Assembly (NCBI GenBank): GCA_964187785.1
Contig: OZ076409.1
Span: 1,426,001-1,490,000 of the forward strand
DNA length: 64,000 nt
Direction of reading: 5' to 3'
DNA from: Amphiscolops sp. MND2022
Lineage: Eukaryota
Made by a program: the position numbers and the translations under genes
The notes under the pieces: model-generated
What the model saw: only the letters and a program-made list of their open reading frames with translations
The model's database searches: none
What the model was told of the DNA's origin: nothing
Shown: positions 1-64,000 of the stretch, in pieces
Position numbering within the stretch: position 1 is the stretch's first letter
Layout: every line of letters starts with the position of its first letter

Positions 1-65
1 GTACAGGTACTGCTGGTGTGAAGGAAGGATATTCGCTTTCTATTTTGAATGAAGGTTTCGCCAAT

Positions 66-1736
66 TCATTTTAGGCTTTGGTTTCTCATTGCCTTGCTGG
101 AGCAAGGTGTTTCTTTTCGGAAAAGTAATTCCAGTGTTTTTTTTGGGGGTGACTCGCCCGAACCTCGTCCTTGAGTTCTCGATAGTAGATTTTTGTGATC
201 AAATGTTTGGAACTTCTGAGACGGTTCACTTGACTCACCTTTATTTCCTACTTCTCTGCTAGATTCCTTCGGTTGTGAGAAGCACTTGTCTAAGCCTTCA
301 ACGCCTTGATCTAGCCAACTTTTGATATCGCTGTTTTTGTCCTCTTCAAGAGTAAGAGACATCAGGCTAGGACATATTGAAGAAGCTCGAAATGATCCTT
401 CAGCCTCTTCTATTTGCAATCGCATTTGCTGCCTTCCAAAAGCTTTCTTGCGCTTCAATTCAGCAATTTCTGATTCTGCCTGCAACTCTTGGAGCTTCTT
501 TTCCATTTCCATCTCCCTACGGGTCTTCTCTTGTTCCAACTCACGCTCACTTTTTTCTATTTCCATTTGTGATTTCTGATCCATCAGTTCAGCTTGTATC
601 TCCAATCGTCTTCGTTCACTCATTTTCGAAACATTGGACCCTACTTTTGAACCGGCCTTTTTTGCTGGCTCACTCATAGCTAATGTTCGAGTAGGGGAGT
701 AATCTGTCAACGATAGTCTTTTTTGGGAACCTGGAGTAGCCGATTGAGGTTGAAAAGATGGGTTATCGAAGCGGTCGTTAATTCTGAGGAACAGCGTTGA
801 TTGATTTGCCTCTCTAAGCATTTTCAATCCTTTGTCAAGTGTTTCATTCGCTTTAGATTTTTCCAAGGCAGGAGAATGGTTCTCATCCAAGGCATGAGAA
901 CGGTTCTCATCGTCTTTTGATAACTCCGAACTTTCAAACCCAGACACTTCAGGTGTTTCGATGTTTTCCAATGGATCGTTTGCCGCTGTATTGCAGCTAT
1001 CAATTTAATTCAGAGCGTCAGTCATTTCTTGTTGAATGATAGGGTTCATTTCTGTGACGACGTTTTCTGCGGTCGCAAGAATAGTCAAGAAATCGGATTT
1101 GAGAAGACTGCGCCTGGTTTCGAGACTTTTATCTAAAATGGCTTTGTTGTCTTGAAGTTTCTGAATAGCCATTTTCACTCTACTCGACCTTGCGCCTTGT
1201 TCAATTATATTGTCTATTGTAGTTTTTTCTGCAACAATTGCTCGTTTGGCGTCGTAAAACTGATCGCAGAGTTTAAAATACTTCATTAAATCACTTTCAT
1301 ACTTTAGGTGCGATAAATGCTTACTCACGCTCATGAGACTTCCGAAAGTTTTCTTCCAATTCTCAAAGCGTTTTTCGAGTTCGCTTTCTAATCTTTTCAG
1401 GATTTCCTTACGGTTGCCTTGGAACTTATCTTTCAGAAATGGAAGATGTTTTTCAAACTCCTTGCGCAGCTTGCTCTTTGAAGTTGTGTAAGTTACGAAG
1501 AACTTACCGACGTCTACCCAAACTGTTGGATCCTGAACTTGCAGACTTTGGAAATCCGAGTCTAAATTTCTGAGAATCAAAATAAGATCTGAGACACGTT
1601 TTTCGTGTTCTATCCATTCTTTCATTGTTGATGAATTTTTCAAGCAGTCAGTAAAATAGACTTTTCGTTCATCCCCACCTTTTGACGATGTCATATATGT
1701 GGGGTCCCAGAAATCGCTTTCATTGGATTTGGCCAT
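66..1736 (-). pseudogene. gag-like ORF of the BEL/Pao-like element, interrupted by one in-frame stop (1005-1007) and frameshifts near 60-140
   Basis: ORFs 1005..1829 and 66..971 are in the same frame, separated only by TAA plus 11 sense codons. The likely start MAKSNES is at 1736. The E/K/R-rich coiled coil (SERRRLEIQAELM...RLQIEEAEGS) resembles BEL/Pao gag N-termini. Confidence 0.55.
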
Positions 1737-1775
1737 TTTGTACTTCAAGTGTTGATTGGATACAAAATAGTGCTT

Positions 1776-1793
1776 TCCCGGGTCGCGGCACCA
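1776..1793 (-). promoter_or_regulatory. Primer-binding site TGGTGCCGCGACCCGGGA (tRNA-Phe/His-like)
   Basis: Starts with TGG (complement of CCA). 16/18 identical to the complement of a typical metazoan tRNA-Phe 3' end as I recall it (TGGTGCCGAAACCCGGGA). Directly upstream of the gag-like ATG. Confidence 0.65.
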
Positions 1794-1879
1794 AAATTTT
1801 ACGTCTGCAAGGTAAATTAACAAAAACACTTACCAAGTTTTACGACGGCCTGTTTGTCAACTGGAGGACAATTCTAAAA

Positions 1880-2446
1880 CTACTTTGTCCAGGAAAGGCA
1901 CTTGCAAAATCCACTACACACAATAATTTCGAGATGTCCTTCCTCTTCAATCTCCGGACAATATTTATTGTAAAGTATCTTGCCTTTTAGGATATAGGTG
2001 ATTCCACTCAATCCGTCTGAGTTCAAATGAACGTTATACTTTTTTAGGTGTTTCTTGCCAAACACTTGCCTGGAAATTCCTCTGAACTTCCAGCCTTCTT
2101 TACAAGAAGCAAGTAAAGAATTAACTTCTTTTGCTTGGAGAGGTTGAGAGTTGCGTAAAGGTATACCAAGTACGAAAACATTTTTAGCTTTGGTTAATAA
2201 AAGATTTGCAAGATCAGATATCTGTCGAACCAAGTTTTTTGTCGTAGTGGCAAATAGGTTGTTACTGCCTATAAATAGGACGATGATATCATAAAGATTC
2301 CTTTTGGGTATAAAATTGTAAACGTGCTCTATATTTGCTCCAGGCAGTGATAAAACGTTAGAGTTAGCAATATCAAGCCTTTTTCCTTGGCTATCAGAAA
2401 TTAACAAGTTTCTGGTTTTTGAAACTTTGAATAGATGATATCGCAT
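1880..2446 (-). CDS. SGNH/GDSL hydrolase (esterase)-like protein, 188 aa, transposon-borne
   Basis: SGNH blocks in order: LLISDSQ (block I, GDS-like), SLPGANI (II), IVLFIGSNN (III), YNVHLN (V, DxxH-like but with the acidic residue missing). Confidence 0.7.
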   Translation of the reverse strand: MRYHLFKVSKTRNLLISDSQGKRLDIANSNVLSLPGANIEHVYNFIPKRNLYDIIVLFIGSNNLFATTTKNLVRQISDLANLLLTKAKNVFVLGIPLRNSQPLQAKEVNSLLASCKEGWKFRGISRQVFGKKHLKKYNVHLNSDGLSGITYILKGKILYNKYCPEIEEEGHLEIIVCSGFCKCLSWTK

Positions 2447-3260
2447 CTATCTCGAATTGAAAAATCAGCCAAAATTACTTTGAATAGGTTTCGGAAGACG
2501 GTGAAGCAATTACTGCATCTTTGACTTGCACTTATTCTGTTTCACAAACATAAAGTAGCTTTGGAGCTCTAAATTGTGATTATAGGAATCAACTTAGCTG
2601 TCTCGATGAGGGGTAGCGTTGTTGATCTGCTAAACCAAACGATAAGTTCAAGTCCTTGCTTCCACGATAACTTTCTCAAGCAAAAATATCGCAACTATAT
2701 GCAATATAATAAATTGACGTTGGAATTTCGAAACAATATAATATCACTTGTTCAACTCCAAAAAAGCCCTTCAATAGTCAGAGTTAACTGAATTAATTGT
2801 ACGAGAAACTTCCAAGCTTCCACTTTCTTCAATACTTGAGTAGCAAAGTCAACTGATTTGGATCTCTACTTGGATACTGCTGTGTCTTAGTAGGAGTTAA
2901 CTCTGGTTACTTTAGCATACAGGAAATACCTGATGGCGGATGTTTGTGGTCAAATTTACCATCACCATACAAGCGCCTTGATATATAGAATAAGGAGAAA
3001 CAAACTATTTAACTGGGCTGGAGGTATACACCAAAACATGTAAAAGTATATATAAAAAGCATACATTTAAGCAAGAATAAGGCATAGAAGTTGCTAAAAA
3101 TTTGAACAAAGTGAAAAGTTCTAAGAAATGTCTCGACCCTTGAATTCTCAAATGATGTTTATCAGTGATTGAAGAACACCTGGCTTTTGCATTTAATGAA
3201 ACCTTGCTGAAAACACTTTTCCCTCTTGAATCAATATTGCAAACGTAATTCCACTTCATA

Positions 3261-3726
3261 ACAAGCCGGGACCGGCCTAAGTCGGCCCATATCTAAAGCC
3301 CAAAAATAGCAAAAAGACTTCAAGGTTTTCTCTCCTACATTACCCGAAAAAAAGTTTTTTCGAAAAAAATCTCACAATGCCGGAACAAATTGAAAGGGGA
3401 CCCTTTGGGATTTTTCAACATCCATTTTGTCCTAAAACTCCAAACAATTGAAGGAGGGACCCTTTGTGGAATTTTTTTCCTGAAAAAGTCTCGCAATGCC
3501 GAAAAACCTGAAAGCGGGGACTCTTTGGTCTCGTCCGGTATTGTATGTTACGCTGGAATTCTTTTGGGTTCAGTTCCTTGCGCCAACTGGTACGATTTTG
3601 TGTCTTCTAAAACTTTTAAAGATTTTTTGGTAGAACTATTTTGGTCACTTCAGGTGTACCGAAAAAAAAACACTGAAGAGAAGCCACGACTATAGTAGAC
3701 TCTTTTCTTACAAAAAGCGCCGACTA
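3261..3726 (-). mobile_element. DINE-1/HINE-like non-autonomous Helentron-type repeat (family A), copy 1
   Basis: On + it reads ACAAGCCGGG..AAGTCGG..ATATCTAA..CAAAAATAGC to AAAAGCGCCGACTA. It has subterminal inverted AGTCGGCGC/GCGCCGACT, a terminal GCCG-N4-CGGC hairpin, A/T-run flanks and no TSD. The same ends recur at least 7 times in the window. Confidence 0.7.
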
Positions 3727-3878
3727 AAAACGGGAAAAGATTATATCCTTCAAGTTAGAGACCCATCAACTTTTTGAGCTCAATGGAAACGCTTTCGAGG
3801 AACCTCTATAAAGTGAATGATTATTATTTGTTTGAAGCACAACATTCGCACTACAATTTGGTTTTAGATCATTTGGAT

Positions 3879-3966
3879 GGGGAGCATGGCGTAGTGGTAG
3901 GGGAGCATGGTGTAGAGGTTAGAGCATTCGGCCTGTAATGGGGCGGTTTCAGGTTCGAATCTCTCT
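3879..3966 (+). repeat. tRNA-derived SINE-like head
   Basis: Duplicated A-box-like GGGAGCATGGCGTAGTGG / GGGAGCATGGTGTAGAGG and B box GGTTCGAATC. No proper cloverleaf acceptor stem. Confidence 0.5.
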
Positions 3967-5122
3967 AAACGCACCATTGTTGGTCCTTAAGCAACTCCTT
4001 CATCCCTAGCTTAGTGGTATGGTCAATGACAAAAAATAAGCCAAATGGCTGAGAAAAGCAAAACAAAAAGAGCAACGGTGTCAGACCTTTGTGACCTTGA
4101 GCAAGGCACTTTGAAACCTCAGCTTCAAGTCCACCATTGCTTGACCACTTGGCTGCAAAAATAGTACCATAGCTTGCTATGGGGAGATAGTATCTGGAAG
4201 GGCGCCAATTTAGAAAAACAGAACTGCCAATTCGGCGTCCACCCCGCGGTAATGGGGAAATTAACTTTCTTCTTCTTCGATCATGTGTACATGCAATCAC
4301 TTCTGTCACCGAGAACATGAAAAACGAAATTGAGACGAACAAATACGAAACAAGCTTGGTTTGTTGACCACAACTTCGGATACCACAGGAAACGTAAAAA
4401 TTAAAACTGGTGTGCTTCAAGGAATTGTCCTAGGTCGCTATCGTTTTTTATGCGTCAATAATAAGCAAATGTCATCACGAATAGTCAAGAAGTTATGTAT
4501 GCTGATTACAGTACTGTTGTAAACTCTGGTAAACAATCTGACCTTTTGGCTGGGTCAAAATTTATTGGATGTAACTAAATTGTTCAGTTCCTGAAACTTA
4601 ACTATCTGTTGTCAGAAATTGCTCACATCTACAGACACTCTGTATTGACTGTATTTCTCTGGGTATCGATTTGAACGCTCTGATTTAATGATTTAAAACA
4701 AAAATTAGACAAGAGTTTCAAAAATTTTTTTAAGCAATCTTTAAACTTTGAATCTTGAACGAATAACGCAAAGATGCTTCTCTGGCAAAATTTATATTAA
4801 AAACAATGAATTTGGATTCTATCAGTATTTCTATAAAAATCTTGACAAGCAGCTTTACCTTTTTGCGCCCTAAAGAAACTTCTTATCTTGTGAAAGCAGC
4901 GTGAAGGAGTGTTTGTAAAAAAACTTGAAAAAAAAACAGATTTGCCTCAACTCAATTTCTAGAACTATGCATTGCCATGAAACAAAAAGCCCTCAAAATT
5001 TGACATTGACGAAGTGCAATAAAAACAAATTATATCGAGATAAAAACATGTATGCAAAATGTATGAAAAATGAATGGCCATTCATGATTTTTGCATGATT
5101 CTTGCAAGATCAGCAAGCAGGC

Positions 5123-5360
5123 ATGAATCTGGTGCAAGAAGAGCTCCAAGCCAAGAGTGAGGAGCAGCGAGAGAGTCGTGTCATTCTGAACGTGGGTGGG
5201 GTGAGACACGAGACGCAGAAGGCGACCCTGAAAAAGATTCCCGCCACGCGACTGTCGAAACTGACCGAGGCTCTCATCAATTATGACGCAGTCACGGGCG
5301 AATACTTTTTCGACCGACATCCGGGAGTATTCGCACAGGTGCTCAATTACTACCGGACAG
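5123..5360 (+). CDS. Shaw: Shaw/Kv3 voltage-gated K+ channel, coding exon 1 (T1 domain N-part)
   Basis: MNLVQ...[37 protein letters not shown]...[21 protein letters not shown] matches the Shaw T1 domain. Donor AG|GTTGGT at 5361, phase 1. Confidence 0.95.
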
Positions 5361-6064
5361 GTTGGTGACTCACCACTTTTCTTTAACTTCAGTTCTGTGA
5401 TCAACAAAACGTCCCCGGGGAGATTTTCGGCACGATTTCTCGAAATCGGTTGAGAATTTTGAAAACATCAGAAATAAAAGTTTCTTAGAATTTCATCTAG
5501 TTTATATTAGTGTTTTTTAAATTTTTATGGCACGAAAATTGAGAAAGTTACAAATAGCTGATTTTGAGCGAATTTGGGACTTTTTCCGTTTTTCCAAGTT
5601 TTGACAGTTTTATCCACAGTTCTTTTGGGAAGTTTTATGATCAAATGACTCGCACAAATCTACTGAATCTATGGATTTTTTTCGATTTCAAAAATTATCC
5701 ACGGTTTTCGAAATATCATGCCCGAAAGGTGAAATTTCGTCGATTTACATGTACAGAGATAGGAAATTAACGTTTCGCGGTGAAACAAATTGCGATTATT
5801 TCTTCATTTGTTTTCGAATACATTTGTGGAACAAATTGTTCGGCCACAACACAAAAGACTTCTTAACAAAAAAGTTATTTAATTCAAAAATTGACTGTTT
5901 TAAAAGAATAACAAGTGAACAAGAAGAAAACAGGAACTTGATAAAGCAAAATGGTTAGTTTTTGGATATATTTTGCAATTTGCAAAATGAAACTGTCAAT
6001 TTCATTGACAGCAACTTCAAATTGGCAGCGTTCCACGACTGTATTTGTAACTGCTTGTAGTTGA

Positions 6065-6245
6065 AACAAGACGCCCGCTAAGCACAGGGATATTTTCCGC
6101 TAAAAATGTATTGCATCAGCACGGGTTCGAACCCGCGACCTCTTGTCCACCAGGCAGACGCACTACCAACTGCGCGATGGTGACTAGATTTTACTAAATG
6201 GAGTAATAAAGTGGAGATTTGACAGAATTTGGAAAAAAAACGCAA
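6065..6245 (-). mobile_element. Repeat family B containing an internal tRNA-like A/B-box segment and ending ...GCGGGCGTCTTGT
   Basis: Similar to 49081-49260 on the opposite strand, including ~60 bp upstream of the tRNA-like part (CGCAGTTGGTAG...GGTTCGAACCC). Confidence 0.65.
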
Positions 6246-6749
6246 CTCAGATTATGATTCTCCTCCCCCGTTTTATGTGGGCGGAAAATAGCAATTGACG
6301 AAATATGGTTCTTCTAAAGCCAATCACACTACCCACCCAGGTACACCCTGTTTCTAATTTCGACAAACCCCCCCCCCAAAAAAAACAAATTTTATGCTTG
6401 ACAAAAACTTCTTGGGCGACTGAAAGGAATTGATATGGCTATTAATACTACAGATTATACAGCAGACGTGGACTAATCATCGGCGAGGTTCTGATGGAAA
6501 CGAAACTCTCCTGGTGGAAAATTTTGATTTTCAATATGATGACAAAGTAGGTGCTTCAAGCCAACATTCTTTGCTATCTAGAAAGATCCAAAATCTTCAA
6601 ACTTGCGTAAATTTAAGACAATTTTATGAACAACGGAGAAAAAACAAGATGCCTCGACAGCGTTTTTTCAAGTTCTCAAGTGTAATTCAATCTGTATTGA
6701 TACACCATTTTCGGGTTTTATTCACGGCTGTTCAGTTATCATGAGCCAA

Positions 6750-7558
6750 ACAAGCCGGGAACGGCCCAAGTCGGCGCCATATCTAAGTCTCAAAAATAGC
6801 AAAAGGACTTCAAAATGTCAAAGTATTCTCTTCAACAGCATCCTATTTTTTTGAAAAAGACTCGAAATGCCGAAAAAACTGAAAGGGGGGCCCCTTGGGA
6901 TTTTTCAACATCCATTTTGTCGGAAAATATCAAAAAATTGAAAGAAGACCCTTTGGTGAAAATTTTTTTTGGAAAAAAGGTCTCACAGAGCCGAAATTAC
7001 TCTAAAGGAGTACCCTTTGGCCCCGTTGAGTTTCTTAGATGATATAAAAATACTTCACAAGCTTTTGAAAAAGTAAAAGTACTTCGCAAGCAAGGATTCA
7101 TGACTCATGAAAATTGTAAGAAAAGTGGACCATTCAGAGTGAGATTGTAGGCTGAAAAAAACTACCCACTGTATTAATCGGGTTTTTGGAACTTTTTCCT
7201 CTCCCCCCCCCCACACACATACTTACTTTTCAAGATGATGTTTTTGCAATTAATTATATCTCAATTGCGTTTCCAATGAAACATTTCGGTTTTAAATTTA
7301 TTCTCAGGGTGATAGTTTAGAACTCAGATACAAACTTTGTTCACACTTTTTTCCTATGTAGTTACGCATTTTTGATGAAGAAATCAACAGCTTCCTTTTT
7401 GAGTCATCAATAAACACTCTAATAGCGTGGAGACAACAAAACAAAGAAAAAGACTTATTCGAACAAATATTGAATGATATAGTCAAATTTCTTTAAAAAG
7501 TGTGGGGGAAAAGGAAAAAGAGCCGGGCTTTTTTCGTTAAGGAAAAAAGCGCCGACTA
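6750..7558 (-). mobile_element. DINE-1/HINE-like family A copy with an internal insertion (~7190-7520)
   Basis: ACAAGCCGGGAACGGCCCAAGTCGGCGCCATATCTAAG... to AAAAGCGCCGACTA. Body matches 46937-47394. Confidence 0.7.
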
Positions 7559-7754
7559 AAAACAGGGTCTCAGCTTCAGACTGTTTCTTTTCCCAGGTTG
7601 TAGATCATGGAACAGCAACCTTGATCGTGCAATTTTGGACCAGGTCTCGAATCATAGATTATCATGGCTGATATAGTTGCATGATTATTCCATGATAAGG
7701 CATGTGTTCCAGAGCAAGTAAAAATATGATTGAATTAAAACAAACAAACTACAA

Positions 7755-7830
7755 GGCGTTATGGAGGAATAGGTTAGTGCGTTTGGTTTCTATTCCAAAG
7801 GTCTGAAGTTCGATTCCTGGTATCAGCGGA
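7755..7830 (+). repeat. Degenerate tRNA-derived fragment
   Basis: TGGAGGAATAGGTTAGTGCG (A-box-like) ... GTTCGATTCC (B box). Confidence 0.35.
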
Positions 7831-8476
7831 GTCATTGGTCACAATACTAAAATACCGTTTTCGACTAAAATACTATTTTCAATAATTTGCTATCTCGAAA
7901 AATATGTTTGATAATATTTGTAAACAATATTGTTCTTTTGTTAATTGTACCAATGTATTCACTGTTATCATTGTATGCTACAATGTTTTCGATAAACGAG
8001 ATGGTTCGAAAGAAATTTTCAAAACGGACTGTAATTAGCGGATTAGCCAATTCACCTAATACAGTTTCTTTACCATGGCTCGTCCATGATCAATGCATGA
8101 TACTCCAATGCGAATTATTGTGATTCATTTAAGCTTCCAACAGACAACCAATGAATTATACAATCAGAGGTTAGCAACGCCATGCTACAACCGACGCTAC
8201 TTCGCAGTTCTTAAAGTATTCTATTGAAAATGTCTTAACACTACTCTGGCAATAAAGTTATTAAAATTTCATTTTTTGTTTAAATTTTTTAAAGCTAATA
8301 TGGTGTTAGAAAGTAGGGCTTAAACCTCATTTTGTATTTTTTAGAACTGATCTTTTCGGCATTTTTTGAGACACCCGGGTTGCCGCCACTCCGAAATTTC
8401 TTAGTCTGGGTCCAGGTCTGACAGGAAAACTCGCGACACGATCTTGATTCGAAACATCTGGCCTAAACTTCACCAA

Positions 8477-9196
8477 GGCTAAGAAATATCTGGCCCATAT
8501 CTGACCCAGAATAAAAATTATTTTGCTCAGAACTGAGCCGGGTTGAGACATCTCTGGTCCGGACCTAACCCAGACTAAAAATCCTTTAGCCCAGAACCGA
8601 ATCCAAACTAATAAATCTCTGGCTAAGAAATCTCTGGCCCATATCTGAGCCAGAATAAAAATTGTTTTGCTCAGAACTGAGCCGGGTTGAGACATCTCTG
8701 GTCCGGACCTAACCCAGACTAAAAATCCTTTAGCCCAGAACCGAATCCAAACTAATAAATCTCTGGCTAAGAAATCTCTGGCCCATATCTGAGCCAGAAT
8801 AAAAATTATTTTGCTCAGAACTGAGCCGGGTTGAGACATCTCTGGTCCGGACCTAACCCAGACTAAAAATCCTTTAGCCCAGAACCGAATCCAAACTAAT
8901 AAATCTCTGGCTAAGAAATATCTGGCCCATATCTGACCCAGAATAAAAATTATTTTGCTCAGAACTGAGCCGGGTTGAGACATCTCTGGTCCGGACCTAA
9001 CCCAGACTAAAAATCCTTTAGCCCAGAACCGAATCCAAACTAATAAATCTCTGGCTAAGAAATATCTGGCCCATATCTGAGCCAGAATAAAAATTATTTT
9101 GCTCAGAACTGAGCCGGGTTGAGACATCTCTGGTCCGGACCTAACCCAGACTAAAAATCCTTTAGCCCAGAACCGAATCCAAACTAATAAATCTCT
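8477..9196. repeat. Tandem array, 144-bp unit x5, near-identical, built from shorter diverged subunits
   Basis: GGCTAAGAAA recurs at 8477, 8621, 8765, 8909 and 9053 (period 144). Confidence 0.95.
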
Positions 9197-10272
9197 GGCC
9201 TGACCCCAGACTAAGAAATGTCTGAGAATTTAGTTTCTTCAGAAATCACTTGAAACTCTGCTTCGCTCAAAAACTTGGATAATTACGAAGTTAATGACAC
9301 GTTCCTTCAAGGTAGACCCAATTCTTTTTCTTCTTTTTCCGGAACGCTGTAAAAACGTATTGTCTTGTATAAAAAAACCTTGTAATTACTGAAACCTTTA
9401 GTAACCTTCTTTAGTAACTAAAACCTTCTTTAGAGCTCGAATCTTTGTAGTTCTTCTACGCTTCTCTGGAAATTTAGTTTGAGAGCGGAAATCAAAGAAA
9501 AAGTGAGTTAATCAATTCAAAATCCTCATCACAAGCAACCTGGAGACTGTAATTGTTGCACTATGAAAAACTTCATCTATGTCGTCACAAAATCTGATCG
9601 CCAAATTTTCTGAGTTGTCGCTTTTGAGGAAGTCCATTAAATAAGAAAACGTTAGAGAAGATATGTAACGTACCTGCAAACACGTAACACCAAAATACGG
9701 CTCTTTTCTGTCCCCCCCCCCACCATCAAATTTTTCGGAAGTAAAATTCTTTAAAAACTTTAGACTAGCCTAATAAAACCAAAACCTTCATCCATAATGG
9801 GAAATTAACGTAAATTGGAATAGTTAATTGCTTGAACAAAACATGACAGACACATTTTGACTATAATTATGTTAGTATCAAGTGTTTATTGATTACTCAA
9901 AACAGGAAGCTGTTGATTTCTTCATCAAAAATGCGTGACCGCATATTAAAAAAGTGTGAACAATGTTTGTATCTGGATTCAAAACTTTCACACTAAAAAT
10001 AAATGTAAATTTGAAGCTTTTTGGTTTGTATTCAAGTCTTTTTGTTATTTTCACTTATTTTTTAAAAAAATTGGCGGTGGAGGGAAACAGAAAAGAGCCA
10101 AAAATACAAACGAATGCGAATGAAACCCCGGGTGAAATTAGTTCGAATGAACAGTTTAGAGTGCCTGAGATTTTTAAAAAATTGTCCGTGGTCAATCTGG
10201 GATGTCAACCTGGGACTATTTACATAATTTACAAACTTATATATCTTTCTCAATTGCATAATTTCAAGCAAA

Positions 10273-10820
10273 CCCTGGTGGGAACTGCTTGAACTTTTTA
10301 CACGTTTTTGTAGGCTACCGAGCTAATTTTTCATGATTGTATAAAATTCTCAAGGAAACGTCCATTCATTAAAACTTCACTGATGCAATTGAAGTTTATC
10401 AAGCTGCCTATAAAATGCATCCTAAAATTGGCGGCAATTCCGAGCCGCGAAGTTTTGCAGATTTCATCAAGACGCCGTTCTAATTTTGAAAGCAGCTGAG
10501 ACCTTCATCAATTTTACCCGTTTTAATGCAAATAATTTTCAGTCACATTATAAGTTTCAAAGTAGCGTGATATTCAGCGTGCTATTTGACTAACGGTGAT
10601 TACATAAGGTACTTACTTGAGAAACTTACCCGTGAAAACAAAATGATCGCGGCAGTGAAGAAGTGGATTTGTTTTCAGTTTTATTTGAAATAGTGGAAAC
10701 TTCATTTAAATCCTATAAAATGTTTCCATGCATGTTCCCTGAATTTTCCATGTTTTATTAAAAAATTAGCCTGCATTTTTTGAAGGTGCCTGTAAAACTT
10801 CGCGGCAACTTCGACTAGGG
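10273..10820. mobile_element. MITE with CCC(T)..(A)GGG ends and 2-bp TSD (CMC/EnSpm-like)
   Basis: AA|CCCTGGTGGGAACTGCTTGAACTTTTTAC ... GACTAGGG|AA. Homologous to 41514-42033 (inverted) and ~32390-32935. Confidence 0.6.
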
Positions 10821-12279
10821 AAGGCTAACACTGCATATAGTAGAACAAAAGTTTCTTCTGAAATAGAAGTTTAGGAAACGTGTTGTACGTGCAAATGATT
10901 TAACGCCAATTTTATGTGAATGACGCTGCAAATACTGGATATCTTGATACAGTGTATATTGAGCGATTAATCGAAGTTCTGGTGAAATATACATCTGAGC
11001 CCCCCCCCACTTAAAGCTCAAAAAGCTCAGCCTCATTCAAAAGCTCAGATATCGCTGTTATGAAATTCTCATAAGTTTCAAAGTGTCAAAAAATTAGAAA
11101 GGCCCCTTAATTGAAAACGTCAAAAATTGCAATATGGTTGGAAAAATGCAATTTTCGAGAAAACGTTTGTCGCACATTGTGGAGAAACACAGAAGGGGAT
11201 CCTTTAAGTTCGAAATACTTGTTTTCCCAAATGGAAACATGGAAAAAATGGGAGGGGAACCTCTTGATGAAATGAAAAAAAAATGAAAAATGTCAAAAAA
11301 ACCTTCGGTCGCACATAATTTTCAGGATACGGTAAAATTATAAAACACTCGAAGGGTAGATAACATTGGCTTCTTTGTGTACCCTTCAGAACTTAGGCGG
11401 AAACTCTGCAAAACGTTGACCCTCATCCTTTGTGAAGTCTATAGCCTTACAAAAAAACTTGCCACGACGAAAACATGCTATTTTATTTTTAAAAAGCGTT
11501 TGCCATGAAATTTCTCATTTGTTCACTCTATTTTTTCTAGGAGTCACTTGAAACCTAGAAAATATGTCAGACTTTTCGAATCAAATAGTGAATATCAAAG
11601 TAAATGGACCAAAAATGTTGTATCTTTTGGAGCAAGTTTTTTTTCTAAATTTTGTATCAGTATTTTGTGAAACCTTCAATTATGTTTTCAATTAAAATTG
11701 GTTCGTTGTTACAACCTAGCGCCTTCAATGTGTCAACAAAAACCAAGCTGTCAATTTGGTTGACAGTTTTTTAGAGTTTGAAAATTTGAATCAATGGGTT
11801 TGAATTGTTTTCAAAATCAACAAGTTTATATGAAATGAACACGTTTTATGAAATTAGTTTGAAAAAATTGTGGGAATTATGATCAAACTGACATGTAGTA
11901 ACAAAGTAACATCAATAAAAAGTAATTAAATACACACATGGTCAAGCTTCTGTAGTTTTCAGTAATTATTTTCGCATTCTCTTGCGTGCTGTGTTCATGT
12001 TTACGAAACGAATTCGAGTCTTTGCAAATAAATATTAACGTGTAAACTGGAGAAAAACATACAAAACTGGGGAAAAGTATTTTTTTGAAAATTTGGATGG
12101 AAACAAATGCACATAAGACGGGTAGTTCTGTGACTAATTTTGATGAAGATCGAAAAATTAACCAATGTTGATCAACTTTCTCTGATTTTTTCACCCGTGT
12201 TTTTGCTTTGTGCCATTTTTTTGAAAATTATAATTAAATTTCTATTCTATGAAATTTTGCCAACTCCATGCAAGTTTTT

Positions 12280-12560
12280 TCATTTCCAGTCAGATTTTTT
12301 CAAATCCAGGCAATGTTTTTTGATTTTCAGTCAGGTTTTTTCAAATCCAGGCAAGTTGGCAAGTTTTTTTTCTTTTCCAGGCAAGTTGGCAAGTTTTTTC
12401 ATTTCCAGACAAGTTTTTTTCACTTCCATGCAAGTTTTCTTTCAAATCCAGTCAGGTTCTTTCAAAACCAGTCAAGTTTTTTCAGTCAGTTTTTTTTCAA
12501 ATCCAGGCAAGTTTCGTCAAATCCAGGCAAGTTTTTTCCATTTCCAGTCAGTTTTTTTTT
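12280..12560 (+). repeat. Low-complexity minisatellite (CAAATCCAGGCAAG / CATTTCCAGTCAG units separated by T-runs)
   Basis: More than ten related short units directly before the exon 2 acceptor. Confidence 0.8.
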
Positions 12561-12569
12561 CATTTGCAG

Positions 12570-12777
12570 GCAAGCTGCACTACCCGACAGACGTGTGTGG
12601 ACCCCTATTCGAAGAAGAGCTGGCGTTCTGGGGTCTGGACTCGAACCAGGTGGAGCCCTGTTGCTGGATGACCTATGTCCGGCACAGGAACACAGAGGAG
12701 ACCCTGGGAATTCTGGAGTCCCTGGAAATCGATGGTCACGAAGACGGAGAGGAAAACGAGGAAAAACTTTTTGAAAG
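12570..12777 (+). CDS. Shaw: Shaw/Kv3 coding exon 2 (T1 domain C-part)
   Basis: tttgcag|[41 protein letters not shown], including the HX5CX20CC Zn site. Donor AG|GT at 12778. Phase 1 in, phase 2 out. Confidence 0.95.
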
Positions 12778-13896
12778 GTTTAAAAAATTATGTTTTTTCC
12801 AGATCTCACGAGCGTTCATACTATGAACCCACCAGAAAATGGTCGCGTTTCAAATCGAGGATTTTAATCGAAATTTTTCCCGTTGGCGTTCGACTGGATA
12901 GAGTTAAGGGCAAACTTATTTCAAAATGGTGATGTATTTTGTTTTTTTTTTGCAAAACATGTTCGAACATTTAGGTCCAAAAACCGAAATTGATGAAAAT
13001 CTGAGTGTTTATGAGCCCCATGTTTTATTAACATCACATTTCGAATTAGTTTTCCCATTAATTTCTATCCAATCAAACACCAACGGGAAAAAATTTCGAT
13101 TAAAGTCCGGAAAGCATTTGAAAAATTTTATTTTTGAAAACTTAAGACCAAAAATGTTTATTTTGGCTGTGCCATATCAAAAAACGTCGAAAAAGGAACC
13201 ATCTAGTTTCGAATCTTTACTTACAATTTCCTGCCTAATTTAGACTAAAAACACAAGGAAATGATTCTGAAACGACATTTTGATCACAGACGTTTTGTCC
13301 GCTTCATTATTGACAAAAAAAGTATTCAAACAAGCCATGGATTTTTTTGTTCAATCCAACCCTACACTAGTAAAAAGGCAATAGAACGTAGAATCCACAA
13401 CAAGCTGGGAACGACATGAGTCGGGGCATCGCTTGAGGCTCAAAAGTAGCGAAAAATTGTCAAAGCGTCAATGATTCTTTCGTTATTCGACGCCCACCCC
13501 CGTAATAGGGTGAAGTAAAGCTCTTCTCTGTAAAACTAAAAACTTTTTGGAAAATCAGTGAAAAAATTGTAACAAAAAGGCTGATTACAAACCAGAAACA
13601 TTCAATATTAAATCCACGCAGTATTAATGAGAAATTGAACAGCTTCCTGTTTTGGGTAAAAAAAAAATAAAAAACCAGCGAATTCGAATATACTAACGGT
13701 CAAAATGTGTGAAAAATATTTTTTCAACAAAAAACAATTATAATACACGTTAACTTCCTGTTATGGAAAAAGAATTTACTTTTAATTAGGCTAGTCTGCA
13801 CTTTTTAAGGAAAGGTACTATTAAACATTTTGGTGGTCGGGAAAACAAAAAAGAGCCGGAATCAATTTTCTTCTTTTCTTTATAAATTCATTTTAG

Positions 13897-14005
13897 GTTT
13901 GGGATCAGCGACCACCAGAAAAAGATGGGCATCAACAAAAGATTACGGCTTCAAATGGATCTGTGGAAGCTTTTTGACGACCCCCACTCTTCCAAGTGGG
14001 CCAAG
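13897..14005 (+). CDS. Shaw: Shaw/Kv3 coding exon 3 (T1-S1 linker)
   Basis: ttttag|G TTT GGG: RFGISDHQKKMGINKRLRLQMDLWKLFDDPHSSKWAK (Kv W.LF..P.SS..AK motif). Donor AAG|GTATC. Phase 2 in, 0 out. Not shown in this frame in the ORF track. Confidence 0.9.
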
Positions 14006-14080
14006 GTATCATTACGTCATAGCATCGCGTTACGTCACACTGCGTCATAGATAGCGCTTACGTAATGCAATCAGTAGAGT

Positions 14081-14555
14081 GGTGGTAGGTTGTATAACCG
14101 AACGAGCTTTAAGACGAAAGAATTTAAAGCCGAATATCTACAGCTGACATGGGTCTAGCTCAATTGGACGACCGCTCAACTAACCGATTGATCAATTGGA
14201 AGACTATCAGCTGTTTCTAAAATATTATTGGTTGATTCATCTTCGCTGACAGACTCCGATTACGTAATCATTACAAGTTGTGAGCGGAACTGAAATTGGA
14301 ATGCGTGCAAAATCGATCAATTGCACAGTCGTCTAACTGAGCGGTCGTCCAATTGAACGGTTCCCAGCTGACATCTACAGATAACGTAATCATCGCTAAC
14401 AGTGGTGAGCGGAATTGAAGGTGGATGTAATCCGAATGCAGCAACGTGGCTTCGATATCAGTTCGTTTAACGTTGTTTCTTCGTCGTCCAATCAGATTTG
14501 AGATCAGCTCATATTCGTTCTTCTTAAAGCTAGTTCGGTCATACGAAAAGCTACC
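14081..14555. mobile_element. MULE-type MITE with 9-bp TSD CAGTAGAGT
   Basis: Imperfect ~40-bp TIRs (GTATAACCGAACGAGCTTTAAGA / TCTTAAAGCTAGTTCGGTCATAC). TSD at 14072-14080 and 14556-14564. Confidence 0.75.
14151..14365. mobile_element. Second MULE-type MITE nested in the first, 9-bp TSD AGCTGACAT
   Basis: GGG..CCC ends; perfect IR CAATTGGACGACCGCTCA / TGAGCGGTCGTCCAATTG. TSD at 14142-14150 and 14366-14374. Confidence 0.75.
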
Positions 14556-15801
14556 CAGTAGAGTATTGTGACTGTGGAAAGAGCTTCTAAAGTTGGAAAA
14601 TGTCGATTAGGAGCAAATCTGTTGTGTTATTTCTCTGAATCGAAACAGTCAAAGAGAACTTTCATACGACAGTGAAGCATAGACAGAAAATCAATTTTTT
14701 GCCCGATCGTAATCTGGACTTTAAATTTTTTTTACTAAATTTCGAGAAAATCACCCAATACCAAAAAATTATGAATCATTCTTGAACATTGACAATTCAT
14801 TTTACCAATGCTTCAAAAGTTTTGAACATTTCCTAAAAGAATGGGACCTATTTGCTTCCAACAAAATGTTCATTTTCAATACTCTACTGATGCCTTCGAA
14901 AATCAAGTTATAACTAACTACTGCTTAATTAGAGTAGACAACGCTTAACGTTCCCCAAAGCCGGCGACCAACTATTTCGAAATGATAATTTCCATGAAAT
15001 TTTCATTTCGAAATCAAACCAGGATTGGGTCTTTTCGGTCGTGGCCTCCCATACTTGAACTGGATAATGAAAAATTTGACCTTGTATGATCCAGAAGAAT
15101 TACTTTCTTTACTAAATCTCGAAAACCTTCGTACCTTTTCAAACGTCAACTTCTCAATACATATATTATATAGTATATATATAATAAAAATGCATAAAAT
15201 ATAAAAAATTTAAAAAATAAATATATTTATGCATTTTTAGAGGGATTGCATAACTTCTAAGCTAAGGTGTACGATTAAGACACGAAAAGACCCAAAGTGA
15301 ATTTTATCTTTCTTAGCAAATAATTGTGTTCGTGAAATACAAGCAACAAGCAAGCGGCATTAAATGAAAACTTGCAACTAATTTATTACAAGTTGAGTGA
15401 GCTTTCATTCTAAAGATGAAGAAACTAGACGATTAAAGTTTGATTGAATTTTCTTTTGATATGCAATTAGAGACTTACTACATGAAGTATTTTTATCGAT
15501 CGTTCAAGAAAGCACCCTGTCAAATTCAGCACCTATACCTTCATTTATATTGTATATAAAAAAGAAAGAAAAAAGCTGAAATTTCTTGTTTCATTCTCAC
15601 GAAATCAAATTATTGCTGTTTTGAGATGGTTTTATTTTTAACAGTCACATTTTGAATGAAGGTCAAATTCCGACTACTTGGAAATTTTGTCAAACTTTTT
15701 TAAACTATGACAGCAATTTACGTTAGAAGTTTTCACAGTGTAGTTTATGATTTGTCAAAATGAAGGCCTAAATCAGAGAAATCCCTTTTCCTCATATTTA
15801 T

Positions 15802-17520
15802 TGTCGCAGGCTGCCGCCTGTGACGGCACTAGGATTACGACAACAGCAGTTGGCCAAGATGTGGCCCCAGGAACTCTCCCTATCTATTAAAGTAAACTAA
15901 AACTTTCTCTTAAACTTTTACATTGTTCATGTATTTTGTTGCCATATTATTTTAGAAAATAGCCAAAAGGGCCATATTGGGACGTATTCCCTTATTACTA
16001 AAACTTGGAAATATTGCACTTGTTGGTTAGTTATGATCGATCTTAATTTTGGATGCTAATTATATGTTAGTCTGTTAACATAGATAGTGTTGTACTGTTG
16101 TATTATCAATGCGATGCAGTAATAATCAAAGATTGTGGTAAGCAGCTTAAAGAAAGTACGGAAACGAGTTCAAATGGACTCCTGTACTTTCTTGCTAGCG
16201 TCACTTGCGCTCACTCAATTAGCCAATCAGAGGCCTTCATTTTGTATGCTTTATTCTTTTGCCAATTACGGCCATTGTACAAACTGGACAGAAGTGCTAT
16301 TAATGCCGTTCAGGCAGTTGGCCTAATCCGGCCATTCAGTCCGCCGTAAATAAAGTACTTGTGATTGGTGCTAATTTCATGTAATGATATTTAGCTAATA
16401 GTCAGCTTTGTTAATCATGGAGTACTAGTTTGAAGTGTTGATTGATGTTTTGTCGTACCACTAAAGTTATCCAATTTGTTCTAAAATAGATGTTGCATGA
16501 GATACGATATTATTGCCTTACTAGGCCTTTTGCCATTGTACCCATGAAAGGTATTTACGTTAAACATATTTGTTGTGCTGCCACGTGCTAAAGTATGTGC
16601 ACTTATGTCAACAAATACCTGTCTGATGAAAATGTTTTGACAAATATGTAAACGATGCTAACGGTCGAATGATTATTCCTTTGATGTATGTTATTTGGAA
16701 GGGATATTGTTCATCCCGTGATCATCAAAAATGCAGTCATATGATATTGCCTTAGTCAAAGAATGTAAAGAATGGGAGTGTCACTCTTTCAGGGGTATAA
16801 ATACCCGTGCCTTGGAGAGAGGAGTCACTTCTCAATTTGCTCTCTTTTGAAAAAGACTATCATATTAGTACAAACGGTTTCACTGTTATTTTCGAGATAT
16901 AATCTAATTTAGTTTTATACTCGAAGTTTTCCTTATGCCTACCACAAGAAAACAAAAGAAAGCCAGAAAATCTAGAGGACTAGAGATCCTTTCTGATATC
17001 GAAAATCTGGATATAATGTTAGGAGACAATTGTTATAATGGAACTGAGAGAGAAAGAAGCTTGGACAATAACTTCGTCGGAAGGAGAGAAAGCATTACAA
17101 GTAATAACTTAGACAATGAAGGCGAGAGCCTATTTTCTAATTGCAGAAATGATGAACTTAGGACAAATGCCGATTTCGGTCAAAATTCAGCTGAAGCAAA
17201 CTCACTAACTGAGATAAACAGGTTGTCTAGCGAATTGAACTCTAGGATATCTCGAGAGATGGATGAAGTGATGAACAATGTTGGAATACAGATCCAAAGG
17301 GCCATTAACGAGGCTATCAATAGTCAAGTATTACCTCAGATACAGAATGTCATAATGGCCGGATCGGGCCGACAGACCGGGAGGGGATGGGAAGTCCCAG
17401 TTGAGAGACCGGAAACAAATGCCGAAGATAGGCTTAATTCCAACGCAAAGCCCAATCTCAGAAGTGAACAGGGGGATAATCACCGTTTTAGTGAGAATAC
17501 CACACAGCATGTTCATGACA
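15802..17520 (+). repeat. 5' LTR (1,719 bp)
   Basis: Starts TGTCGCAGG, ends CATGACA. No mismatch with 30059-31777 found in spot checks; the ORF translations in the two copies are identical. Confidence 0.95.
16796..16830 (+). promoter_or_regulatory. LTR core promoter: TATAAATA plus Inr-like TCACTT (predicted TSS ~16827)
   Basis: TATA box at 16796 lies inside the inverted repeat GGGTAT-AA-ATACCC. The Inr A is 31 nt downstream, and the gag ATG 108 nt further. Copy at 31053-31087. Confidence 0.6.
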
Positions 17521-18647
17521 TGGTGACAGGAGACACCGAATCTCCACCTCAAGTTCCCGAGTTTCTCACGGGACGAGTCTCATCCAGAAACCATCTTGAC
17601 AGGTCCTATGAGGACATCAACCTCGACACGACGATCCCAGCACAAGAGAGAAATGCTCCGGCTGCTCTGACTGACCCTATTACTCGACTGGCAGATGTCT
17701 TGACAACGATGCAGAATAGGCCGACAGCCCAACAACTCACTATACGCCCAGTCAATTCCAACACAATGACTTTTGATGGCAAGAGTGAAAAATTCGAGCT
17801 GTTTGAGGACCTGTTCCATACGATGATCAAGATGCAACCAGAAATGACTGAACAAATGAAGATCAATCATTTCCACTCTTTATTGAGAAAGAATGCTCTT
17901 CAAACGTTCAGAAACATCAGTTCGAGCAATAGACAAACTTTAGAAGATGTATTAATCATCTTTAGACGAAAATACGTCAAGCCCGAGTCACAGGCAACCG
18001 CCAAACACAAATGGCACCGACTAGTCTTTGATCCCAACACGATGAAACTGCCCGACTTCCTTGAAGAATTAAATCAAGGGGCAGAAAAGGCGTTTGGCGA
18101 TCACGCGCAAAAAATGATTGACAGCTTGCTTTACGCAAAACTGCCACCGAAACTGAAAAGGTCTGTAAATATGGCAAGACTAGAAAATGGCTCATATGAC
18201 GAGATAGTTGCTCATTTGGAGAGGGAATTAGAGCTTAACGCCCTCGAGGAGTCAGATGATTTACCAATAGCAACAATGACTTCCTCATCAACCAAGCCCA
18301 AAACCCCTCTGTCCGCTGGGCAAATGTCTGATATTACTTGCAATTATTGCAAAGAAAAGGGCCACATAGTCAAGGAATGCGAAAAACTCAAAAAGAAGAA
18401 AGAAAAAGATGCCCAACAAGGCAAACAGATTCAGAAAAAGACGTATCCGGAGTGTGGCACATGCGGTAAAAAGAACCACCCGGAGGAAAGATGTTGGCAA
18501 GGTGCCGGTGCGCATCTTAAACCCAAACGCACCAGACCAGATGACGCTAATGAAGGCAAACCCAATTCAAAGGCGCAGAAACCGCAAAACAAGCCGACAT
18601 CTTCAAACTCAAAATCCTCATCTTCCGACGATGAGTCAAAAAACTAA
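16935..18647 (+). CDS. gag: Gag polyprotein, 570 aa, with two CCHC zinc knuckles
   Basis: Capsid-like FDGKSEKFELFEDLF region; CNYCKEKGHIVKEC and CGTCGKKNHPEERC (CX2CX4HX4C). The first 195 codons lie in the 5' LTR. Confidence 0.9.
   Translation: MPTTRKQKKARKSRGLEILSDIENLDIMLGDNCYNGTERERSLDNNFVGRRESITSNNLDNEGESLFSNCRNDELRTNADFGQNSAEANSLTEINRLSSELNSRISREMDEVMNNVGIQIQRAINEAINSQVLPQIQNVIMAGSGRQTGRGWEVPVERPETNAEDRLNSNAKPNLRSEQGDNHRFSENTTQHVHDMVTGDTESPPQVPEFLTGRVSSRNHLDRSYEDINLDTTIPAQERNAPAALTDPITRLADVLTTMQNRPTAQQLTIRPVNSNTMTFDGKSEKFELFEDLFHTMIKMQPEMTEQMKINHFHSLLRKNALQTFRNISSSNRQTLEDVLIIFRRKYVKPESQATAKHKWHRLVFDPNTMKLPDFLEELNQGAEKAFGDHAQKMIDSLLYAKLPPKLKRSVNMARLENGSYDEIVAHLERELELNALEESDDLPIATMTSSSTKPKTPLSAGQMSDITCNYCKEKGHIVKECEKLKKKKEKDAQQGKQIQKKTYPECGTCGKKNHPEERCWQGAGAHLKPKRTRPDDANEGKPNSKAQKPQNKPTSSNSKSSSSDDESKN
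17521..17532 (+). promoter_or_regulatory. Primer-binding site TGGTGACAGGAG (tRNA-Leu-like, tentative)
   Basis: Directly after the LTR-terminal CA. 11/12 match to TGGTGTCAGGAG, the complement of a common metazoan tRNA-Leu 3' end as I recall it. Confidence 0.6.
18638..18644 (+). promoter_or_regulatory. -1 ribosomal frameshift slippery site A_AAA_AAC at the gag/pol junction
   Basis: Gag ends TCA AAA AAC TAA. The pol frame is -1 relative to gag and opens at 18635, just upstream of the heptamer. Confidence 0.8.
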
Positions 18648-21600
18648 CTTCGCCACGACTCCAATATAACGAACTAATATCTGTCCGACAATACATCAGA
18701 TCGGACCCTCCAACACAAACTTTCCACCAATACAATCAACAATTGATGGGCTATCCCTCTGTTGTCTGGCAGCAGCAGATGGAAAAAGCTACCATCATTA
18801 CCTACAATAATACCCATTTGTTCCAGAAACCAATTCCTGTATGGGATCCTGATTACACATCTGCTTTCAATAGCCGATTCAGGCCCATTCCCCTGGTAGA
18901 CAATTACAACCCTACCTACATAGACCCCGATTATGGACGAGATCCCTATTGGGACACGGAACTCTACAACCAAGATCTCCTACAATTTCAATACGTCATT
19001 GATGACATCGAACTCTACAATAAATCAGCCCATGAAAACCCTCCAATCACCCACAACAAGAAAACTAGAGCATTGATTGAAACATGGCAGATGAATGATG
19101 GTACAAGCCATCCGGTGTTCCCAAACCCCTTGGGGACCGAGACCTCAGACAAACCAGACGAAACAATACCACAGTCACTACTTGATGAAAGTCAGTTCCA
19201 AAACATCCTCATCACTAGAGAAGGAGAACCAGACTGTATTCCACTGTCCACCAACATAAACTTGAAATGCAAAAAACGCATGCTGTATTTCCCTATGGAC
19301 TTTGGGGAATTGACCATAGACGGACTTATCGACACTGGTGCATTATCCAGTGCAATCCCCGAAATGGACCTCCGGAAAATCAGGCTCCTATCACCCCAAT
19401 CAGTCATCCGGGAAGGTCCACCTCCGAATTTCCAGATAATGGTCGCAAATGGGCAACTAGAGACTCCCAAGAGTACAATAGAGCTCAAATTCGAAGTTGG
19501 TGACATAGAGTTCCACGAAATTTTCATAGTAATGGAACACTTGACAGGACCGATCATAGGGCTGATGTTCCTACAGAGAAACCATACAGTTTTGGACATG
19601 AGGCAAGGAATACTGAACTTTCCATTCTTTTCGATGCAGCTCAAAACAGCTGACCACAAATACTCGAATGTACTCGAACCAATTTTGAACCCTACCGAAA
19701 TAACCATTCCGCCAAACGACAGAGTCCTAATTAGGACCAATTCCCTATTGTACCCTGAAAACACGGTCACAGGGATTTTACAACCGAGCGACCTTCTCCA
19801 TGAAGAAGGCGACATCACATTCTGTCCAGCCTTGGTCACCATGAATGACGGCAATATATTGATACCAGTGAATAACTTCACAGACCACCCTTACAAACTC
19901 AAAAAGGGACTCCATATTGCTAGTTTTTCAGTCATGACGCCAGAACAAATGAAATATGTCAAACCAGTAGACCCGGCATCAACCTGGCATTTGTTGCAAA
20001 ACGACCAAGAGCAGGCAGCCCATTACGTCAGTAGCCTGATCAAGACGAATAAAAATTCACAAAACTCTGAAAACTACTGGTTCCCAACCCCAGAGAATCC
20101 AGGGAACCCAGCAGAACATACACCAATCCAAAAAAGGATACTCCGCGAATTACAAGCCCTACAGGACCTAGAATCACTCGATCCCACAAAGGATGAGGAA
20201 TCTAGGGCAAAATTCCTAGAAAACTTTGACTGGAAAGACTCCACATTGACACCTGATGAAAAAGAGAAAATCGAACGATTACTAGTGGAGTTCCATGATA
20301 TCTTTGCGAGACATAGATTCGACATAGGCATGAATGAGGAATTCAAAGTGAAGCTGACACCCAAAGATGATTCCCCAGCCTATAGCCAGAGCCTCCCTGC
20401 ACCGATAAACTTAAAGGAGGACATTTTAGTCGAATTGGCCATGCTCCACAAATACGGCATAATAACTACCTTACCGTTCTCGAAATACGCCAGTCCGATA
20501 TTCGCACAAAAGAAACCGAATGGGAAACTGAGACTTCTGGTTGACTTGAGAAAAATCAACAACCTAATCTCTGATGATTATATCAACAATAATCACCCAG
20601 TCAGTACCCTCGTCGATGCCGCCCAACACATGGCAGGCAAGAAACTCTTTTGCAAGTTGGACTGCTCACAGGCGTATCATTGCCTTCCGATGGCTGACCA
20701 ACGTTCAATCGAAATGTTGGCCTTTAACTTTGCAAGCCGCACATTTGCCTATAGACGGCTGGCACAAGGCCTTAATAGGGCTCTGTCCGCATTCTCCAGC
20801 TTTATGAGAGAATACCTTGATAAAGTCATAAAAGCGGACCAATGTGCTCAGTATGTAGACGACATTGGAATCGCAGCCAACGACGCAGATCACCTCATTG
20901 CTAACCTGAGAGCAACTTTCAAATGCATACAGGAAGCAGGCCTTAAATTGTCAATGCATAAGTGCCATTTTGGTGTCACAGAAATCGATTTCCTTGGCAG
21001 GACAATAACCGCACAAGGCGTCAAGCCCCAACGGCAGAATGTTCAGAATTTCCTAGAAAAGACCAAATTTCCGAAGTCGAAAAAGGCTCTACAAAGATAT
21101 TTGGGTTTCTTGAACTACTACCGGAATTATGTCCCAAGACTGTCTGAACGCCTTGCTCCGTTCTACAAAATGCTGAAGAGTGACGAAAAAGTCCTAGTGT
21201 CCAAAGACCTAGTTCAGCAATTTGAGGAAATCAATCGAGCTCTGGACAGATGCTGCGACTTAGCCCTACAACAACCCATCCCGAACAAACAAATCGCCCT
21301 AATGACAGATGCAAGTTTTGGTGCTGCAGGATATGCAGTACTCATCGAAGATGACCCGAGTCAGAAATTCACGTCAATCCGCAAATCATATGCTCCGGTC
21401 GCCTATGGTTCAAAAACCTTCACCCCAGCCCAGATAAAGATGTCAATTTATGCAAAAGAATTTCTCGCAATTTATTTTGCATTCAAAGAATTTGGGCATA
21501 TTTTTTGGGGAGCGCCGAAACCGGTCATAATCCTAACCGACAACAAAGCCGTAACAAGATTCTTTCAGACGAAAATCGTACCCCCAGCTCTGTGGAATGC

Positions 21601-23839
21601 ATGCGACTATGTGATTCAATTCAATTTTGTCATCGCGCACATCCCAGGAGCACAAAATACAGCAGCGGATTACTTGTCCCGATTGGAAGCAGACCCAAAG
21701 GACAAATTAATAATGAAAATCCGAGAAGATGTACAAACATTGCCAATAGAAATAAACGTCCAATCAGCAGGAGTCTCACAGGAAGAGCAAATCTTCTACA
21801 CCAATGACGACGATGAGACTGAAGAACAATATTGGGCGAGAAAAGAGGCAATCAGGAAAAATCCTGTAATCGAAGACACTACAGTTACAATACAAACTCT
21901 TTCCACTAACTTAGCCAAACAACAACCTGAAATACAAGTCCGATTGAGGAAAACAAACCAGATAATTATTGAGCAATCCAAGGATGCAGTATTACATCAA
22001 TTGAAGGCAAAACTCCTTCACGAAGACTACTCAGAAAACATACTGCAACAGGATGCTCGATATAGACACTATGCAAATAATCTGGAACGAATCGTACTCA
22101 AGGACGAAATCCTGACAAGGCAATACTTCGATGAAACAGGGATAGTGAAATACCATCAGATTTTACTCCCGCAACATCTACTCCGGGAACTGCTTCAATC
22201 CCTTCACGGGACAGCACACAAACACCCCGGAATTTCAAAAATGCTGCAGGAAATTAGACAAAGGTATTACTACCCTAACATGGCTAAACACGTCAAAAAG
22301 TGGGTAGAAGGGTGCGAACAATGTGCCAGAGACAAAAGAGTCCCTGACGCAACGATCACACCAGAGCTGCTCAATTTGCCCGAATGGGACCTTGGACCTG
22401 AAGACGCCATGCAAATTGACCTATTGCCGAATCTTCCCCCAAGTGGAGGGTATGAAAATGTCCTAACAGCAATTGATGTTTTCTCCAGATATTTATTCGC
22501 TTACCCTCTCACGGACGCATCAGCGATCAATGTAGCCAAAGTACTCATTGATATTATGACCAAACATTCCTACTTACCGACAACGCTCATTACAGACAAA
22601 GGAACTGCATTCACTTCCACAATTATTGCAGAAATTACCCAAATTTTAGGAATTACCCTAAAATGTGCGACAACAAAGCACCCGCAAACTATCGGGAAAT
22701 TAGAGCGCACACATGCCTCATTGAAAACAAACTTGAAAATGGCATGTGGGGAATATCGCCGACAATGGCACAAATATTTGCCATTAGCAGTTCTGAATCA
22801 CAATACTAGTTATCATGCCAGCATCGGATGTGAACCGACAAGAGTGTTCCATGGAAGAATCCCATACAACATCTTGGATCACAAGCTTGGAACAAATCCA
22901 AACGAGCAAATCCATCCGACTACCGAATTCGCAGAAGAAATCCAAAACCGGACAAAAATCCTAATTGACAAAACGAAGCAGAACATTATGCAGTCCTACA
23001 TCAAGTACAAAGAATATTACGACCGCAAAGCAAAAGCCGCTCCATTAAAGGAGAAAGAATACTGTTTTGTCTTACAGCCGAAAGCGGACAATCAAGGATC
23101 AAAAATCCCATTTAGAGATTATCGCTGGGTTGGACCGTTTATAGTCCAGAAGACCTTACCCAATGAGAATTACATTGTCCGCAGGCTTAATACAAATAAA
23201 ACACAGATCTTGCATCGAATTCGTCTCAAAAAGTTTGTCCCAAATCAGCCACTTGAGGACAATTTCCGTGAGCAACGCTTGCAGCCAGACGAAGAAATTG
23301 TTATTCCGCAGGATGACTTATACATCATAACGTGGGAAACCGACTTTGGCGAGCAGCTAACTACCCGAGACAACGAAGCTATTCCGACTAGCTTACCGAC
23401 TGGCGAACAGCCGAGTACGGAACGAATCAACAATGACGCAAACGAGAGTGACGCGGATTATACAATCACGCGAGAAACGAATAACGACAATACGGCACAC
23501 AGCCGGAATGACCGCTTGAGTGACAACGTCACAATGGGAAATGAAGATAATGATGCAAATAGAAATAAAAAATCCGATTGGCCGAATCCGGCCGCTAGCC
23601 CAAACACTCAAGAAAAATCACCGGGTACAACAAATGCACCGGAAAATCATGAAATTTTGTCAGAAAGAAATCCGCTGAATGAAAAAGATGCTCGAAACTC
23701 TCCAAATAGGGGGGATGATATTATCGTGCCCGAAATATCTGAAAACGATGCTAGAAACGAAAGCCTGAGCCCTAGAGGAGGAAAATATAACCTCAGACCT
23801 AACCCCAACCCAAACTACTCAGAAGACTATAGATACTAG
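18638..23839 (+). CDS. pol: Pol polyprotein (protease, RT, RNase H, integrase), intact, probably made as Gag-Pol by -1 frameshift
   Basis: LIDTGA protease; KLDCSQAY/YVDD RT; TDAS..E..TD..ADYLSR RNase H; HHCC + IDL/TDKG/LERTH integrase; WVGPF motif. Frame open from 18635 to the TAG ending at 23839 (the track starts it at 18743). Confidence 0.96.
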   Translation, partial: KKLTSPRLQYNELISVRQYIRSDPPTQTFHQYNQQLMGYPSVVWQQQMEKATIITYNNTHLFQKPIPVWDPDYTSAFNSRFRPIPLVDNYNPTYIDPDYGRDPYWDTELYNQDLLQFQYVIDDIELYNKSAHENPPITHNKKTRALIETWQMNDGTSHPVFPNPLGTETSDKPDETIPQSLLDESQFQNILITREGEPDCIPLSTNINLKCKKRMLYFPMDFGELTIDGLIDTGALSSAIPEMDLRKIRLLSPQSVIREGPPPNFQIMVANGQLETPKSTIELKFEVGDIEFHEIFIVMEHLTGPIIGLMFLQRNHTVLDMRQGILNFPFFSMQLKTADHKYSNVLEPILNPTEITIPPNDRVLIRTNSLLYPENTVTGILQPSDLLHEEGDITFCPALVTMNDGNILIPVNNFTDHPYKLKKGLHIASFSVMTPEQMKYVKPVDPASTWHLLQNDQEQAAHYVSSLIKTNKNSQNSENYWFPTPENPGNPAEHTPIQKRILRELQALQDLESLDPTKDEESRAKFLENFDWKDSTLTPDEKEKIERLLVEFHDIFARHRFDIGMNEEFKVKLTPKDDSPAYSQSLPAPINLKEDILVELAMLHKYGIITTLPFSKYASPIFAQKKPNGKLRLLVDLRKINNLISDDYINNNHPVSTLVDAAQHMAGKKLFCKLDCSQAYHCLPMADQRSIEMLAFNFASRTFAYRRLAQGLNRALSAFSSFMREYLDKVIKADQCAQYVDDIGIAANDADHLIANLRATFKCIQEAGLKLSMHKCHFGVTEIDFLGRTITAQGVKPQRQNVQNFLEKTKFPKSKKALQRYLGFLNYYRNYVPRLSERLAPFYKMLKSDEKVLVSKDLVQQFEEINRALDRCCDLALQQPIPNKQIALMTDASFGAAGYAVLIEDDPSQKFTSIRKSYAPVAYGSKTFTPAQIKMSIYAKEFLAIYFAFKEFGHIFWGAPKPVIILTDNKAVTRFFQTKIVPPALWNACDYVIQFNFVIAHIPGAQNTAADYLSRLEADPKDKLIMKIREDVQTLPIEINVQSAGVSQEEQIFYTNDDDETEEQYWARKEAIRKNPVIEDTTVTIQTLSTNLAKQQPEIQVRLRKTNQIIIEQSKDAVLHQLKAKLLHEDYSENILQQDARYRHYANNLERIVLKDEILTRQYFDETGIVKYHQILLPQHLLRELLQSLHGTAHKHPGISKMLQEIRQRYYYPNMAKHVKKWVEGCEQCARDKRVPDATITPELLNLPEWDLGPEDAMQIDLLPNLPPSGGYENVLTAIDVFSRYLFAYPLTDASAINVAKVLIDIMTKHSYLPTTLITDKGTAFTSTIIAEITQILGITLKCATTKHPQTIGKLERTHASLKTNLKMACGEYRRQWHKYLPLAVLNHNTSYHASIGCEPTRVFHGRIPYNILDHKLGTNPNEQIHPTTEFAEEIQNRTKILIDKTKQNIMQSYIKYKEYYDRKAKAAPLKEKEYCFVLQPKADNQGSKIPFRDYRWVGPFIVQKTLPNENYIVRRLNTNKTQILHRIRLKKFVPNQPLEDNFREQRLQPDEEIVIPQDDLYIITWETDFGEQLTTRDNEAIPTSLPTGEQPSTERINNDANESDADYTITRETNNDNTAHSRNDRLSDNVTMGNEDNDANRNKKSDWPNPAASPNTQEKSPGTTNAPENHEILSERNPLNEKDARNSPNRGDDIIVPEISENDARNESLSPRGGKYNLRPNPNPNYSEDYRY

Positions 23840-24070
23840 AGAAAATTAAATTCGATTCAGGAAACTAGCCCTGAATTGCTTTGTCTTTTTCTCTTTTTAT
23901 CTTCTATTTTTTTTAAGTCCCAAGGCGAATCTTTTGAATAAATAATTGGGACAACCAACAACACCCCTTCAGGAGAATAAATACGAGGCAAAGAAAAAAC
24001 AGAAATGAAAATTCAACAAAAGAAATAAACAAAGTTTACAGTCTGTAAGTACATAAATACATATGTACAA

Positions 24071-25233
24071 TTAACTCTTAGAACCACCAGCAGAAGATTC
24101 ACTATGGACGGACGAAGCTCTACCCCGGGAACTACTCTTTTCCATCCGCCTCCGCTTAGTACCACTGGGCGGCCTCACAGCAGGAACATCAGGCACAGAA
24201 GAAGTATCAGCGAAGTTGGGACTTCTAAATTGGAATTCTGACCCGGCGAGGACAGAGCGATAGGAGGTGACGAGAGTCTTGTAAATTGCTGAACGGCCGA
24301 AGCGGTCTACAAAGGTCCACGGGTCGTAATCGGCAGTGAAGGCAGTCTGTCCAAATGTAGAAGACAATTCGAAAAATTTATCGAGACGAGACTCAGAACA
24401 GCAGGCAACCAGAGAATCTGGCACTGTTGACAGATAACTTTGACAAGGCAAGATGACATCCGCTAAACGGGACTGAAGCCCCTTTGTGTCAATCTTACCC
24501 AAAGAAACAGAAGGATACTCAGGACTCACAGAAGTGATACAGAGGCAACTCAGCTTGAACAAATAACAGAGATGCTCATGAGTGTGGAGGAACTCCAATC
24601 CCATAAAGAAGTCAATGAGATCAGGAGGATCGCAGGAGGAGTCGAACTCAGAAGAATGATTAGCTCGGAGGTAATCCAATAAGGCAACGTACTCGTCCCG
24701 GCAAACTGACTCATTGGACGCTGAAACCCAGGAACGCAGTTGAAAGGTAGAATATAGACGGTCAAAGTGCCGCAAAGCAACTTCTACGGGCCTCCTAAAG
24801 AGGATATGTGGATCAAACGCAGCCAGTCCTTTGATGAGGTCAGACCCGAGTTCGGAGTGTTGAAGTACTCCGGACAACAAGAACTTGATGAATTCCTTCG
24901 AACTCTTCACAAAGTCTGACTTTGCACTTTCGGCAGTCTTGTCGATGGCTGCCTTGCTGGACTTTTTATTGAAATGAAGCCCCGCTGCCTTCAAGTTGCT
25001 CGCTGTAGCCACTTTACTAGCAATCTTGAGCCGTACCAGGAAATCTTCGTCACTCATAGGCTTGCCCTGACTGATTCGGAAGTCCATCAACAGGAACCAA
25101 GCGCTTTCCAGAGGCACAGTGTCAGGCTGGTAGATGCGGAAACAAAGACGATTGATGTACTTGCACATCTCTCCACAAAGGAAGAAGGTAGCATCTCGCC
25201 TCTGACCCAGATTGATGGCGAAACTAGTGACAT
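24071..25233 (-). CDS. Antisense accessory gene, exon 6 (last): hAT C-terminal-like helical region plus basic tail KRRR
   Basis: Acceptor ttctgtgtttcag|AT, phase 1. Reads (Y)VTSFAINLGQRRDATFFLCGEMCKYINRL..., in frame with track ORF 24071..25168. Confidence 0.8.
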
Positions 25234-25307
25234 CTGAAACACAGAACCTGAAGGTCCTTAAAAGGACGACAGACCAAAAGGGGCTCCACCAGACAAGAGA
25301 TACTCAC

Positions 25308-25389
25308 AATCGCTGACCAGGCGTTGGAACAGCTCCAGTTTGACAGCGAAGAAGGTGTCCATGATCAGGGACCACTCGAAGCTCTGGAC
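25308..25389 (-). CDS. Antisense accessory gene, exon 5
   Basis: tctttccacag|GTC...: VQSFEWSLIMDTFFAVKLELFQRLVSD, then T|gtgagt (phase 0 in, phase 1 out). A 74-bp intron follows. Confidence 0.75.
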
Positions 25390-25499
25390 CTGTGGAAAGA
25401 CATGGTGTAAATTCGGAACGATAACCCTACCTATGCTTATGAAAAGGAACGTCCACTAGAACTATCTCTAAAAAGACAGATGATTTTGTGAATTACAAC

Positions 25500-25634
25500 C
25501 TTGTTATGGACCCCTTGATTCTCCTGTCGGCGTGAATACACAGTGAGGTAACGCAGGATCGACTTCCACCTCTTCAGTAGATCACGACACAGATCAGGTA
25601 TTTTAGCTACCTCCAGAGTGCAAGTTGTAATAGC
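25500..25634 (-). CDS. Antisense accessory gene, exon 4
   Basis: Branch-like CACTAAC, then gttttgtttag|GCT: AITTCTLEVAKIPDLCRDLLKRWKSILRYLTVYSRRQENQGVHNK. Donor AAG|gttgta (or GTT|gtaatt 3 nt later; both phase 0). Confidence 0.72.
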
Positions 25635-25731
25635 CTAAACAAAACGATTTGAAAATAGGAACCCTAACTGTTAGTGGCTACCTCCGCCCTTCACCTATAT
25701 TATACAAAACAGGTTTGCAAAATGCACTTAC

Positions 25732-26217
25732 TTGGACAAGTACAGTCGATTCGTTGACCCAGTCCTCAGATAGGCAGCCTCCAAGCGAGACCAGAAGACA
25801 CTGGAGGACGGAGAACATGTCAATGTGCCCGAAAACGCTGTAGTTTACCTTGTGCATCAAGGCCCTCAACTCAAGCGTCTCGAATCGGAAGCAGCTTTGG
25901 ACCCCACGAGGGAAGGAGGGATGCTGGTCCACTGTCCTTATCAGGTCAACGGCACATCCAGATATCGCGACCACATCAGGAGCGGTAGAAATGGCAGACA
26001 ACAATCGTGATAGGGAGCCCATCTCCTCAGTGAGCCCGACGCCGGAAAGTCCACTTCGACAGACGAAGATGCGACAGAGCTGTGCACCCTTCCAAAATCG
26101 GAGAGACATCAAGCGGTTGGCCCCTCTCTTTTCGAACTCAATCCCATAGTGCTGGGAAGCGATGACATGTTCTGCCACGTCTTCCATCATGCAATTGAAG
26201 ACGTGTTGGAAAACGGC
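25732..26217 (-). CDS. Antisense accessory gene, exon 3 (degenerate RNase H-like core of a hAT transposase)
   Basis: gttccgtttcag|GCC: AVFQHVFNC...YGIEFEK..LMSLRFW..VVAISG...STVLVQ|gtaagt. Phase 0/0. Confidence 0.8.
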
Positions 26218-26316
26218 CTGAAACGGAACATAACTCGAATGACCATACGGCCTTACCATTGCAAGTTACCCTTACACTACGAATGACTCCATGATGAAAT
26301 AAACGAGTGAACTTAC

Positions 26317-28280
26317 CATGATGTGGTCTTCACTCCAGTCGAAATCTTGGAAGGCTGATTGGAATCCAGTATAGCTTCCTGCTCTAGCCCACAACCTACG
26401 GAGGATAGCTATGTTGCCTGAATCTTGAACGAAATCTCCCAAGAGGCAAATCTGGGCTTGCAGTCGCGACTGAGGTGTTACTGGTGCCGAAGAGTGTCCC
26501 TTCAAGTAATCCTCATAAAAAGGATGTCTCTCACCGACGTCAACGAGCTCTGTGTGGATGAATTTGGGGAGCTCTTGCGCAAGGTCAGATTTATTGAGGA
26601 TTTTGCCGTCCCTTCCTCGGACTCTGTGGTGGACCTTCCCTGTCACGTCGTCAACTGTCTTGAGGTGCTCATATCGCCACCTCTGGTCTCGGCGAAGGTG
26701 TTTCTCAGTTCTGTGGTGGCGCAAGATTTCCACAGTGCCTTTGGTCTTTATACTAAAGTTTTTCTTGCACATGTGGCACCACACCATGTGAGGGTTATGT
26801 AAGGGATCGGCTGGGCCAGAAATAAAGGATCGAGTCCATGCTATCTTGGAGAAGAACTCCTCACGCATAGGCACACCCCGCCTCGGCATCCTTTTGCTTT
26901 TACTTTTCTTGACTGAGACAACTGCCTGACGGGACTTCTGGGTAGGAAGCCGATCGCGAAGCTCAGACAGAGTGCAGTCCAGACTGCTCCTTTCCTGTAT
27001 TTCAGCCTCTCCTTCAGTCGTGCTATGTGGCAATTCTGGTTGTGAGGATACAGAGAGATTTTCAGGAACAGTTTTGTTATAAACTCTGTCAATCAAGAGC
27101 CGTTCCATAGTACTATCACTATCTTCGGGATAGGAGAGGCCGCTGACATCCTGAAGCGTGCTCAGGTCAAGTTGGGGACTAGGCTGAGAGCCAAGATCGG
27201 CAGAAAACTCGTCGGAGCTGGTCCCTGCTTGGCAATTGGATCCTGGGGAGGGAACTTGGGCTCGCGTCTGGAACTTCTTAGTCCGTGAAGGGGCAGTCAA
27301 GGGAGTTCCTTTCACTGCTCCAAGTACCATTCTCTCCATGGTGGTGCAGGTCATATTGATGGCTTCGTCAGTAAGGACCCGAAGCAGGTGGTAAACCTGC
27401 GGCTCTGTGAAGGCTACAACCCTCTGACCAACCGGGAACGTGTAGGGGTCTTCAGCCTCAAAGTACTGTTTGAGGGTGGCTCTGCTGCGTCCTGATAAAT
27501 CTCGCAGAACTTCTTCTTGTGGCTGAGGATTAAACTGAGAAGTCCCTGGCGGTCCTGGATCATGTATTTCTGATCCCGAGTCTTCTTGAGTTTCTGTTGC
27601 TGACCCCATTCCAAAGGGGATACCCGCGTACAAGAGGGGAATTTCAGACTGACTGGTAGTATCAACAGCCTGAGTGGTGTCACTATGGTTTCCTGAAGCG
27701 GTGAAATGACTTGCCCCACCGGGGAGTGGAGGGGGTTCATGGACGGAAGAAGAGGCTTCATCACCAGACTGCGGGAGAGAAACTGCAGATGTATCGTGGC
27801 TATGGTCCTGAGCAAGTTGCAGCTCAGGGAAGCCAGACTGAGATTGTGGCGCGACTGACAGTGAGGACTCGAGCTGTGAAATACTAGTAACTTCTGTTCC
27901 AGGCTGACCAAAGAGCGTCGGAGTGCTAGTTCTCACTCGGATAGGGACGTGGTCCGTGCCTGGGACAACTGGGTCTTGTGCCGGAGACGGCTCTTCTCCT
28001 GTAGGACTGGCAAGATCTGTACCAGTCAACTCCTGTGAGACTTCCATACGTTGGACCATCTCGTCTGCATATGCTGTGACATCGACGTTGCTTTCATTGC
28101 TGAAAGGAGAGTCAACAGCCAACTGTTGTGTCTGACCGAGGAGCGTTCTTATTGGAGGGAATGGAGGTGGAGAAGGCGTATTGCTGGGCATTGAGATGGG
28201 TACGGGACGGTGAGGAAGCGCAGCGGAATTACCAGTTGTGGTAATGCTTTGAACTTGTGGTTCATCGACGTTCTGTTGTT
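26317..28280 (-). CDS. Antisense accessory gene, exon 2 (long S/P/T/E-rich disordered region plus BED-type zinc finger)
   Basis: Acceptor tttcatctctttctgtttag|AA. VWCHMCKKNFSIKTKGTVEILRHHRTEKH at ~26784-26698. Ends DHIM|gtaagt, phase 0. Confidence 0.85.
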
Positions 28281-28479
28281 CTAAACAGAAAGAGATGAAA
28301 TTTGGCGGTAAGCTTCCTTGAAAGAAATCCATTCTACCGCATTAGAAAACTTCCGGAAGTACTTTGAAAATTTGAACAAAACGTGTTATCACGTGTTTAC
28401 TGATGGATACAGGAAGCATTTTGTGAACAAATTTAGCCCTGATCAAGTTAAATTAAGTTCAAAACCAAAGCAAACCAAC

Positions 28480-28495
28480 CTTCAACTGAAGACAT
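28480..28495 (-). CDS. Antisense accessory gene, predicted coding exon 1 (MSSVE-)
   Basis: ATG TCT TCA GTT GAA G|gttggt. Phase 1 matches the 28280 acceptor, and the donor hexamer is the same as Shaw exon 1. An alternative start is the ATG at 28332. Confidence 0.5.
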
Positions 28496-29376
28496 TCTGT
28501 CCTGCTTCGCCTTTTACTGTCGGACCGATCAAACTCAGGAGACGTAGAATCTGGCCGGACTCGGACCAAGGGCAAGTCCCGGGAGTACTTCAAAGAGGAA
28601 GAAGGATGCTGTTGGAGAGATTAAGAAGAGTGGGGAAAACTGTTCGATACGGGGTACCAGAGGAAGAAGATAAAGAAAAATAATTGGAATTGAATCGGAA
28701 TTAAAAGAGGTTAATGGAATTTAAAGTTGGAGTTCGTGGCTGAAGAAAGTTACCAGACTAATATTATTTAGTTATCTACATATTTATTCTGTACATGGAG
28801 TCTGCCAGCGAAGTGTACAAGAACCTTATTATCTACAGCTTACTTAGTTAGTGGCCTATCCTGGCCGTTTGACCAGTTGTACTTTATAGTTTCGTTCTGT
28901 TATCTTGGATTATTCTCAATTAGGAAATCCGCCATTTTGAATTATTTTGATTTATTATTTTCGCCATTTTATTATCTAATTTTTCATTTTATCAGAGCTT
29001 AACTCTGATTGGCTGGAACCATATTGAAAGAATTTAGCGGTGCGAGCTATTAAGCGATCCGAAGCAAGCCGTTAATTACCCACTTGAAGAGAAGATATTT
29101 GATATCAACAACTTAAGTGCTGCTTACACCCACTTTGATGATGGCTCGCATGAAAGGCAAACACCTACTTAATCGGAGCCGCCGACCCTGCTTAGGAATT
29201 TCATTCAGGAAAGTTTATGATGAATCGGGCTAATCAACCTGAGATTCTCCCGCTAAATTGGAAACTTCGGGAAGAAGCCTAACTCGGAATTTGGGGAGGC
29301 AACAAGCTCATTCTAATTTCAAACTCGCTCTCGACAAGTTGATTAGCAAATCTCCAAAATTGCGAAAAAACTAATA

Positions 29377-30147
29377 ATGGAAAGATTTAATAAAGCGAGA
29401 AAACTCTTTGGTTCTTTGGAATTCAGCTCCGACTCATCGGGAGACTCAGTAATATACATCAGCAGCGATGAAGAAACCTCTGACGGATGGGACTCAGACT
29501 GGTCCACGGACACGGAAGAGATGGTGAGAAGGATTGAAACTCAAGTCCAGGCAAAACCAATTCTCATAGCCGGCAGAAAGATGACGACGGCAAGCGACGA
29601 ACCGGGCCCTAGCTCCGTGCCTTCAGACGTGCAAACCACACCGAAATTGGACAAGACCTACTTCGACGAAAAACTATGCTATGCTCCGTCTAGAGGCAAC
29701 ACAAAGAGGAGAATAGAATTGTGCAAGACAATTCTGCCTGTGTTAGAGTCGCCGCTTTCGCCGCCCGCTCATGAAAGGGGGCCGTCTATGGATACGCCGA
29801 TGACACAAACCGAAAGTAGTGAGTTCCATGCCTCTTTCCACATACAAAACGCGTTGCCTTATACTGATATCAGCTCCCAAAGGTGCACAAGCTGTATGGT
29901 GTGTGGAAAATCTGTGGACGAAATAAAAGCCATGAAGATAAACAGATATATGGAAGCCTCGACTCCAAAGAGCGAACCCGCTTACATTACAGCTCTCAGA
30001 AAAGAAGCTTACATCAATGGTCTTAATGCGGGCAGTCTCCTTTTTATTGCACCCGCTGTGTCGCAGGCTGCCGCCTGTGACGGCACTAGGATTACGACAA
30101 CAGCAGTTGGCCAAGATGTGGCCCCAGGAACTCTCCCTATCTATTAA
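29377..30147 (+). CDS. Accessory ORF, 256 aa, unknown function; last 89 nt lie inside the 3' LTR
   Basis: Uninterrupted ATG ORF with an acidic Ser-rich N-terminus and a CTSCMVC Cys cluster. No signal peptide or clear TM helix. Crosses the LTR boundary at 30059. Confidence 0.7.
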   Translation: MERFNKARKLFGSLEFSSDSSGDSVIYISSDEETSDGWDSDWSTDTEEMVRRIETQVQAKPILIAGRKMTTASDEPGPSSVPSDVQTTPKLDKTYFDEKLCYAPSRGNTKRRIELCKTILPVLESPLSPPAHERGPSMDTPMTQTESSEFHASFHIQNALPYTDISSQRCTSCMVCGKSVDEIKAMKINRYMEASTPKSEPAYITALRKEAYINGLNAGSLLFIAPAVSQAAACDGTRITTTAVGQDVAPGTLPIY

Positions 30148-31777
30148 AGTAAACTAAAACTTTCTCTTAAACTTTTACATTGTTCATGTATTTTGTTGCC
30201 ATATTATTTTAGAAAATAGCCAAAAGGGCCATATTGGGACGTATTCCCTTATTACTAAAACTTGGAAATATTGCACTTGTTGGTTAGTTATGATCGATCT
30301 TAATTTTGGATGCTAATTATATGTTAGTCTGTTAACATAGATAGTGTTGTACTGTTGTATTATCAATGCGATGCAGTAATAATCAAAGATTGTGGTAAGC
30401 AGCTTAAAGAAAGTACGGAAACGAGTTCAAATGGACTCCTGTACTTTCTTGCTAGCGTCACTTGCGCTCACTCAATTAGCCAATCAGAGGCCTTCATTTT
30501 GTATGCTTTATTCTTTTGCCAATTACGGCCATTGTACAAACTGGACAGAAGTGCTATTAATGCCGTTCAGGCAGTTGGCCTAATCCGGCCATTCAGTCCG
30601 CCGTAAATAAAGTACTTGTGATTGGTGCTAATTTCATGTAATGATATTTAGCTAATAGTCAGCTTTGTTAATCATGGAGTACTAGTTTGAAGTGTTGATT
30701 GATGTTTTGTCGTACCACTAAAGTTATCCAATTTGTTCTAAAATAGATGTTGCATGAGATACGATATTATTGCCTTACTAGGCCTTTTGCCATTGTACCC
30801 ATGAAAGGTATTTACGTTAAACATATTTGTTGTGCTGCCACGTGCTAAAGTATGTGCACTTATGTCAACAAATACCTGTCTGATGAAAATGTTTTGACAA
30901 ATATGTAAACGATGCTAACGGTCGAATGATTATTCCTTTGATGTATGTTATTTGGAAGGGATATTGTTCATCCCGTGATCATCAAAAATGCAGTCATATG
31001 ATATTGCCTTAGTCAAAGAATGTAAAGAATGGGAGTGTCACTCTTTCAGGGGTATAAATACCCGTGCCTTGGAGAGAGGAGTCACTTCTCAATTTGCTCT
31101 CTTTTGAAAAAGACTATCATATTAGTACAAACGGTTTCACTGTTATTTTCGAGATATAATCTAATTTAGTTTTATACTCGAAGTTTTCCTTATGCCTACC
31201 ACAAGAAAACAAAAGAAAGCCAGAAAATCTAGAGGACTAGAGATCCTTTCTGATATCGAAAATCTGGATATAATGTTAGGAGACAATTGTTATAATGGAA
31301 CTGAGAGAGAAAGAAGCTTGGACAATAACTTCGTCGGAAGGAGAGAAAGCATTACAAGTAATAACTTAGACAATGAAGGCGAGAGCCTATTTTCTAATTG
31401 CAGAAATGATGAACTTAGGACAAATGCCGATTTCGGTCAAAATTCAGCTGAAGCAAACTCACTAACTGAGATAAACAGGTTGTCTAGCGAATTGAACTCT
31501 AGGATATCTCGAGAGATGGATGAAGTGATGAACAATGTTGGAATACAGATCCAAAGGGCCATTAACGAGGCTATCAATAGTCAAGTATTACCTCAGATAC
31601 AGAATGTCATAATGGCCGGATCGGGCCGACAGACCGGGAGGGGATGGGAAGTCCCAGTTGAGAGACCGGAAACAAATGCCGAAGATAGGCTTAATTCCAA
31701 CGCAAAGCCCAATCTCAGAAGTGAACAGGGGGATAATCACCGTTTTAGTGAGAATACCACACAGCATGTTCATGACA
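30059..31777 (+). repeat. 3' LTR (1,719 bp)
   Basis: Direct repeat of 15802-17520, followed by TSD TTTAT. Confidence 0.95.
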
Positions 31778-32389
31778 TTTATATTATCACGTGTTTATTA
31801 CAGGAGGAGAATTTTCAACTTCCTAAATTGAATAGGATTTCCGCATTATATCTTGTTTCTCTCCACAATGGTTTGTTTCGTTGCAGATTAAAGTTAAATG
31901 CTCTTAGATGAGATAATCTTGTAATTTATTGTAATTCTCAACACTACGTAGGATTTTATAAGTCTCTGAAGCGTATCAAAATGAGACTTGAATCCTTTGT
32001 AACCCCTCACATATTGCAAATACCTGACAGCTTTATTACTTTTCACTTATTGTGGAAGATCATTTGAGGTATATTATAATATTATAAACTGTTTAGTAAC
32101 AATATTAAACGCCTTGAAATTTGCTGCAGCAGTTACTGAGTTCTTTACACGTGGGTTTGATCGAAACATAAACTCCGAACAATATGAAATATCACCTTTT
32201 ATGGACTTAACATTTACATGGGAACGGCATATTCTATTACAAAAACCGAATTACAATAGACCTTTGAAAAAGTAGTTTCCAAATATCAACTAACGAATGA
32301 TAATTCATGGAAATTAAAATGTGTATGGCCTATTTTTCTCAAAAATTCCAAAATTTATTTTGATCCAATTAGTAGAATTTTCAAACCTT

Positions 32390-32935
32390 TGTTGAAATTG
32401 CTTGAACTTTTTTGCATGTTCAATAAAGTTGCCACCATCTTTTGATATGATTTTTCAAAACTCTTTTGGAAATTTGATTCGAAAATACTTCCCTGTTCTA
32501 CTCGACTTTTCTCCAGCTGCTTGAAAGAAACTTCCTAGAATTGGCGGCAATTTTAAGCCTTTAAGTTTTGCACGTTTCGTTGACAAGCAGTTCTATTTTT
32601 ACTTGCATCTAAGATGTTATAAGTTTTACCGCCACTTTAATGCGTATTGACTTTATTCACACTTTGAAGAATCAACTAGCGTCTCCTTCAGCGTGATTTT
32701 TGAAAAATGGTGATCACATGAAATGAGCAGTTGAGAAATTGAACTGTGAAAATCACTTGATTGTGTTGGTATTAAATAGAGAACTAGTTTCGATTTCAAT
32801 TTCAATAGTGGAAACTGCTATATAATTCCACAAGATTTACGACCGGACAGTTATTGAATTTTATAGGTTCTGCACGCAACAAACTTTACTTGCATGCACG
32901 CCTGAGGCATGAAAAAAGTTCCAGCAGTCTCAATT
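32390..32935. mobile_element. Degenerate copy of the CCC..GGG MITE family
   Basis: Shares TGCTTGAACTTTTT, CCTA-AATTGGCGGCAATT and TTCAGCGTG blocks with 10273-10820. Ends approximate. Confidence 0.5.
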
Positions 32936-35900
32936 AGAAAATACATCACTAATTTTTCAAAATTGCAAATTTCCCTAAAGCACTTCTTTCTTTGTTTAAG
33001 CATCAATAAAACGTGGATGAAACATCTATGTATGTAGTAGTCAGAGTATAGTTACGACATGCCAGAGATTACACGACCCCGCATCGGTCACACCGGTGGC
33101 TTCTTGTTGTACACTTCAGATCTCAAAGAGAAAAAACCACTAAGCAGTGAACGATTCAGATACATTTTGTTAACTGACAAAAAATAACTAGTCGGTTTCG
33201 TTTCTTAAAATTGCGCTGGGTTTAAAAATATTTTCCTGAAAGACTCCATGATACGAAAACGCAGTTTGAGAGGTATTACCAAGTCGATATGAATCATTGA
33301 CAGTGAAAAGAAGAAGATGAAGTATTTATTATTTTGTTTCTGTCAGGGGAGTACAAAGTACCAGCAGGAACACAAACACAAAAAATACTTTCAGATAGTA
33401 CAGTCAGCATTATCGTTGCATATTGCTCTGACAAAGCCGAAAGGTTGTAAGGAGATCCATGTTTACGGAATTCATCTGCTGATCAAATTCAATCCGATAC
33501 AGATATTAGAAGGAAAAATTTGGCAAAAGTGTCTGTGCTCGATTCTAAATTTTTCCAATTTAACCGCTGGGGGGTGATGTTCGTCTCCTTTGCACAGTTG
33601 GTTACAGAAAAGTCCATCGTTTCACTGGGTGACGTTTACACTCATTACAATTCTCGGTAAAACTAATGGTGAAACTGTGTCAAACTAATCCCATCTAACC
33701 TTTGACCTGAAGTTGTTTCGCCATTTGTAGCAGGCGTTTTTAAGTCGCATCGTATTTACTGATTGCCAGATTCGTATTATCGAGTGCCATATTTTGGAGA
33801 CTACCATGAGTATTTTTCGAGGTCTTCACATTGTCGCGTAATAAATGGCCTGACCTCAGCATCACCCATTTTGTTATTGTGTCAATTCTATCAATCTTGG
33901 TGCACGACTGGTAATCAGATTATTCCTAACACCTAGAAACCATTTCGTTTCGTGGCCAATTTGTTTCGTGACAACATGTTTTCGTCATGACTCAGATAAT
34001 TTTCGCTAGCTTCTCAATATTGGTCGAGATTTTTTCCAGTAGGATGACATTCGTTTCCTTATAATAGTGTATTTTAGCTTTTTCCACCCTAAGTTTCCAT
34101 AAACCATTCCTTTTGGATCGCTTTTTCTCACTCGAAGTAAATTTTTGAGAATATTTCATTGGAAAAGTTCTATTTGCGCGAAGTTTTCGTGACCTCAAGT
34201 TTCGTAGCCGTATAACAGTACGTTTTGTATCATAGTGTCAAAAAAGATTTGACGTCAAATTGGAAAATAGTTTTTTGCTTCGTCTATATTGTTTTTATTG
34301 AACTTTGGAAATGCTGTATTCAGAGAGTGTTGTTTGTAAGAAAACATTCCACAAATTTCTTGCAAACAATTCCAAGGTGCCGATGGAAAGAATTGTTTCA
34401 CTCTCTAGAAACTCAAGAAAATTTGCCCACGCAATTTTTCTCTGGAAATTTTTTCAAAGTATCCGAAAGGGCGCCGCCTTAGAAAAGCAGAACTGCTTAT
34501 TCGGCGTCCACCCCGCGCTCTCTCTCTCTCTCGTCATTATAGTTCACTAAATCCTGTCAGCAAACAGGATTCTTTGTTTTCCGTTCATTGTCCAATGTGA
34601 AATGCTAAGAGCTCCATAACTTCTTTAGTTCATGCAATTTGTAATTTTTACTCTTTTTAGTTTGAGCTCGGTTTGGTTTACGGTTGAACAAATTGTCTGA
34701 ACACATCAAATCCTTTTGGTAGAGTTCTAATGAAAACTCAAGCAACTGAATTTTTGTGATTACACGTGAATAATGTATTGAACTAGTCGTGAAAAAATAG
34801 CAAGTGAATTCTTTTGATAGGATCCTAGATAAATTTTGATAGGCGTTTCATTGCAAAAAGGTATATATTGAAGGCTCCAAATAATCTGCTTTTTTTCTGA
34901 ATTACGTTTCAGTTTTTTTGCAATATTTTCTTCCATAAAGAAAAGCGATCAGAGTACGTTGAATTATTCAAACCTTTTCGTTTCCGTATCTTTTTGAAAA
35001 TTCTAATGACCCTTTTTGAACTTTTTTTCTCAATTTACATTAAGTACAAGATGAAAAGTTTAAAGTTTCAAGTTGAATTTGAAATTTTATGACCAATTCC
35101 GAAGTTTGAAAATTGTATAAATGTCCATATAGGAGATAATGTTTTTTTCCACTATCTTAGTGAATCAATACCGCATAAATAGTTCCCTTTGGAAATCCAC
35201 AACTTTTCGGTACAAACTAGATAGATACAAATTAGAGGAAATTCAAAGCAACCAATAATTTCCGCTCATTTTTATCAGTTTCAAGTAAAATTGGTTTCAT
35301 TTTGTTTAAACCAGAGGTAATTTTGATAGGTTAATCACTATCTTGATTGACAAAATTCACACCGGCTAAGATTTGTTGACGTTTTTTGACCAGCGTCAGT
35401 TGATAAATAAGCCGGTTCTAAAGGAAAAAATACAAAAACATTTATTAAGTTAAGTTGTCAAGATTGAAAGCAAATCACATTGCTTTAGATTAGCAATCAA
35501 TGTTCGCGAATTCGCTACTTTTGTGAGTATCTTTCATCAATCAATTTGAGCTCTTCTAATTCAAAGAGTTTGACCGAAAACAGACCGAAATGGGATTTGA
35601 TCGGATCAAACTTACTCCAAGAATGCTGTGATTTAGTAGCTTTGATTTCGGAACAAGATATTTTTGAACTTTGAATTTAACTAAATCCTATCGTCGTAAA
35701 GTTATTTTGTTTGGAACGGCTTAAATTAGCGATCTGTTAAGCGTGTTGCGAAAATATAAAGCCAATTGGGGCATGTAATTTCTTCATTATTTTCATCTGA
35801 TATTTAATCATTGCTTGAATTTCTAACTGAAAACACTAGCTGATGGTATAAGTTTGAACGAAAATTAACATCCACACTAATTACAAAAATTTATAAAGAT

Positions 35901-36429
35901 TGAATCATTTTTTATTAGGTTGCGAAAAAGTGGAGAGTTGTTAAAAACAATTTAACTGATCAGTTTTCGAAACAATTTTGAAAAAGTACATCATTGGTGG
36001 GTGGTTGTTTTCGATTAATATAGAGACAAATTCTCAAATTATGGCGAGTGATTTTTGTTTTTCCTATTCAATTCCTGGAAAATCAATTGAAAGTATACGT
36101 ACTTAAACACCATTATTTGAAGATGTTTCTTGATTTATAAAGTAACTTTAGTTATACCATATGGTTCTGTGTACAGCATACATCATACATCAAATCATTA
36201 ATTCGCAGCGTTTTTCCGATTGTTGTCAAAGTTATACATATATTGCACTTTAGAGTTTGGGAACGGCACAAAATTGACAATAATTTTTACGATGCTTCGC
36301 AGTTTTCAAAATATGCCCAGGACGTATTTATGAAACGCTCAGAAAACAGTTTCGAGACACCCAAAGGGTGCCTTTCATGCTCGATAAGACTGGGAAACCA
36401 TTTTCTCCCCAACTGGAAATTTTTTTTTA

Positions 36430-36828
36430 AAAATATTGGATTTTTTTAGCAAAATGCCGCATAGTGCCGAAAAAGTAAAAAGGGGGACCTTTTGGGATTT
36501 ATTAACATACATTCTGTTGCAAAATATCAAAAAAATTGAAGGGAAGACCCTTTAGTGCAATCGAAAAATTTTCGAAAATAGTCTCATAGTGCCGAAAACA
36601 ATCTAAGTTAAAAACACCAAGATAGTCAAAAGGGGGATCTTTAGTATGTTTTCGAGGTTCTGGACTTTGGTTTGTTTTGGACGATGTTCTGACGTATCCA
36701 GTATGTTTTGGATATGCGTAGTTCAAGTTGAACAAATGAACAAAAAGTGGACCTTTCATTGTGAGGAAAAGGAAAAAAAGGTCACTGTAAGAGTCGGGCA
36801 TTTTTTGCCTCACAAAAAGCGCCGACTA
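36430..36828 (-). mobile_element. DINE-1/HINE-like family A copy (partial)
   Basis: Internal GCATAGTGCCGAAA / GGGGGACC repeats; ends GTAAGAGTCGGGC..AAAAAGCGCCGACTA. Left boundary approximate. Confidence 0.6.
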
Positions 36829-39800
36829 AAAATGATATTTCAATTCTCTTAAATTTTTGAACGCAATTTTGCTCACCAGAATTTTTGTACTTCAGTTGAC
36901 TTGAGACTTTAGCAGGATAACTCAAGGATTCCAACGACTGCCGAAGGGTAACTCCAGTTTTCAAAAAAAAATTCAAATCCTAACGAGTCCTGGTCCAGTC
37001 CTTGGCAGTTTTTGAAAAATTTGGTTGAAAAATTTGTTGAATTTGGTTTCACACAGAGACAGAACATTTTAGATTTTAGAAAGTAGCACGTATCATCGCC
37101 AAGCATAGCATTTTTCTTCATTTTTAGAGAAATTTTCTGCTTTTTAAAGCCTGAAAAACGGCTCCAGTAGTCTATTTGGTTTCACTCCAGAACCATTCAA
37201 AATTATTTGGTTCCAAAATACCCGAAAATTTGCCATTCTTTATAATCTTGTTTCTGTAAAGTGTCTGATATAAAATCACATAAAATACATATAAAGTGTA
37301 CACTGTACACTATACTGATCTTTCAAACCTAGAGCAAGTTTCAGACAACCTAACATTTGTTGTTTCCAAACCAATTCAAACGTTTTTCTGGAGGCAATAT
37401 ACAACAATCGGCAGTGGCACTTATCAATTTTGATCAGTTAGAGTCTGAAACGTTTTTCAGACCACCACCGCTATGCGACACAATTTTTGTTTTGTTGAAC
37501 AGGCCATGACAGTCTAAAATATTCAAATACATGCTTTCGAATGCAAAAGTTTGGTAAGTTTGTCCAAAGTTTTAGTTGAACAATTCATTCATGGGAATTG
37601 GAAAGAAAACGTTTCCCTAAAAATTGGACAAAAATTGTTATCATGTAGATACTTTTTACAACCAAGTAGAACAAAAGTTACTTTAAACAAAGTAGAACAA
37701 AAGTTTAAACTGATATGTTTCTTTTCCTGGTCTTCAATTGGCAGCCTGAGTAGCTTGGTTTGAAACGAACGAAAAAAATAGAAGAGAACATTATTAGAGA
37801 TTTTTGATGTCTTCAGAGCAATTCGTTTGTCTGGACCACTGTTTTACCTTTAAGTATTCTGAGATTACAGGAGCGCTAATTTTTCTGCAAAAACTATAGT
37901 TTCGATCAAAAGCGCATATACTAGGTGCTCTCACAGTTTCGTGAGGAAAACGTGTGCTCCAAAAGTGTTCTTGTAACAGTGAGGGAGAAAGATGCGTTTA
38001 AGGACGATTACTACCATCCTTAGCCCTATGTGATAAGAAACGTCTTATACGCCAATTTTAATTTAAATGAAGAGCATTCCAGTTTAGTTGAATACCGAAG
38101 CGGCGTTGACAACCAATCAAAAACGACTTAAAACAAAAGCATTTCAATTCCAAAATAAGTGAAGCAAACGTAGCTGTTGTCGATCGCAAAATGATTGTTC
38201 GTCCCGGATGATGTTTTTTTCTCTCTGCTTACTAAGCGACTACATTCTCAGCGATTGATTCACCTAAATTTGGAATTTATTTCATATGAACTGAAATTGT
38301 ATCGCCTCGTTTTCCTTCGATCGCAGCTAGAGCTCACTTGAAGTGATATTATTTCACTCAATGTGTAACTTTAGAGTGACGCTAAGGTTAGGATACGACT
38401 CATTTTTATTGGTCAATTCACTTGATGTGTAAACATGCTTCGTTCAAAGTGAAATTGGTGTATTTCATTCATTGAATCAACAGCTGTTCAACACAGTTTG
38501 AACTAAAGTGTGAAAACAAACGTGAAAAGTCAGAAAGTATAATTAGAAATAGTTTGAGTCAATTTTGTGAATAATGATTGACATATGGTTTTCCTTCGCT
38601 GAAAACGACAACTTTCACGTAATTCCTTCTTCTCGGCAGCTCTACTTGATTACAGGGGGCTGCTAATGATTTTGTATATCCTGCCAGTCGACAAGGAAAG
38701 AGAGTTTGGCATAAGGGGTACTTTTCTGATTAACATTATCCCTGAACGTTTCCTCTTGTCTGCAGACCTCGGATGCATGTACCCCCCTGATATGATGACC
38801 ATCATAGTACCAGAATAATGACGACAACATGTCATCTGGGGAGCAAAAAATTTTTCACCCCTGAAATGTATGGAAAAAAATTTCGCTATTCGGTAGTTGG
38901 CTATTTTGCAGCATAATTTTGATATCATCTTTGGTCAATTTTTCGAAATCGTTCAACAGAACAATTATGAGATGAAAATCTCCGCCAGTGAGAAAAAAAT
39001 TGAATCTCTCAACCACTATTGAGCTGTTCGCACGCTAAATTTAAAACACATTCGGGCTCAATTTTCCAAGAACAAAATTCACACTATAACTCCTCCAATA
39101 CCGATGAATACACGTCACAAAGTGATTTCAATATGACTACGGTGTTTTTTTCGAAAATATTTCAAGGATTATTAAGATCAGCGGTAGGAAATATAGACCA
39201 ACCATGTGAAATAATTTCGTCCGTGTTTAATTTTTTTCTGCACGGTCAAAGTGACCAAAATACTTCGGCCAAAAGCTCTGGAAGCTTAAATCAAAGTCTT
39301 AACCCAGTTCGCTTTCGGTTCGAGGACGAGGCTAATATCTAGAAGGTTGCAGGTTCGAACCTGACGAGCGACGAATTTTTCAGAATGTCAAAACGAAATT
39401 TTTGAAGTTCCAATACGAAAAAAAATTTTGAGGGGTGCCTCTTTGAGAGCGCTAACTTGTTCCCGGATTGTTTATAAACTAAATTTCACTGACTCAGATT
39501 ATAGAAATGAGAAAGATTCAGTGATCGGTCTTGCCGTTACGTGGCCAATGATTTCGCACAATCTTAATACGAGTAGATCGAGATCTTGCTGGTATTGGCT
39601 TAGAACATAGAATTTTTTGCTCCATTTTTTTCTGTTTTCTCAGAAATTCAATATTTTTCACTGTCACTTTTCAAGGCCAACCATGCCTTTTTGCATTCAA
39701 ATGTGTCTGCGGAACTTTTTTCGTTCTGTTTTGTGAAACTGGAAGCGATTACATTATTTCTTAACAAAAAGGCGCGCAAATTGTAATGGCGAAATGAGAG

Positions 39801-41513
39801 ATTATTTTGAAAAATTTAATCTTTTAAGAAGATCTAACTACGCGAGCAATTTCGCTTTTCACAGCAGATGAATATTCATAAACTGTCGGATTATAAATCG
39901 GATTTGAGACACCCACTGATAATAACTTTGAGCTTTCCATTGTCCGGTACAGTTCATTTCTATGAAATTCTTTTTACTTCAGTTTTTTAAAATTTTCCTC
40001 TAGCTCTAAATCCTCTTGTAGGTTTTTTTCTGTTTTTATTCATTGGTCAGCTCCGCGTAAAAGACCAAACTGTTCACTATTTTACTATTTTTGGTTGGCT
40101 TAAATTTGAGACTGAAAGCCAAAACCGTAAAGTGTTTATCTTGAACAGCAGGCAGCCAATAACAAGGGAAAAACAAAATTTGATTGAAAAAAGTTATGAT
40201 TCTTGTAGTTAGGAAATTGTGGTGATTTTGTAAATTAATTGTTATTAACAAATTAGAAAAGAAACCTTGTGAAAAAAAATAAACAAAGATTTCACTGGGA
40301 GCTATTGTGGAATAAAAAATTTTTCTCAGTCTTTTAATTTTTGAGTTTCTTTCGGTTTACTTTTAACTTTTCGACAGGCGGTGTTTATATTGTCATACCA
40401 ACCGTTCACCGTTAAACAAGAAAATAAAAGCGCGCTTTTCCCACTTTTTTCAATAACTGAAGATTGGGTAAAAATTCGCCAAAGTCACAGATATGAAGAT
40501 TCCACTGCTTTTTCTCCCATGTAGATCTTTAATATAAAGCGACATGGTTGTTACTGCCGCTTCCTGTGAACATGACAATTTAAAGTATGCCAAAAAGAGA
40601 TAACGTCAAAATAGGGATAATCACGGATTATTCTCCCGGAGATGCATTTAAAAATGGATGATTTTGCATGAATCATTCAAAGGCTGTCAGCATTTAGACT
40701 GCATTGAGCTTTTCTGTTCAAATAAGTACAGTTGGTAGTGTGTTACCTCTTAATCAATTGAGGATGCGCTGGAAAGTGAAAAAACTTGTAACTTCTTATC
40801 AATATTCGAAAGTTTCTGAATTGAATGATTCCACCGGACAACGTTCAGGAAAAAAATGAGGCGTGAAGAAAAGTACATTCTGAAGGGAACCAAAGAATTT
40901 GATATATTTTTTTACGAAAAATAAAACATTTTTCCGAACGTTTTTTGACGTAGATGGGAGCTAACATCATCACAATAAGATTCTCTTCGTTAGGATTTTA
41001 GAGTATAGATCAAATTAAAGCAGATAAGTTGAATGGACTTTTATATGCATTTTGAAGACAGCAAATGTATAGCAAAAACAATTGCTCAAAAAGTTGTGCG
41101 AATATATTCCGACGTCTTCAATACCTATTGGCTGGCTTTCTATGACGTAAGTTGATTGAAAAGAGAAAGCCATTTTATATTATTCAAACTGTTGTAGAGA
41201 ACTAAACGCCACAGTTTGAGGCAAACAGACTTTTAATTTCACCGTGTAGAAATCCGTTCTCGGATATCTGATTCTTTGTTTTACGAATTGAATCTGTGGA
41301 TAATAAATAATCTTCGTCTTGTAATAATCTAGTGCCTGTTTCTTCCATTCCGTGAACGGGTTTTAATTTACAGACTTTTCAGAAGTGTCTTTTTTTCACA
41401 GTTTCTGCAGATTATCGATCTTTGTTGGCCTACGTGGCTCCAATCTGGTTTTAAACGTTTGTCATTTCTTTCTCTGTGGTATCTTTTGTTTCGTTTTGTT
41501 GAATTATACGTAT

Positions 41514-42033
41514 CCCTAGCCGAGATTGCTTGAACTTTTTACATGCTGCATGAAAACATGCGACCTATTTTTTTACAAAACAAAAAATTCCGGGAGCCTG
41601 CTTGGAAACATTTTTTTTTGGGATTACAATGCAGCTTCCACTATTTGAATTCAAACTGAAAACAATTCCACTTCTTCACCGATCACTTGGTTTTCACGCG
41701 TAAGTTTTATCAGTAAGGTATACCTTATGTAATCACCGTTAGTCAAATAGCACGCTGAATATGGCGCTTTGATAGTTATAACGTGACTGAAGTTAATTGA
41801 TGAAGGTCCCAGCTGCTTTCAAAATTAGAACTGCGTCCTAATGAAACCTGCAAAACTGTACTGCGCAGAATTGCCGCCAAATTTAGGATGCATCTTATAG
41901 GCAGCTTGATAAAATTAAATCGAATCAGTGAAGTTTTGTTGCATGGACGTTTCTTTGAGAATTTTATAAAATCATGGCAATTAGCTTGGTAACCTAAAAA
42001 ACATGTAAAAAGTTCAAGCAGTCCCAACCAGGG
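41514..42033. mobile_element. MITE with ~35-bp TIRs, CCC..GGG ends and 2-bp TSD AT (CMC/EnSpm-like)
   Basis: AT|CCCTAGCCGAGATTGCTTGAACTTTTTACATG ... CATGTAAAAAGTTCAAGCAGTCCCAACCAGGG|AT. Confidence 0.7.
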
Positions 42034-43916
42034 ATCGTTTCTGTTTTTAGATTCGTATGTCGCGGTTTTCTCTGGTATGTTTCTTGCAGATCCGTGTGAA
42101 TTGGTTCGATTTTCTCTCCCACCTTCTCGACTTTTTTCCTTTAGATCCTAGTCTTTTTAAAAGATCCGAATTTTGCTGGAAGAAACTGTTCGGCGATGAT
42201 GAATTGACTAGGAACCGTTCCCACGTTTCAAAAGGTTTCAACGAAGTCGGTTCTATTGAGCTGTTTCTTTTCACCCGACATATCTGCTTTTGAAAACAAA
42301 TCTTTCACCGAAATTCATGTTTTTGGTTCGTTATAAAGTTCTCTGGTCTTTGTGTGGATGATTTGTGCCCAATTCCCCAAATTAGGAGTTTCTTGAGTTT
42401 TGTTTGTTGATCATTCAATATTGTGTCGGGTCCGTTTAGGTAGCAATTTATGGCTATTTACTGTGTGAGGTCGATGAATAACGCCAATCGCAGCCACAAC
42501 AGGTCTGAATTGATTGATGTCTGAATCCGGACTTTGCGCCAAAACTTTGCAGGCCTCCTGTCTCTGACTACATTTGAGCATGCTTGAAAACATGCTACGG
42601 TCACTTTGACCCAATCTTGATCCAGTGGGATAGAGTGGCCTCAAACGAAAACTGGAAAAACGGAAAATCTGCGCTCAATTTTTTAAAAACTTTTTTGGTC
42701 CCGTTTTCTTGATTTCGGAGACATCATGTCATTATTCCGTGAAAAGGCGTGCAATGCTATGTTATATGATCTGAAAATCTTTTTCAAAAGAGTTTCCTCT
42801 ACAATACGGTCAATTGGTGTGTTTAGGAGTTTGCAGAAACTAACTGATACGTAACAGTACCATTGTCCATTTAGGGTTAATGTAAGAGTTCGTGAAGGGA
42901 TGTGTAAAGTTCATACTTACGTCTATGCCACAACATACTTTGGGAAGCAAAATCTCTAGAAGTTTTCACGTGCATACCGAGTCTCCTGCAGGAAATTTTT
43001 CCTCATTGGTTTCAAAGTTCAAACGTCCTGCAAGCCAAGATGAGAGTTCAAACAAATCAAAAAGTCAGAAGGTCAAAAAATCTTTACAAATGAAGAATCT
43101 GCCAGTCAGATGGTTAGAAAATGATAACGTCAACTTTAGGGATGTGACACGAAAATAACATAGTCCTAAAGCATATTTTTTTCCTGGAAATATTTAATTT
43201 TTCGCAAAAAATACCAGCTGTTGCAAGCTGAGTTTGAGGCCACTGCAGTGACTCAGTAATAAGTCAAACATCTTTTTTTGCAGAATTTATCTCTAAAACG
43301 ATAAACTTATGAGATTTTTATTAGGATTTTTCTATTTTTTTTTCTGGTTGAACCGACAAATTTGCATCGTCACAAATGAACTCAGTAACTCACTCCACAA
43401 CTTAAAACTTTTAATGTTTGGAGCAATAATGAAGTGCATTTAAATTGTGTACCTATTATACACATGTAGTTGCAAGTCAAATTTTTATCTGATATTGAAA
43501 TTATTTTCCCATTAACTTGAATTATAATGTGTGTTTTCCAAATCGATGTATTATTCCAATTCAATGTTTCAATTCGCCACCACCGCAGCTTAACTTTAAA
43601 CGTGTCGTCATGTGATTTGTCAGCTTCAATGGTCAGTTGTCATTGGCTAATAGTGTTACCCAATCACAGCGCTCTGCGGAGCAGCCCCGTCTCATTGGAT
43701 AATATTCCTGGCCAATCAGAAGCGCGCTTTTGGTATAGTATAGCGGCGGCAGTGTACAGTTGTGAGCCCTACTGTGTTTGTCGAAATGTGGATGACTTCT
43801 TAACCGTGGATTCAATGGTATCAATGGTGTCATGTCTTAACCAATCAGAAAGCGGCTGGCGGTGTAATTATCAGCGTGTATACCTTCCCTTCAACGTCAG
43901 GTAAGACCCCAGAAAT

Positions 43917-44294
43917 CAGAGTTTTGACATCGCTATCTTTTCTGCTAATCGCTAAACCGCTACTTTAAAAATTGCTATTAAGCTGAAAAGTTTTTCTCAA
44001 AAATATTAAATGTTTGACTTCAAGTATCAAAATTCAATGATAACCTAATTTAGTCTTGCAAGAAAAACAGACCGGAAGTTTTCATATTTTTAATGCTGTT
44101 TTTGAGTTGTACAAAGTCAAAGAGTTGGAATTTTTTGAAAATCATTTTGAAACTCCGAAATGACTCTGGAGAAAATTGATCTTGGACATTCTATTAGTTA
44201 ACTCGTATTTGAATCGCTAATAAAATTGCTGAAAAATTCACACGTTGCCGCTTATTCGCTAAATCTCTAAGTAAGCAGCGGTGTCAAAACTCTG
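43917..44294. mobile_element. hAT-type MITE
   Basis: TIRs CAGAGTTTTGACA(T/C)CGCT. Flanks CCAGAAAT / CTTGAAAT (degenerate 8-bp TSD). Confidence 0.65.
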
Positions 44295-45677
44295 CTTGAA
44301 ATACAAGAGTGAAAGTTCAGATGAATCCTATTTTCAGGAAAAAATCATTTCATATACTAATTATCAGGAAAGCCAATCCTGTATATTTTCAAAGTGTGTC
44401 TAGTTTGAAAACAGAAAAAATCAGATAGACGACCCCCTTTTATTGATCATGTCCAAAAATGGTCATAATTGATAAGCTTTATAATTTAATTTTTATGAAA
44501 GTATTTTCAGCGACTACCGAATTATTTTCTCCAAACATGAAGATTCTGCTTTGTATGAGAATAAAAATTTGTCGAGTCGAAATTGTAAGACAACAAATTT
44601 CAAGAAGCAAGTGGTGCATACGTATGAATTGTGCAAGAAAAAAGCGGTGTAAAAATTTCAATATCGCTTTCAAGTCGAACGGACCAGCGGGCATGCTAAT
44701 GAGGAAAACTGCTTGAAGTAATTCCACTTTTTTCCGATTATGACCGCCAAATTTTCGCCCGGTTGCGAAAAGCCTCTTTAGTAAAATTATCTATGCTCTC
44801 AAAGTTGGAGGAAATCAGGAAGCTTGTAAAATATTGCATCCGATTTTACAAATACCCCCACCCGAAAAGAGTCTTATATGCTCGTATTCCCGCGGGCAAA
44901 GCCCCTTTCCTATTGACACTGCAGTCTACATGAGGCAATTTGTAAAAGCAGATTCGCAAATTCTTTCAGCTGAAAAGCAATTGTGAATAAATTGTATGAC
45001 TCTAATTGAAATCACTGGTGGATTAGAGTTTTTAAGTCTCTTTTCTTTAAAGCTCATTTGTGCTTTTTCTTCTATCGATCCAGGCGATGCCAGAAGAGAC
45101 AAAATGACGTCATAAATATACAGAACACGAAGTGCAGTTATGTCAGACAAATGCAGCCAGTTTGAAAGCACCTTTCAAGTCATACAAAATACATGCAAAT
45201 TTCCAATGACACTTGAAATTTTAATGAAGTCTCGCGCAATTTTGCATTATCTTGCAAAAATCAGAGAATTCTGCATTATCTTGCAAAAATCAGAGAATTC
45301 TGCATTATCTTGCAAAAATCAGAGAAATTTTGGCACCATAATGCGCGAATGAATCTTCCTAAAAATTCTCCAGAAAAATTCAAGTAAGACTGTAGACAAT
45401 GGAGAATATATGGCGACATGCATTGTTGTAAAGAAAAAGTATTTTTTGTTAGAAAAAACGGTGTCTGTTAAAATTTTGGATCGCTCTTACTTTTGCCGAA
45501 AGAAGTTTCCATTAGAAACTTCCCTAAAAATTGATTTTTCAGAAATGGTTTCCTGAAAATCAACGATAATATTTCTATAGTTGATACTCGACTTTTTTTC
45601 CAGCTAGCATTCGAGAAAGAAAATATTGGAATAATGTGAAACAAATTTTAAAATTTTTAAGCTCAAAATATCTTTTA

Positions 45678-46177
45678 ACAAGCCGGGAACGGCCTAAGTC
45701 GGCGCCATATCTAAGGCTCAAAAATAGCAAAAGGACTTCAAAGTGTCAAGTATTCTCTTCTACAGTACCCGAATGGGGAAAAAAATTCCGAAATTTTTTT
45801 AAGGTTCTGGTAAGTCGCATAGTGCCGAAAAATGTAAAAGTGGAGACCCTTTGGGATTTTTCGAACATCCATTTTGTTGCAAAATAGAAAAAAACAAGGG
45901 GGACCTTTTGGAGAAATTGAAAAAAATTGCGAAAAAAAGTCTCACAAAGCCGAAATAACATGCACAAAAAATTTCGGTCAAGGTCTGGACTCGAACCCAC
46001 GTTCTTCTGCTTGGCAGACCTCAAAAAATCAGAAGCAGAAGAAGCTACATTAGTGTGGCAGTTACTGGAAGCCAGCTTATAAAGCTTATAAAATCTGTCA
46101 CTTCGTTGGTCTTAAAAAAGAAAAAAAGAGAAAAGTCACTACTATAGTCTGCGTTTTTCTACGAAAAGCGCCGACTA
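45678..46177 (-). mobile_element. DINE-1/HINE-like family A copy with an internal B-box fragment
   Basis: Both termini intact. Minus strand has GTGGGTTCGAGTCC near 45985-46000. Ends 42 bp before Shaw exon 4. Confidence 0.75.
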
Positions 46178-46219
46178 AAAAATTCAAGATTTCCTGACGG
46201 TTTTTTTCTGTAATTTCAG

Positions 46220-46370
46220 GTGATTTCAATCCTGTCCATTCTCTGCATCATCGCCTCAATTTGCTGTTTCTGCCTCGGAACTCACGCGTATTTTCAACAA
46301 TGTCCCCTGACATCCAAATCTCAAAACCCACTCCCGACCGACTTTCCCGGCAATATTTCCACAAATTATA
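46220..46370 (+). CDS. Shaw: Shaw/Kv3 coding exon 4 (S1 and start of the S1-S2 loop)
   Basis: tttcag|GTG: VISILSILCIIASICCFCLGTHAYF... (Kv S1 motif SI..FCL.TH). Donor A|GTGAGT. Phase 0 in, 1 out. Absent from the ORF track. Confidence 0.9.
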
Positions 46371-46936
46371 GTGAGTCATCTTTTATCCAAGTTAACTAAT
46401 CCAAAACTATCAGCACTGGCTTGGAGTAAGATTGCGAAACACTCCAAAATTTTCGTCTTTCCCACATTTTTAGCTCGGGGTATAGGCCATTTCAGCCCTA
46501 AATTAGATTTTGTGGTAAATTCATTTAAATGAAGATTCTTCGACTAACAATCTATAGTTCTTCAATTCTAATTTTACACTGAGGGTGAGTTTTTAACTAC
46601 GATGAGTAAAAAAATGCAGTCTGACACTCAAACTAAAAGAGGATCATCAATGAAGATTAGGTATTTAAGATAACCAACTTACAGCAACTTTTTATCAGCA
46701 GCTTGATTATGCTTCAGCTTTTTTTGGGGAAAAAAACGAAATTATTTTCAGTTTTTTCCACAATTTTCTCGCTAATGTTCTGTTCTTTCGTTGCGGAAGC
46801 TTAGAAGTCTTTAAAAGCCCATTTTGTAATCCTTCCTCAATGTGCCCCTAAAAACCTGAAAAGTCCAGGAAATTCGAATAATCATAGAATCAGAAATTTG
46901 AGATTCGATTCCCATAGTTGACAATTTTTAAACTGA

Positions 46937-47394
46937 ACAAGCCGAGAATGGCTCAAGTCGGCGACACATCTAAGGCTCGAAAATAGCGAAAGGACTTCAA
47001 TATGTCAAAGTATTGGTGAATTGGGGACCCGTTTTTGGAAAAAAATTGTAAAAAGTCTCTCAATGCCGGAAAAAATGAAACGGGGGACCCTTTGGAACTT
47101 TTCAACATCCATTCTGTCGGAAAATATCAAAAAATTGAAGGAAGACCCTTTGGTGAATTTTTTCGAAAAAAAGTCTCTCAGAGCAGAAAATACTTTAAGG
47201 GAGTACCCTTTGGCCCCGTTGAGTTTCTCAGATGATGTAAAAATACTACTTCGTAAGCCAAGTAAGAATTGTAAAAATTGTAAGATTGTAAGAATTGTAA
47301 GAAAAGTGGACCATTCAGAGTGAGATTGTAGGCTGAAAAAAATTACTCACTGTAATAGTCGGGCTTTTTTCCTTAAGGGAAAAGGCGCCGACTA
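46937..47394 (-). mobile_element. DINE-1/HINE-like family A copy
   Basis: ACAAGCCGAGAATGGCTCAAGTCGGCG ... AAAAGGCGCCGACTA. Confidence 0.7.
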
Positions 47395-47499
47395 AAAAAC
47401 GGTCAACTATGGGATCGAATCTCAAGCATCCGAATTTATAATTATCCGAATCTCGTGAACTTTTTAGGTTTGAAGATGACCATTTTTCTTTGTTTTCAG

Positions 47500-47750
47500 C
47501 AGCATCTGGGGTGTCAGCCAACGCGACGAGCGAGGAAGATGGAGAACTATTATTGAGTTCGTTTGACCCCATTCCTTTAGCGGAATGCGAGCCAATTGAG
47601 TTGTTAGAATACATTCAACTCTTCTGCAATTCTTGGTTCACGTTCGAGGTCCTCGTTCGCTTTGTGAGTTGCCCCAACAAAACCGCTTTTTTCAGAGCCC
47701 CCATAAACCTACTCGATGTAGTCGCCACTGCAATATTCTACTCTGAAGAA
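47500..47750 (+). CDS. Shaw: Shaw/Kv3 coding exon 5 (S2-S3)
   Basis: LEYIQLFCNSWFTFEVLVRFVSCPNKTAFFRAPINLLDVVAT. CAGCAG acceptor (47500 or 47503), donor GAA|GTAAGT. Phase 1 in, 0 out. Confidence 0.93.
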
Positions 47751-47951
47751 GTAAGTTTTTTTACAAACACTTTTCAATAGTTTTTGTTTCTTCTTAAGTA
47801 GGAGTCAATTTTTGCAGCCAATTGGCATAACTTTTGTTTATCGTTCTCGTCCCTTGAATAACCAGGTATCAACCTGCGGTATTCTAAGTGTCTTTTACTG
47901 TGTGTAACAGAGGTTTCATAAAAATGAGAGGCTTCAATTGATCCATCATGA

Positions 47952-48349
47952 CACCGAACCGAACCGAACCGAACCGAACCGAACCGAACCGACTCGTATA
48001 TGAACCGAAAACTGAAAATTCATTCCGGTTCGGTTTACATGTACCCGGTGTTAACCAGGGTGATGTGATATATGCGGTGTATGTCGCAGCATATAACCTT
48101 GCATTTCTTAGAAATAGAACAACTAACAGCCACTGCTGCTAACAACCACATTTTTCATTGACCAATTATCAACCAACCAACCAGTTTCATTGATTCACAA
48201 GTTCAATTGAATTCTTCCACCAAACACTAGATTTTAAACTTAAAGATTTTAGACTTAAAAGAACCGAACCGAAGTTGAAAACCCATTTTTTGGCCCGAAC
48301 CGAACCGCAACCGAACCGAGTTTGAAATTTCCCGGACCGCCGACGCCTA
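47952..48349. repeat. (ACCGA)n microsatellite-rich remnant of a hAT-like MITE
   Basis: ACCGA repeats at 47952-47991 and ~48262-48318. The segment is bracketed by the direct repeat CATGACAC (47947, 48350) and ends ..GACGCCTA. Confidence 0.5.
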
Positions 48350-48603
48350 CATGACACCGATCGGAATTCAGTTACTTAGATGTAGCTCACATAAACCATC
48401 CAATCGCGGTTAACGATTAATCAAGTTCATGAGCCGTGGGGTTTCGAGGTTGATGAGTCTAGACACAACCGATGAGCTAAGCGATCAATTACGGGCATAA
48501 TCTACAGTTGACTACGGCTAATTGCAAATCCGACGAACCGAATGAGATGAGATAGTTGCAATTTTGTAAATTTAACCATTACGAATAAAATAGGCTAATT
48601 CAA

Positions 48604-48995
48604 CTAGTAAATGTTTCGATTAGCTTCGATTGCAAGTTCGAGAGAGTCTATTTTCTCAATTTTGTTGAGAGTCTTATTTTCGCAAAACAGCTCATTAAGC
48701 TGATTATCCATTGAAAGTGCATCTGATGCAGAAGTTTGGACAATAGCAAGTTGCTCATTATCGCTTTCAACATCGACGGTTCTGTTGTTTTGAACTTCCT
48801 GTACAAATTTTGCATCGGTTAGTTTCCCGCAGCAAGCAATGCCGTCGTCTGTAGTGACAAACACCTCGAAAGGTTCAGCTGTTACGTTCTCTGGAAGAGA
48901 CAGATCAGCTCGTTCTTGGTCAATGACATCAAAAACATCGTCAGTCGAAACACCATGCATGATACCTGCTTTTTGAAACAATTTTTGGATAGTCT
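48604..48995 (-). pseudogene. Tigger/pogo transposase C-terminal remnant
   Basis: TIQ..FQKAG ... FEVFVTTDDGIACCGKLTDAKFVQEV ... SASDAL resembles the acidic C-terminus of pogo/Tigger (TIGD-like) transposases. No DDE domain upstream. Confidence 0.6.
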
Positions 48996-49080
48996 GTGCG
49001 GTTCACAAAACAAATGCCGGCCGTAACATGAACATTGTTCTTTATTTTCCGCTCACATTAAATAGGAAGTCAAAATCTGT

Positions 49081-49260
49081 GTTGCGTTTTTTTCCAAAAT
49101 CAGCCAAATCTCTACTTTATTACTCCATTTAGTAGAATCTAATCACCATGGCGCAGTTGGTAGTGTGTCTGCCTGACAGACACGAGGTCGTGGGTTCGAA
49201 CCCGTGATGATGCGTTACATTTTTAGCGGAAAATATCCCGGAGCTCAGCGGGCGTATTGT
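49081..49260 (+). mobile_element. Repeat family B copy with an internal tRNA-like A/B-box segment
   Basis: TGGCGCAGTTGG (A box) ... GGTTCGAACCC (B box) ... GCGGGCGTATTGT. Paralog of 6065-6245. Confidence 0.65.
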
Positions 49261-50738
49261 AAAGTATCAGTCGTTTGGGCAAAGACACAATTATTTGACG
49301 TAGAAGGTTGCTTCGATAGTTCATTTGGGTTCATCGAATGATACCTTGATCCAAAAATTGATGATGATGTTTACCACAAGATGAAGCGGCAATGTAGACA
49401 AAAGAGCTTCAAACTCATAGAAGATTACTTATGGGTAGATTGCAAACTTATTGTACCCATCTCTGACTGGCGTGTGGAATATTTATAACAGGGGGGTTGA
49501 GACCGGGCAGGTTCCCATTTTGGCGACATTTTGGCGGGTCTGAGGTCTAGCGGTGCCGAGCCCAGTTGATCATTCATTAGTTTATTCATTTTACACCCCT
49601 GCCTGTTGAAGAAACATTATCGTGTTAAGTAACATTAAGTAACCTTTTACTGAGAAATATCTGTTGCATTCAGGCGTAGTTTGCAATTAGACGAAGCGGT
49701 TTAAACCGGAGTATGAACGGGACTTCATTTTTGCAATTATTGCAACGGCAAGCTGTTATCGGTCGCTTAACGCGTTAGCAGAGGCGGAGGAACATGCAGA
49801 AATGGGTGTATCGCTCGGGACAGGCGCCCATCGCCACAGATCCATAGCTAGCCCCTAAAAATGCCAAGAATATTGTAAATTTCCAGTTCCAGGGTGACAT
49901 TAGAATAACATCTAAAATTGCTAAAACTAGATCCCGGGCTAGCAATTACAGCTAAAAACAGTAAAAATACATGAAAGCACGCATAAATCGGGCAGACCAC
50001 ACAGCTACAAGCTGGGGTGCAGGGGTTCCAAACAAGGATCTTTAGGCGAAAAGACTCATTGTTACGGTTTCCGCTACATAGGGTAGCATAATGCTGAAAA
50101 TCGATAAAAACCTGTGTTAACGCCTCAAAAAGAGTCTTTCTACGAGTTTTCACAGTCTCTTTGGAGTCTCAAGTCATTTCGTTCTGTGCGTTCTCGTTCG
50201 GTCTGCACTCGTCTTCGTTTTGCTGTGAAAATAGCGAAAACAGCGAAAAGGGCAATCACATGCTTAGTGCCACGTCACACATCGGATTAGAGTTTTTGAC
50301 AAAATTTTGAATTGATCAAAGTTGCAAAACCGACTGATTTTGCTGTACTAGGGGTGCCGTTACTTATTCAAAGTTTTCAAGTAGGCGATGTGCATTTACC
50401 CGGTGCCCATTTCATGTTAAAAGTGGTGTTGAAACGCGGAGATGTGGATTATATACAGCTGTGCTGTGTGCTCCTCGGTTCATACAACTTTTTAGGGTCA
50501 GTTTTTCAGAATTGTGCTTGTTTTATTGGATTGAAGGACCATGCATTGTTTACCAAGATATACGTGTTCCCAATTTTTACTACCTGTGCCCGACTTGAAG
50601 AAAACTGCCCGACTCTTACAGTTGGTAGTTTTTTCAGACGCGTAAGAACCACTTTTTTGTTCATTTGTTCAACAACAAGAGCTTGTACTACGAACGTTCA
50701 AAACAAACTCGAAACGTCAGAACCTCGTCCTAAACAAA

Positions 50739-52110
50739 ACAAGACGGGAATGTCCCAAGTCGGCGCCATATCTAAGGCTCAAAAATTTCGAGGAACTACT
50801 GTAAACATTTGGAAAAAATTATTTTTTTCATGAAAAAAAGTATTTTTGGAAAAAATTAATTATTTTCAAAAAAAGTATTTTTAAAAAAAACTCGCACAAT
50901 GCCGAAAAACTCAAAAAGCCATTCAAAAAAACGTCATTAAACGTTTTTATAAACGGAAAACTTCAAAAAAATGCAAGGAGGTACCCTTTGATACAATTCG
51001 AAAATTTTCAAAAAAGTCGCATAGTGCCGAAAAAAATTGGTCTCGCCTCTACTTTTGGAAGCATAAAATAATTGTGGTTTAGCGCGAGAGTCAAACTCAC
51101 GATCTACTGCTTCTCAGAAAATTAGTTGAACAAATGAACAAAAGATTGTAAAAAAAGTGGACTATTCAGAGTGAGATTGTCAGCTGAAAAAGAAAACAAG
51201 ACGGGAACGTCCCAAGTCGGCGCCATATCTTAGGCTCAAAAATATTCAAGGAACAGCTATTGGAAATTTTTGGAAATTTTTTTTTTCGAAAAAATTATTT
51301 TTGAATTTTTTTTTCGAAAAAAGTATTTTTTTTAGAAAATCGCACAATGCCACAAAAACTCAAAAAGAGGCCATTCAGGCTCATTGAACGTTTTTACAAA
51401 CCGAAAACTTCAAAAAAATGCAATTGATAGAATCCGAAAATTTTCGAAAAAAAAGTCGCATAGTGCCGAAAAAAAACGAAAAAAATCAAACGAAACGAAA
51501 CAAAGCTTTGGTCTCGCATCTACTTTTGGAAACATAAAAAATTTGTGGTTTAGTGCGAGAATCGAACCCACGATCTCCTGCTTTTCAGAAAATTAGTTGA
51601 ACAAATGTGAACAAATGTGAACAAAGATTGTAAGAAAAGTGGACCACTCAGAGTGAGATTGTCAACTGAAAAAAAAACTACTCACTGTAAGAGTCGGGCT
51701 TTTTTCCTTAAGGGAAAAGGCGCCGACTAAAAAACACTGTAAGAGTCGGGATTTTTTCCTTAAGAGAAAAGCCGCCGACTAAAAACGACCTCAAAAACAT
51801 ACTAAGGATCCCCGTTGTTCGAAAATTTTTGGATTGCATCGAAGGGTCCCCCTTCAATTTTGTAACAGAATAGATGTTAAAAAAACTAAAGGGTCTCCCT
51901 CTTACATTTTTCGGCACTGTGACAATGCTCAAAGTTCTCAATTTTAGTTTCATTTCGAAACCTTTTTCATGTTTCCAAAGGGTCCTTCTTCATTTTTTCC
52001 ATGTTTTGCAACAAACTGGAGTTTCGAAAAGCCCAAAGGCCCCCAATTTTAAAAACGATGCGCTTTTTGAGCCTTAGATATAGCGCCGACTTTGGCCATT
52101 CCGTCTTCTT
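50739..52110. mobile_element. Cluster of DINE-1/HINE-like family A copies (two head-to-tail, one duplicated end, one in the opposite orientation)
   Basis: ACAAGACGGGAA..AAGTCGGCGCC at 50739 and 51196; GCCGACTA ends at 51729 and 51781. The inverted copy ends GAGCCTTAGATATAGCGCCGACTT.. near 52110. Confidence 0.7.
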
Positions 52111-53805
52111 AATAATAATGTTTGTTCTGCTGTTATTTTGAAATTGGTAACAGGACTTCCACCAAGATTCGTAGACGATAGATGTTTGTTTAAGGAGCTC
52201 TGTCAAACTTTCTCATTTTTTACATGAAAAGTAGAAAGTGAATGGCAACCAAAATGATTTACCGCATTTTTCGAAATGAGAATTTACAAGAGGTAATTTA
52301 CATATACTCTCTCAGGTCTGAAATTATGTAACTTGAATAAAATTGTGCGGCAGTTCATTATGCGTGTTTATCTGTTACTTCTAATTGCTATTCCCATTAC
52401 ATCGCTAGCTGCCGGTTGTCAAGATTAGGAGCTTTTTGAGAGTGTAGATAAAAAGTGTCAGGGGAATTTCCCGCCGAAGTTCACCCGTTTTTCAGCGAAA
52501 TTGCATCTGAAATTCAGATTACCTCTCATCACAATTTGTCATTTTCGAATCCCGGAATAGCCAAAATACTGTGAAAGTAATTATTGCGACCGGTACAGCT
52601 GAGATTGACCATGGTCAAAGACTGGTAAATGTCGCAATCAGTAGCTAAATGTCGCAATCAGTAGCTAAATGACTGCAACGGCAAAAAGAATCCTGTAAAT
52701 TATTCCGGGATCATGAATTGTGAATGCATGTGGAAAATGATGATTAGTACATTTTTTGTTTAGTTCAATTCATGGAAACGAAAAAACGTTGGTAATACCG
52801 TTTTATGGTTTGACAGATATAGCAAAACATTTGCGCTATATCCGAACAAACGACGTTATATTCGAATTCAATTAAATCTTGCCAAGAAGAAGTGTTGCTC
52901 TCAAATTTAACCAGTTGTGAAATTTTGTAAATTTTCAAATTATAATATAAAATGATAAAAACTTCCGATATAACGAACTTATATTGAAAAACATGGAATC
53001 ACGCTATCATGGAAAAATGTTTGTTTCGGCACTGTGGGAAGCCGTCATTTTTCGTTACCTGCTACTTTCGTGCCCTAATCACTAGGACCTGTTTTGTAGA
53101 ACTCTGGGTCACTTCCGTCGGTTTGAAAAACAGTATGATGGTATCCCTGGTCGAAACTACAGGAACTTTTTACATGCAGCATTAAAGTACGCAGGCTAAT
53201 TTGTTGGAAAACATCGAAAATTCAGGGACCCTGCATTGAAAATTCTTGTAAAACTTACCTGCAGCTTGGAAATAGAGTATAGTAGTTGGAACGCTATTCC
53301 GAAACGCTTTAAAGAAAGTCGGCTTTGGACGTTGGAATTCCATCCAGGACTCTGGCTTAAGTTATGAAGTTTGTCTCCAACCTTCGAAAAGTTTGAAATC
53401 GGAGAAAATGAATTTTTACAAGTTAAAAGACCAGGAAGAATCTATGACACAGCAAAATGCTGGCAAGGATAGATTAGTTCAGACCGAGGAATTATTTTTT
53501 CAGCAAAATCAGATTTTTCCCGAAATCTGTGGAAAACATAGGGTTTGTTAAACATCACAGAAATCTAGATCCAACTGTAGGTTTTGAGAAGTGAATGAGT
53601 CGCTTGTAAACGTTTCAAGTTGGAATTAAGGAGTAAATGTAAATAGTACAAAAATGTTAACGATAGATACTCAAAAGGGCTTTTTCTAAACTGCAGTTAG
53701 GTTTTTTCTCAAAACAGTTCTCAAAAAATATCGGCATCAGTGTCGAATTTTCAATACAAATACCTGACAAGTTGAATGTCAAAATATAAGCCGCATCAGT
53801 AGATG

Positions 53806-55382
53806 TTTGTAATGGTTTATTAGCCGCGGCTTCTAATTCACGGAAATGCTAATAATAGATACTTAAAAGAGCGACAAGTATTTTTTTGACAATATTGACA
53901 ATATAATTTTTGTAATGGTTTATTAGCCGCGGCTTCTAATTCACGGAAATGCTAATAATAGATACTTAAAAGAGCGACAAGTATTTTTTTGACAATATTG
54001 ACAATATAATTTTTGTAATGGTTTATTAGCCGCGGCTTCTAATTCACGGAAATGCTAATAATAGATACTTAAAAGAGCGACAAGTATTTTTTTGACAATA
54101 TTGACAATATAATTTTTGTAATGGTTTATTAGCCGCGGCTTCTAATTCACGGAAATGCTAATAATAGATACTTAAAAGAGCGACAAGTATTTTTTTGACA
54201 ATATTGACAATATAATTTTTGTAATGGTTTATTAGCCGCGGCTTCTAATTCACGGAAATGCTAATAATAGATACTTAAAAGAGCGACAAGTATTTTTTTG
54301 ACAATATTGACAATATAATTTTTGTAATGGTTTATTAGCCGCGGCTTCTAATTCACGGAAATGCTAATAATAGATACTTAAAAGAGCGACAAGTATTTTT
54401 TTGACAATATTGACAATATAATTTTTGTAATGGTTTATTAGCCGCGGCTTCTAATTCACGGAAATGCTAATAATAGATACTTAAAAGAGCGACAAGTATT
54501 TTTTTGACAATATTGACAATATAATTTTTGTAATGGTTTATTAGCCGCGGCTTCTAATTCACGGAAATGCTAATAATAGATACTTAAAAGAGCGACAAGT
54601 ATTTTTTTGACAATATTGACAATATAATTTTTGTAATGGTTTATTAGCCGCGGCTTCTAATTCACGGAAATGCTAATAATAGATACTTAAAAGAGCGACA
54701 AGTATTTTTTTGACAATATTGACAATATAATTTTTGTAATGGTTTATTAGCCGCGGCTTCTAATTCACGGAAATGCTAATAATAGATACTTAAAAGAGCG
54801 ACAAGTATTTTTTGACAATATTGACAATATAATTTTTGTAATGGTTTATTAGCCGCGGCTTCTAATTCACGGAAATGCTAATAATAGATACTTAAAAGAG
54901 CGACAAGTATTTTTTTGACAATATTGACAATATAATTTTTGTAATGGTTTATTAGCCGCGGCTTCTAATTCACGAAAATGCTAATATTAGATACTTAAAA
55001 GAGCGACAAGTATTTTTTTGACAATATTGACAATATAATTTTTGTAATGGTTTATTAGCCGCGGCTTCTAATTCACGAAAATGCTAATAATAGATACTTA
55101 AAAGAGCGACAAGTATTTTTTTGACAATATTGACAATATAATTTTTGTAATGGTTTATTAGCCGCGGCTTCTAATTCACGAAAATGCTAATAATAGATAC
55201 TTAATAGAGCGACAAGTATTTTTTGACAAAATTGACAATATAATTTTTGTAATGGTTTATTAGCCGCGGCTTCTAATTCACGAAAATGCTAATAATAGAT
55301 ACTTAAAAGAGCGACAAGTATTTTTTGACAATATTGACAATATAATTTTTGTAATGCTTTATTAGCCGCGGCTTCTAATTCA
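53806..55382. repeat. Tandem array, 103-bp unit x ~15.3
   Basis: TAGCCGCGG at 53821, 53924, 54027 ... 55363. Units are near-identical and each contains the palindrome AGCCGCGGCT. Confidence 0.97.
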
Positions 55383-55421
55383 AGGCTTTTATCTCAAGTC
55401 CCAATTAATGCACAATTTCAG

Positions 55422-55689
55422 ACGCTGAAGTATTTCAAAGTGGACGCTTTCATGGTCGATCTTCTGGACTTTCTGCGCATCATCCGGATATTCCGGCTCT
55501 TCAAACTCACCAGATTTTCAGCCGGACTAAAAATCCTGCTGCACACTCTGTACGTGAGTGCCGGGGAACTCCTTCTTCTCATCTTTTTCCTCATCTTCGG
55601 AATCGTCATTTTCTCCAGCATGTGTTACTTCGCCGAAAAAATCAGAGTGCGCAATGACACAAACCTCCCCACACTCGGTCATGACCTAG
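55422..55689 (+). CDS. Shaw: Shaw/Kv3 coding exon 6 (S3-S4 linker, S4, S4-S5, S5)
   Basis: tttcag|ACG: ...LLDFLRIIRIFRLFKLTRFSAGLKILLHTLYVSAGELLLLIFFLIFGIVIFSSMCYFAEK. The 3' boundary (AG|GTTGAA, phase 1) is less certain; the alternative is 55677. Confidence 0.92.
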
Positions 55690-55836
55690 GTTGAACAAAA
55701 ATACAGTTCCTGAAAATATCTTGCAAGGCGTCTTGCAAGATCTTGCAGGACAATGCATTATTCTTGCAAGCTGTCTTGCAATATTCTTGCAAGAAATCGA
55801 TTGAAATTGCGAGAGATATGCAAGGAAAGTATCAAA

Positions 55837-56282
55837 CAGGGTGACCGAAAATATTATTTTGACAATATTTTAGCCAAAAATACAATTATTTTATTTCTAT
55901 TCTCAAGAATAAAATAATTGCAAAAGATTTGTCTCAAAAATTATTGCAATAATTGCAAAAAAATTCACAATATAATTCTATAATTATATGGGTTTTGAAG
56001 TAGTTTTTGCCGACCAGAGATCCCTGTGATAATGGAAAAATTGGATGGCCTCCATACGCAGTGGACGTAAAGGACGGTTATTAGATATAATCCAGTCAAT
56101 CAATCCTACAAAATTGCAAGCTTTTGTTGAAACGTTTCAGCAGAACTATTTGGGCGGTTAAATAAATAATTTGTATTTCGAGATTCGAAAATAAATGTTT
56201 TTATTCCATCATCTCAAAAATAAATTATTAATATTGATATATTGCAGTTATTTTCGTTGAAATATTTTTTTCGGTAACACTG
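55837..56282. mobile_element. hAT-type MITE nested in a CTTGCAAG-rich repeat (~55710-57000)
   Basis: TIRs CAGGGTGACCGAAAA / TTTTCGGTAACACTG. Flanks GTATCAAA / GTAACAAA (7/8 TSD). Confidence 0.6.
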
Positions 56283-57628
56283 GTAACAAATTTTCAAGAT
56301 ATTTGCAAGCTTCGACTGTCCAAAAAAACCTTTCGTTGTGTTCTCTCCATAGAACATCACCAAATGATCAACGCCGCCAGTACCTATTCTCATTTACAAT
56401 CGGAAGAGCGATTTTCGACTTTTTATTCATATTTATTCGAATAAGATGTTAATTGACAGAAATCTTGCTTCAGTCACCCCATTTTTGTCAATTTATAATT
56501 GACTGAATGGACAGCTAGATAGATACAGAGTTTAATTTCTTAAATGCGAAGAACCCGAACATGCAAACTCTAGAACAAATATATCTCTAGATGTGTGATT
56601 TTAGTAATGCAACCTGAAACATTATTCTCTGTATTAAAAAAACTGATATTCGAAGCACAGTTTCGATATACATTGAAAAACAAATAACACTCCTAAGTTT
56701 TGTACACGATTAAGACTTTGAAATTAGGCCGAACGAACCTAAACCGATTGTAGGCGCACATAGTTTTGAAAAAAAACATAAAAACTAGTGAAAATCGATC
56801 AATTTCGACAATTGGTAGAGCTTTTGACTACGTTATCATAATTGTGACTTCTTGCAAGATTCTAGATTATCATCTTGCAAGATTTGCATGGTCTTGAAAG
56901 ATTCCTGCAAGACTGACATCGGCTTGCAAGAAACTGGCAAGAATAACATGTTTTTAAGAAACTTGCAAGAGAAGTGCAAGATTTCAATTTCTTCAAAAAC
57001 TAGGGAAATTTTAGTTTTTTAAATCCTTTTAACTTTATTCCCGCCCGCCGTTATTCAAACCTGACGTTAAAAAATCCAGAGACACCTTCAACGATTTTTT
57101 CGCCAAAAATTTTCCCGATGAAAAATTACCCAACGTATTTTTGTAAGAATTTTTGTAACATGCAAGAAATGTTCGAGATTGCAACAAATTTGCAAAATTT
57201 GTGATTCTTGTACAAACTGTACAAACTTTATACAATATTTTTGCCCGAATTTTGCAAAAAAATTACAAATAACCAAATTTCCATTTTGAAAATCAAGTCA
57301 AATAAGTCCTAACTAAGCAAAAAGTTATTCAAAATTTAGTTTTCCAATCTAAATCAGAAGCCTAGAACACCTGAACTACTAACTTTCTTCATAATCAAAA
57401 CTTTTGAGTCTATATTGAAACTAGAATCACAAAAATTTTCCATGAATTCTTCAAGAAACATCACTGTTTTTTGTAACACTTCTCAAATTTGTTCCTCAAA
57501 ACCTGTAAGGGCAAGAGGAAAAAGAGCTTTATAAATTGCAACTTCTCCAGCACGAAAGAAAGACTTCATTTAAAAAATTGGTTCCCTTTTTTCTCGCATA
57601 AATAATGGTCATGGCCTCTGGCGTGCAG

Positions 57629-57772
57629 TGGATGGTGGGGGCGCCAGTGACAACGTGTTCAGACGACGACAGCAGCAGCCACAAGCTGACAGCATCATTG
57701 ATTGGTTTTGGTGGGCGGTCGCTACTATGACCACTGTCGGCTACGGCGACGTTGTGCCCCAGACCTACCCAG
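57629..57772 (+). CDS. Shaw: Shaw/Kv3 coding exon 7 (turret, pore helix, selectivity filter)
   Basis: [28 protein letters not shown]; donor G|GTGAG. The 5' boundary is taken as the first AG after the pyrimidine tract (phase 1). Confidence 0.92.
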
Positions 57773-57851
57773 GTGAGATTCACCACCCCCCTTATTCCCA
57801 TGGGGGGGTAAGAAACATGGGGCTCTTTTCTGTCCCCCACTACCAAATTTT

Positions 57852-58192
57852 TAGTCGGCGCTTTTCGTAGACTCCTTTTTTTCTTTTTTTTTAAGACCAA
57901 CGAAGTGACAGATTTTATAAGTTTTATAAGCTAACTTGCACTAACACTAACTGCCACACTACTTCTACTGGCACTTGGCATAGAGGTTAATGAGGCTTTT
58001 TTGAGGTGCTCTTTTACATTTTTCGGCACTATGCGACTTACAGGAGACCAAAAAAATTCGAAAAAAATGTCGGAAAGTTTTTCAATTTTTTCCTCATGCG
58101 GGTATTGTAGAAGACATCACTTGACACTTTGAAGTCTTTTTGCTATTTTTGAGCCTTAGATATAGCGCGGACTTGGGCCGTTCCCGCCTTGT
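57852..58192 (+). mobile_element. DINE-1/HINE-like family A copy
   Basis: TAGTCGGCGCTTTT ... GAGCCTTAGATATAGCGCGGACTTGGGCCGTTCCCGCCTTGT, inserted in T-runs. Confidence 0.7.
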
Positions 58193-61100
58193 TTTGGTAA
58201 ATAAGTGAAAATTTCATAAGAAAAGACTTGTATGCACCTCAGAAACCTTTACGTTTAATTCGTTTCCAGTGTGACAATTTGGAATTGGGTTCTTTTCTGC
58301 CCCCCCCCAGTAGCAAAATTTTTGAAAGAAATTTCCTTAAAAATTTTAGACACGGCTAATTAAAAGTAAAATCTTATTTTCATAACTGGAAGTTACCTTT
58401 TATTGAAATAGTTTTTTGTTTGAACAAACATTGTTCACACATTTTGTTTATAATTACGTTTTCATTCACTGTTTTTGTCACTCAAAGCTGATTGATTTCT
58501 TCACCAAGAATTCGTGAATTCATAGACAAAAATATTGTGAAAAAGTTTATATCTCAATTTTAAACTGTCACCCTAAAAATAAATTTGAAAATGAATGTTT
58601 CTGGTTTGTATTGAAGTCTTTTTGTTCTAATATTTTCACTTATTTTCCAAAAAATGGTGGTTGGGAAAACAAAAAGTTACCCTGATTTTTCGATATCATT
58701 GTCAGAAATAGCAAAGATTCACGACTGGAACTAGCTAAAATCGTATAGAAAGGTCCCCATTTCAACGCAAATTTTCTCCGCAACAAACTAAAATGAGCAA
58801 CTTTTAATTGTTAATTATTGTTGAAAATATGATTATGTCGATATCAATTTTTTTATTGGACCGAAATTTCAACTCAAACGATGTCGACATAATGGTATTT
58901 GAACCTTGTGTCTTATTTCCACGAATCCCCCCCACTCCCAACTGACCGCGGGGGGGGGGGGGGTGTTTGGGTATGGTAAGAAACACGGCGGTCCCCTACA
59001 GAAATTCGAAACTCGCACTTTTATCCTTCTTTTCCCACTTTTACGTCATTATTCACATTTTTCCATCTTTTCTCCCCATCTTTTGGTCACTTTGCTCGCC
59101 TCCTCCTGTTTTGTTGGTGGACAGAGAAAACGCGCCTGGTAGCAATTTAAAGTGCAAACAAGAGGCACAAAGAAATCCGTTAGTGGAATTGCGATTTTCT
59201 CAATTTCCTTTTTCTGCACTGTTTTCTTCATTCGTTTTATCCCTCTTAAAATTGTCACCGAATGCGGAAACAATCTTTCAGACGCGTCACAGAAAAGAGA
59301 TCGACATTTTGACAGAATTATTTCAATTTGGCCAGAAAAGCAGATAAAAATGACGCAAAACCCACTTTTTTCTCTCTTTTTTTGCATATATTTCCATGCC
59401 CGATGGATTGAATTCTACAACAGCAGCAGCAGTTATAGTTATTATAACGAGGAGCAAATATAAGGAGTACATGCAGTTAGCAAGAGCATTTCAGTTTGTT
59501 ACTTTCTCCGGTATTCGATGTTGGAAAATACATGTTGGGAAAAATGAGCACAAAAGTCTTCCTTCGCTTTGCGCCTCTTGAATATATTTTGCATTCTTTT
59601 CCCATATTGCGTTACATTAGACCTTGGCGTGCTACAGAAAGATGCAGGAATTTTCCAGCAAGGTATTAGACGAAGTATTAAATTGCGACATAGTTTGAAA
59701 AATAACTGAAAACAACGAAAGATAAAAGCCCCCACGTTCAAGGTACGGATGGGTGGAGAATTTTTATATCTACCCCTCCCCCCCACCTTCTGGAAAGCAA
59801 TGTGCTGATAATGGTGAAAATAGTTCGGTGGTAATAGATAATGGTGAAAAGTCTTTTGTTTTTTTTTTTTAAAAAAATCGAAGTTCGAAGTTTATCTTTT
59901 TTTAATGCATGCAAAACGTCATATCGTAAAAACTGACAAAAGAACGACAAAATCGACAAAGATTTTATTTTATCATTTTTGTGTTGGAAACAGTGAATGC
60001 TTCAGGTAACAGCCAACCTTGTTTTATACCCTTTTTTCTCAAAAAAATGAAAATCGCCGAAAAAGAAGGAAAAAATAATATCGTATGGAAAATAACCTGC
60101 TTGAGAATAAACGCAATCTTTGCAAGATCTTTGCAAGCAATGAAATTTGCCAAACAAAACTTGAGAGATCCATTTTCAGATCTTGCAACGTTGTCTAAAA
60201 AACGCTTTTCTAAAAAAAGTGTTTTAGCTGATTATTGATGTTCGTAATGATCATATAGCCAATCTTCCATAATCGTACTTATATTTCCATCTCGGTACAC
60301 AATTATAATCCAGATTTTTACGCTGTATTTTGTTGTTTGAATTTTGCGGCATAAAAAAATTCCAATCTTTCACTGAGATTCTTAGCATTTGTTGCGAAAT
60401 CCATGTTGAAACATGTTTTTTGATACATTGCTAAGTAAAATTCAATCGATGCTTTTGTATATTTTTGTAGCCTTATTCAACTAATCGATTTCTAGACATT
60501 GGTTCTGAAAAGCTCAGAAAAACGATGAAAAGAAATCTCGAAGCTGCTAAACCGCATATGTTGGCGCTATACAAATCACGACAAAAGAATCCTTTGTAAA
60601 TTTTTAATGAGAGGAATTGTTCGCAGGAAATTTAGCTCAATGCAGGCTATAGCGGGGCGTATTTTCTCCTCGTTAATAATTGAAGGATGTTCTATCCGTG
60701 GATACTGAAACGCCCAATAATTTTGAATTATCCATGGTCCTTTTCACAGAGATAAAACTCAATATTTCATGGCTCAAAAGTTTCAAACAAGTAATTACTG
60801 GTAAACATCGCATACGTCTGAAAGAATTTTCCAAATTTGATTGTTGTAAAATCCTTCTGGTTTCGTTTCAATGCATGTTAATTAAATTTTCATTTTTTGA
60901 AATGAATAAATTTGTGTCAAACAGTGCTTGAAAGTTATTTTTGTGTCAAAAAAGTGCTTGAAAGTTATTTTAATTTCCTTTGATTGGCAGCTTATTCGAG
61001 ATATGCAGTGAATTTAGTCTGAGTTCTTGGAGCCAGCGACTGAATGAGACTGTGCTGATTAGGATAAATACGGCAATTTTAGTGACTTTTCGTCGTGTTT

Positions 61101-63759
61101 TCTTTTCAATCCGGCTGATTTGACCATAAAAAATTTGCGAAAGTTCTAAATATCTATAAAACTTCAAAAAGAAAAAGTCCATCAATTTATATTTTGACAT
61201 TGATATTCGGATTAATTTTTGTGTTTTTTTCGGCGTTATGCGATTGAGAAATTTTTAAAAAAGATTCCTTGAAGCTTTGAAGCGCTTCTCTTTTTTGAGC
61301 TCTAAACGGGGCGCCGACCCGGTTTGTTTATGAAAAGAAGGTCAGTCTGGGACACATGCGATCGAAACTAACTGTTATCCAAATTGGACAGACACAAAGT
61401 TACTTCAAACCTCAAATCCCGGATTTTCCTGGATCACTGGAAGTAACACTTACCAGCAAACTAAACCAGCCCAAAATTTGATTTCTGTTTCCTAGATGAA
61501 AAAGAACACAAAAAGCATGAGTTGTGAACTGTGAAACACTTTCATGTAGCGTGATTTTAAAAAACCATTGGAAACAGAATGGGGTTTTAACAGAACTATT
61601 AATTAGAACGTCCGACACAAAAACGGAGCTGAGTCTTTGAAATGTCAGTAAAGAACAACGTACTATCTGGAGTTGCTTTTAGTCGGCGTTTTCGATAAAA
61701 ATGCACGACTCTTACAGTGGCTACTTTTTAGTCGGCACTTTTTCGTAGAAAAACTGTAAGAAAATTTAGCCAGAGGGGTCGGAGAGAAAAACCCAAGGCT
61801 CAAATCTTAACAGAAAGGTTTGATTTTGGTGAGTAAGTTTCGTTCTTGCTTCTGCTCATAGGACTAGCTTGACACTAGTTTCTCTCCAAATTGCTCTATC
61901 GGCTCTATATTCGCAATGAGACTGTAGGTTAGAATGATCGAGTTAGGAAATTGATATAAAATCACAGAACACGATGAAAACAATCTTCCAATTGATTTCT
62001 CAGCGAATATCTATATATCACGATCCAGCCACTGAATCAAACAATCGTCAAGTCCCGGACTTGTACAATTTCTGTCACTGACTCCCGGAGTTAACGACGA
62101 CCAGTTACTCCAGCTAGTTCGAATCTCTTGCCCCCGTCCTGAGGCTCAACTGAATTCTAGCTCTCTAACTCGGTTGTCGAGAAGCGCGAGTGTTAATCCG
62201 AAGAAGTATCTTGTCTCCGCGAGACTCAACTTGCTCCCAGCCTTCTAACTCGGTTCTGCCTATTCAATTGTGTTCTAATTCCGCCTCAATTATATTTGTT
62301 CGTCGCACGTGTTCTGGGTGGTTTCATCTTCACTTTCTATCATACTTGACATTTTTGTTACACACAGGGCGTCGGCGTCTTAAATCTGCATGAGTTTACC
62401 TTCATGTTTACTATTCCTTTTATGGCATGGTGAACGCGTCTAATTATACTTCGACTAAACATTCCTTGCCGCCAACGATAAATAATTCACGTTTTGTCTG
62501 AAGTCCACATTTCAATAATAATTCAAGTCGCCCGAGATATTTTTAATATCGAAGAAATTATTCCATGACCTTCAACTACATGGTTTACATGTTCTCTACG
62601 CGTAAGGAGTACTTTTCTATCATCCTACGTGAAATACATCGCGAATCGTTCTGCCTGACTGAAATGCATAAATTATCGCTTAAGACGCTGATTTACATGT
62701 TTTATTGTACGTTTTATTATATATTCCGGGGTTGCATCTAAAATGACCTTGAGGCCCGTCCGTGACCTTGAAGTTATTTGTCCTTATCCAAAGTTACTAC
62801 ATGCCAAGTTATATCATTCTAGGGTCAATGGTTACCGAGTTACATGATATGCGTATCATTTGTTTACTTAAGGCGGTTACCCCCGCATGGGTCAGAAATA
62901 CGGTTTCCTTCACATTATAAATCGACTACATTCATCATTCCGGTTCGTTTGAGGTATTACAAGTCGAGGTCAAGGTCATTTATCGGTTGGGCCCGCTCGT
63001 CCGGTCCCGCGTGCCTTAAACAAACATTACTCCCAGCGTGGGGGACCGATTAATGTATCTTTCATATATATTACTTAGGGTTACTAGCTGATCATCTTGG
63101 GTAAGTTTCATGATCTTCCGGTCATCCGGTGGCTATTTACATAACAATCGGTGTTTATTTACTTAGGGTCCGTGCTCCTCCTATACGCGTCGTGGGGTTC
63201 CAAAAATATGCGCAAACGTCTTAAGATCACGTAGGCTATCAGTTCCAAATATAATACGACTTATTCCGTGCTTCGCCGAAGAGTTCGTAGGCGGGTCGAC
63301 CTGGGTCACTTCCGGTGCTAATAGCTCGGGACTGGGGGGAGGTACGAAGTCGGGTACTCTGAGTCGAAAATTGAGTTAACAGCTCTAGTTTATGCATGCC
63401 AAAATTTCAGCTTGATCGGACAAGTCCTTCCCAAAAAGGGGGGGTGGCCCTTTTTCCCTCAGATCTTTGTTTCCGTCCAAAGAAAAACTTAGCAAAATTC
63501 GCTCGAAGCGGCCGATTCTAACTTAGCTAATTCGAACAATTTCGTTGTTGACGTCGATTCTATATTACTCAAACAATCGAGTTCACTCTTTCTATTTTTC
63601 CGTTTGCCAAAATCATTAACGAAATGCGCTAAATTCGCCTTTTCAGCTGTTTTTACTGATTTACACATGGTGGAGTGTCTGAAATTTAGTTCGATCTATA
63701 ACCTGTGATTCGCGCAAAAATGATGGGATTTTTCTGAAACGCCAAAGAATCAAAAATTT

Positions 63760-64000
63760 CACAAAAACGCAGACTCGTAGTAGACTTCGTAGTAGTGACT
63801 TTTCTTTTTTTAAGACCAACGAAGTGACAGATTTTATAAGCTTTACAAGCTGACTTGAACTAACACTAAATGACACACTACTTCTACTGGCACTTGGGAT
63901 AGAGGGTAATTAGGCCTTTTTGAGGTCCCCTTCTACATTTTTTCGGCACTATGCGACTTATCGGAGACCAGAAAAAAATTGAGAAAAACCTTCGAAAAAA
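63760..64000 (+). mobile_element. DINE-1/HINE-like family A copy, truncated by the window end
   Basis: Matches 57870-58070 (TAAGACCAACGAAGTGACAGATTTTATAAG...CGGCACTATGCGACTTA). Confidence 0.65.

Follow-up and report, generated by a model that had tools for sequence, protein, structure and literature searches.

Can an LTR retrotransposon of an animal carry accessory genes as a permanent part of its family, and what might such genes do for it? Accessory genes set complex retroviruses apart from simple retroelements, and the question is raised here by a single locus in the genome of Amphiscolops sp. MND2022, lying within the window (the whole stretch of DNA that was analysed, 64,000 nucleotides). 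A preliminary description had taken this locus for a young Gypsy element of an animal lineage, with some 6.2 kb behind pol that is not env and that holds two genes in head-to-head arrangement. The host genome is indeed that of an animal, with 43 nuclear-receptor zf-C4 matches, and we are confident that the two-gene accessory module is integral to the family and under selection.

The element, its LTRs and its gag and pol genes

The features of the element outside the module are as follows.

15797-15801, no strand: left copy of the target-site duplication, TTTAT, in the sequence flanking the LTR
15802-31777, + strand: whole element, Ty3/Gypsy-type LTR retrotransposon
15802-17520, + strand: 5' LTR, 1719 bp, TGTC...GACA
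16935-18647, + strand: gag, open frame of 570 aa, its first 586 nt within the LTR
17521-17538, + strand: putative primer-binding site, read from the sequence, beginning TGG directly after the 5' LTR and inside the gag frame
18635-23839, + strand: pol, open frame of 1734 codons, with protease, RT, RNase H and integrase (H2C2 + rve) by Pfam
18638-18644, + strand: slippery heptamer A AAA AAC just before the gag stop
30059-31777, + strand: 3' LTR, 1719 bp, identical to the 5' LTR
31778-31782, no strand: right copy of the target-site duplication, TTTAT, in the sequence flanking the LTR

The LTRs had been described as lacking any visible mismatch, and they show 0 differences over 1719 bp (the pairwise match run is 1720, its last base being a chance match just outside the LTR); the target-site duplication is likewise perfect at both flanks. 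Gag and pol, noted earlier as unbroken, are both open and overlap by 13 nt, with pol in the -1 frame, and would be joined through the A AAA AAC site, downstream of which no strong RNA fold was detected (z -1.32). With identical LTRs, the TTTAT duplication and open gag and pol, this copy is, judged by its sequence, very recently inserted, intact and autonomous, which agrees with its first description. No polypurine tract, sought as a run of at least 11 purines, was seen within 345 nt beside the 3' LTR.

The Pfam domains of pol follow the order protease, RVT_1, RT_RNaseH, Integrase_H2C2 and rve (domain positions 184-278, 589-754, 824-949 and 1142-1313), and both the set and the order fit a Ty3/Gypsy-type element, in agreement with the Gypsy assignment made at the outset. 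Gag carries two CCHC knuckles and a weak Pfam match to DUF1759 (24.6 bits, below the cut-off of 25.4), a family common in Bel/Pao gag proteins. As had been pointed out, both LTR boundaries lie inside coding sequence: gag runs across the end of the 5' LTR, and the sense gene of the module enters the 3' LTR by 89 nt. The 5' LTR holds a TATAAA at 16796 (LTR position 995), and the gag ATG follows at LTR position 1134. The LTR-borne stretch of gag is under selection, its in-frame dN/dS being 0.15 and that of four of the five other frames 0.89-1.11.

The two genes behind pol

Between pol and the 3' LTR lie 6219 bp (23840-30058), over which Pfam gave no env-like match, as expected from the claim that this region is not env. 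The multi-exon antisense gene proposed there resolves into a five-exon CDS in a single open frame, here called gene A, and the 256-aa sense ORF, S1, is confirmed head-to-head with it.

24071-28332, - strand (read from 28332 to 24071): gene A CDS, spliced gene model of 5 exons, 1293 aa, one open frame
26317-28332, - strand: exon 1, 672 codons, dN/dS 0.17, indel-free in 20/20 copies
26218-26316, - strand: intron 1, 99 nt, GTAAGT...CAG, with in-frame stops
25732-26217, - strand: exon 2, 162 codons, dN/dS 0.27 for 25681-26259, which contains it
25635-25731, - strand: intron 2, 97 nt, GT..AG
25500-25634, - strand: exon 3, 45 codons
25390-25499, - strand: intron 3, 110 nt, GT..AG, 109-113 nt among copies
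25308-25389, - strand: exon 4, 82 nt
25234-25307, - strand: intron 4, 74 nt, GT..AG, 73 nt in some copies
24071-25233, - strand: exon 5, 386 codons + stop, dN/dS 0.10
28333-29376, no strand: spacer of 1044 bp between the start codons of A and S1, a proposed internal bidirectional promoter
29377-30147, + strand: S1, sense ORF of 256 aa, dN/dS 0.08

The CDS of gene A begins at 28332; the preliminary description had placed the start of the gene at 28495, and the difference may be 5' UTR. The splice junctions of gene A are predicted. In-frame stops of the unspliced reading fall within the introns, GT..AG is kept in 79 of 80 introns (20 copies), and AG and GT flank exon 2 at identical codons in each of the 20 loci compared. 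Splicing leaves an open frame in 14 of the 20 copies, one of the 14 having a mutated intron 2 donor; copies L008 and L010 carry in-frame changes in their exons. No canonical poly(A) signal was found up to 370 nt behind the stop codon. By the established logic of retroelements, such introns would be retained through retrotransposition, since they run antisense to the genomic RNA, and would therefore be spliced only from a transcript of the integrated DNA copy.

Neither protein has a Pfam match or a PDB sequence match. Protein A begins with a polar part, in which S, T, P, Q, G, E and D make up 59% of residues 1-480 and conservation is confined to short islands, followed by a basic cluster (KSKRMPRR at residue 478) and a C-x2-C...H-x5-H finger at residues ~519-545, whilst exon 5 is modelled as an all-helical domain with a low-confidence tail that holds KRRR. 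S1 has an acidic, serine-rich N-terminus with the sequence SVIYISSDEE, and a C-x2-C-x2-C motif; the coding sequence for its final 30 residues occupies the first 89 nt of the 3' LTR, ending in U3, and an ATTAAA overlaps its stop codon. The spacer contains conserved non-coding blocks at 28336-28366, 28722-28822, 28928-28987, 29062-29093 and 29250-29271, and when the window was aligned with five loci from four other subfamily searches, 444 of 1153 columns were identical across the six sequences. These blocks are conserved between subfamilies whose proteins share only 43-60% identity; no RNA-fold signal was detected in the spacer. ETS-like, YY1-like and SUMO-interaction-like are tentative motif names.

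Could this region be a one-off nested insertion, or a host gene transduced into this copy only? Whether other full-length copies have the module had been set beforehand as a test, and its absence elsewhere is refuted: a genome search with module DNA, in which 25 of 4037 first-look candidates were scored, gave 25 near-full-length places, and pol, module and LTR are colinear in each of the 19 loci fetched in addition to the window. In four divergent subfamilies (~43% identity in exon 1), compared for the module genes rather than for the adjoining pol, the five exons stand in order in 15 of 15 loci, as does S1 head-to-head with gene A, and the distance between the two genes is ~1.04-1.13 kb in every copy and subfamily sampled. 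The searches with these subfamilies gave 9000-12300 first-look candidates in the genome, and one subfamily has 20 copies at 99-100% protein identity. We give a one-off origin next to no credence, ruled out as it is by the colinear copies together with the five-exon order in divergent subfamilies. Relatives number 222 for the tail of exon 1, 200 for S1 and 460 cluster representatives for exon 5, the last reaching down to ~25% identity; one relative, P0191, comes from another genome, since its best match in this one is only 29-31%.

Selection was measured between the window copy and 17 copies that are ~9-10% divergent. The value of ~1 that was to count against the accessory ORFs is not seen, dN/dS being 0.17, 0.27 and 0.10 for the three parts of the antisense gene and 0.08 for S1 (0.08-0.27 overall), next to 0.11 for pol (22502-23836). 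Off-frame values are 0.86-3.5, leaving aside the frame on the opposite strand with which the wobble position is shared. Purifying selection acts on the accessory ORFs as strongly as on pol, and frame-specific dN/dS together with conserved splice sites excludes random ORFs.

Might the frames instead be kept open, untranslated, by a constraint on the RNA or DNA itself, such as a packaging or regulatory sequence? Non-coding sequence within the module likewise shows good conservation (distance 0.09-0.11 as against a dS of 0.19-0.31), as this would predict. However, low dN/dS values are confined to the called frame and its wobble-sharing mirror frame, the introns vary in length by 1-4 nt whilst frameshifting changes in the exons are limited to copies L006 and L012, splice sites stay conserved where the proteins share 43-60% identity, and the proteins align down to 25% identity. 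We consider this explanation highly improbable.

Protein A and the hAT transposases

Where might protein A have come from? Three weak leads point towards the hAT transposases (the group compared being Hermes 8edg, PF05699 and domesticated derivatives such as the FAM200-GTF2IRD2-like PF27046). As in these proteins, a C-x2-C...H...H finger that aligns with zf-BED is followed by ~750 residues, a typical hAT size, and the exon-5 domain resembles hAT C-terminal clusters in its language-model features. Of its 30 named ESM-Atlas matches, 28 are Dimer_Tnp_hAT (PF05699) clusters, with scores of 0.92-0.93 and shared-feature counts of 143-157, short of the 170 that true family members typically reach. 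Its longest structural alignment is with the Hermes transposase (163 residues, rmsd 6.9), colinear with the C-terminal half of Hermes (residues 367-609), at a Z of 5.0 that lies within the noise range stated by the tool for helical models. By hhalign, residues 518-541 of protein A align with the zf-BED finger of L054, a hAT of this genome, with an E of 0.0026 and a probability of only 11%; Pfam gave no direct zf-BED match for the finger.

Unlike hAT transposases, A sits inside an LTR element, and neither Pfam nor hhalign supports the kinship in its other parts: 35 family members searched with an E limit of 0.1 gave no match to Dimer_Tnp_hAT, and hAT homology was unsupported for exon 5 against four genomic hAT C-termini (probability 0.1%) and for exon 2 (0.4%). 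The part expected to hold an RNase H-like core is modelled poorly, at a pLDDT of 37.6, and in exon 2, inspected by eye, the expected catalytic acidic positions are E/K and an invariant S-G, the acidic residues being not conserved. Descent of A from a hAT transposase, with loss of its catalytic activity, is a real possibility, which we nonetheless hold at somewhat less than even. Perhaps A is instead a still-active transposase that gives the element a second, cut-and-paste mobility. The Hermes alignment, the ESM-Atlas clusters and the zf-BED match would agree with this, but there is no hAT match in Pfam, hhalign is negative for exons 2 and 5, the second catalytic position is the invariant S-G, and the LTRs and 5-bp duplications of the copies are signs of integrase action rather than of hAT; we judge it very unlikely.

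Known counterparts and the proposed role of the module

The locus had been proposed as an undescribed system, and this stands only in part: the antisense-gene layout is known from plant Grande, RIRE2 and Retand and from fungal Boty, whilst no animal case was found in the literature (as distinct from Repbase and Dfam). In Boty-like Ty3/Gypsy elements of Botrytis cinerea, Zhao et al. are said to have described in 2011 an antisense gene, brtn, which we liken to A by description and not by sequence, and which is fungal where ours is animal. Grande gene23 is reportedly transcribed from its own promoter. In plant Tat-lineage Ty3/Gypsy elements, an antisense aORF-3R lies between pol and the 3' LTR (maize Grande gene23, rice RIRE2, and Retand ORF4 with Transposase_28), and the passages available on Retand give a pol-to-LTR region of 2.9-6.6 kb and sense ORFs without known domain (PMC7264820, PMC11963269). 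The antisense ORF 28332-24071 has the same layout and recurs in every near copy and every divergent-subfamily locus sampled; as far as those passages go, the plant genes resemble A in occurring in nearly all copies of the lineage, in the long pol-to-LTR region and in being predicted to have a nuclear or DNA-binding role. It is layout that defines this class, and A has no match to PF04195 (Transposase_28) or any other Pfam family. Unlike the plant genes, ours belongs to an animal host and to a different protein family without similarity found, has 5 exons and 1293 aa, and stands in an element whose LTR is partly coding; the same passages report no conserved sense partner such as S1.

Among animals, the bdelloid rotifer elements Juno, Vesta and TelKA also have family-specific extra ORFs behind pol, but these ORF3s, as presented in the portion of the source available, are sense and carry recognisable enzymatic or env-like domains, with no antisense intron-bearing gene described (PMC5408684). 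Cer1 of C. elegans encodes CERV, an accessory nuclear protein needed for the element's own expression cycle and made from a spliced sense mRNA; the likeness is one of description, and the available text mentions no antisense gene (PMC10309623). Complex retroviruses offer a further parallel, since HTLV-1 encodes an antisense nuclear regulator, HBZ (PMC11963269). S1 runs into U3 of the 3' LTR. Such a position recalls HIV nef and MMTV sag, which are ORFs overlapping U3. Our element differs in having no env match and no sequence relationship to these viruses, and A appears to have its start in the internal spacer rather than the 3' LTR.

What, then, would the module do? Most likely, to go by sequence features, A and S1 are nuclear regulators expressed from an internal bidirectional promoter in the spacer. 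With its basic clusters, BED-like zinc finger, long polar N-terminal region and large helical C-terminal domain, A would be a nuclear DNA-binding protein and S1 its small acidic partner or adaptor, and together they may tune the element's own transcription or shield it from host silencing. As a whole, the picture of a young autonomous Ty3/Gypsy-type element with a permanent two-gene module, regulatory in role, is one towards which we lean modestly, and the particular function is put forward tentatively, as rather doubtful.

Alternatively, the module might serve the replication cycle, S1 for instance as an adaptor of Rev/CERV type that exports unspliced genomic RNA, and A as a nuclear-import, tethering or integration-site factor. 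Cer1, itself an animal Ty3/Gypsy-type element, needs CERV for export of its genomic RNA, according to the part of the source available (PMC10309623); S1 is serine- and acid-rich and sits where retroviral accessory genes sit, and A has a finger of DNA-binding type. Against this, no sequence similarity to such proteins was found (among those other than CERV), nor any RNA-binding domain match in Pfam, and we regard it as unlikely. The evidence gathered here fits the replication-cycle and the regulatory readings alike.

Within the regulatory reading, a bolder version, to our minds distinctly improbable, is that a Gypsy superfamily of thousands of copies permanently took in a hAT-derived gene, now a dead, antisense, intron-bearing and sequence-specific DNA-binding regulator, with an acidic partner bearing a SUMO-interaction-like motif, and that the pair drives the internal promoter of the element or disarms SUMO-dependent heterochromatin silencing. 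If this is true, selection would be maintaining a chimera of retrotransposon and DNA transposon that is equipped with a counter-defence of its own.

Retrotransposon accessory genes were first noticed in plants, and even there understanding of them is poor. The present family offers a clean animal case, with two accessory genes and not one, strong selection across subfamilies whose proteins have diverged to ~45% identity, and introns at fixed positions. For annotation, five-exon genes in thousands of copies risk being mistaken for host gene families. Should A truly be hAT-derived, the module would join the two great classes of mobile elements in a lasting functional union. With a spacer that looks like a promoter and many young copies present, the family makes the role of retrotransposon accessory genes directly testable, through expression, localisation and DNA binding.

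Coding capacity and borders of the element

The LTRs of this Ty3/Gypsy-type element (15802-17520 and 30059-31777) are identical at 1719 of 1719 bases, start with TGTC, end with GACA and have a copy of TTTAT on each side of the element, and the gag (16935-18647, 570 aa) and pol (18635-23839) frames between them are both open. Pfam orders pol as aspartic protease, RVT_1, RT_RNaseH, Integrase_H2C2 and rve, and finds in gag a zinc knuckle, together with a DUF1759 match below threshold. As the gag 3' end reads ...TCA AAA AAC TAA and pol lies in the -1 frame, we take the heptamer A AAA AAC at 18638-18644 to be a textbook slippery site; RNA folding of the frameshift region gave no strong fold downstream of it (z -1.32). 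The LTR carries a TATAAA that precedes the gag ATG by 139 nt.

Both LTR borders fall in real coding sequence, since the gag-like frame internal to the LTR (31192-31536) has a dN/dS of 0.15, against 0.89-1.11 in four other frames, and stays open in all but three of 20 copies (broken in loci L007 and L017, cut short in L019). The protein-coding part of the LTR amounts to at least 675 of its 1719 bases. The stretch that abuts the 3' LTR on its upstream side (30029-30058) lacks a polypurine tract; it is pyrimidine-rich coding sequence of S1, the sense accessory ORF, and the closest run of at least 11 purines ends 345 nt upstream of the LTR. The preliminary description of mismatch-free LTRs, a perfect target-site duplication, an unbroken gag/pol and LTR boundaries inside coding sequence thus holds throughout.

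The element has no Rfam matches or tandem repeats, and no additional fragments of it were found elsewhere in the 64-kb window. An ORF at 12134-12826 (+), some 3 kb before the insertion site, matches BTB_2 of the potassium-channel tetramerisation type and is probably a host-gene exon. Three successive open frames at 66-2446 (-), which span 312, 274 and 188 codons, match no Pfam family and are unrelated to the element; they are possibly another repeat or gene.

An antisense gene with predicted introns and its sense partner

The accessory module between pol and the 3' LTR holds the antisense gene A and, in sense, S1 (29377-30147, 256 aa), with a spacer (28333-29376) between their start codons.

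Exons of A and conserved spacer blocks
28332-26317, minus strand: A exon 1, spliced open frame
26217-25732, minus strand: A exon 2, spliced open frame
25634-25500, minus strand: A exon 3, spliced open frame
25389-25308, minus strand: A exon 4, spliced open frame
25233-24071, minus strand: A exon 5, spliced open frame
4-34 nt upstream of the A start codon: spacer block CTTCCGGAAGT
28722-28822: spacer block of 100 nt
29250-29271: spacer block
Spacer: motif CGCCATTTT, two copies
Spacer: block GTTAATTACCCACTTGA

Four predicted GT-AG introns of 99, 97, 110 and 74 nt link three antisense ORFs, and the five exons together form a single open frame of 1293 aa, in line with the multi-exon antisense gene first proposed. 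On the minus strand, intron 1 with its flanks reads CATCATG/GTAAGT...TTTCAG/GCC. Across 20 copies, GT..AG is kept in 79 of 80 introns, intron lengths differ by 1-4 nt (109-113; 73/74), and the in-frame stops of an unspliced reading fall within introns; exon 1 has indels in none of the 20 (2058 nt examined). Fourteen of the 20 copies have a spliced frame free of interruptions, among them L018, with CT instead of the intron 2 donor. A protein search for longer relatives returned no full-length spliced form of A. Introns on the antisense strand are not removable from genomic RNA, and they are therefore inherited through reverse transcription.

The N-terminal 480 residues of A are polar, S, T, P, Q, G, E and D making up 59% of them, and contain conserved islands of short length; a basic cluster lies at residue 478. 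The protein also has an invariant finger, W-C-H-x-C-K-K-N-x-S-...-R-H-H-R-...-H, and a conserved block of ~750 residues ending in a low-confidence tail with KRRR. S1 has a C-x2-C-x2-C motif, an invariant S-V-I-Y-I-S-S-D-E-E stretch, which we take to resemble a SUMO-interaction motif, and a C-terminus that hardly varies, PAVSQAAACDGT..., whose codons come from the LTR's first bases.

In an alignment of six spacers (that of the window copy plus those of five loci obtained by searching with four other subfamilies), 444 of 1153 columns are identical across all six, clustered in blocks. We regard CTTCCGGAAGT as ETS-like and the CGCCATTTT motifs as presumably YY1-like. The blocks gave no RNA-fold signal and fit protein-binding DNA, from which we infer a putative internal bidirectional promoter.

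The module across copies, subfamilies and genomes

With the 6059-bp module as query, at least 25 near-full-length places were found in the 1.07-Gb genome (scoring covered 25 of the 4037 first-look candidates). Twenty loci were fetched, one being the window itself; identity to the window is 99.1-99.5% in two of the others and ~89-91% in seventeen, with a deletion in the LTR of L007 and an insertion at the LTR border of L019. The possibility, named beforehand, that the module is a one-off nested insertion is rejected, because pol end, module and LTR are colinear in 19 of 19 other loci.

Selection was measured by the Nei-Gojobori method, comparing the window copy with 17 copies ~9-10% divergent.

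dN/dS of the accessory parts and pol
Exon 1 ORF of A: 0.17
25681-26259: 0.27
Exon 5 of A from its ATG: 0.10
S1: 0.08
pol 3' end: 0.11

The accessory parts thus stand at 0.08-0.27, not near the ~1 that would have spoken against a functional module. The remaining frames range from 0.86 to 3.5, except, as expected, the opposite-strand frame that shares wobble positions; since this frame is also low, the strand is set by open frames and splice sites and not by dN/dS.

When the window copy is compared with the ~90% copies (L004-L020), its pol 3' end (22500-23839) is much more divergent than module plus LTR (23840-31540), with just 83-84% identity in pol in five loci. Between the two near subfamilies, dS is 0.93 in the pol 3' end and 0.19-0.31 in the module, with an LTR distance of 0.10. 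This divergence contrast suggests either past recombination or an additional constraint acting on the module.

Beyond the near copies, searches of the genome with four divergent members (9000-12300 first-look candidates) uncovered many subfamilies with intact exon 1, one of which, typified by the protein P0072, has 20 copies 99-100% identical to it in protein sequence. The module genes keep their layout in all 15 divergent-subfamily loci examined, where exon 1 is ~43% identical: exons 1-5 of A follow in the same order with gaps of 70-125 nt, and S1 stands head-to-head with exon 1, 1044-1127 nt apart, so that the arrangement first described from the window alone recurs in four divergent subfamilies. 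Exon 2 is preceded by AG and followed by GT at the same codon positions in 20 of 20 loci examined, with frameshifts in three and single stops in three. In P0072-type loci (e.g. G000:C3:59371143-59373674; L021-L026), the 78 nt of intron 1 keep the reading frame and hold no stop, and ORF callers consequently read through it into an 844-aa product.

The exon-1 tail of A has 222 protein relatives, unnamed ORF calls of ~686 aa that stop just past the exon 1 donor; among the 120 listed, identity across the query is 56-100%. S1 has 200; in the 120 listed, identity is 49-95% and the length mostly 256-262 aa. Exon 5 has 460 cluster representatives at E <= 0.001 and 100 at E <= 1e-30, with identity down to ~25% and no name among ten clusters looked up; a JGI metagenome scan gave no relative of exon 2. 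The related protein P0191 finds at best a 29-31% match in this genome, and so comes from another one; the family is thus not confined to this species. In both P0191 and P0127, a further relative, exon 4 is contiguous with exon 5, without intron 4; introns have therefore been gained or lost within the A gene family.

Ancestry of A and standing of the module

Pfam gave no credible match for any accessory part or for a further 35 and 15 family members, and PDB profile searches with the accessory proteins gave none either, or RNF4 at E 0.31. Exon 5 is predicted as an all-helical domain (pLDDT 78.7), and its model found no PDB match by Foldseek at E <= 0.001 (best E 1.6) and none standing out in VIA, run wide (best Z 5.6) or on the Foldseek list (best Z 4.8), or among BFVD viral models (best E 0.16). 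The model of finger plus exon 2 (from L021, intron 1 in frame) reached a pLDDT of 37.6, too low for use. For the exon-1 tail, all clusters returned by the Atlas were without a name (score 0.85).

A relation to hAT transposases is hinted at by three weak leads. In the Atlas, 28 of 30 named matches are Dimer_Tnp_hAT clusters (score 0.92-0.93, 143-157 shared features), the other two being FAM200-GTF2IRD2-like; Hermes gives the longest structural alignment of the exon-5 model (163 residues, Z 5.0, rmsd 6.9, 1-280 on chain 367-609); and hhalign places the finger, with E 0.0026 and a probability of 11%, on a genomic hAT stretch assigned to zf-BED by Pfam. Against genomic hAT pieces, hhalign was negative for exons 2 and 5, with a thin hAT side of one and four sequences, and reading exon 2 by eye revealed no conserved acidic triad. 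A bona fide hAT core from the same genome is also without significant Pfam match. Descent of A from a hAT transposase is thus a tentative reading, which we place somewhat on the doubtful side of even. Separately, the hAT dimerisation domain has at least 150 matches in this genome, several within open frames of 597-697 codons, and canonical hAT transposons therefore coexist with the Gypsy superfamily.

The genome is that of an animal, since zf-C4, the nuclear-receptor domain of a family known only from metazoans, has 43 matches in it. The antisense position behind pol is shared with fungal Boty elements, which reportedly carry an ORF named brtn there, and with the plant elements Grande, RIRE2 and Retand; unlike in these, the host here is an animal. 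In the plant elements, such ORFs are a lineage trait (PMC7264820, PMC11963269). Rotifer LTR elements have extra ORFs in sense (PMC5408684), as does Cer1, whereas here an antisense multi-exon gene lies beside a sense ORF. In the literature searched, to which Repbase, Dfam and GyDB did not belong, neither an antisense multi-exon gene nor such a gene pair came up for a Gypsy element of animals. The notion of an undescribed system may therefore hold for the animal gene pair, and falls for the antisense ORF behind pol, a kind already known from plants and fungi.

We posit that A and S1 would be made from the integrated copy and would work as nuclear factors, targeting either expression of the element itself or silencing by the host. 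As the chief alternative, the module may serve the replication cycle itself, for instance in RNA export, by analogy with CERV of the animal element Cer1 (PMC10309623). Whether A and S1 would act on expression and silencing or on replication, the module belongs integrally, and under selection, to a large, currently active superfamily.

Follow-up and report, generated by a model that had tools for sequence, protein, structure and literature searches.

How can a gene with five spliceosomal introns persist inside an element that multiplies through an RNA copy? The question is raised by a locus of Amphiscolops sp. MND2022, in a window of 64,000 nt that was analysed as a whole (contig OZ076409.1, positions 1,426,001 to 1,490,000; coordinates below count from its first letter). 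For this locus a sequence-only reading had proposed a six-exon minus-strand gene inside a retrotransposon, protected by its antisense orientation. Our analysis suggests, with a probability of roughly 0.8, that this antisense unit is a true accessory gene, belonging to a lineage of Ty3/gypsy-like LTR retrotransposons in an animal. The retrotransposon occupies positions 15802-31777 and is built as follows.

15797-15801 (left) and 31778-31782 (right): target-site duplication TTTAT, read from the printed sequence context
15802-17520, plus strand: 5' LTR, 1,719 bp, TG...CA; a PBS-like TGGTGACAGG comes next
16908-18647, plus strand: gag frame, starting inside the LTR and continuing across the PBS
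18635-23839, plus strand: pol (protease, reverse transcriptase, RNase H, integrase)
30059-31777, plus strand: 3' LTR, identified by its 100% match to the 5' LTR

The insertion appears to be a young one, to judge by its two LTRs, which are in direct orientation, equal in length and 100% identical to each other. Pol has the domain order PR-RT-RH-INT, with Pfam stretches at residues 221-315, 626-791, 861-986 and 1179-1350 and matches to RVT_1 (E 8.4e-23), RT_RNaseH (1.9e-15), Integrase_H2C2 (8.5e-17) and rve (7.4e-12), and these model matches suggest a Ty3/gypsy-like lineage. We take RT_RNaseH and Integrase_H2C2 to be Gypsy-associated models, and DUF1759 to be a BEL/Pao-associated one; the gag frame matches DUF1759 (E 2.9e-5) and zf-CCHC (E 0.0092), in both cases below Pfam's cut-offs. 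With identical 1,719-bp LTRs, the TTTAT duplication and plus-strand gag and pol, the proposed location inside a retrotransposon is borne out. The antisense coding frame itself sits in the interval from pol to the 3' LTR and runs counter to gag-pol; it is divided as listed here from its start to its end.

28480-28495, minus strand: coding part of exon 1, ATG plus 13 nt
28281-28479, minus strand: intron 1, 199 nt, GTTGGT..AG; unusually conserved; contains CACGTG, ACTTCCGGAAGT and an in-frame ATG (about 28333)
26317-28280, minus strand: exon 2, 1,964 nt; long low-complexity N-terminal part, basic patch and CCHH zinc-finger motif
26698-26778, minus strand: C-x2-C-x16-HH-x4-H motif (WCHMCKK...LRHHRTEKH) within exon 2
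26218-26316, minus strand: intron 2, 99 nt, GTAAGT..AG, with an in-frame stop
25732-26217, minus strand: exon 3, 162 codons
25635-25731, minus strand: intron 3, 97 nt, GTAAGT..AG
25500-25634, minus strand: exon 4, 135 nt
25390-25499, minus strand: intron 4, 110 nt, GTTGTA..AG; 109-113 nt in other copies; missing from relative P0053
25308-25389, minus strand: exon 5, 82 nt
25234-25307, minus strand: intron 5, 74 nt, phase 1, GTGAGT..AG; missing from relatives P0007 and P0071
24071-25233, minus strand: exon 6, 387 codons with the stop counted; an all-alpha domain, then a disordered basic tail
23840-24070, minus strand: presumed 3' UTR of the antisense gene

Spliced in silico, the six exons yield 3,846 nt, a length divisible by 3, with a sole, terminal stop and 1,281 aa, so that the single frame of about 1,281 aa proposed earlier was recovered. 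Its five GT..AG introns were confirmed with the lengths and donors given above, each ending in AG behind a pyrimidine-rich tract. Intron 2 measures 75-82 nt in other families, where some copies are open in frame through it. Right behind the antisense stop is TGTACATATGTATTTATGTAC, common to three families, and a PAS-like hexamer follows about 170 nt downstream.

A search of the 1.07-Gb genome with the antisense gene returned 3,107 candidates, of which 34 were scored; each of these spans the full 4,425 nt and all 34 keep the introns. All five GT and AG pairs (ten dinucleotides) are kept in 27 of 28 aligned copies, in agreement with the expectation that splice sites are conserved in paralogous copies. 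The spliced frame is intact in 15 of these 28 copies, at 8% divergence, and broken in the other 13, as expected of decaying insertions. Comparison of the window copy with 12 intact copies (a subfamily at about 92%) gave dN/dS values of 0.147-0.163 for the antisense gene, while in the same copies the C-terminus of pol had 0.10-0.12 and ORF3, the second accessory frame of the element, had 0.08-0.14. In an example pair the differences at codon positions 1, 2 and 3 numbered 57, 54 and 186, and exons 2, 3, 4 and 6 each have the majority of their changes at position 3. Frame-breaking indels are distributed unevenly, with 32 instances in introns 4 and 5, two in intron 1 and five in all exons together, and all five exonic ones belong to broken copies. 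By these measures the antisense frame is not a product of chance, and it is under purifying selection close to that on pol and ORF3. A point against the gene model is that intron divergence (0.065-0.10) is below that at synonymous sites (dS 0.24-0.29).

The same architecture recurs beyond this subfamily. Families B and C and four further loci (L041-L044) are laid out alike and have their four introns at identical places; as predicted for related families, introns 2-5 share position and phase in all seven loci examined, which represent at least six lineages of the same genome. Their lengths, on the other hand, differ (99/75/78, 97/90/91, 110/82/77 nt and more). Among 1.84 billion representatives we found 460 relatives of exon 6, with identity down to 27%, and all of the best 150 of the 460 are exon-sized (at most 418 aa). 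Some relatives in other organisms read across exactly the junctions that splicing would create: exons 5 and 6 are contiguous in P0007 and P0071, which have no intron 5, and exons 4 and 5 are contiguous in P0053, which has no intron 4. The best identity to anything in this genome is at most 42% for P0007 and at most 31% for P0071, which marks these two as coming from other organisms. Introns 2-5 are thus supported by selection on the frame, by their shared positions in seven loci and by relatives that span the junctions.

From the sequence we infer the transcription, splicing and promoter of the antisense gene, as well as the job of its protein. RNA polymerase II would start at an internal promoter near 28.75-29.1 kb; the resulting pre-mRNA, with a leader of some 260 nt free of ATG and with five GT-AG introns, would end in the 230-nt gap before the pol stop, and the spliced mRNA would be translated into a protein of 1,281 residues. 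Before reverse transcription, splicing takes out an intron only if it runs in the sense of the genomic RNA. On the plus-strand genomic RNA the splice signals of the antisense gene would read CT..AC and be invisible to the spliceosome, and because of this the unspliced introns would be reverse-transcribed and inherited by every new copy. The proposal that the introns survive copying through RNA fits their retention in 34 of 34 copies and their presence in two elements of different families, each with 100% identical LTRs and a separate 5-bp duplication; one is the window element and the other a family B copy, with the duplication AACCC. Retrotransposition indicator cassettes, in which an intron-interrupted reporter is placed in reverse, follow the same rule but are engineered; their intron has the element's own orientation and disappears when the element is copied, whereas the present introns are antisense and are kept.

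The beginning of the gene and its putative control region involve three further features.

28496-28752, minus strand: presumed 5' leader with little conservation, free of ATG in three families
28672-29287, no strand assigned: conserved non-coding block that separates the antisense gene from ORF3; contains CCAATCAG, two copies of AAAATGGCG, a TATA-like motif and an initiator-like one
29377-30147, plus strand: ORF3, the second accessory frame, which stops about 90 nt into the 3' LTR

Support for the 16-nt coding exon 1 is comparative and indirect: families A, B and C all keep its ATG, its length of 16 nt and the donor GTTGGTTTG, the 13 nt between ATG and donor vary among families, and sequence conservation begins precisely at the ATG. 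The probability of finding no ATG in the leader, estimated by shuffling, was 0.045, 0.098 and 0.048 in the three families, and the 300 nt upstream contain 6-9 ATGs. A promoter of the gene's own is suggested by two features, this ATG-free leader and the conserved upstream block, which we presume to be an internal and possibly bidirectional promoter; the names of its motifs are presumptive. Measured from the 3' LTR, the block is about 0.8-1.4 kb upstream and the coding start (28495) 1.56 kb upstream.

No stretch of the locus is better conserved than intron 1 (p = 0.017 versus 0.10-0.13 in other introns), which therefore has some function beyond what the gene model explains. Perhaps the gene is real and its first exon wrong, with transcription from within or just upstream of intron 1 (ACTTCCGGAAGT or CACGTG) and a start at the ATG near 28333, which would leave five exons, four introns and about 1,298 aa. 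That ATG (MDFFQGS...) is in frame and continuous with exon 2, it is the start chosen by ORF callers, and the peptide MDFFQGS..PNFISFCLE is kept in divergent families (P0194, P0258, P0279, P0310 and P0252); moreover, intron 1 contains motifs that we take to be typical of core promoters. At the same time, nucleotide conservation covers the whole of intron 1, beyond the frame, and between families A and B a hand count in this stretch gave two synonymous versus five non-synonymous codons. The retained upstream ATG, 16-nt spacing and donor around 13 variable nucleotides, as well as the 260-nt upstream leader free of ATG in three families, also speak for the start in exon 1, and we consider the downstream start unlikely.

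Translated from exon 1, the product would be disordered in its N-terminal half, carry basic patches resembling nuclear import signals as well as a single CCHH zinc finger, and have a large C-terminal region, mostly helical, that belongs to no known family. All 10 sequences of alignment A4 share the finger residues C36, C39, H56, H57 and H62, and in the predicted model the CCHH region forms a short beta-beta-alpha stretch with a pLDDT of about 76. We found no Pfam match for any exon (E up to 10) or for 35 relatives (E up to 1), and no match to the antisense protein sequence among solved structures. Structural matches to the predicted model of exon 6 were weak (Foldseek E above 1, best Z 5.7), and those to the model of the finger with exon 3 (mean pLDDT 49.6) were all below Z 5. 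The predicted antisense product is a zinc-finger protein without known family or fold. Considering that Pfam and solved structures gave no match and structural matches were weak, a guess at its function has to draw on motif, composition and analogy; by comparison with gene23 of maize Grande and the accessory proteins of complex retroviruses, it might, tentatively, be a nuclear nucleic-acid-binding regulator that acts in trans on how the element itself is expressed or integrated.

A different origin for this domain set would be a DNA transposon, with the gene a relic of a hAT-like transposase with a BED-type finger, nested in reverse in an ancestral element. In a protein atlas, 23 of 30 feature matches of exon 6 are Dimer_Tnp_hAT clusters, and other clusters carry FAM200-GTF2IRD2-like (scores 0.90-0.93); the low-confidence model of exon 3 has the order beta-beta-beta-alpha-beta-alpha-beta, and the spacing of the CCHH motif is, we presume, similar to that of a BED finger. 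However, the atlas recognition of 1951 is under the level reached by 91 in 100 known families, none of 35 family members matched any Pfam hAT model, PF05699 included (E up to 1), and hhalign of the exon 6 family against hAT C-terminal domains of the same genome gave a probability of 0.1%. The sole flanking inverted repeat is a low-complexity one of 19 nt with a 79% match. We regard a hAT origin as improbable, and whatever the origin, selection at present acts within the retrotransposon.

The accessory gene does not travel by itself. ORF3 is open in 8 of 8 copies, and the antisense gene, its upstream block and ORF3 move together as a conserved module whose boundary is sharp at the stop codon of the antisense gene, a hint that accessory genes spread through recombination among families. 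A transduced host gene, a mere hitch-hiker useless to the element, is very improbable here: passages of PMC7264820 document the capture of cellular genes by LTR elements but describe captured genes as typically present in one or few copies, whereas this gene is found in seven of seven loci from at least six lineages, has thousands of candidate matches, is under purifying selection as strong as that on pol and moves with its block and ORF3. Hardly credible is the idea that the unit acts as RNA, pairing with genomic RNA and feeding small-RNA silencing or regulation, with the frame incidental, since, for all its parallels in passages of PMC7264820 (non-coding antisense transcripts of Drosophila micropia and TART, a dsRNA role proposed for plant antisense ORFs), nothing in our analysis directly favours it, and against it stand a dN/dS of about 0.15, a three-fold excess of changes at third positions across 1,281 codons, a frame that 15 of 28 copies preserve at 8% divergence and relatives at the protein level down to 27% identity. 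An RNA role alongside the protein may exist.

Returning to the accessory gene as a protein-coding unit, its layout is known from the plant elements Grande, RIRE2 and Retand and from fungal Boty. The fungal antisense gene, brtn, was reportedly described by Zhao et al. in Virology in 2011; as here, it is an extra antisense gene in a Gypsy element outside plants, but its host is a fungus. Passages of PMC7264820 and PMC8365987 cite brtn from Boty-like Gypsy elements of Botrytis cinerea and Sclerotinia, and passages of PMC7264820 and PMC11963269 report reversed additional genes, placed after pol and before the 3' LTR, from plants and Botrytis. According to the same two sources, the antisense ORFs in Ty3/gypsy elements of plants (maize Grande gene23, rice RIRE2, Silene Retand with a TRP28 domain, Phaseolus PvRetro13) occupy the same site in the same reverse orientation, are likewise present in most copies of a family and go with a long internal region, and for Grande transcription from the gene's own promoter and a nuclear protein are reported; the word 'intron' is absent from both papers. 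The present gene differs in its animal host, recognised as an animal by its Wnt genes, its much larger protein (1,281 aa) and its five introns; it has no TRP28 (PF04195) or other Pfam match and is not homologous to them, and its element, unlike the plant ones, has a second, sense accessory ORF that shares the intergenic block. As far as the literature was searched, we found no description of such a spliced antisense retrotransposon gene in an animal.

Spliced antisense genes are known from deltaretroviruses, HBZ of HTLV-1 for example, the main transcript of which is spliced and the intron of which is thus kept in the provirus. Both HBZ and the present gene code for protein on the strand opposite to the genomic RNA. 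The HBZ promoter, however, is in the 3' LTR and the promoter-like block described here is internal, and the product of HBZ, a gene interrupted by one intron, is a small bZIP protein, whereas the present protein has no bZIP or other Pfam domain match. An HTLV antisense promoter is mentioned in a passage of PMC7264820.

A joint reading, which we offer as speculative and rather doubtful, takes an abundant animal superfamily, of which this genome has thousands of candidate copies and other organisms have relatives, to be a 'complex' retroelement that depends, beyond gag and pol, on a regulatory cassette of a backward five-intron Pol II gene, a sense ORF3 and a shared bidirectional promoter. This cassette would be swapped whole between gag-pol backbones, its proteins evolving about ten times faster than pol, and would resemble Tax/HBZ, independently of retroviruses, with the orphan zinc-finger protein in the leading role.

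Annotations seldom include the extra genes of retrotransposons, and even in plants their jobs are unknown. The locus offers a case, in an animal genome, in which reversed placement would let a retroelement carry an intron-rich Pol II gene through repeated reverse transcription, and it is well suited to study, with a large gene, pol-like selection, many young copies, conserved candidate control elements and a partner ORF. Gene predictors risk calling such genes 'host' or splitting them into exon-sized orphan ORFs, the latter risk being apparent from the exon-sized pieces that make up all of the best 150 of 460 relatives.

Our analysis showed that the six minus-strand segments put forward in the sequence-only reading do join into one 3,846-nt frame of 1,281 residues with a single stop at its end. 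The gaps between them (199, 99, 97, 110 and 74 nt) start with GTTGGT, GTAAGT, GTAAGT, GTTGTA and GTGAGT, respectively, and each ends with AG after a pyrimidine-rich tract. This antisense gene lies within a Ty3/gypsy-like LTR retrotransposon, where 6.2 kb separate the pol stop from the 3' LTR and are mostly occupied by it.

Features of the window element
15802-17520 and 30059-31777, direct repeat: LTRs, 100% identical, starting with TG and ending with CA
both flanks of the LTR pair: target duplication TTTAT
16908-18647, plus strand: gag frame
18635-23839, plus strand: pol frame, in the order protease, reverse transcriptase, RNase H, integrase
24071-28495, minus strand: antisense gene, six exons
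29377-30147, plus strand: ORF3, a second accessory frame of 256 aa, on the far side of a conserved block at 28672-29287

The genome contains Wnt genes, which makes the host an animal. A DNA search of this genome (1.07 Gb, 1,929 contigs) with 24071-28495 gave 3,107 first-look candidates, from which 34 matches were scored; all 34 are full length (one shorter by one base) at 90–100% identity, and the introns have therefore been kept in every one. When the window copy was aligned with 27 of these (n = 28), all five GT and all five AG dinucleotides were present in 27 of the 28, so that the splice sites proved to be conserved among paralogous copies, the sole exception being locus L022 with CT at donor 3. 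Fifteen aligned copies have an intact spliced frame, one of them with one extra codon, and 13 are broken by stops or frameshifts, as expected of ageing insertions. Comparison of the window copy with 12 intact members of a subfamily that differs by about 8% gave a dN/dS of 0.147–0.163, with differences concentrated at third codon positions (for example, 57/54/186 at positions 1/2/3), and mostly third-position changes were also seen for exons 2, 3, 4 and 6, each taken separately, against 25 copies. Frame-breaking indels were counted 32 times in introns 4 and 5, twice in intron 1 and five times in all exons together. In the same copies dN/dS was 0.10–0.12 for the pol C-terminus and 0.08–0.14 for ORF3, so that constraint on the antisense frame is about equal to that on the core genes. 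A multi-exon frame under selection, with conserved splice signals, is thus carried backwards by a recently moved element. It also marks a very large and diverse element group in this genome: relatives of exons 2 and 6, used as protein queries, gave 6,990–12,323 candidates at first look, and with them dozens of different open frames, 371–541 aa long.

Two other families in this genome, B (contig 3, at least 20 copies at 99–100%) and C (contig 1), have the same layout as the window's own family A, namely LTR, gag, pol, the reversed gene as separate exon matches, ORF3 in sense and LTR, with protein identities to the window's exons of only 38–74%. Introns 2–5 nevertheless sit at the identical codon and phase in all three families, all GT..AG and of differing length, in line with the earlier expectation of conserved positions: window, B and C have 99/75/78 nt for intron 2, 97/90/91 for intron 3 and 110/82/77 for intron 4, and intron 5, of 74 nt in the window, is a few nt shorter in B and C. 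Four further loci from at least three more lineages showed the exon boundaries of the window and the same tail-to-tail junction with pol, and the boundaries are shared by all seven loci examined. In the family B copy, too, the two LTRs are 100% identical, and the target duplication, AACCC, is different from that of the window copy; the introns have therefore been carried through copying in at least two recent insertions that are independent of each other.

Protein databases provided a further view of the junctions. Among 1.84 billion representative proteins, 460 are related to the exon 6 peptide at E up to 0.001, and the best 150 of these are all exon-sized (at most 418 aa). In two of the relatives, P0007 and P0071, exon 5 is contiguous with exon 6, and in a third, P0053, exon 4 is contiguous with exon 5 and followed by an in-frame insert at the position of intron 5. 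The closest identity within this genome is at most 42% for P0007 and at most 31% for P0071, and both therefore come from other organisms. At the protein level, the intron-less relatives confirm junctions 4/5 and 5/6 of the gene model. Several relatives of exons 2 and 3 (P0279, P0345 and P0358) have intron 2 in frame and read through it, and all end just past exon 3, at the start of an intron beginning with GT. A search with the region of the exon 2 zinc finger among proteins of 1,146–3,270 aa found no longer or fused relative, and none came up in JGI metagenome contigs scanned with an alignment of the same region.

An intron is visible to the spliceosome only when it has the orientation of the transcript, so that antisense introns persist in the genomic RNA and the cDNA made from it. 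The proposal that antisense orientation carries the introns through copying fits both the 34 of 34 intron-bearing copies and the two identical-LTR insertions. An internal block would then drive transcription of the antisense gene, to be followed by splicing and translation, and the product may be a nuclear, nucleic-acid-binding factor serving the element. The sequence-only reading is thus confirmed as to its gene model and supported as to its interpretation, with expression itself predicted from sequence. Spliced antisense genes are found in deltaretroviruses (HBZ).

Extra antisense ORFs in the interval from pol to the 3' LTR, the same place as here, are described for maize Grande (gene23, with its own promoter and a nuclear protein), rice RIRE2, Silene Retand (with a TRP28 domain), Phaseolus PvRetro13 and fungal Boty (brtn) (PMC7264820, PMC11963269). 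The word 'intron' occurs in neither of these two texts, whereas the antisense gene described here has five introns. Full-text searches outside the subscription journals returned no description of an animal LTR retrotransposon with an antisense gene that contains introns. The principle of an antisense extra gene in a retrotransposon is already known; the novelty lies in the host being an animal, in the size of the gene, in its five conserved introns, in a product that is an orphan protein and in the pairing with ORF3.

The gag-pol backbone and the accessory cassette differ in their histories. Between families A and B, dN is 0.36–0.58 for the antisense gene and 0.046 for pol, or about ten times more for the former, and the LTRs of the two families are barely alignable. 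Such divergence fits, without proving, a regulator that evolves in step with its target or with the defences of the host. When the window copy is compared with the subfamily at about 92% identity, on the other hand, the antisense gene and ORF3 are close (dS about 0.3) and the pol C-termini much more distant (dS about 0.78). Against five copies (L004-L008), identity rises from 0.67–0.87 over 22571-24070 (pol end and spacer) to 0.91–0.97 over 24071-29995, the jump falling at about 24070, at the stop codon of the antisense gene. Against family B the pattern is reversed, pol being close and the accessory gene distant, and these opposite histories point to recombination of the accessory cassette and the gag-pol backbone between families.

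Exon 1 is the weakest part of the gene model. Translation could instead start at an in-frame ATG near 28333, within intron 1 and continuous with exon 2, and the peptide that would result, MDFFQGS..PNFISFCLE, is kept in divergent families. However, the upstream ATG, the exact 16-nt length of exon 1 and the donor GTTGGTTTG are common to families A, B and C, with the intervening 13 nt variable, and alignable sequence starts precisely at the upstream ATG. Moreover, a conserved initiator-like motif lies roughly 260 nt before this ATG, and the stretch between the two contains no ATG in any of the three families (chance by shuffling 0.045, 0.098 and 0.048), while the 300 nt further upstream contain 6–9. 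Exon 1 as originally drawn is therefore the favoured start, to which we give a probability of about 0.75. Intron 1 (28281-28479) is at the same time the most conserved part of the locus (p = 0.017, compared with 0.10–0.13 for the other introns), and is 78% identical to its family B counterpart while most exons fail to align as DNA. It contains CACGTG and the palindrome ACTTCCGGAAGT, and its conservation could reflect an intronic enhancer or a second promoter.

Upstream of the ATG-free leader, families A and B share 76% identity over the block at 28672-29287, which contains CCAATCAG, two copies of AAAATGGCG and, about 30 nt ahead of the initiator-like motif, a TATA-like motif. ORF3, on the far side of this block, is open in eight of eight copies and 55–63% identical between families, with the conserved motifs SVIYISSDEE and CMVCG and its last 30 or so codons inside the 3' LTR; given this arrangement, the block may serve both genes. 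A comparison of ORF3 with Pfam gave nothing better than E 0.063. At the other end of the antisense gene, TGTACATATGTATTTATGTAC directly past the stop (24040-24070, minus strand) is kept in three families and resembles a Pumilio-type UGUANAUA site beside an AU-rich element, with a PAS-like hexamer about 170 nt further downstream.

Conservation is poor over the first 460 or so residues of the predicted protein, a part rich in S, P, Q and T. It is followed by a basic patch and then by W-C-x2-C-x16-HH-x4-H, a CCHH zinc-finger motif in which all 10 sequences compared have the two cysteines and the three histidines. Exon 6 is predicted to fold into an all-helical domain (mean pLDDT 77), for which Foldseek found no match in the PDB at E ≤ 0.001 and the best VIA-align Z, 5.7, is in the range expected of unrelated helical proteins; in a profile search of the PDB, no match went below E 1.6. 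For the finger together with exon 3 the model is poor (pLDDT 49.6, too low for use), a structural search with it gave no Z ≥ 5, and a protein atlas search with this part gave no usable match. No exon of the antisense gene matched a Pfam family. A relation to hAT transposases, toward whose C-termini the protein atlas pointed, is improbable, as none of 35 exon 6 relatives matched a relevant Pfam family, hhalign comparison with the hAT domains of this genome gave a probability of 0.1%, and an inverted-repeat search around the gene gave it no backing.

Rfam gave no match to any part of the element at E up to 0.1, the window as a whole contains no tRNA gene, and its flanks yielded no informative host gene. 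An open frame just left of the element (12134-12823, plus strand) has a weak match to BTB_2, the potassium-channel tetramerisation type (E 6.8e-5), and may be a host exon. The first 1,060 or so nt of the LTR (15802-16860) are barely alignable with those of the family B copy L035, alignment being confined to the initial 105 nt (71%) and to the end that codes for gag; the pol proteins of these two elements are 92% identical. The gag frame has its start inside the LTR, by about 590 nt, and continues through the primer-binding site (16908-17520). Roughly the first 200 codons of gag are consequently present again in the 3' LTR, and this second copy runs on into the flanking DNA (31165-31911). Family B shows the same arrangement.
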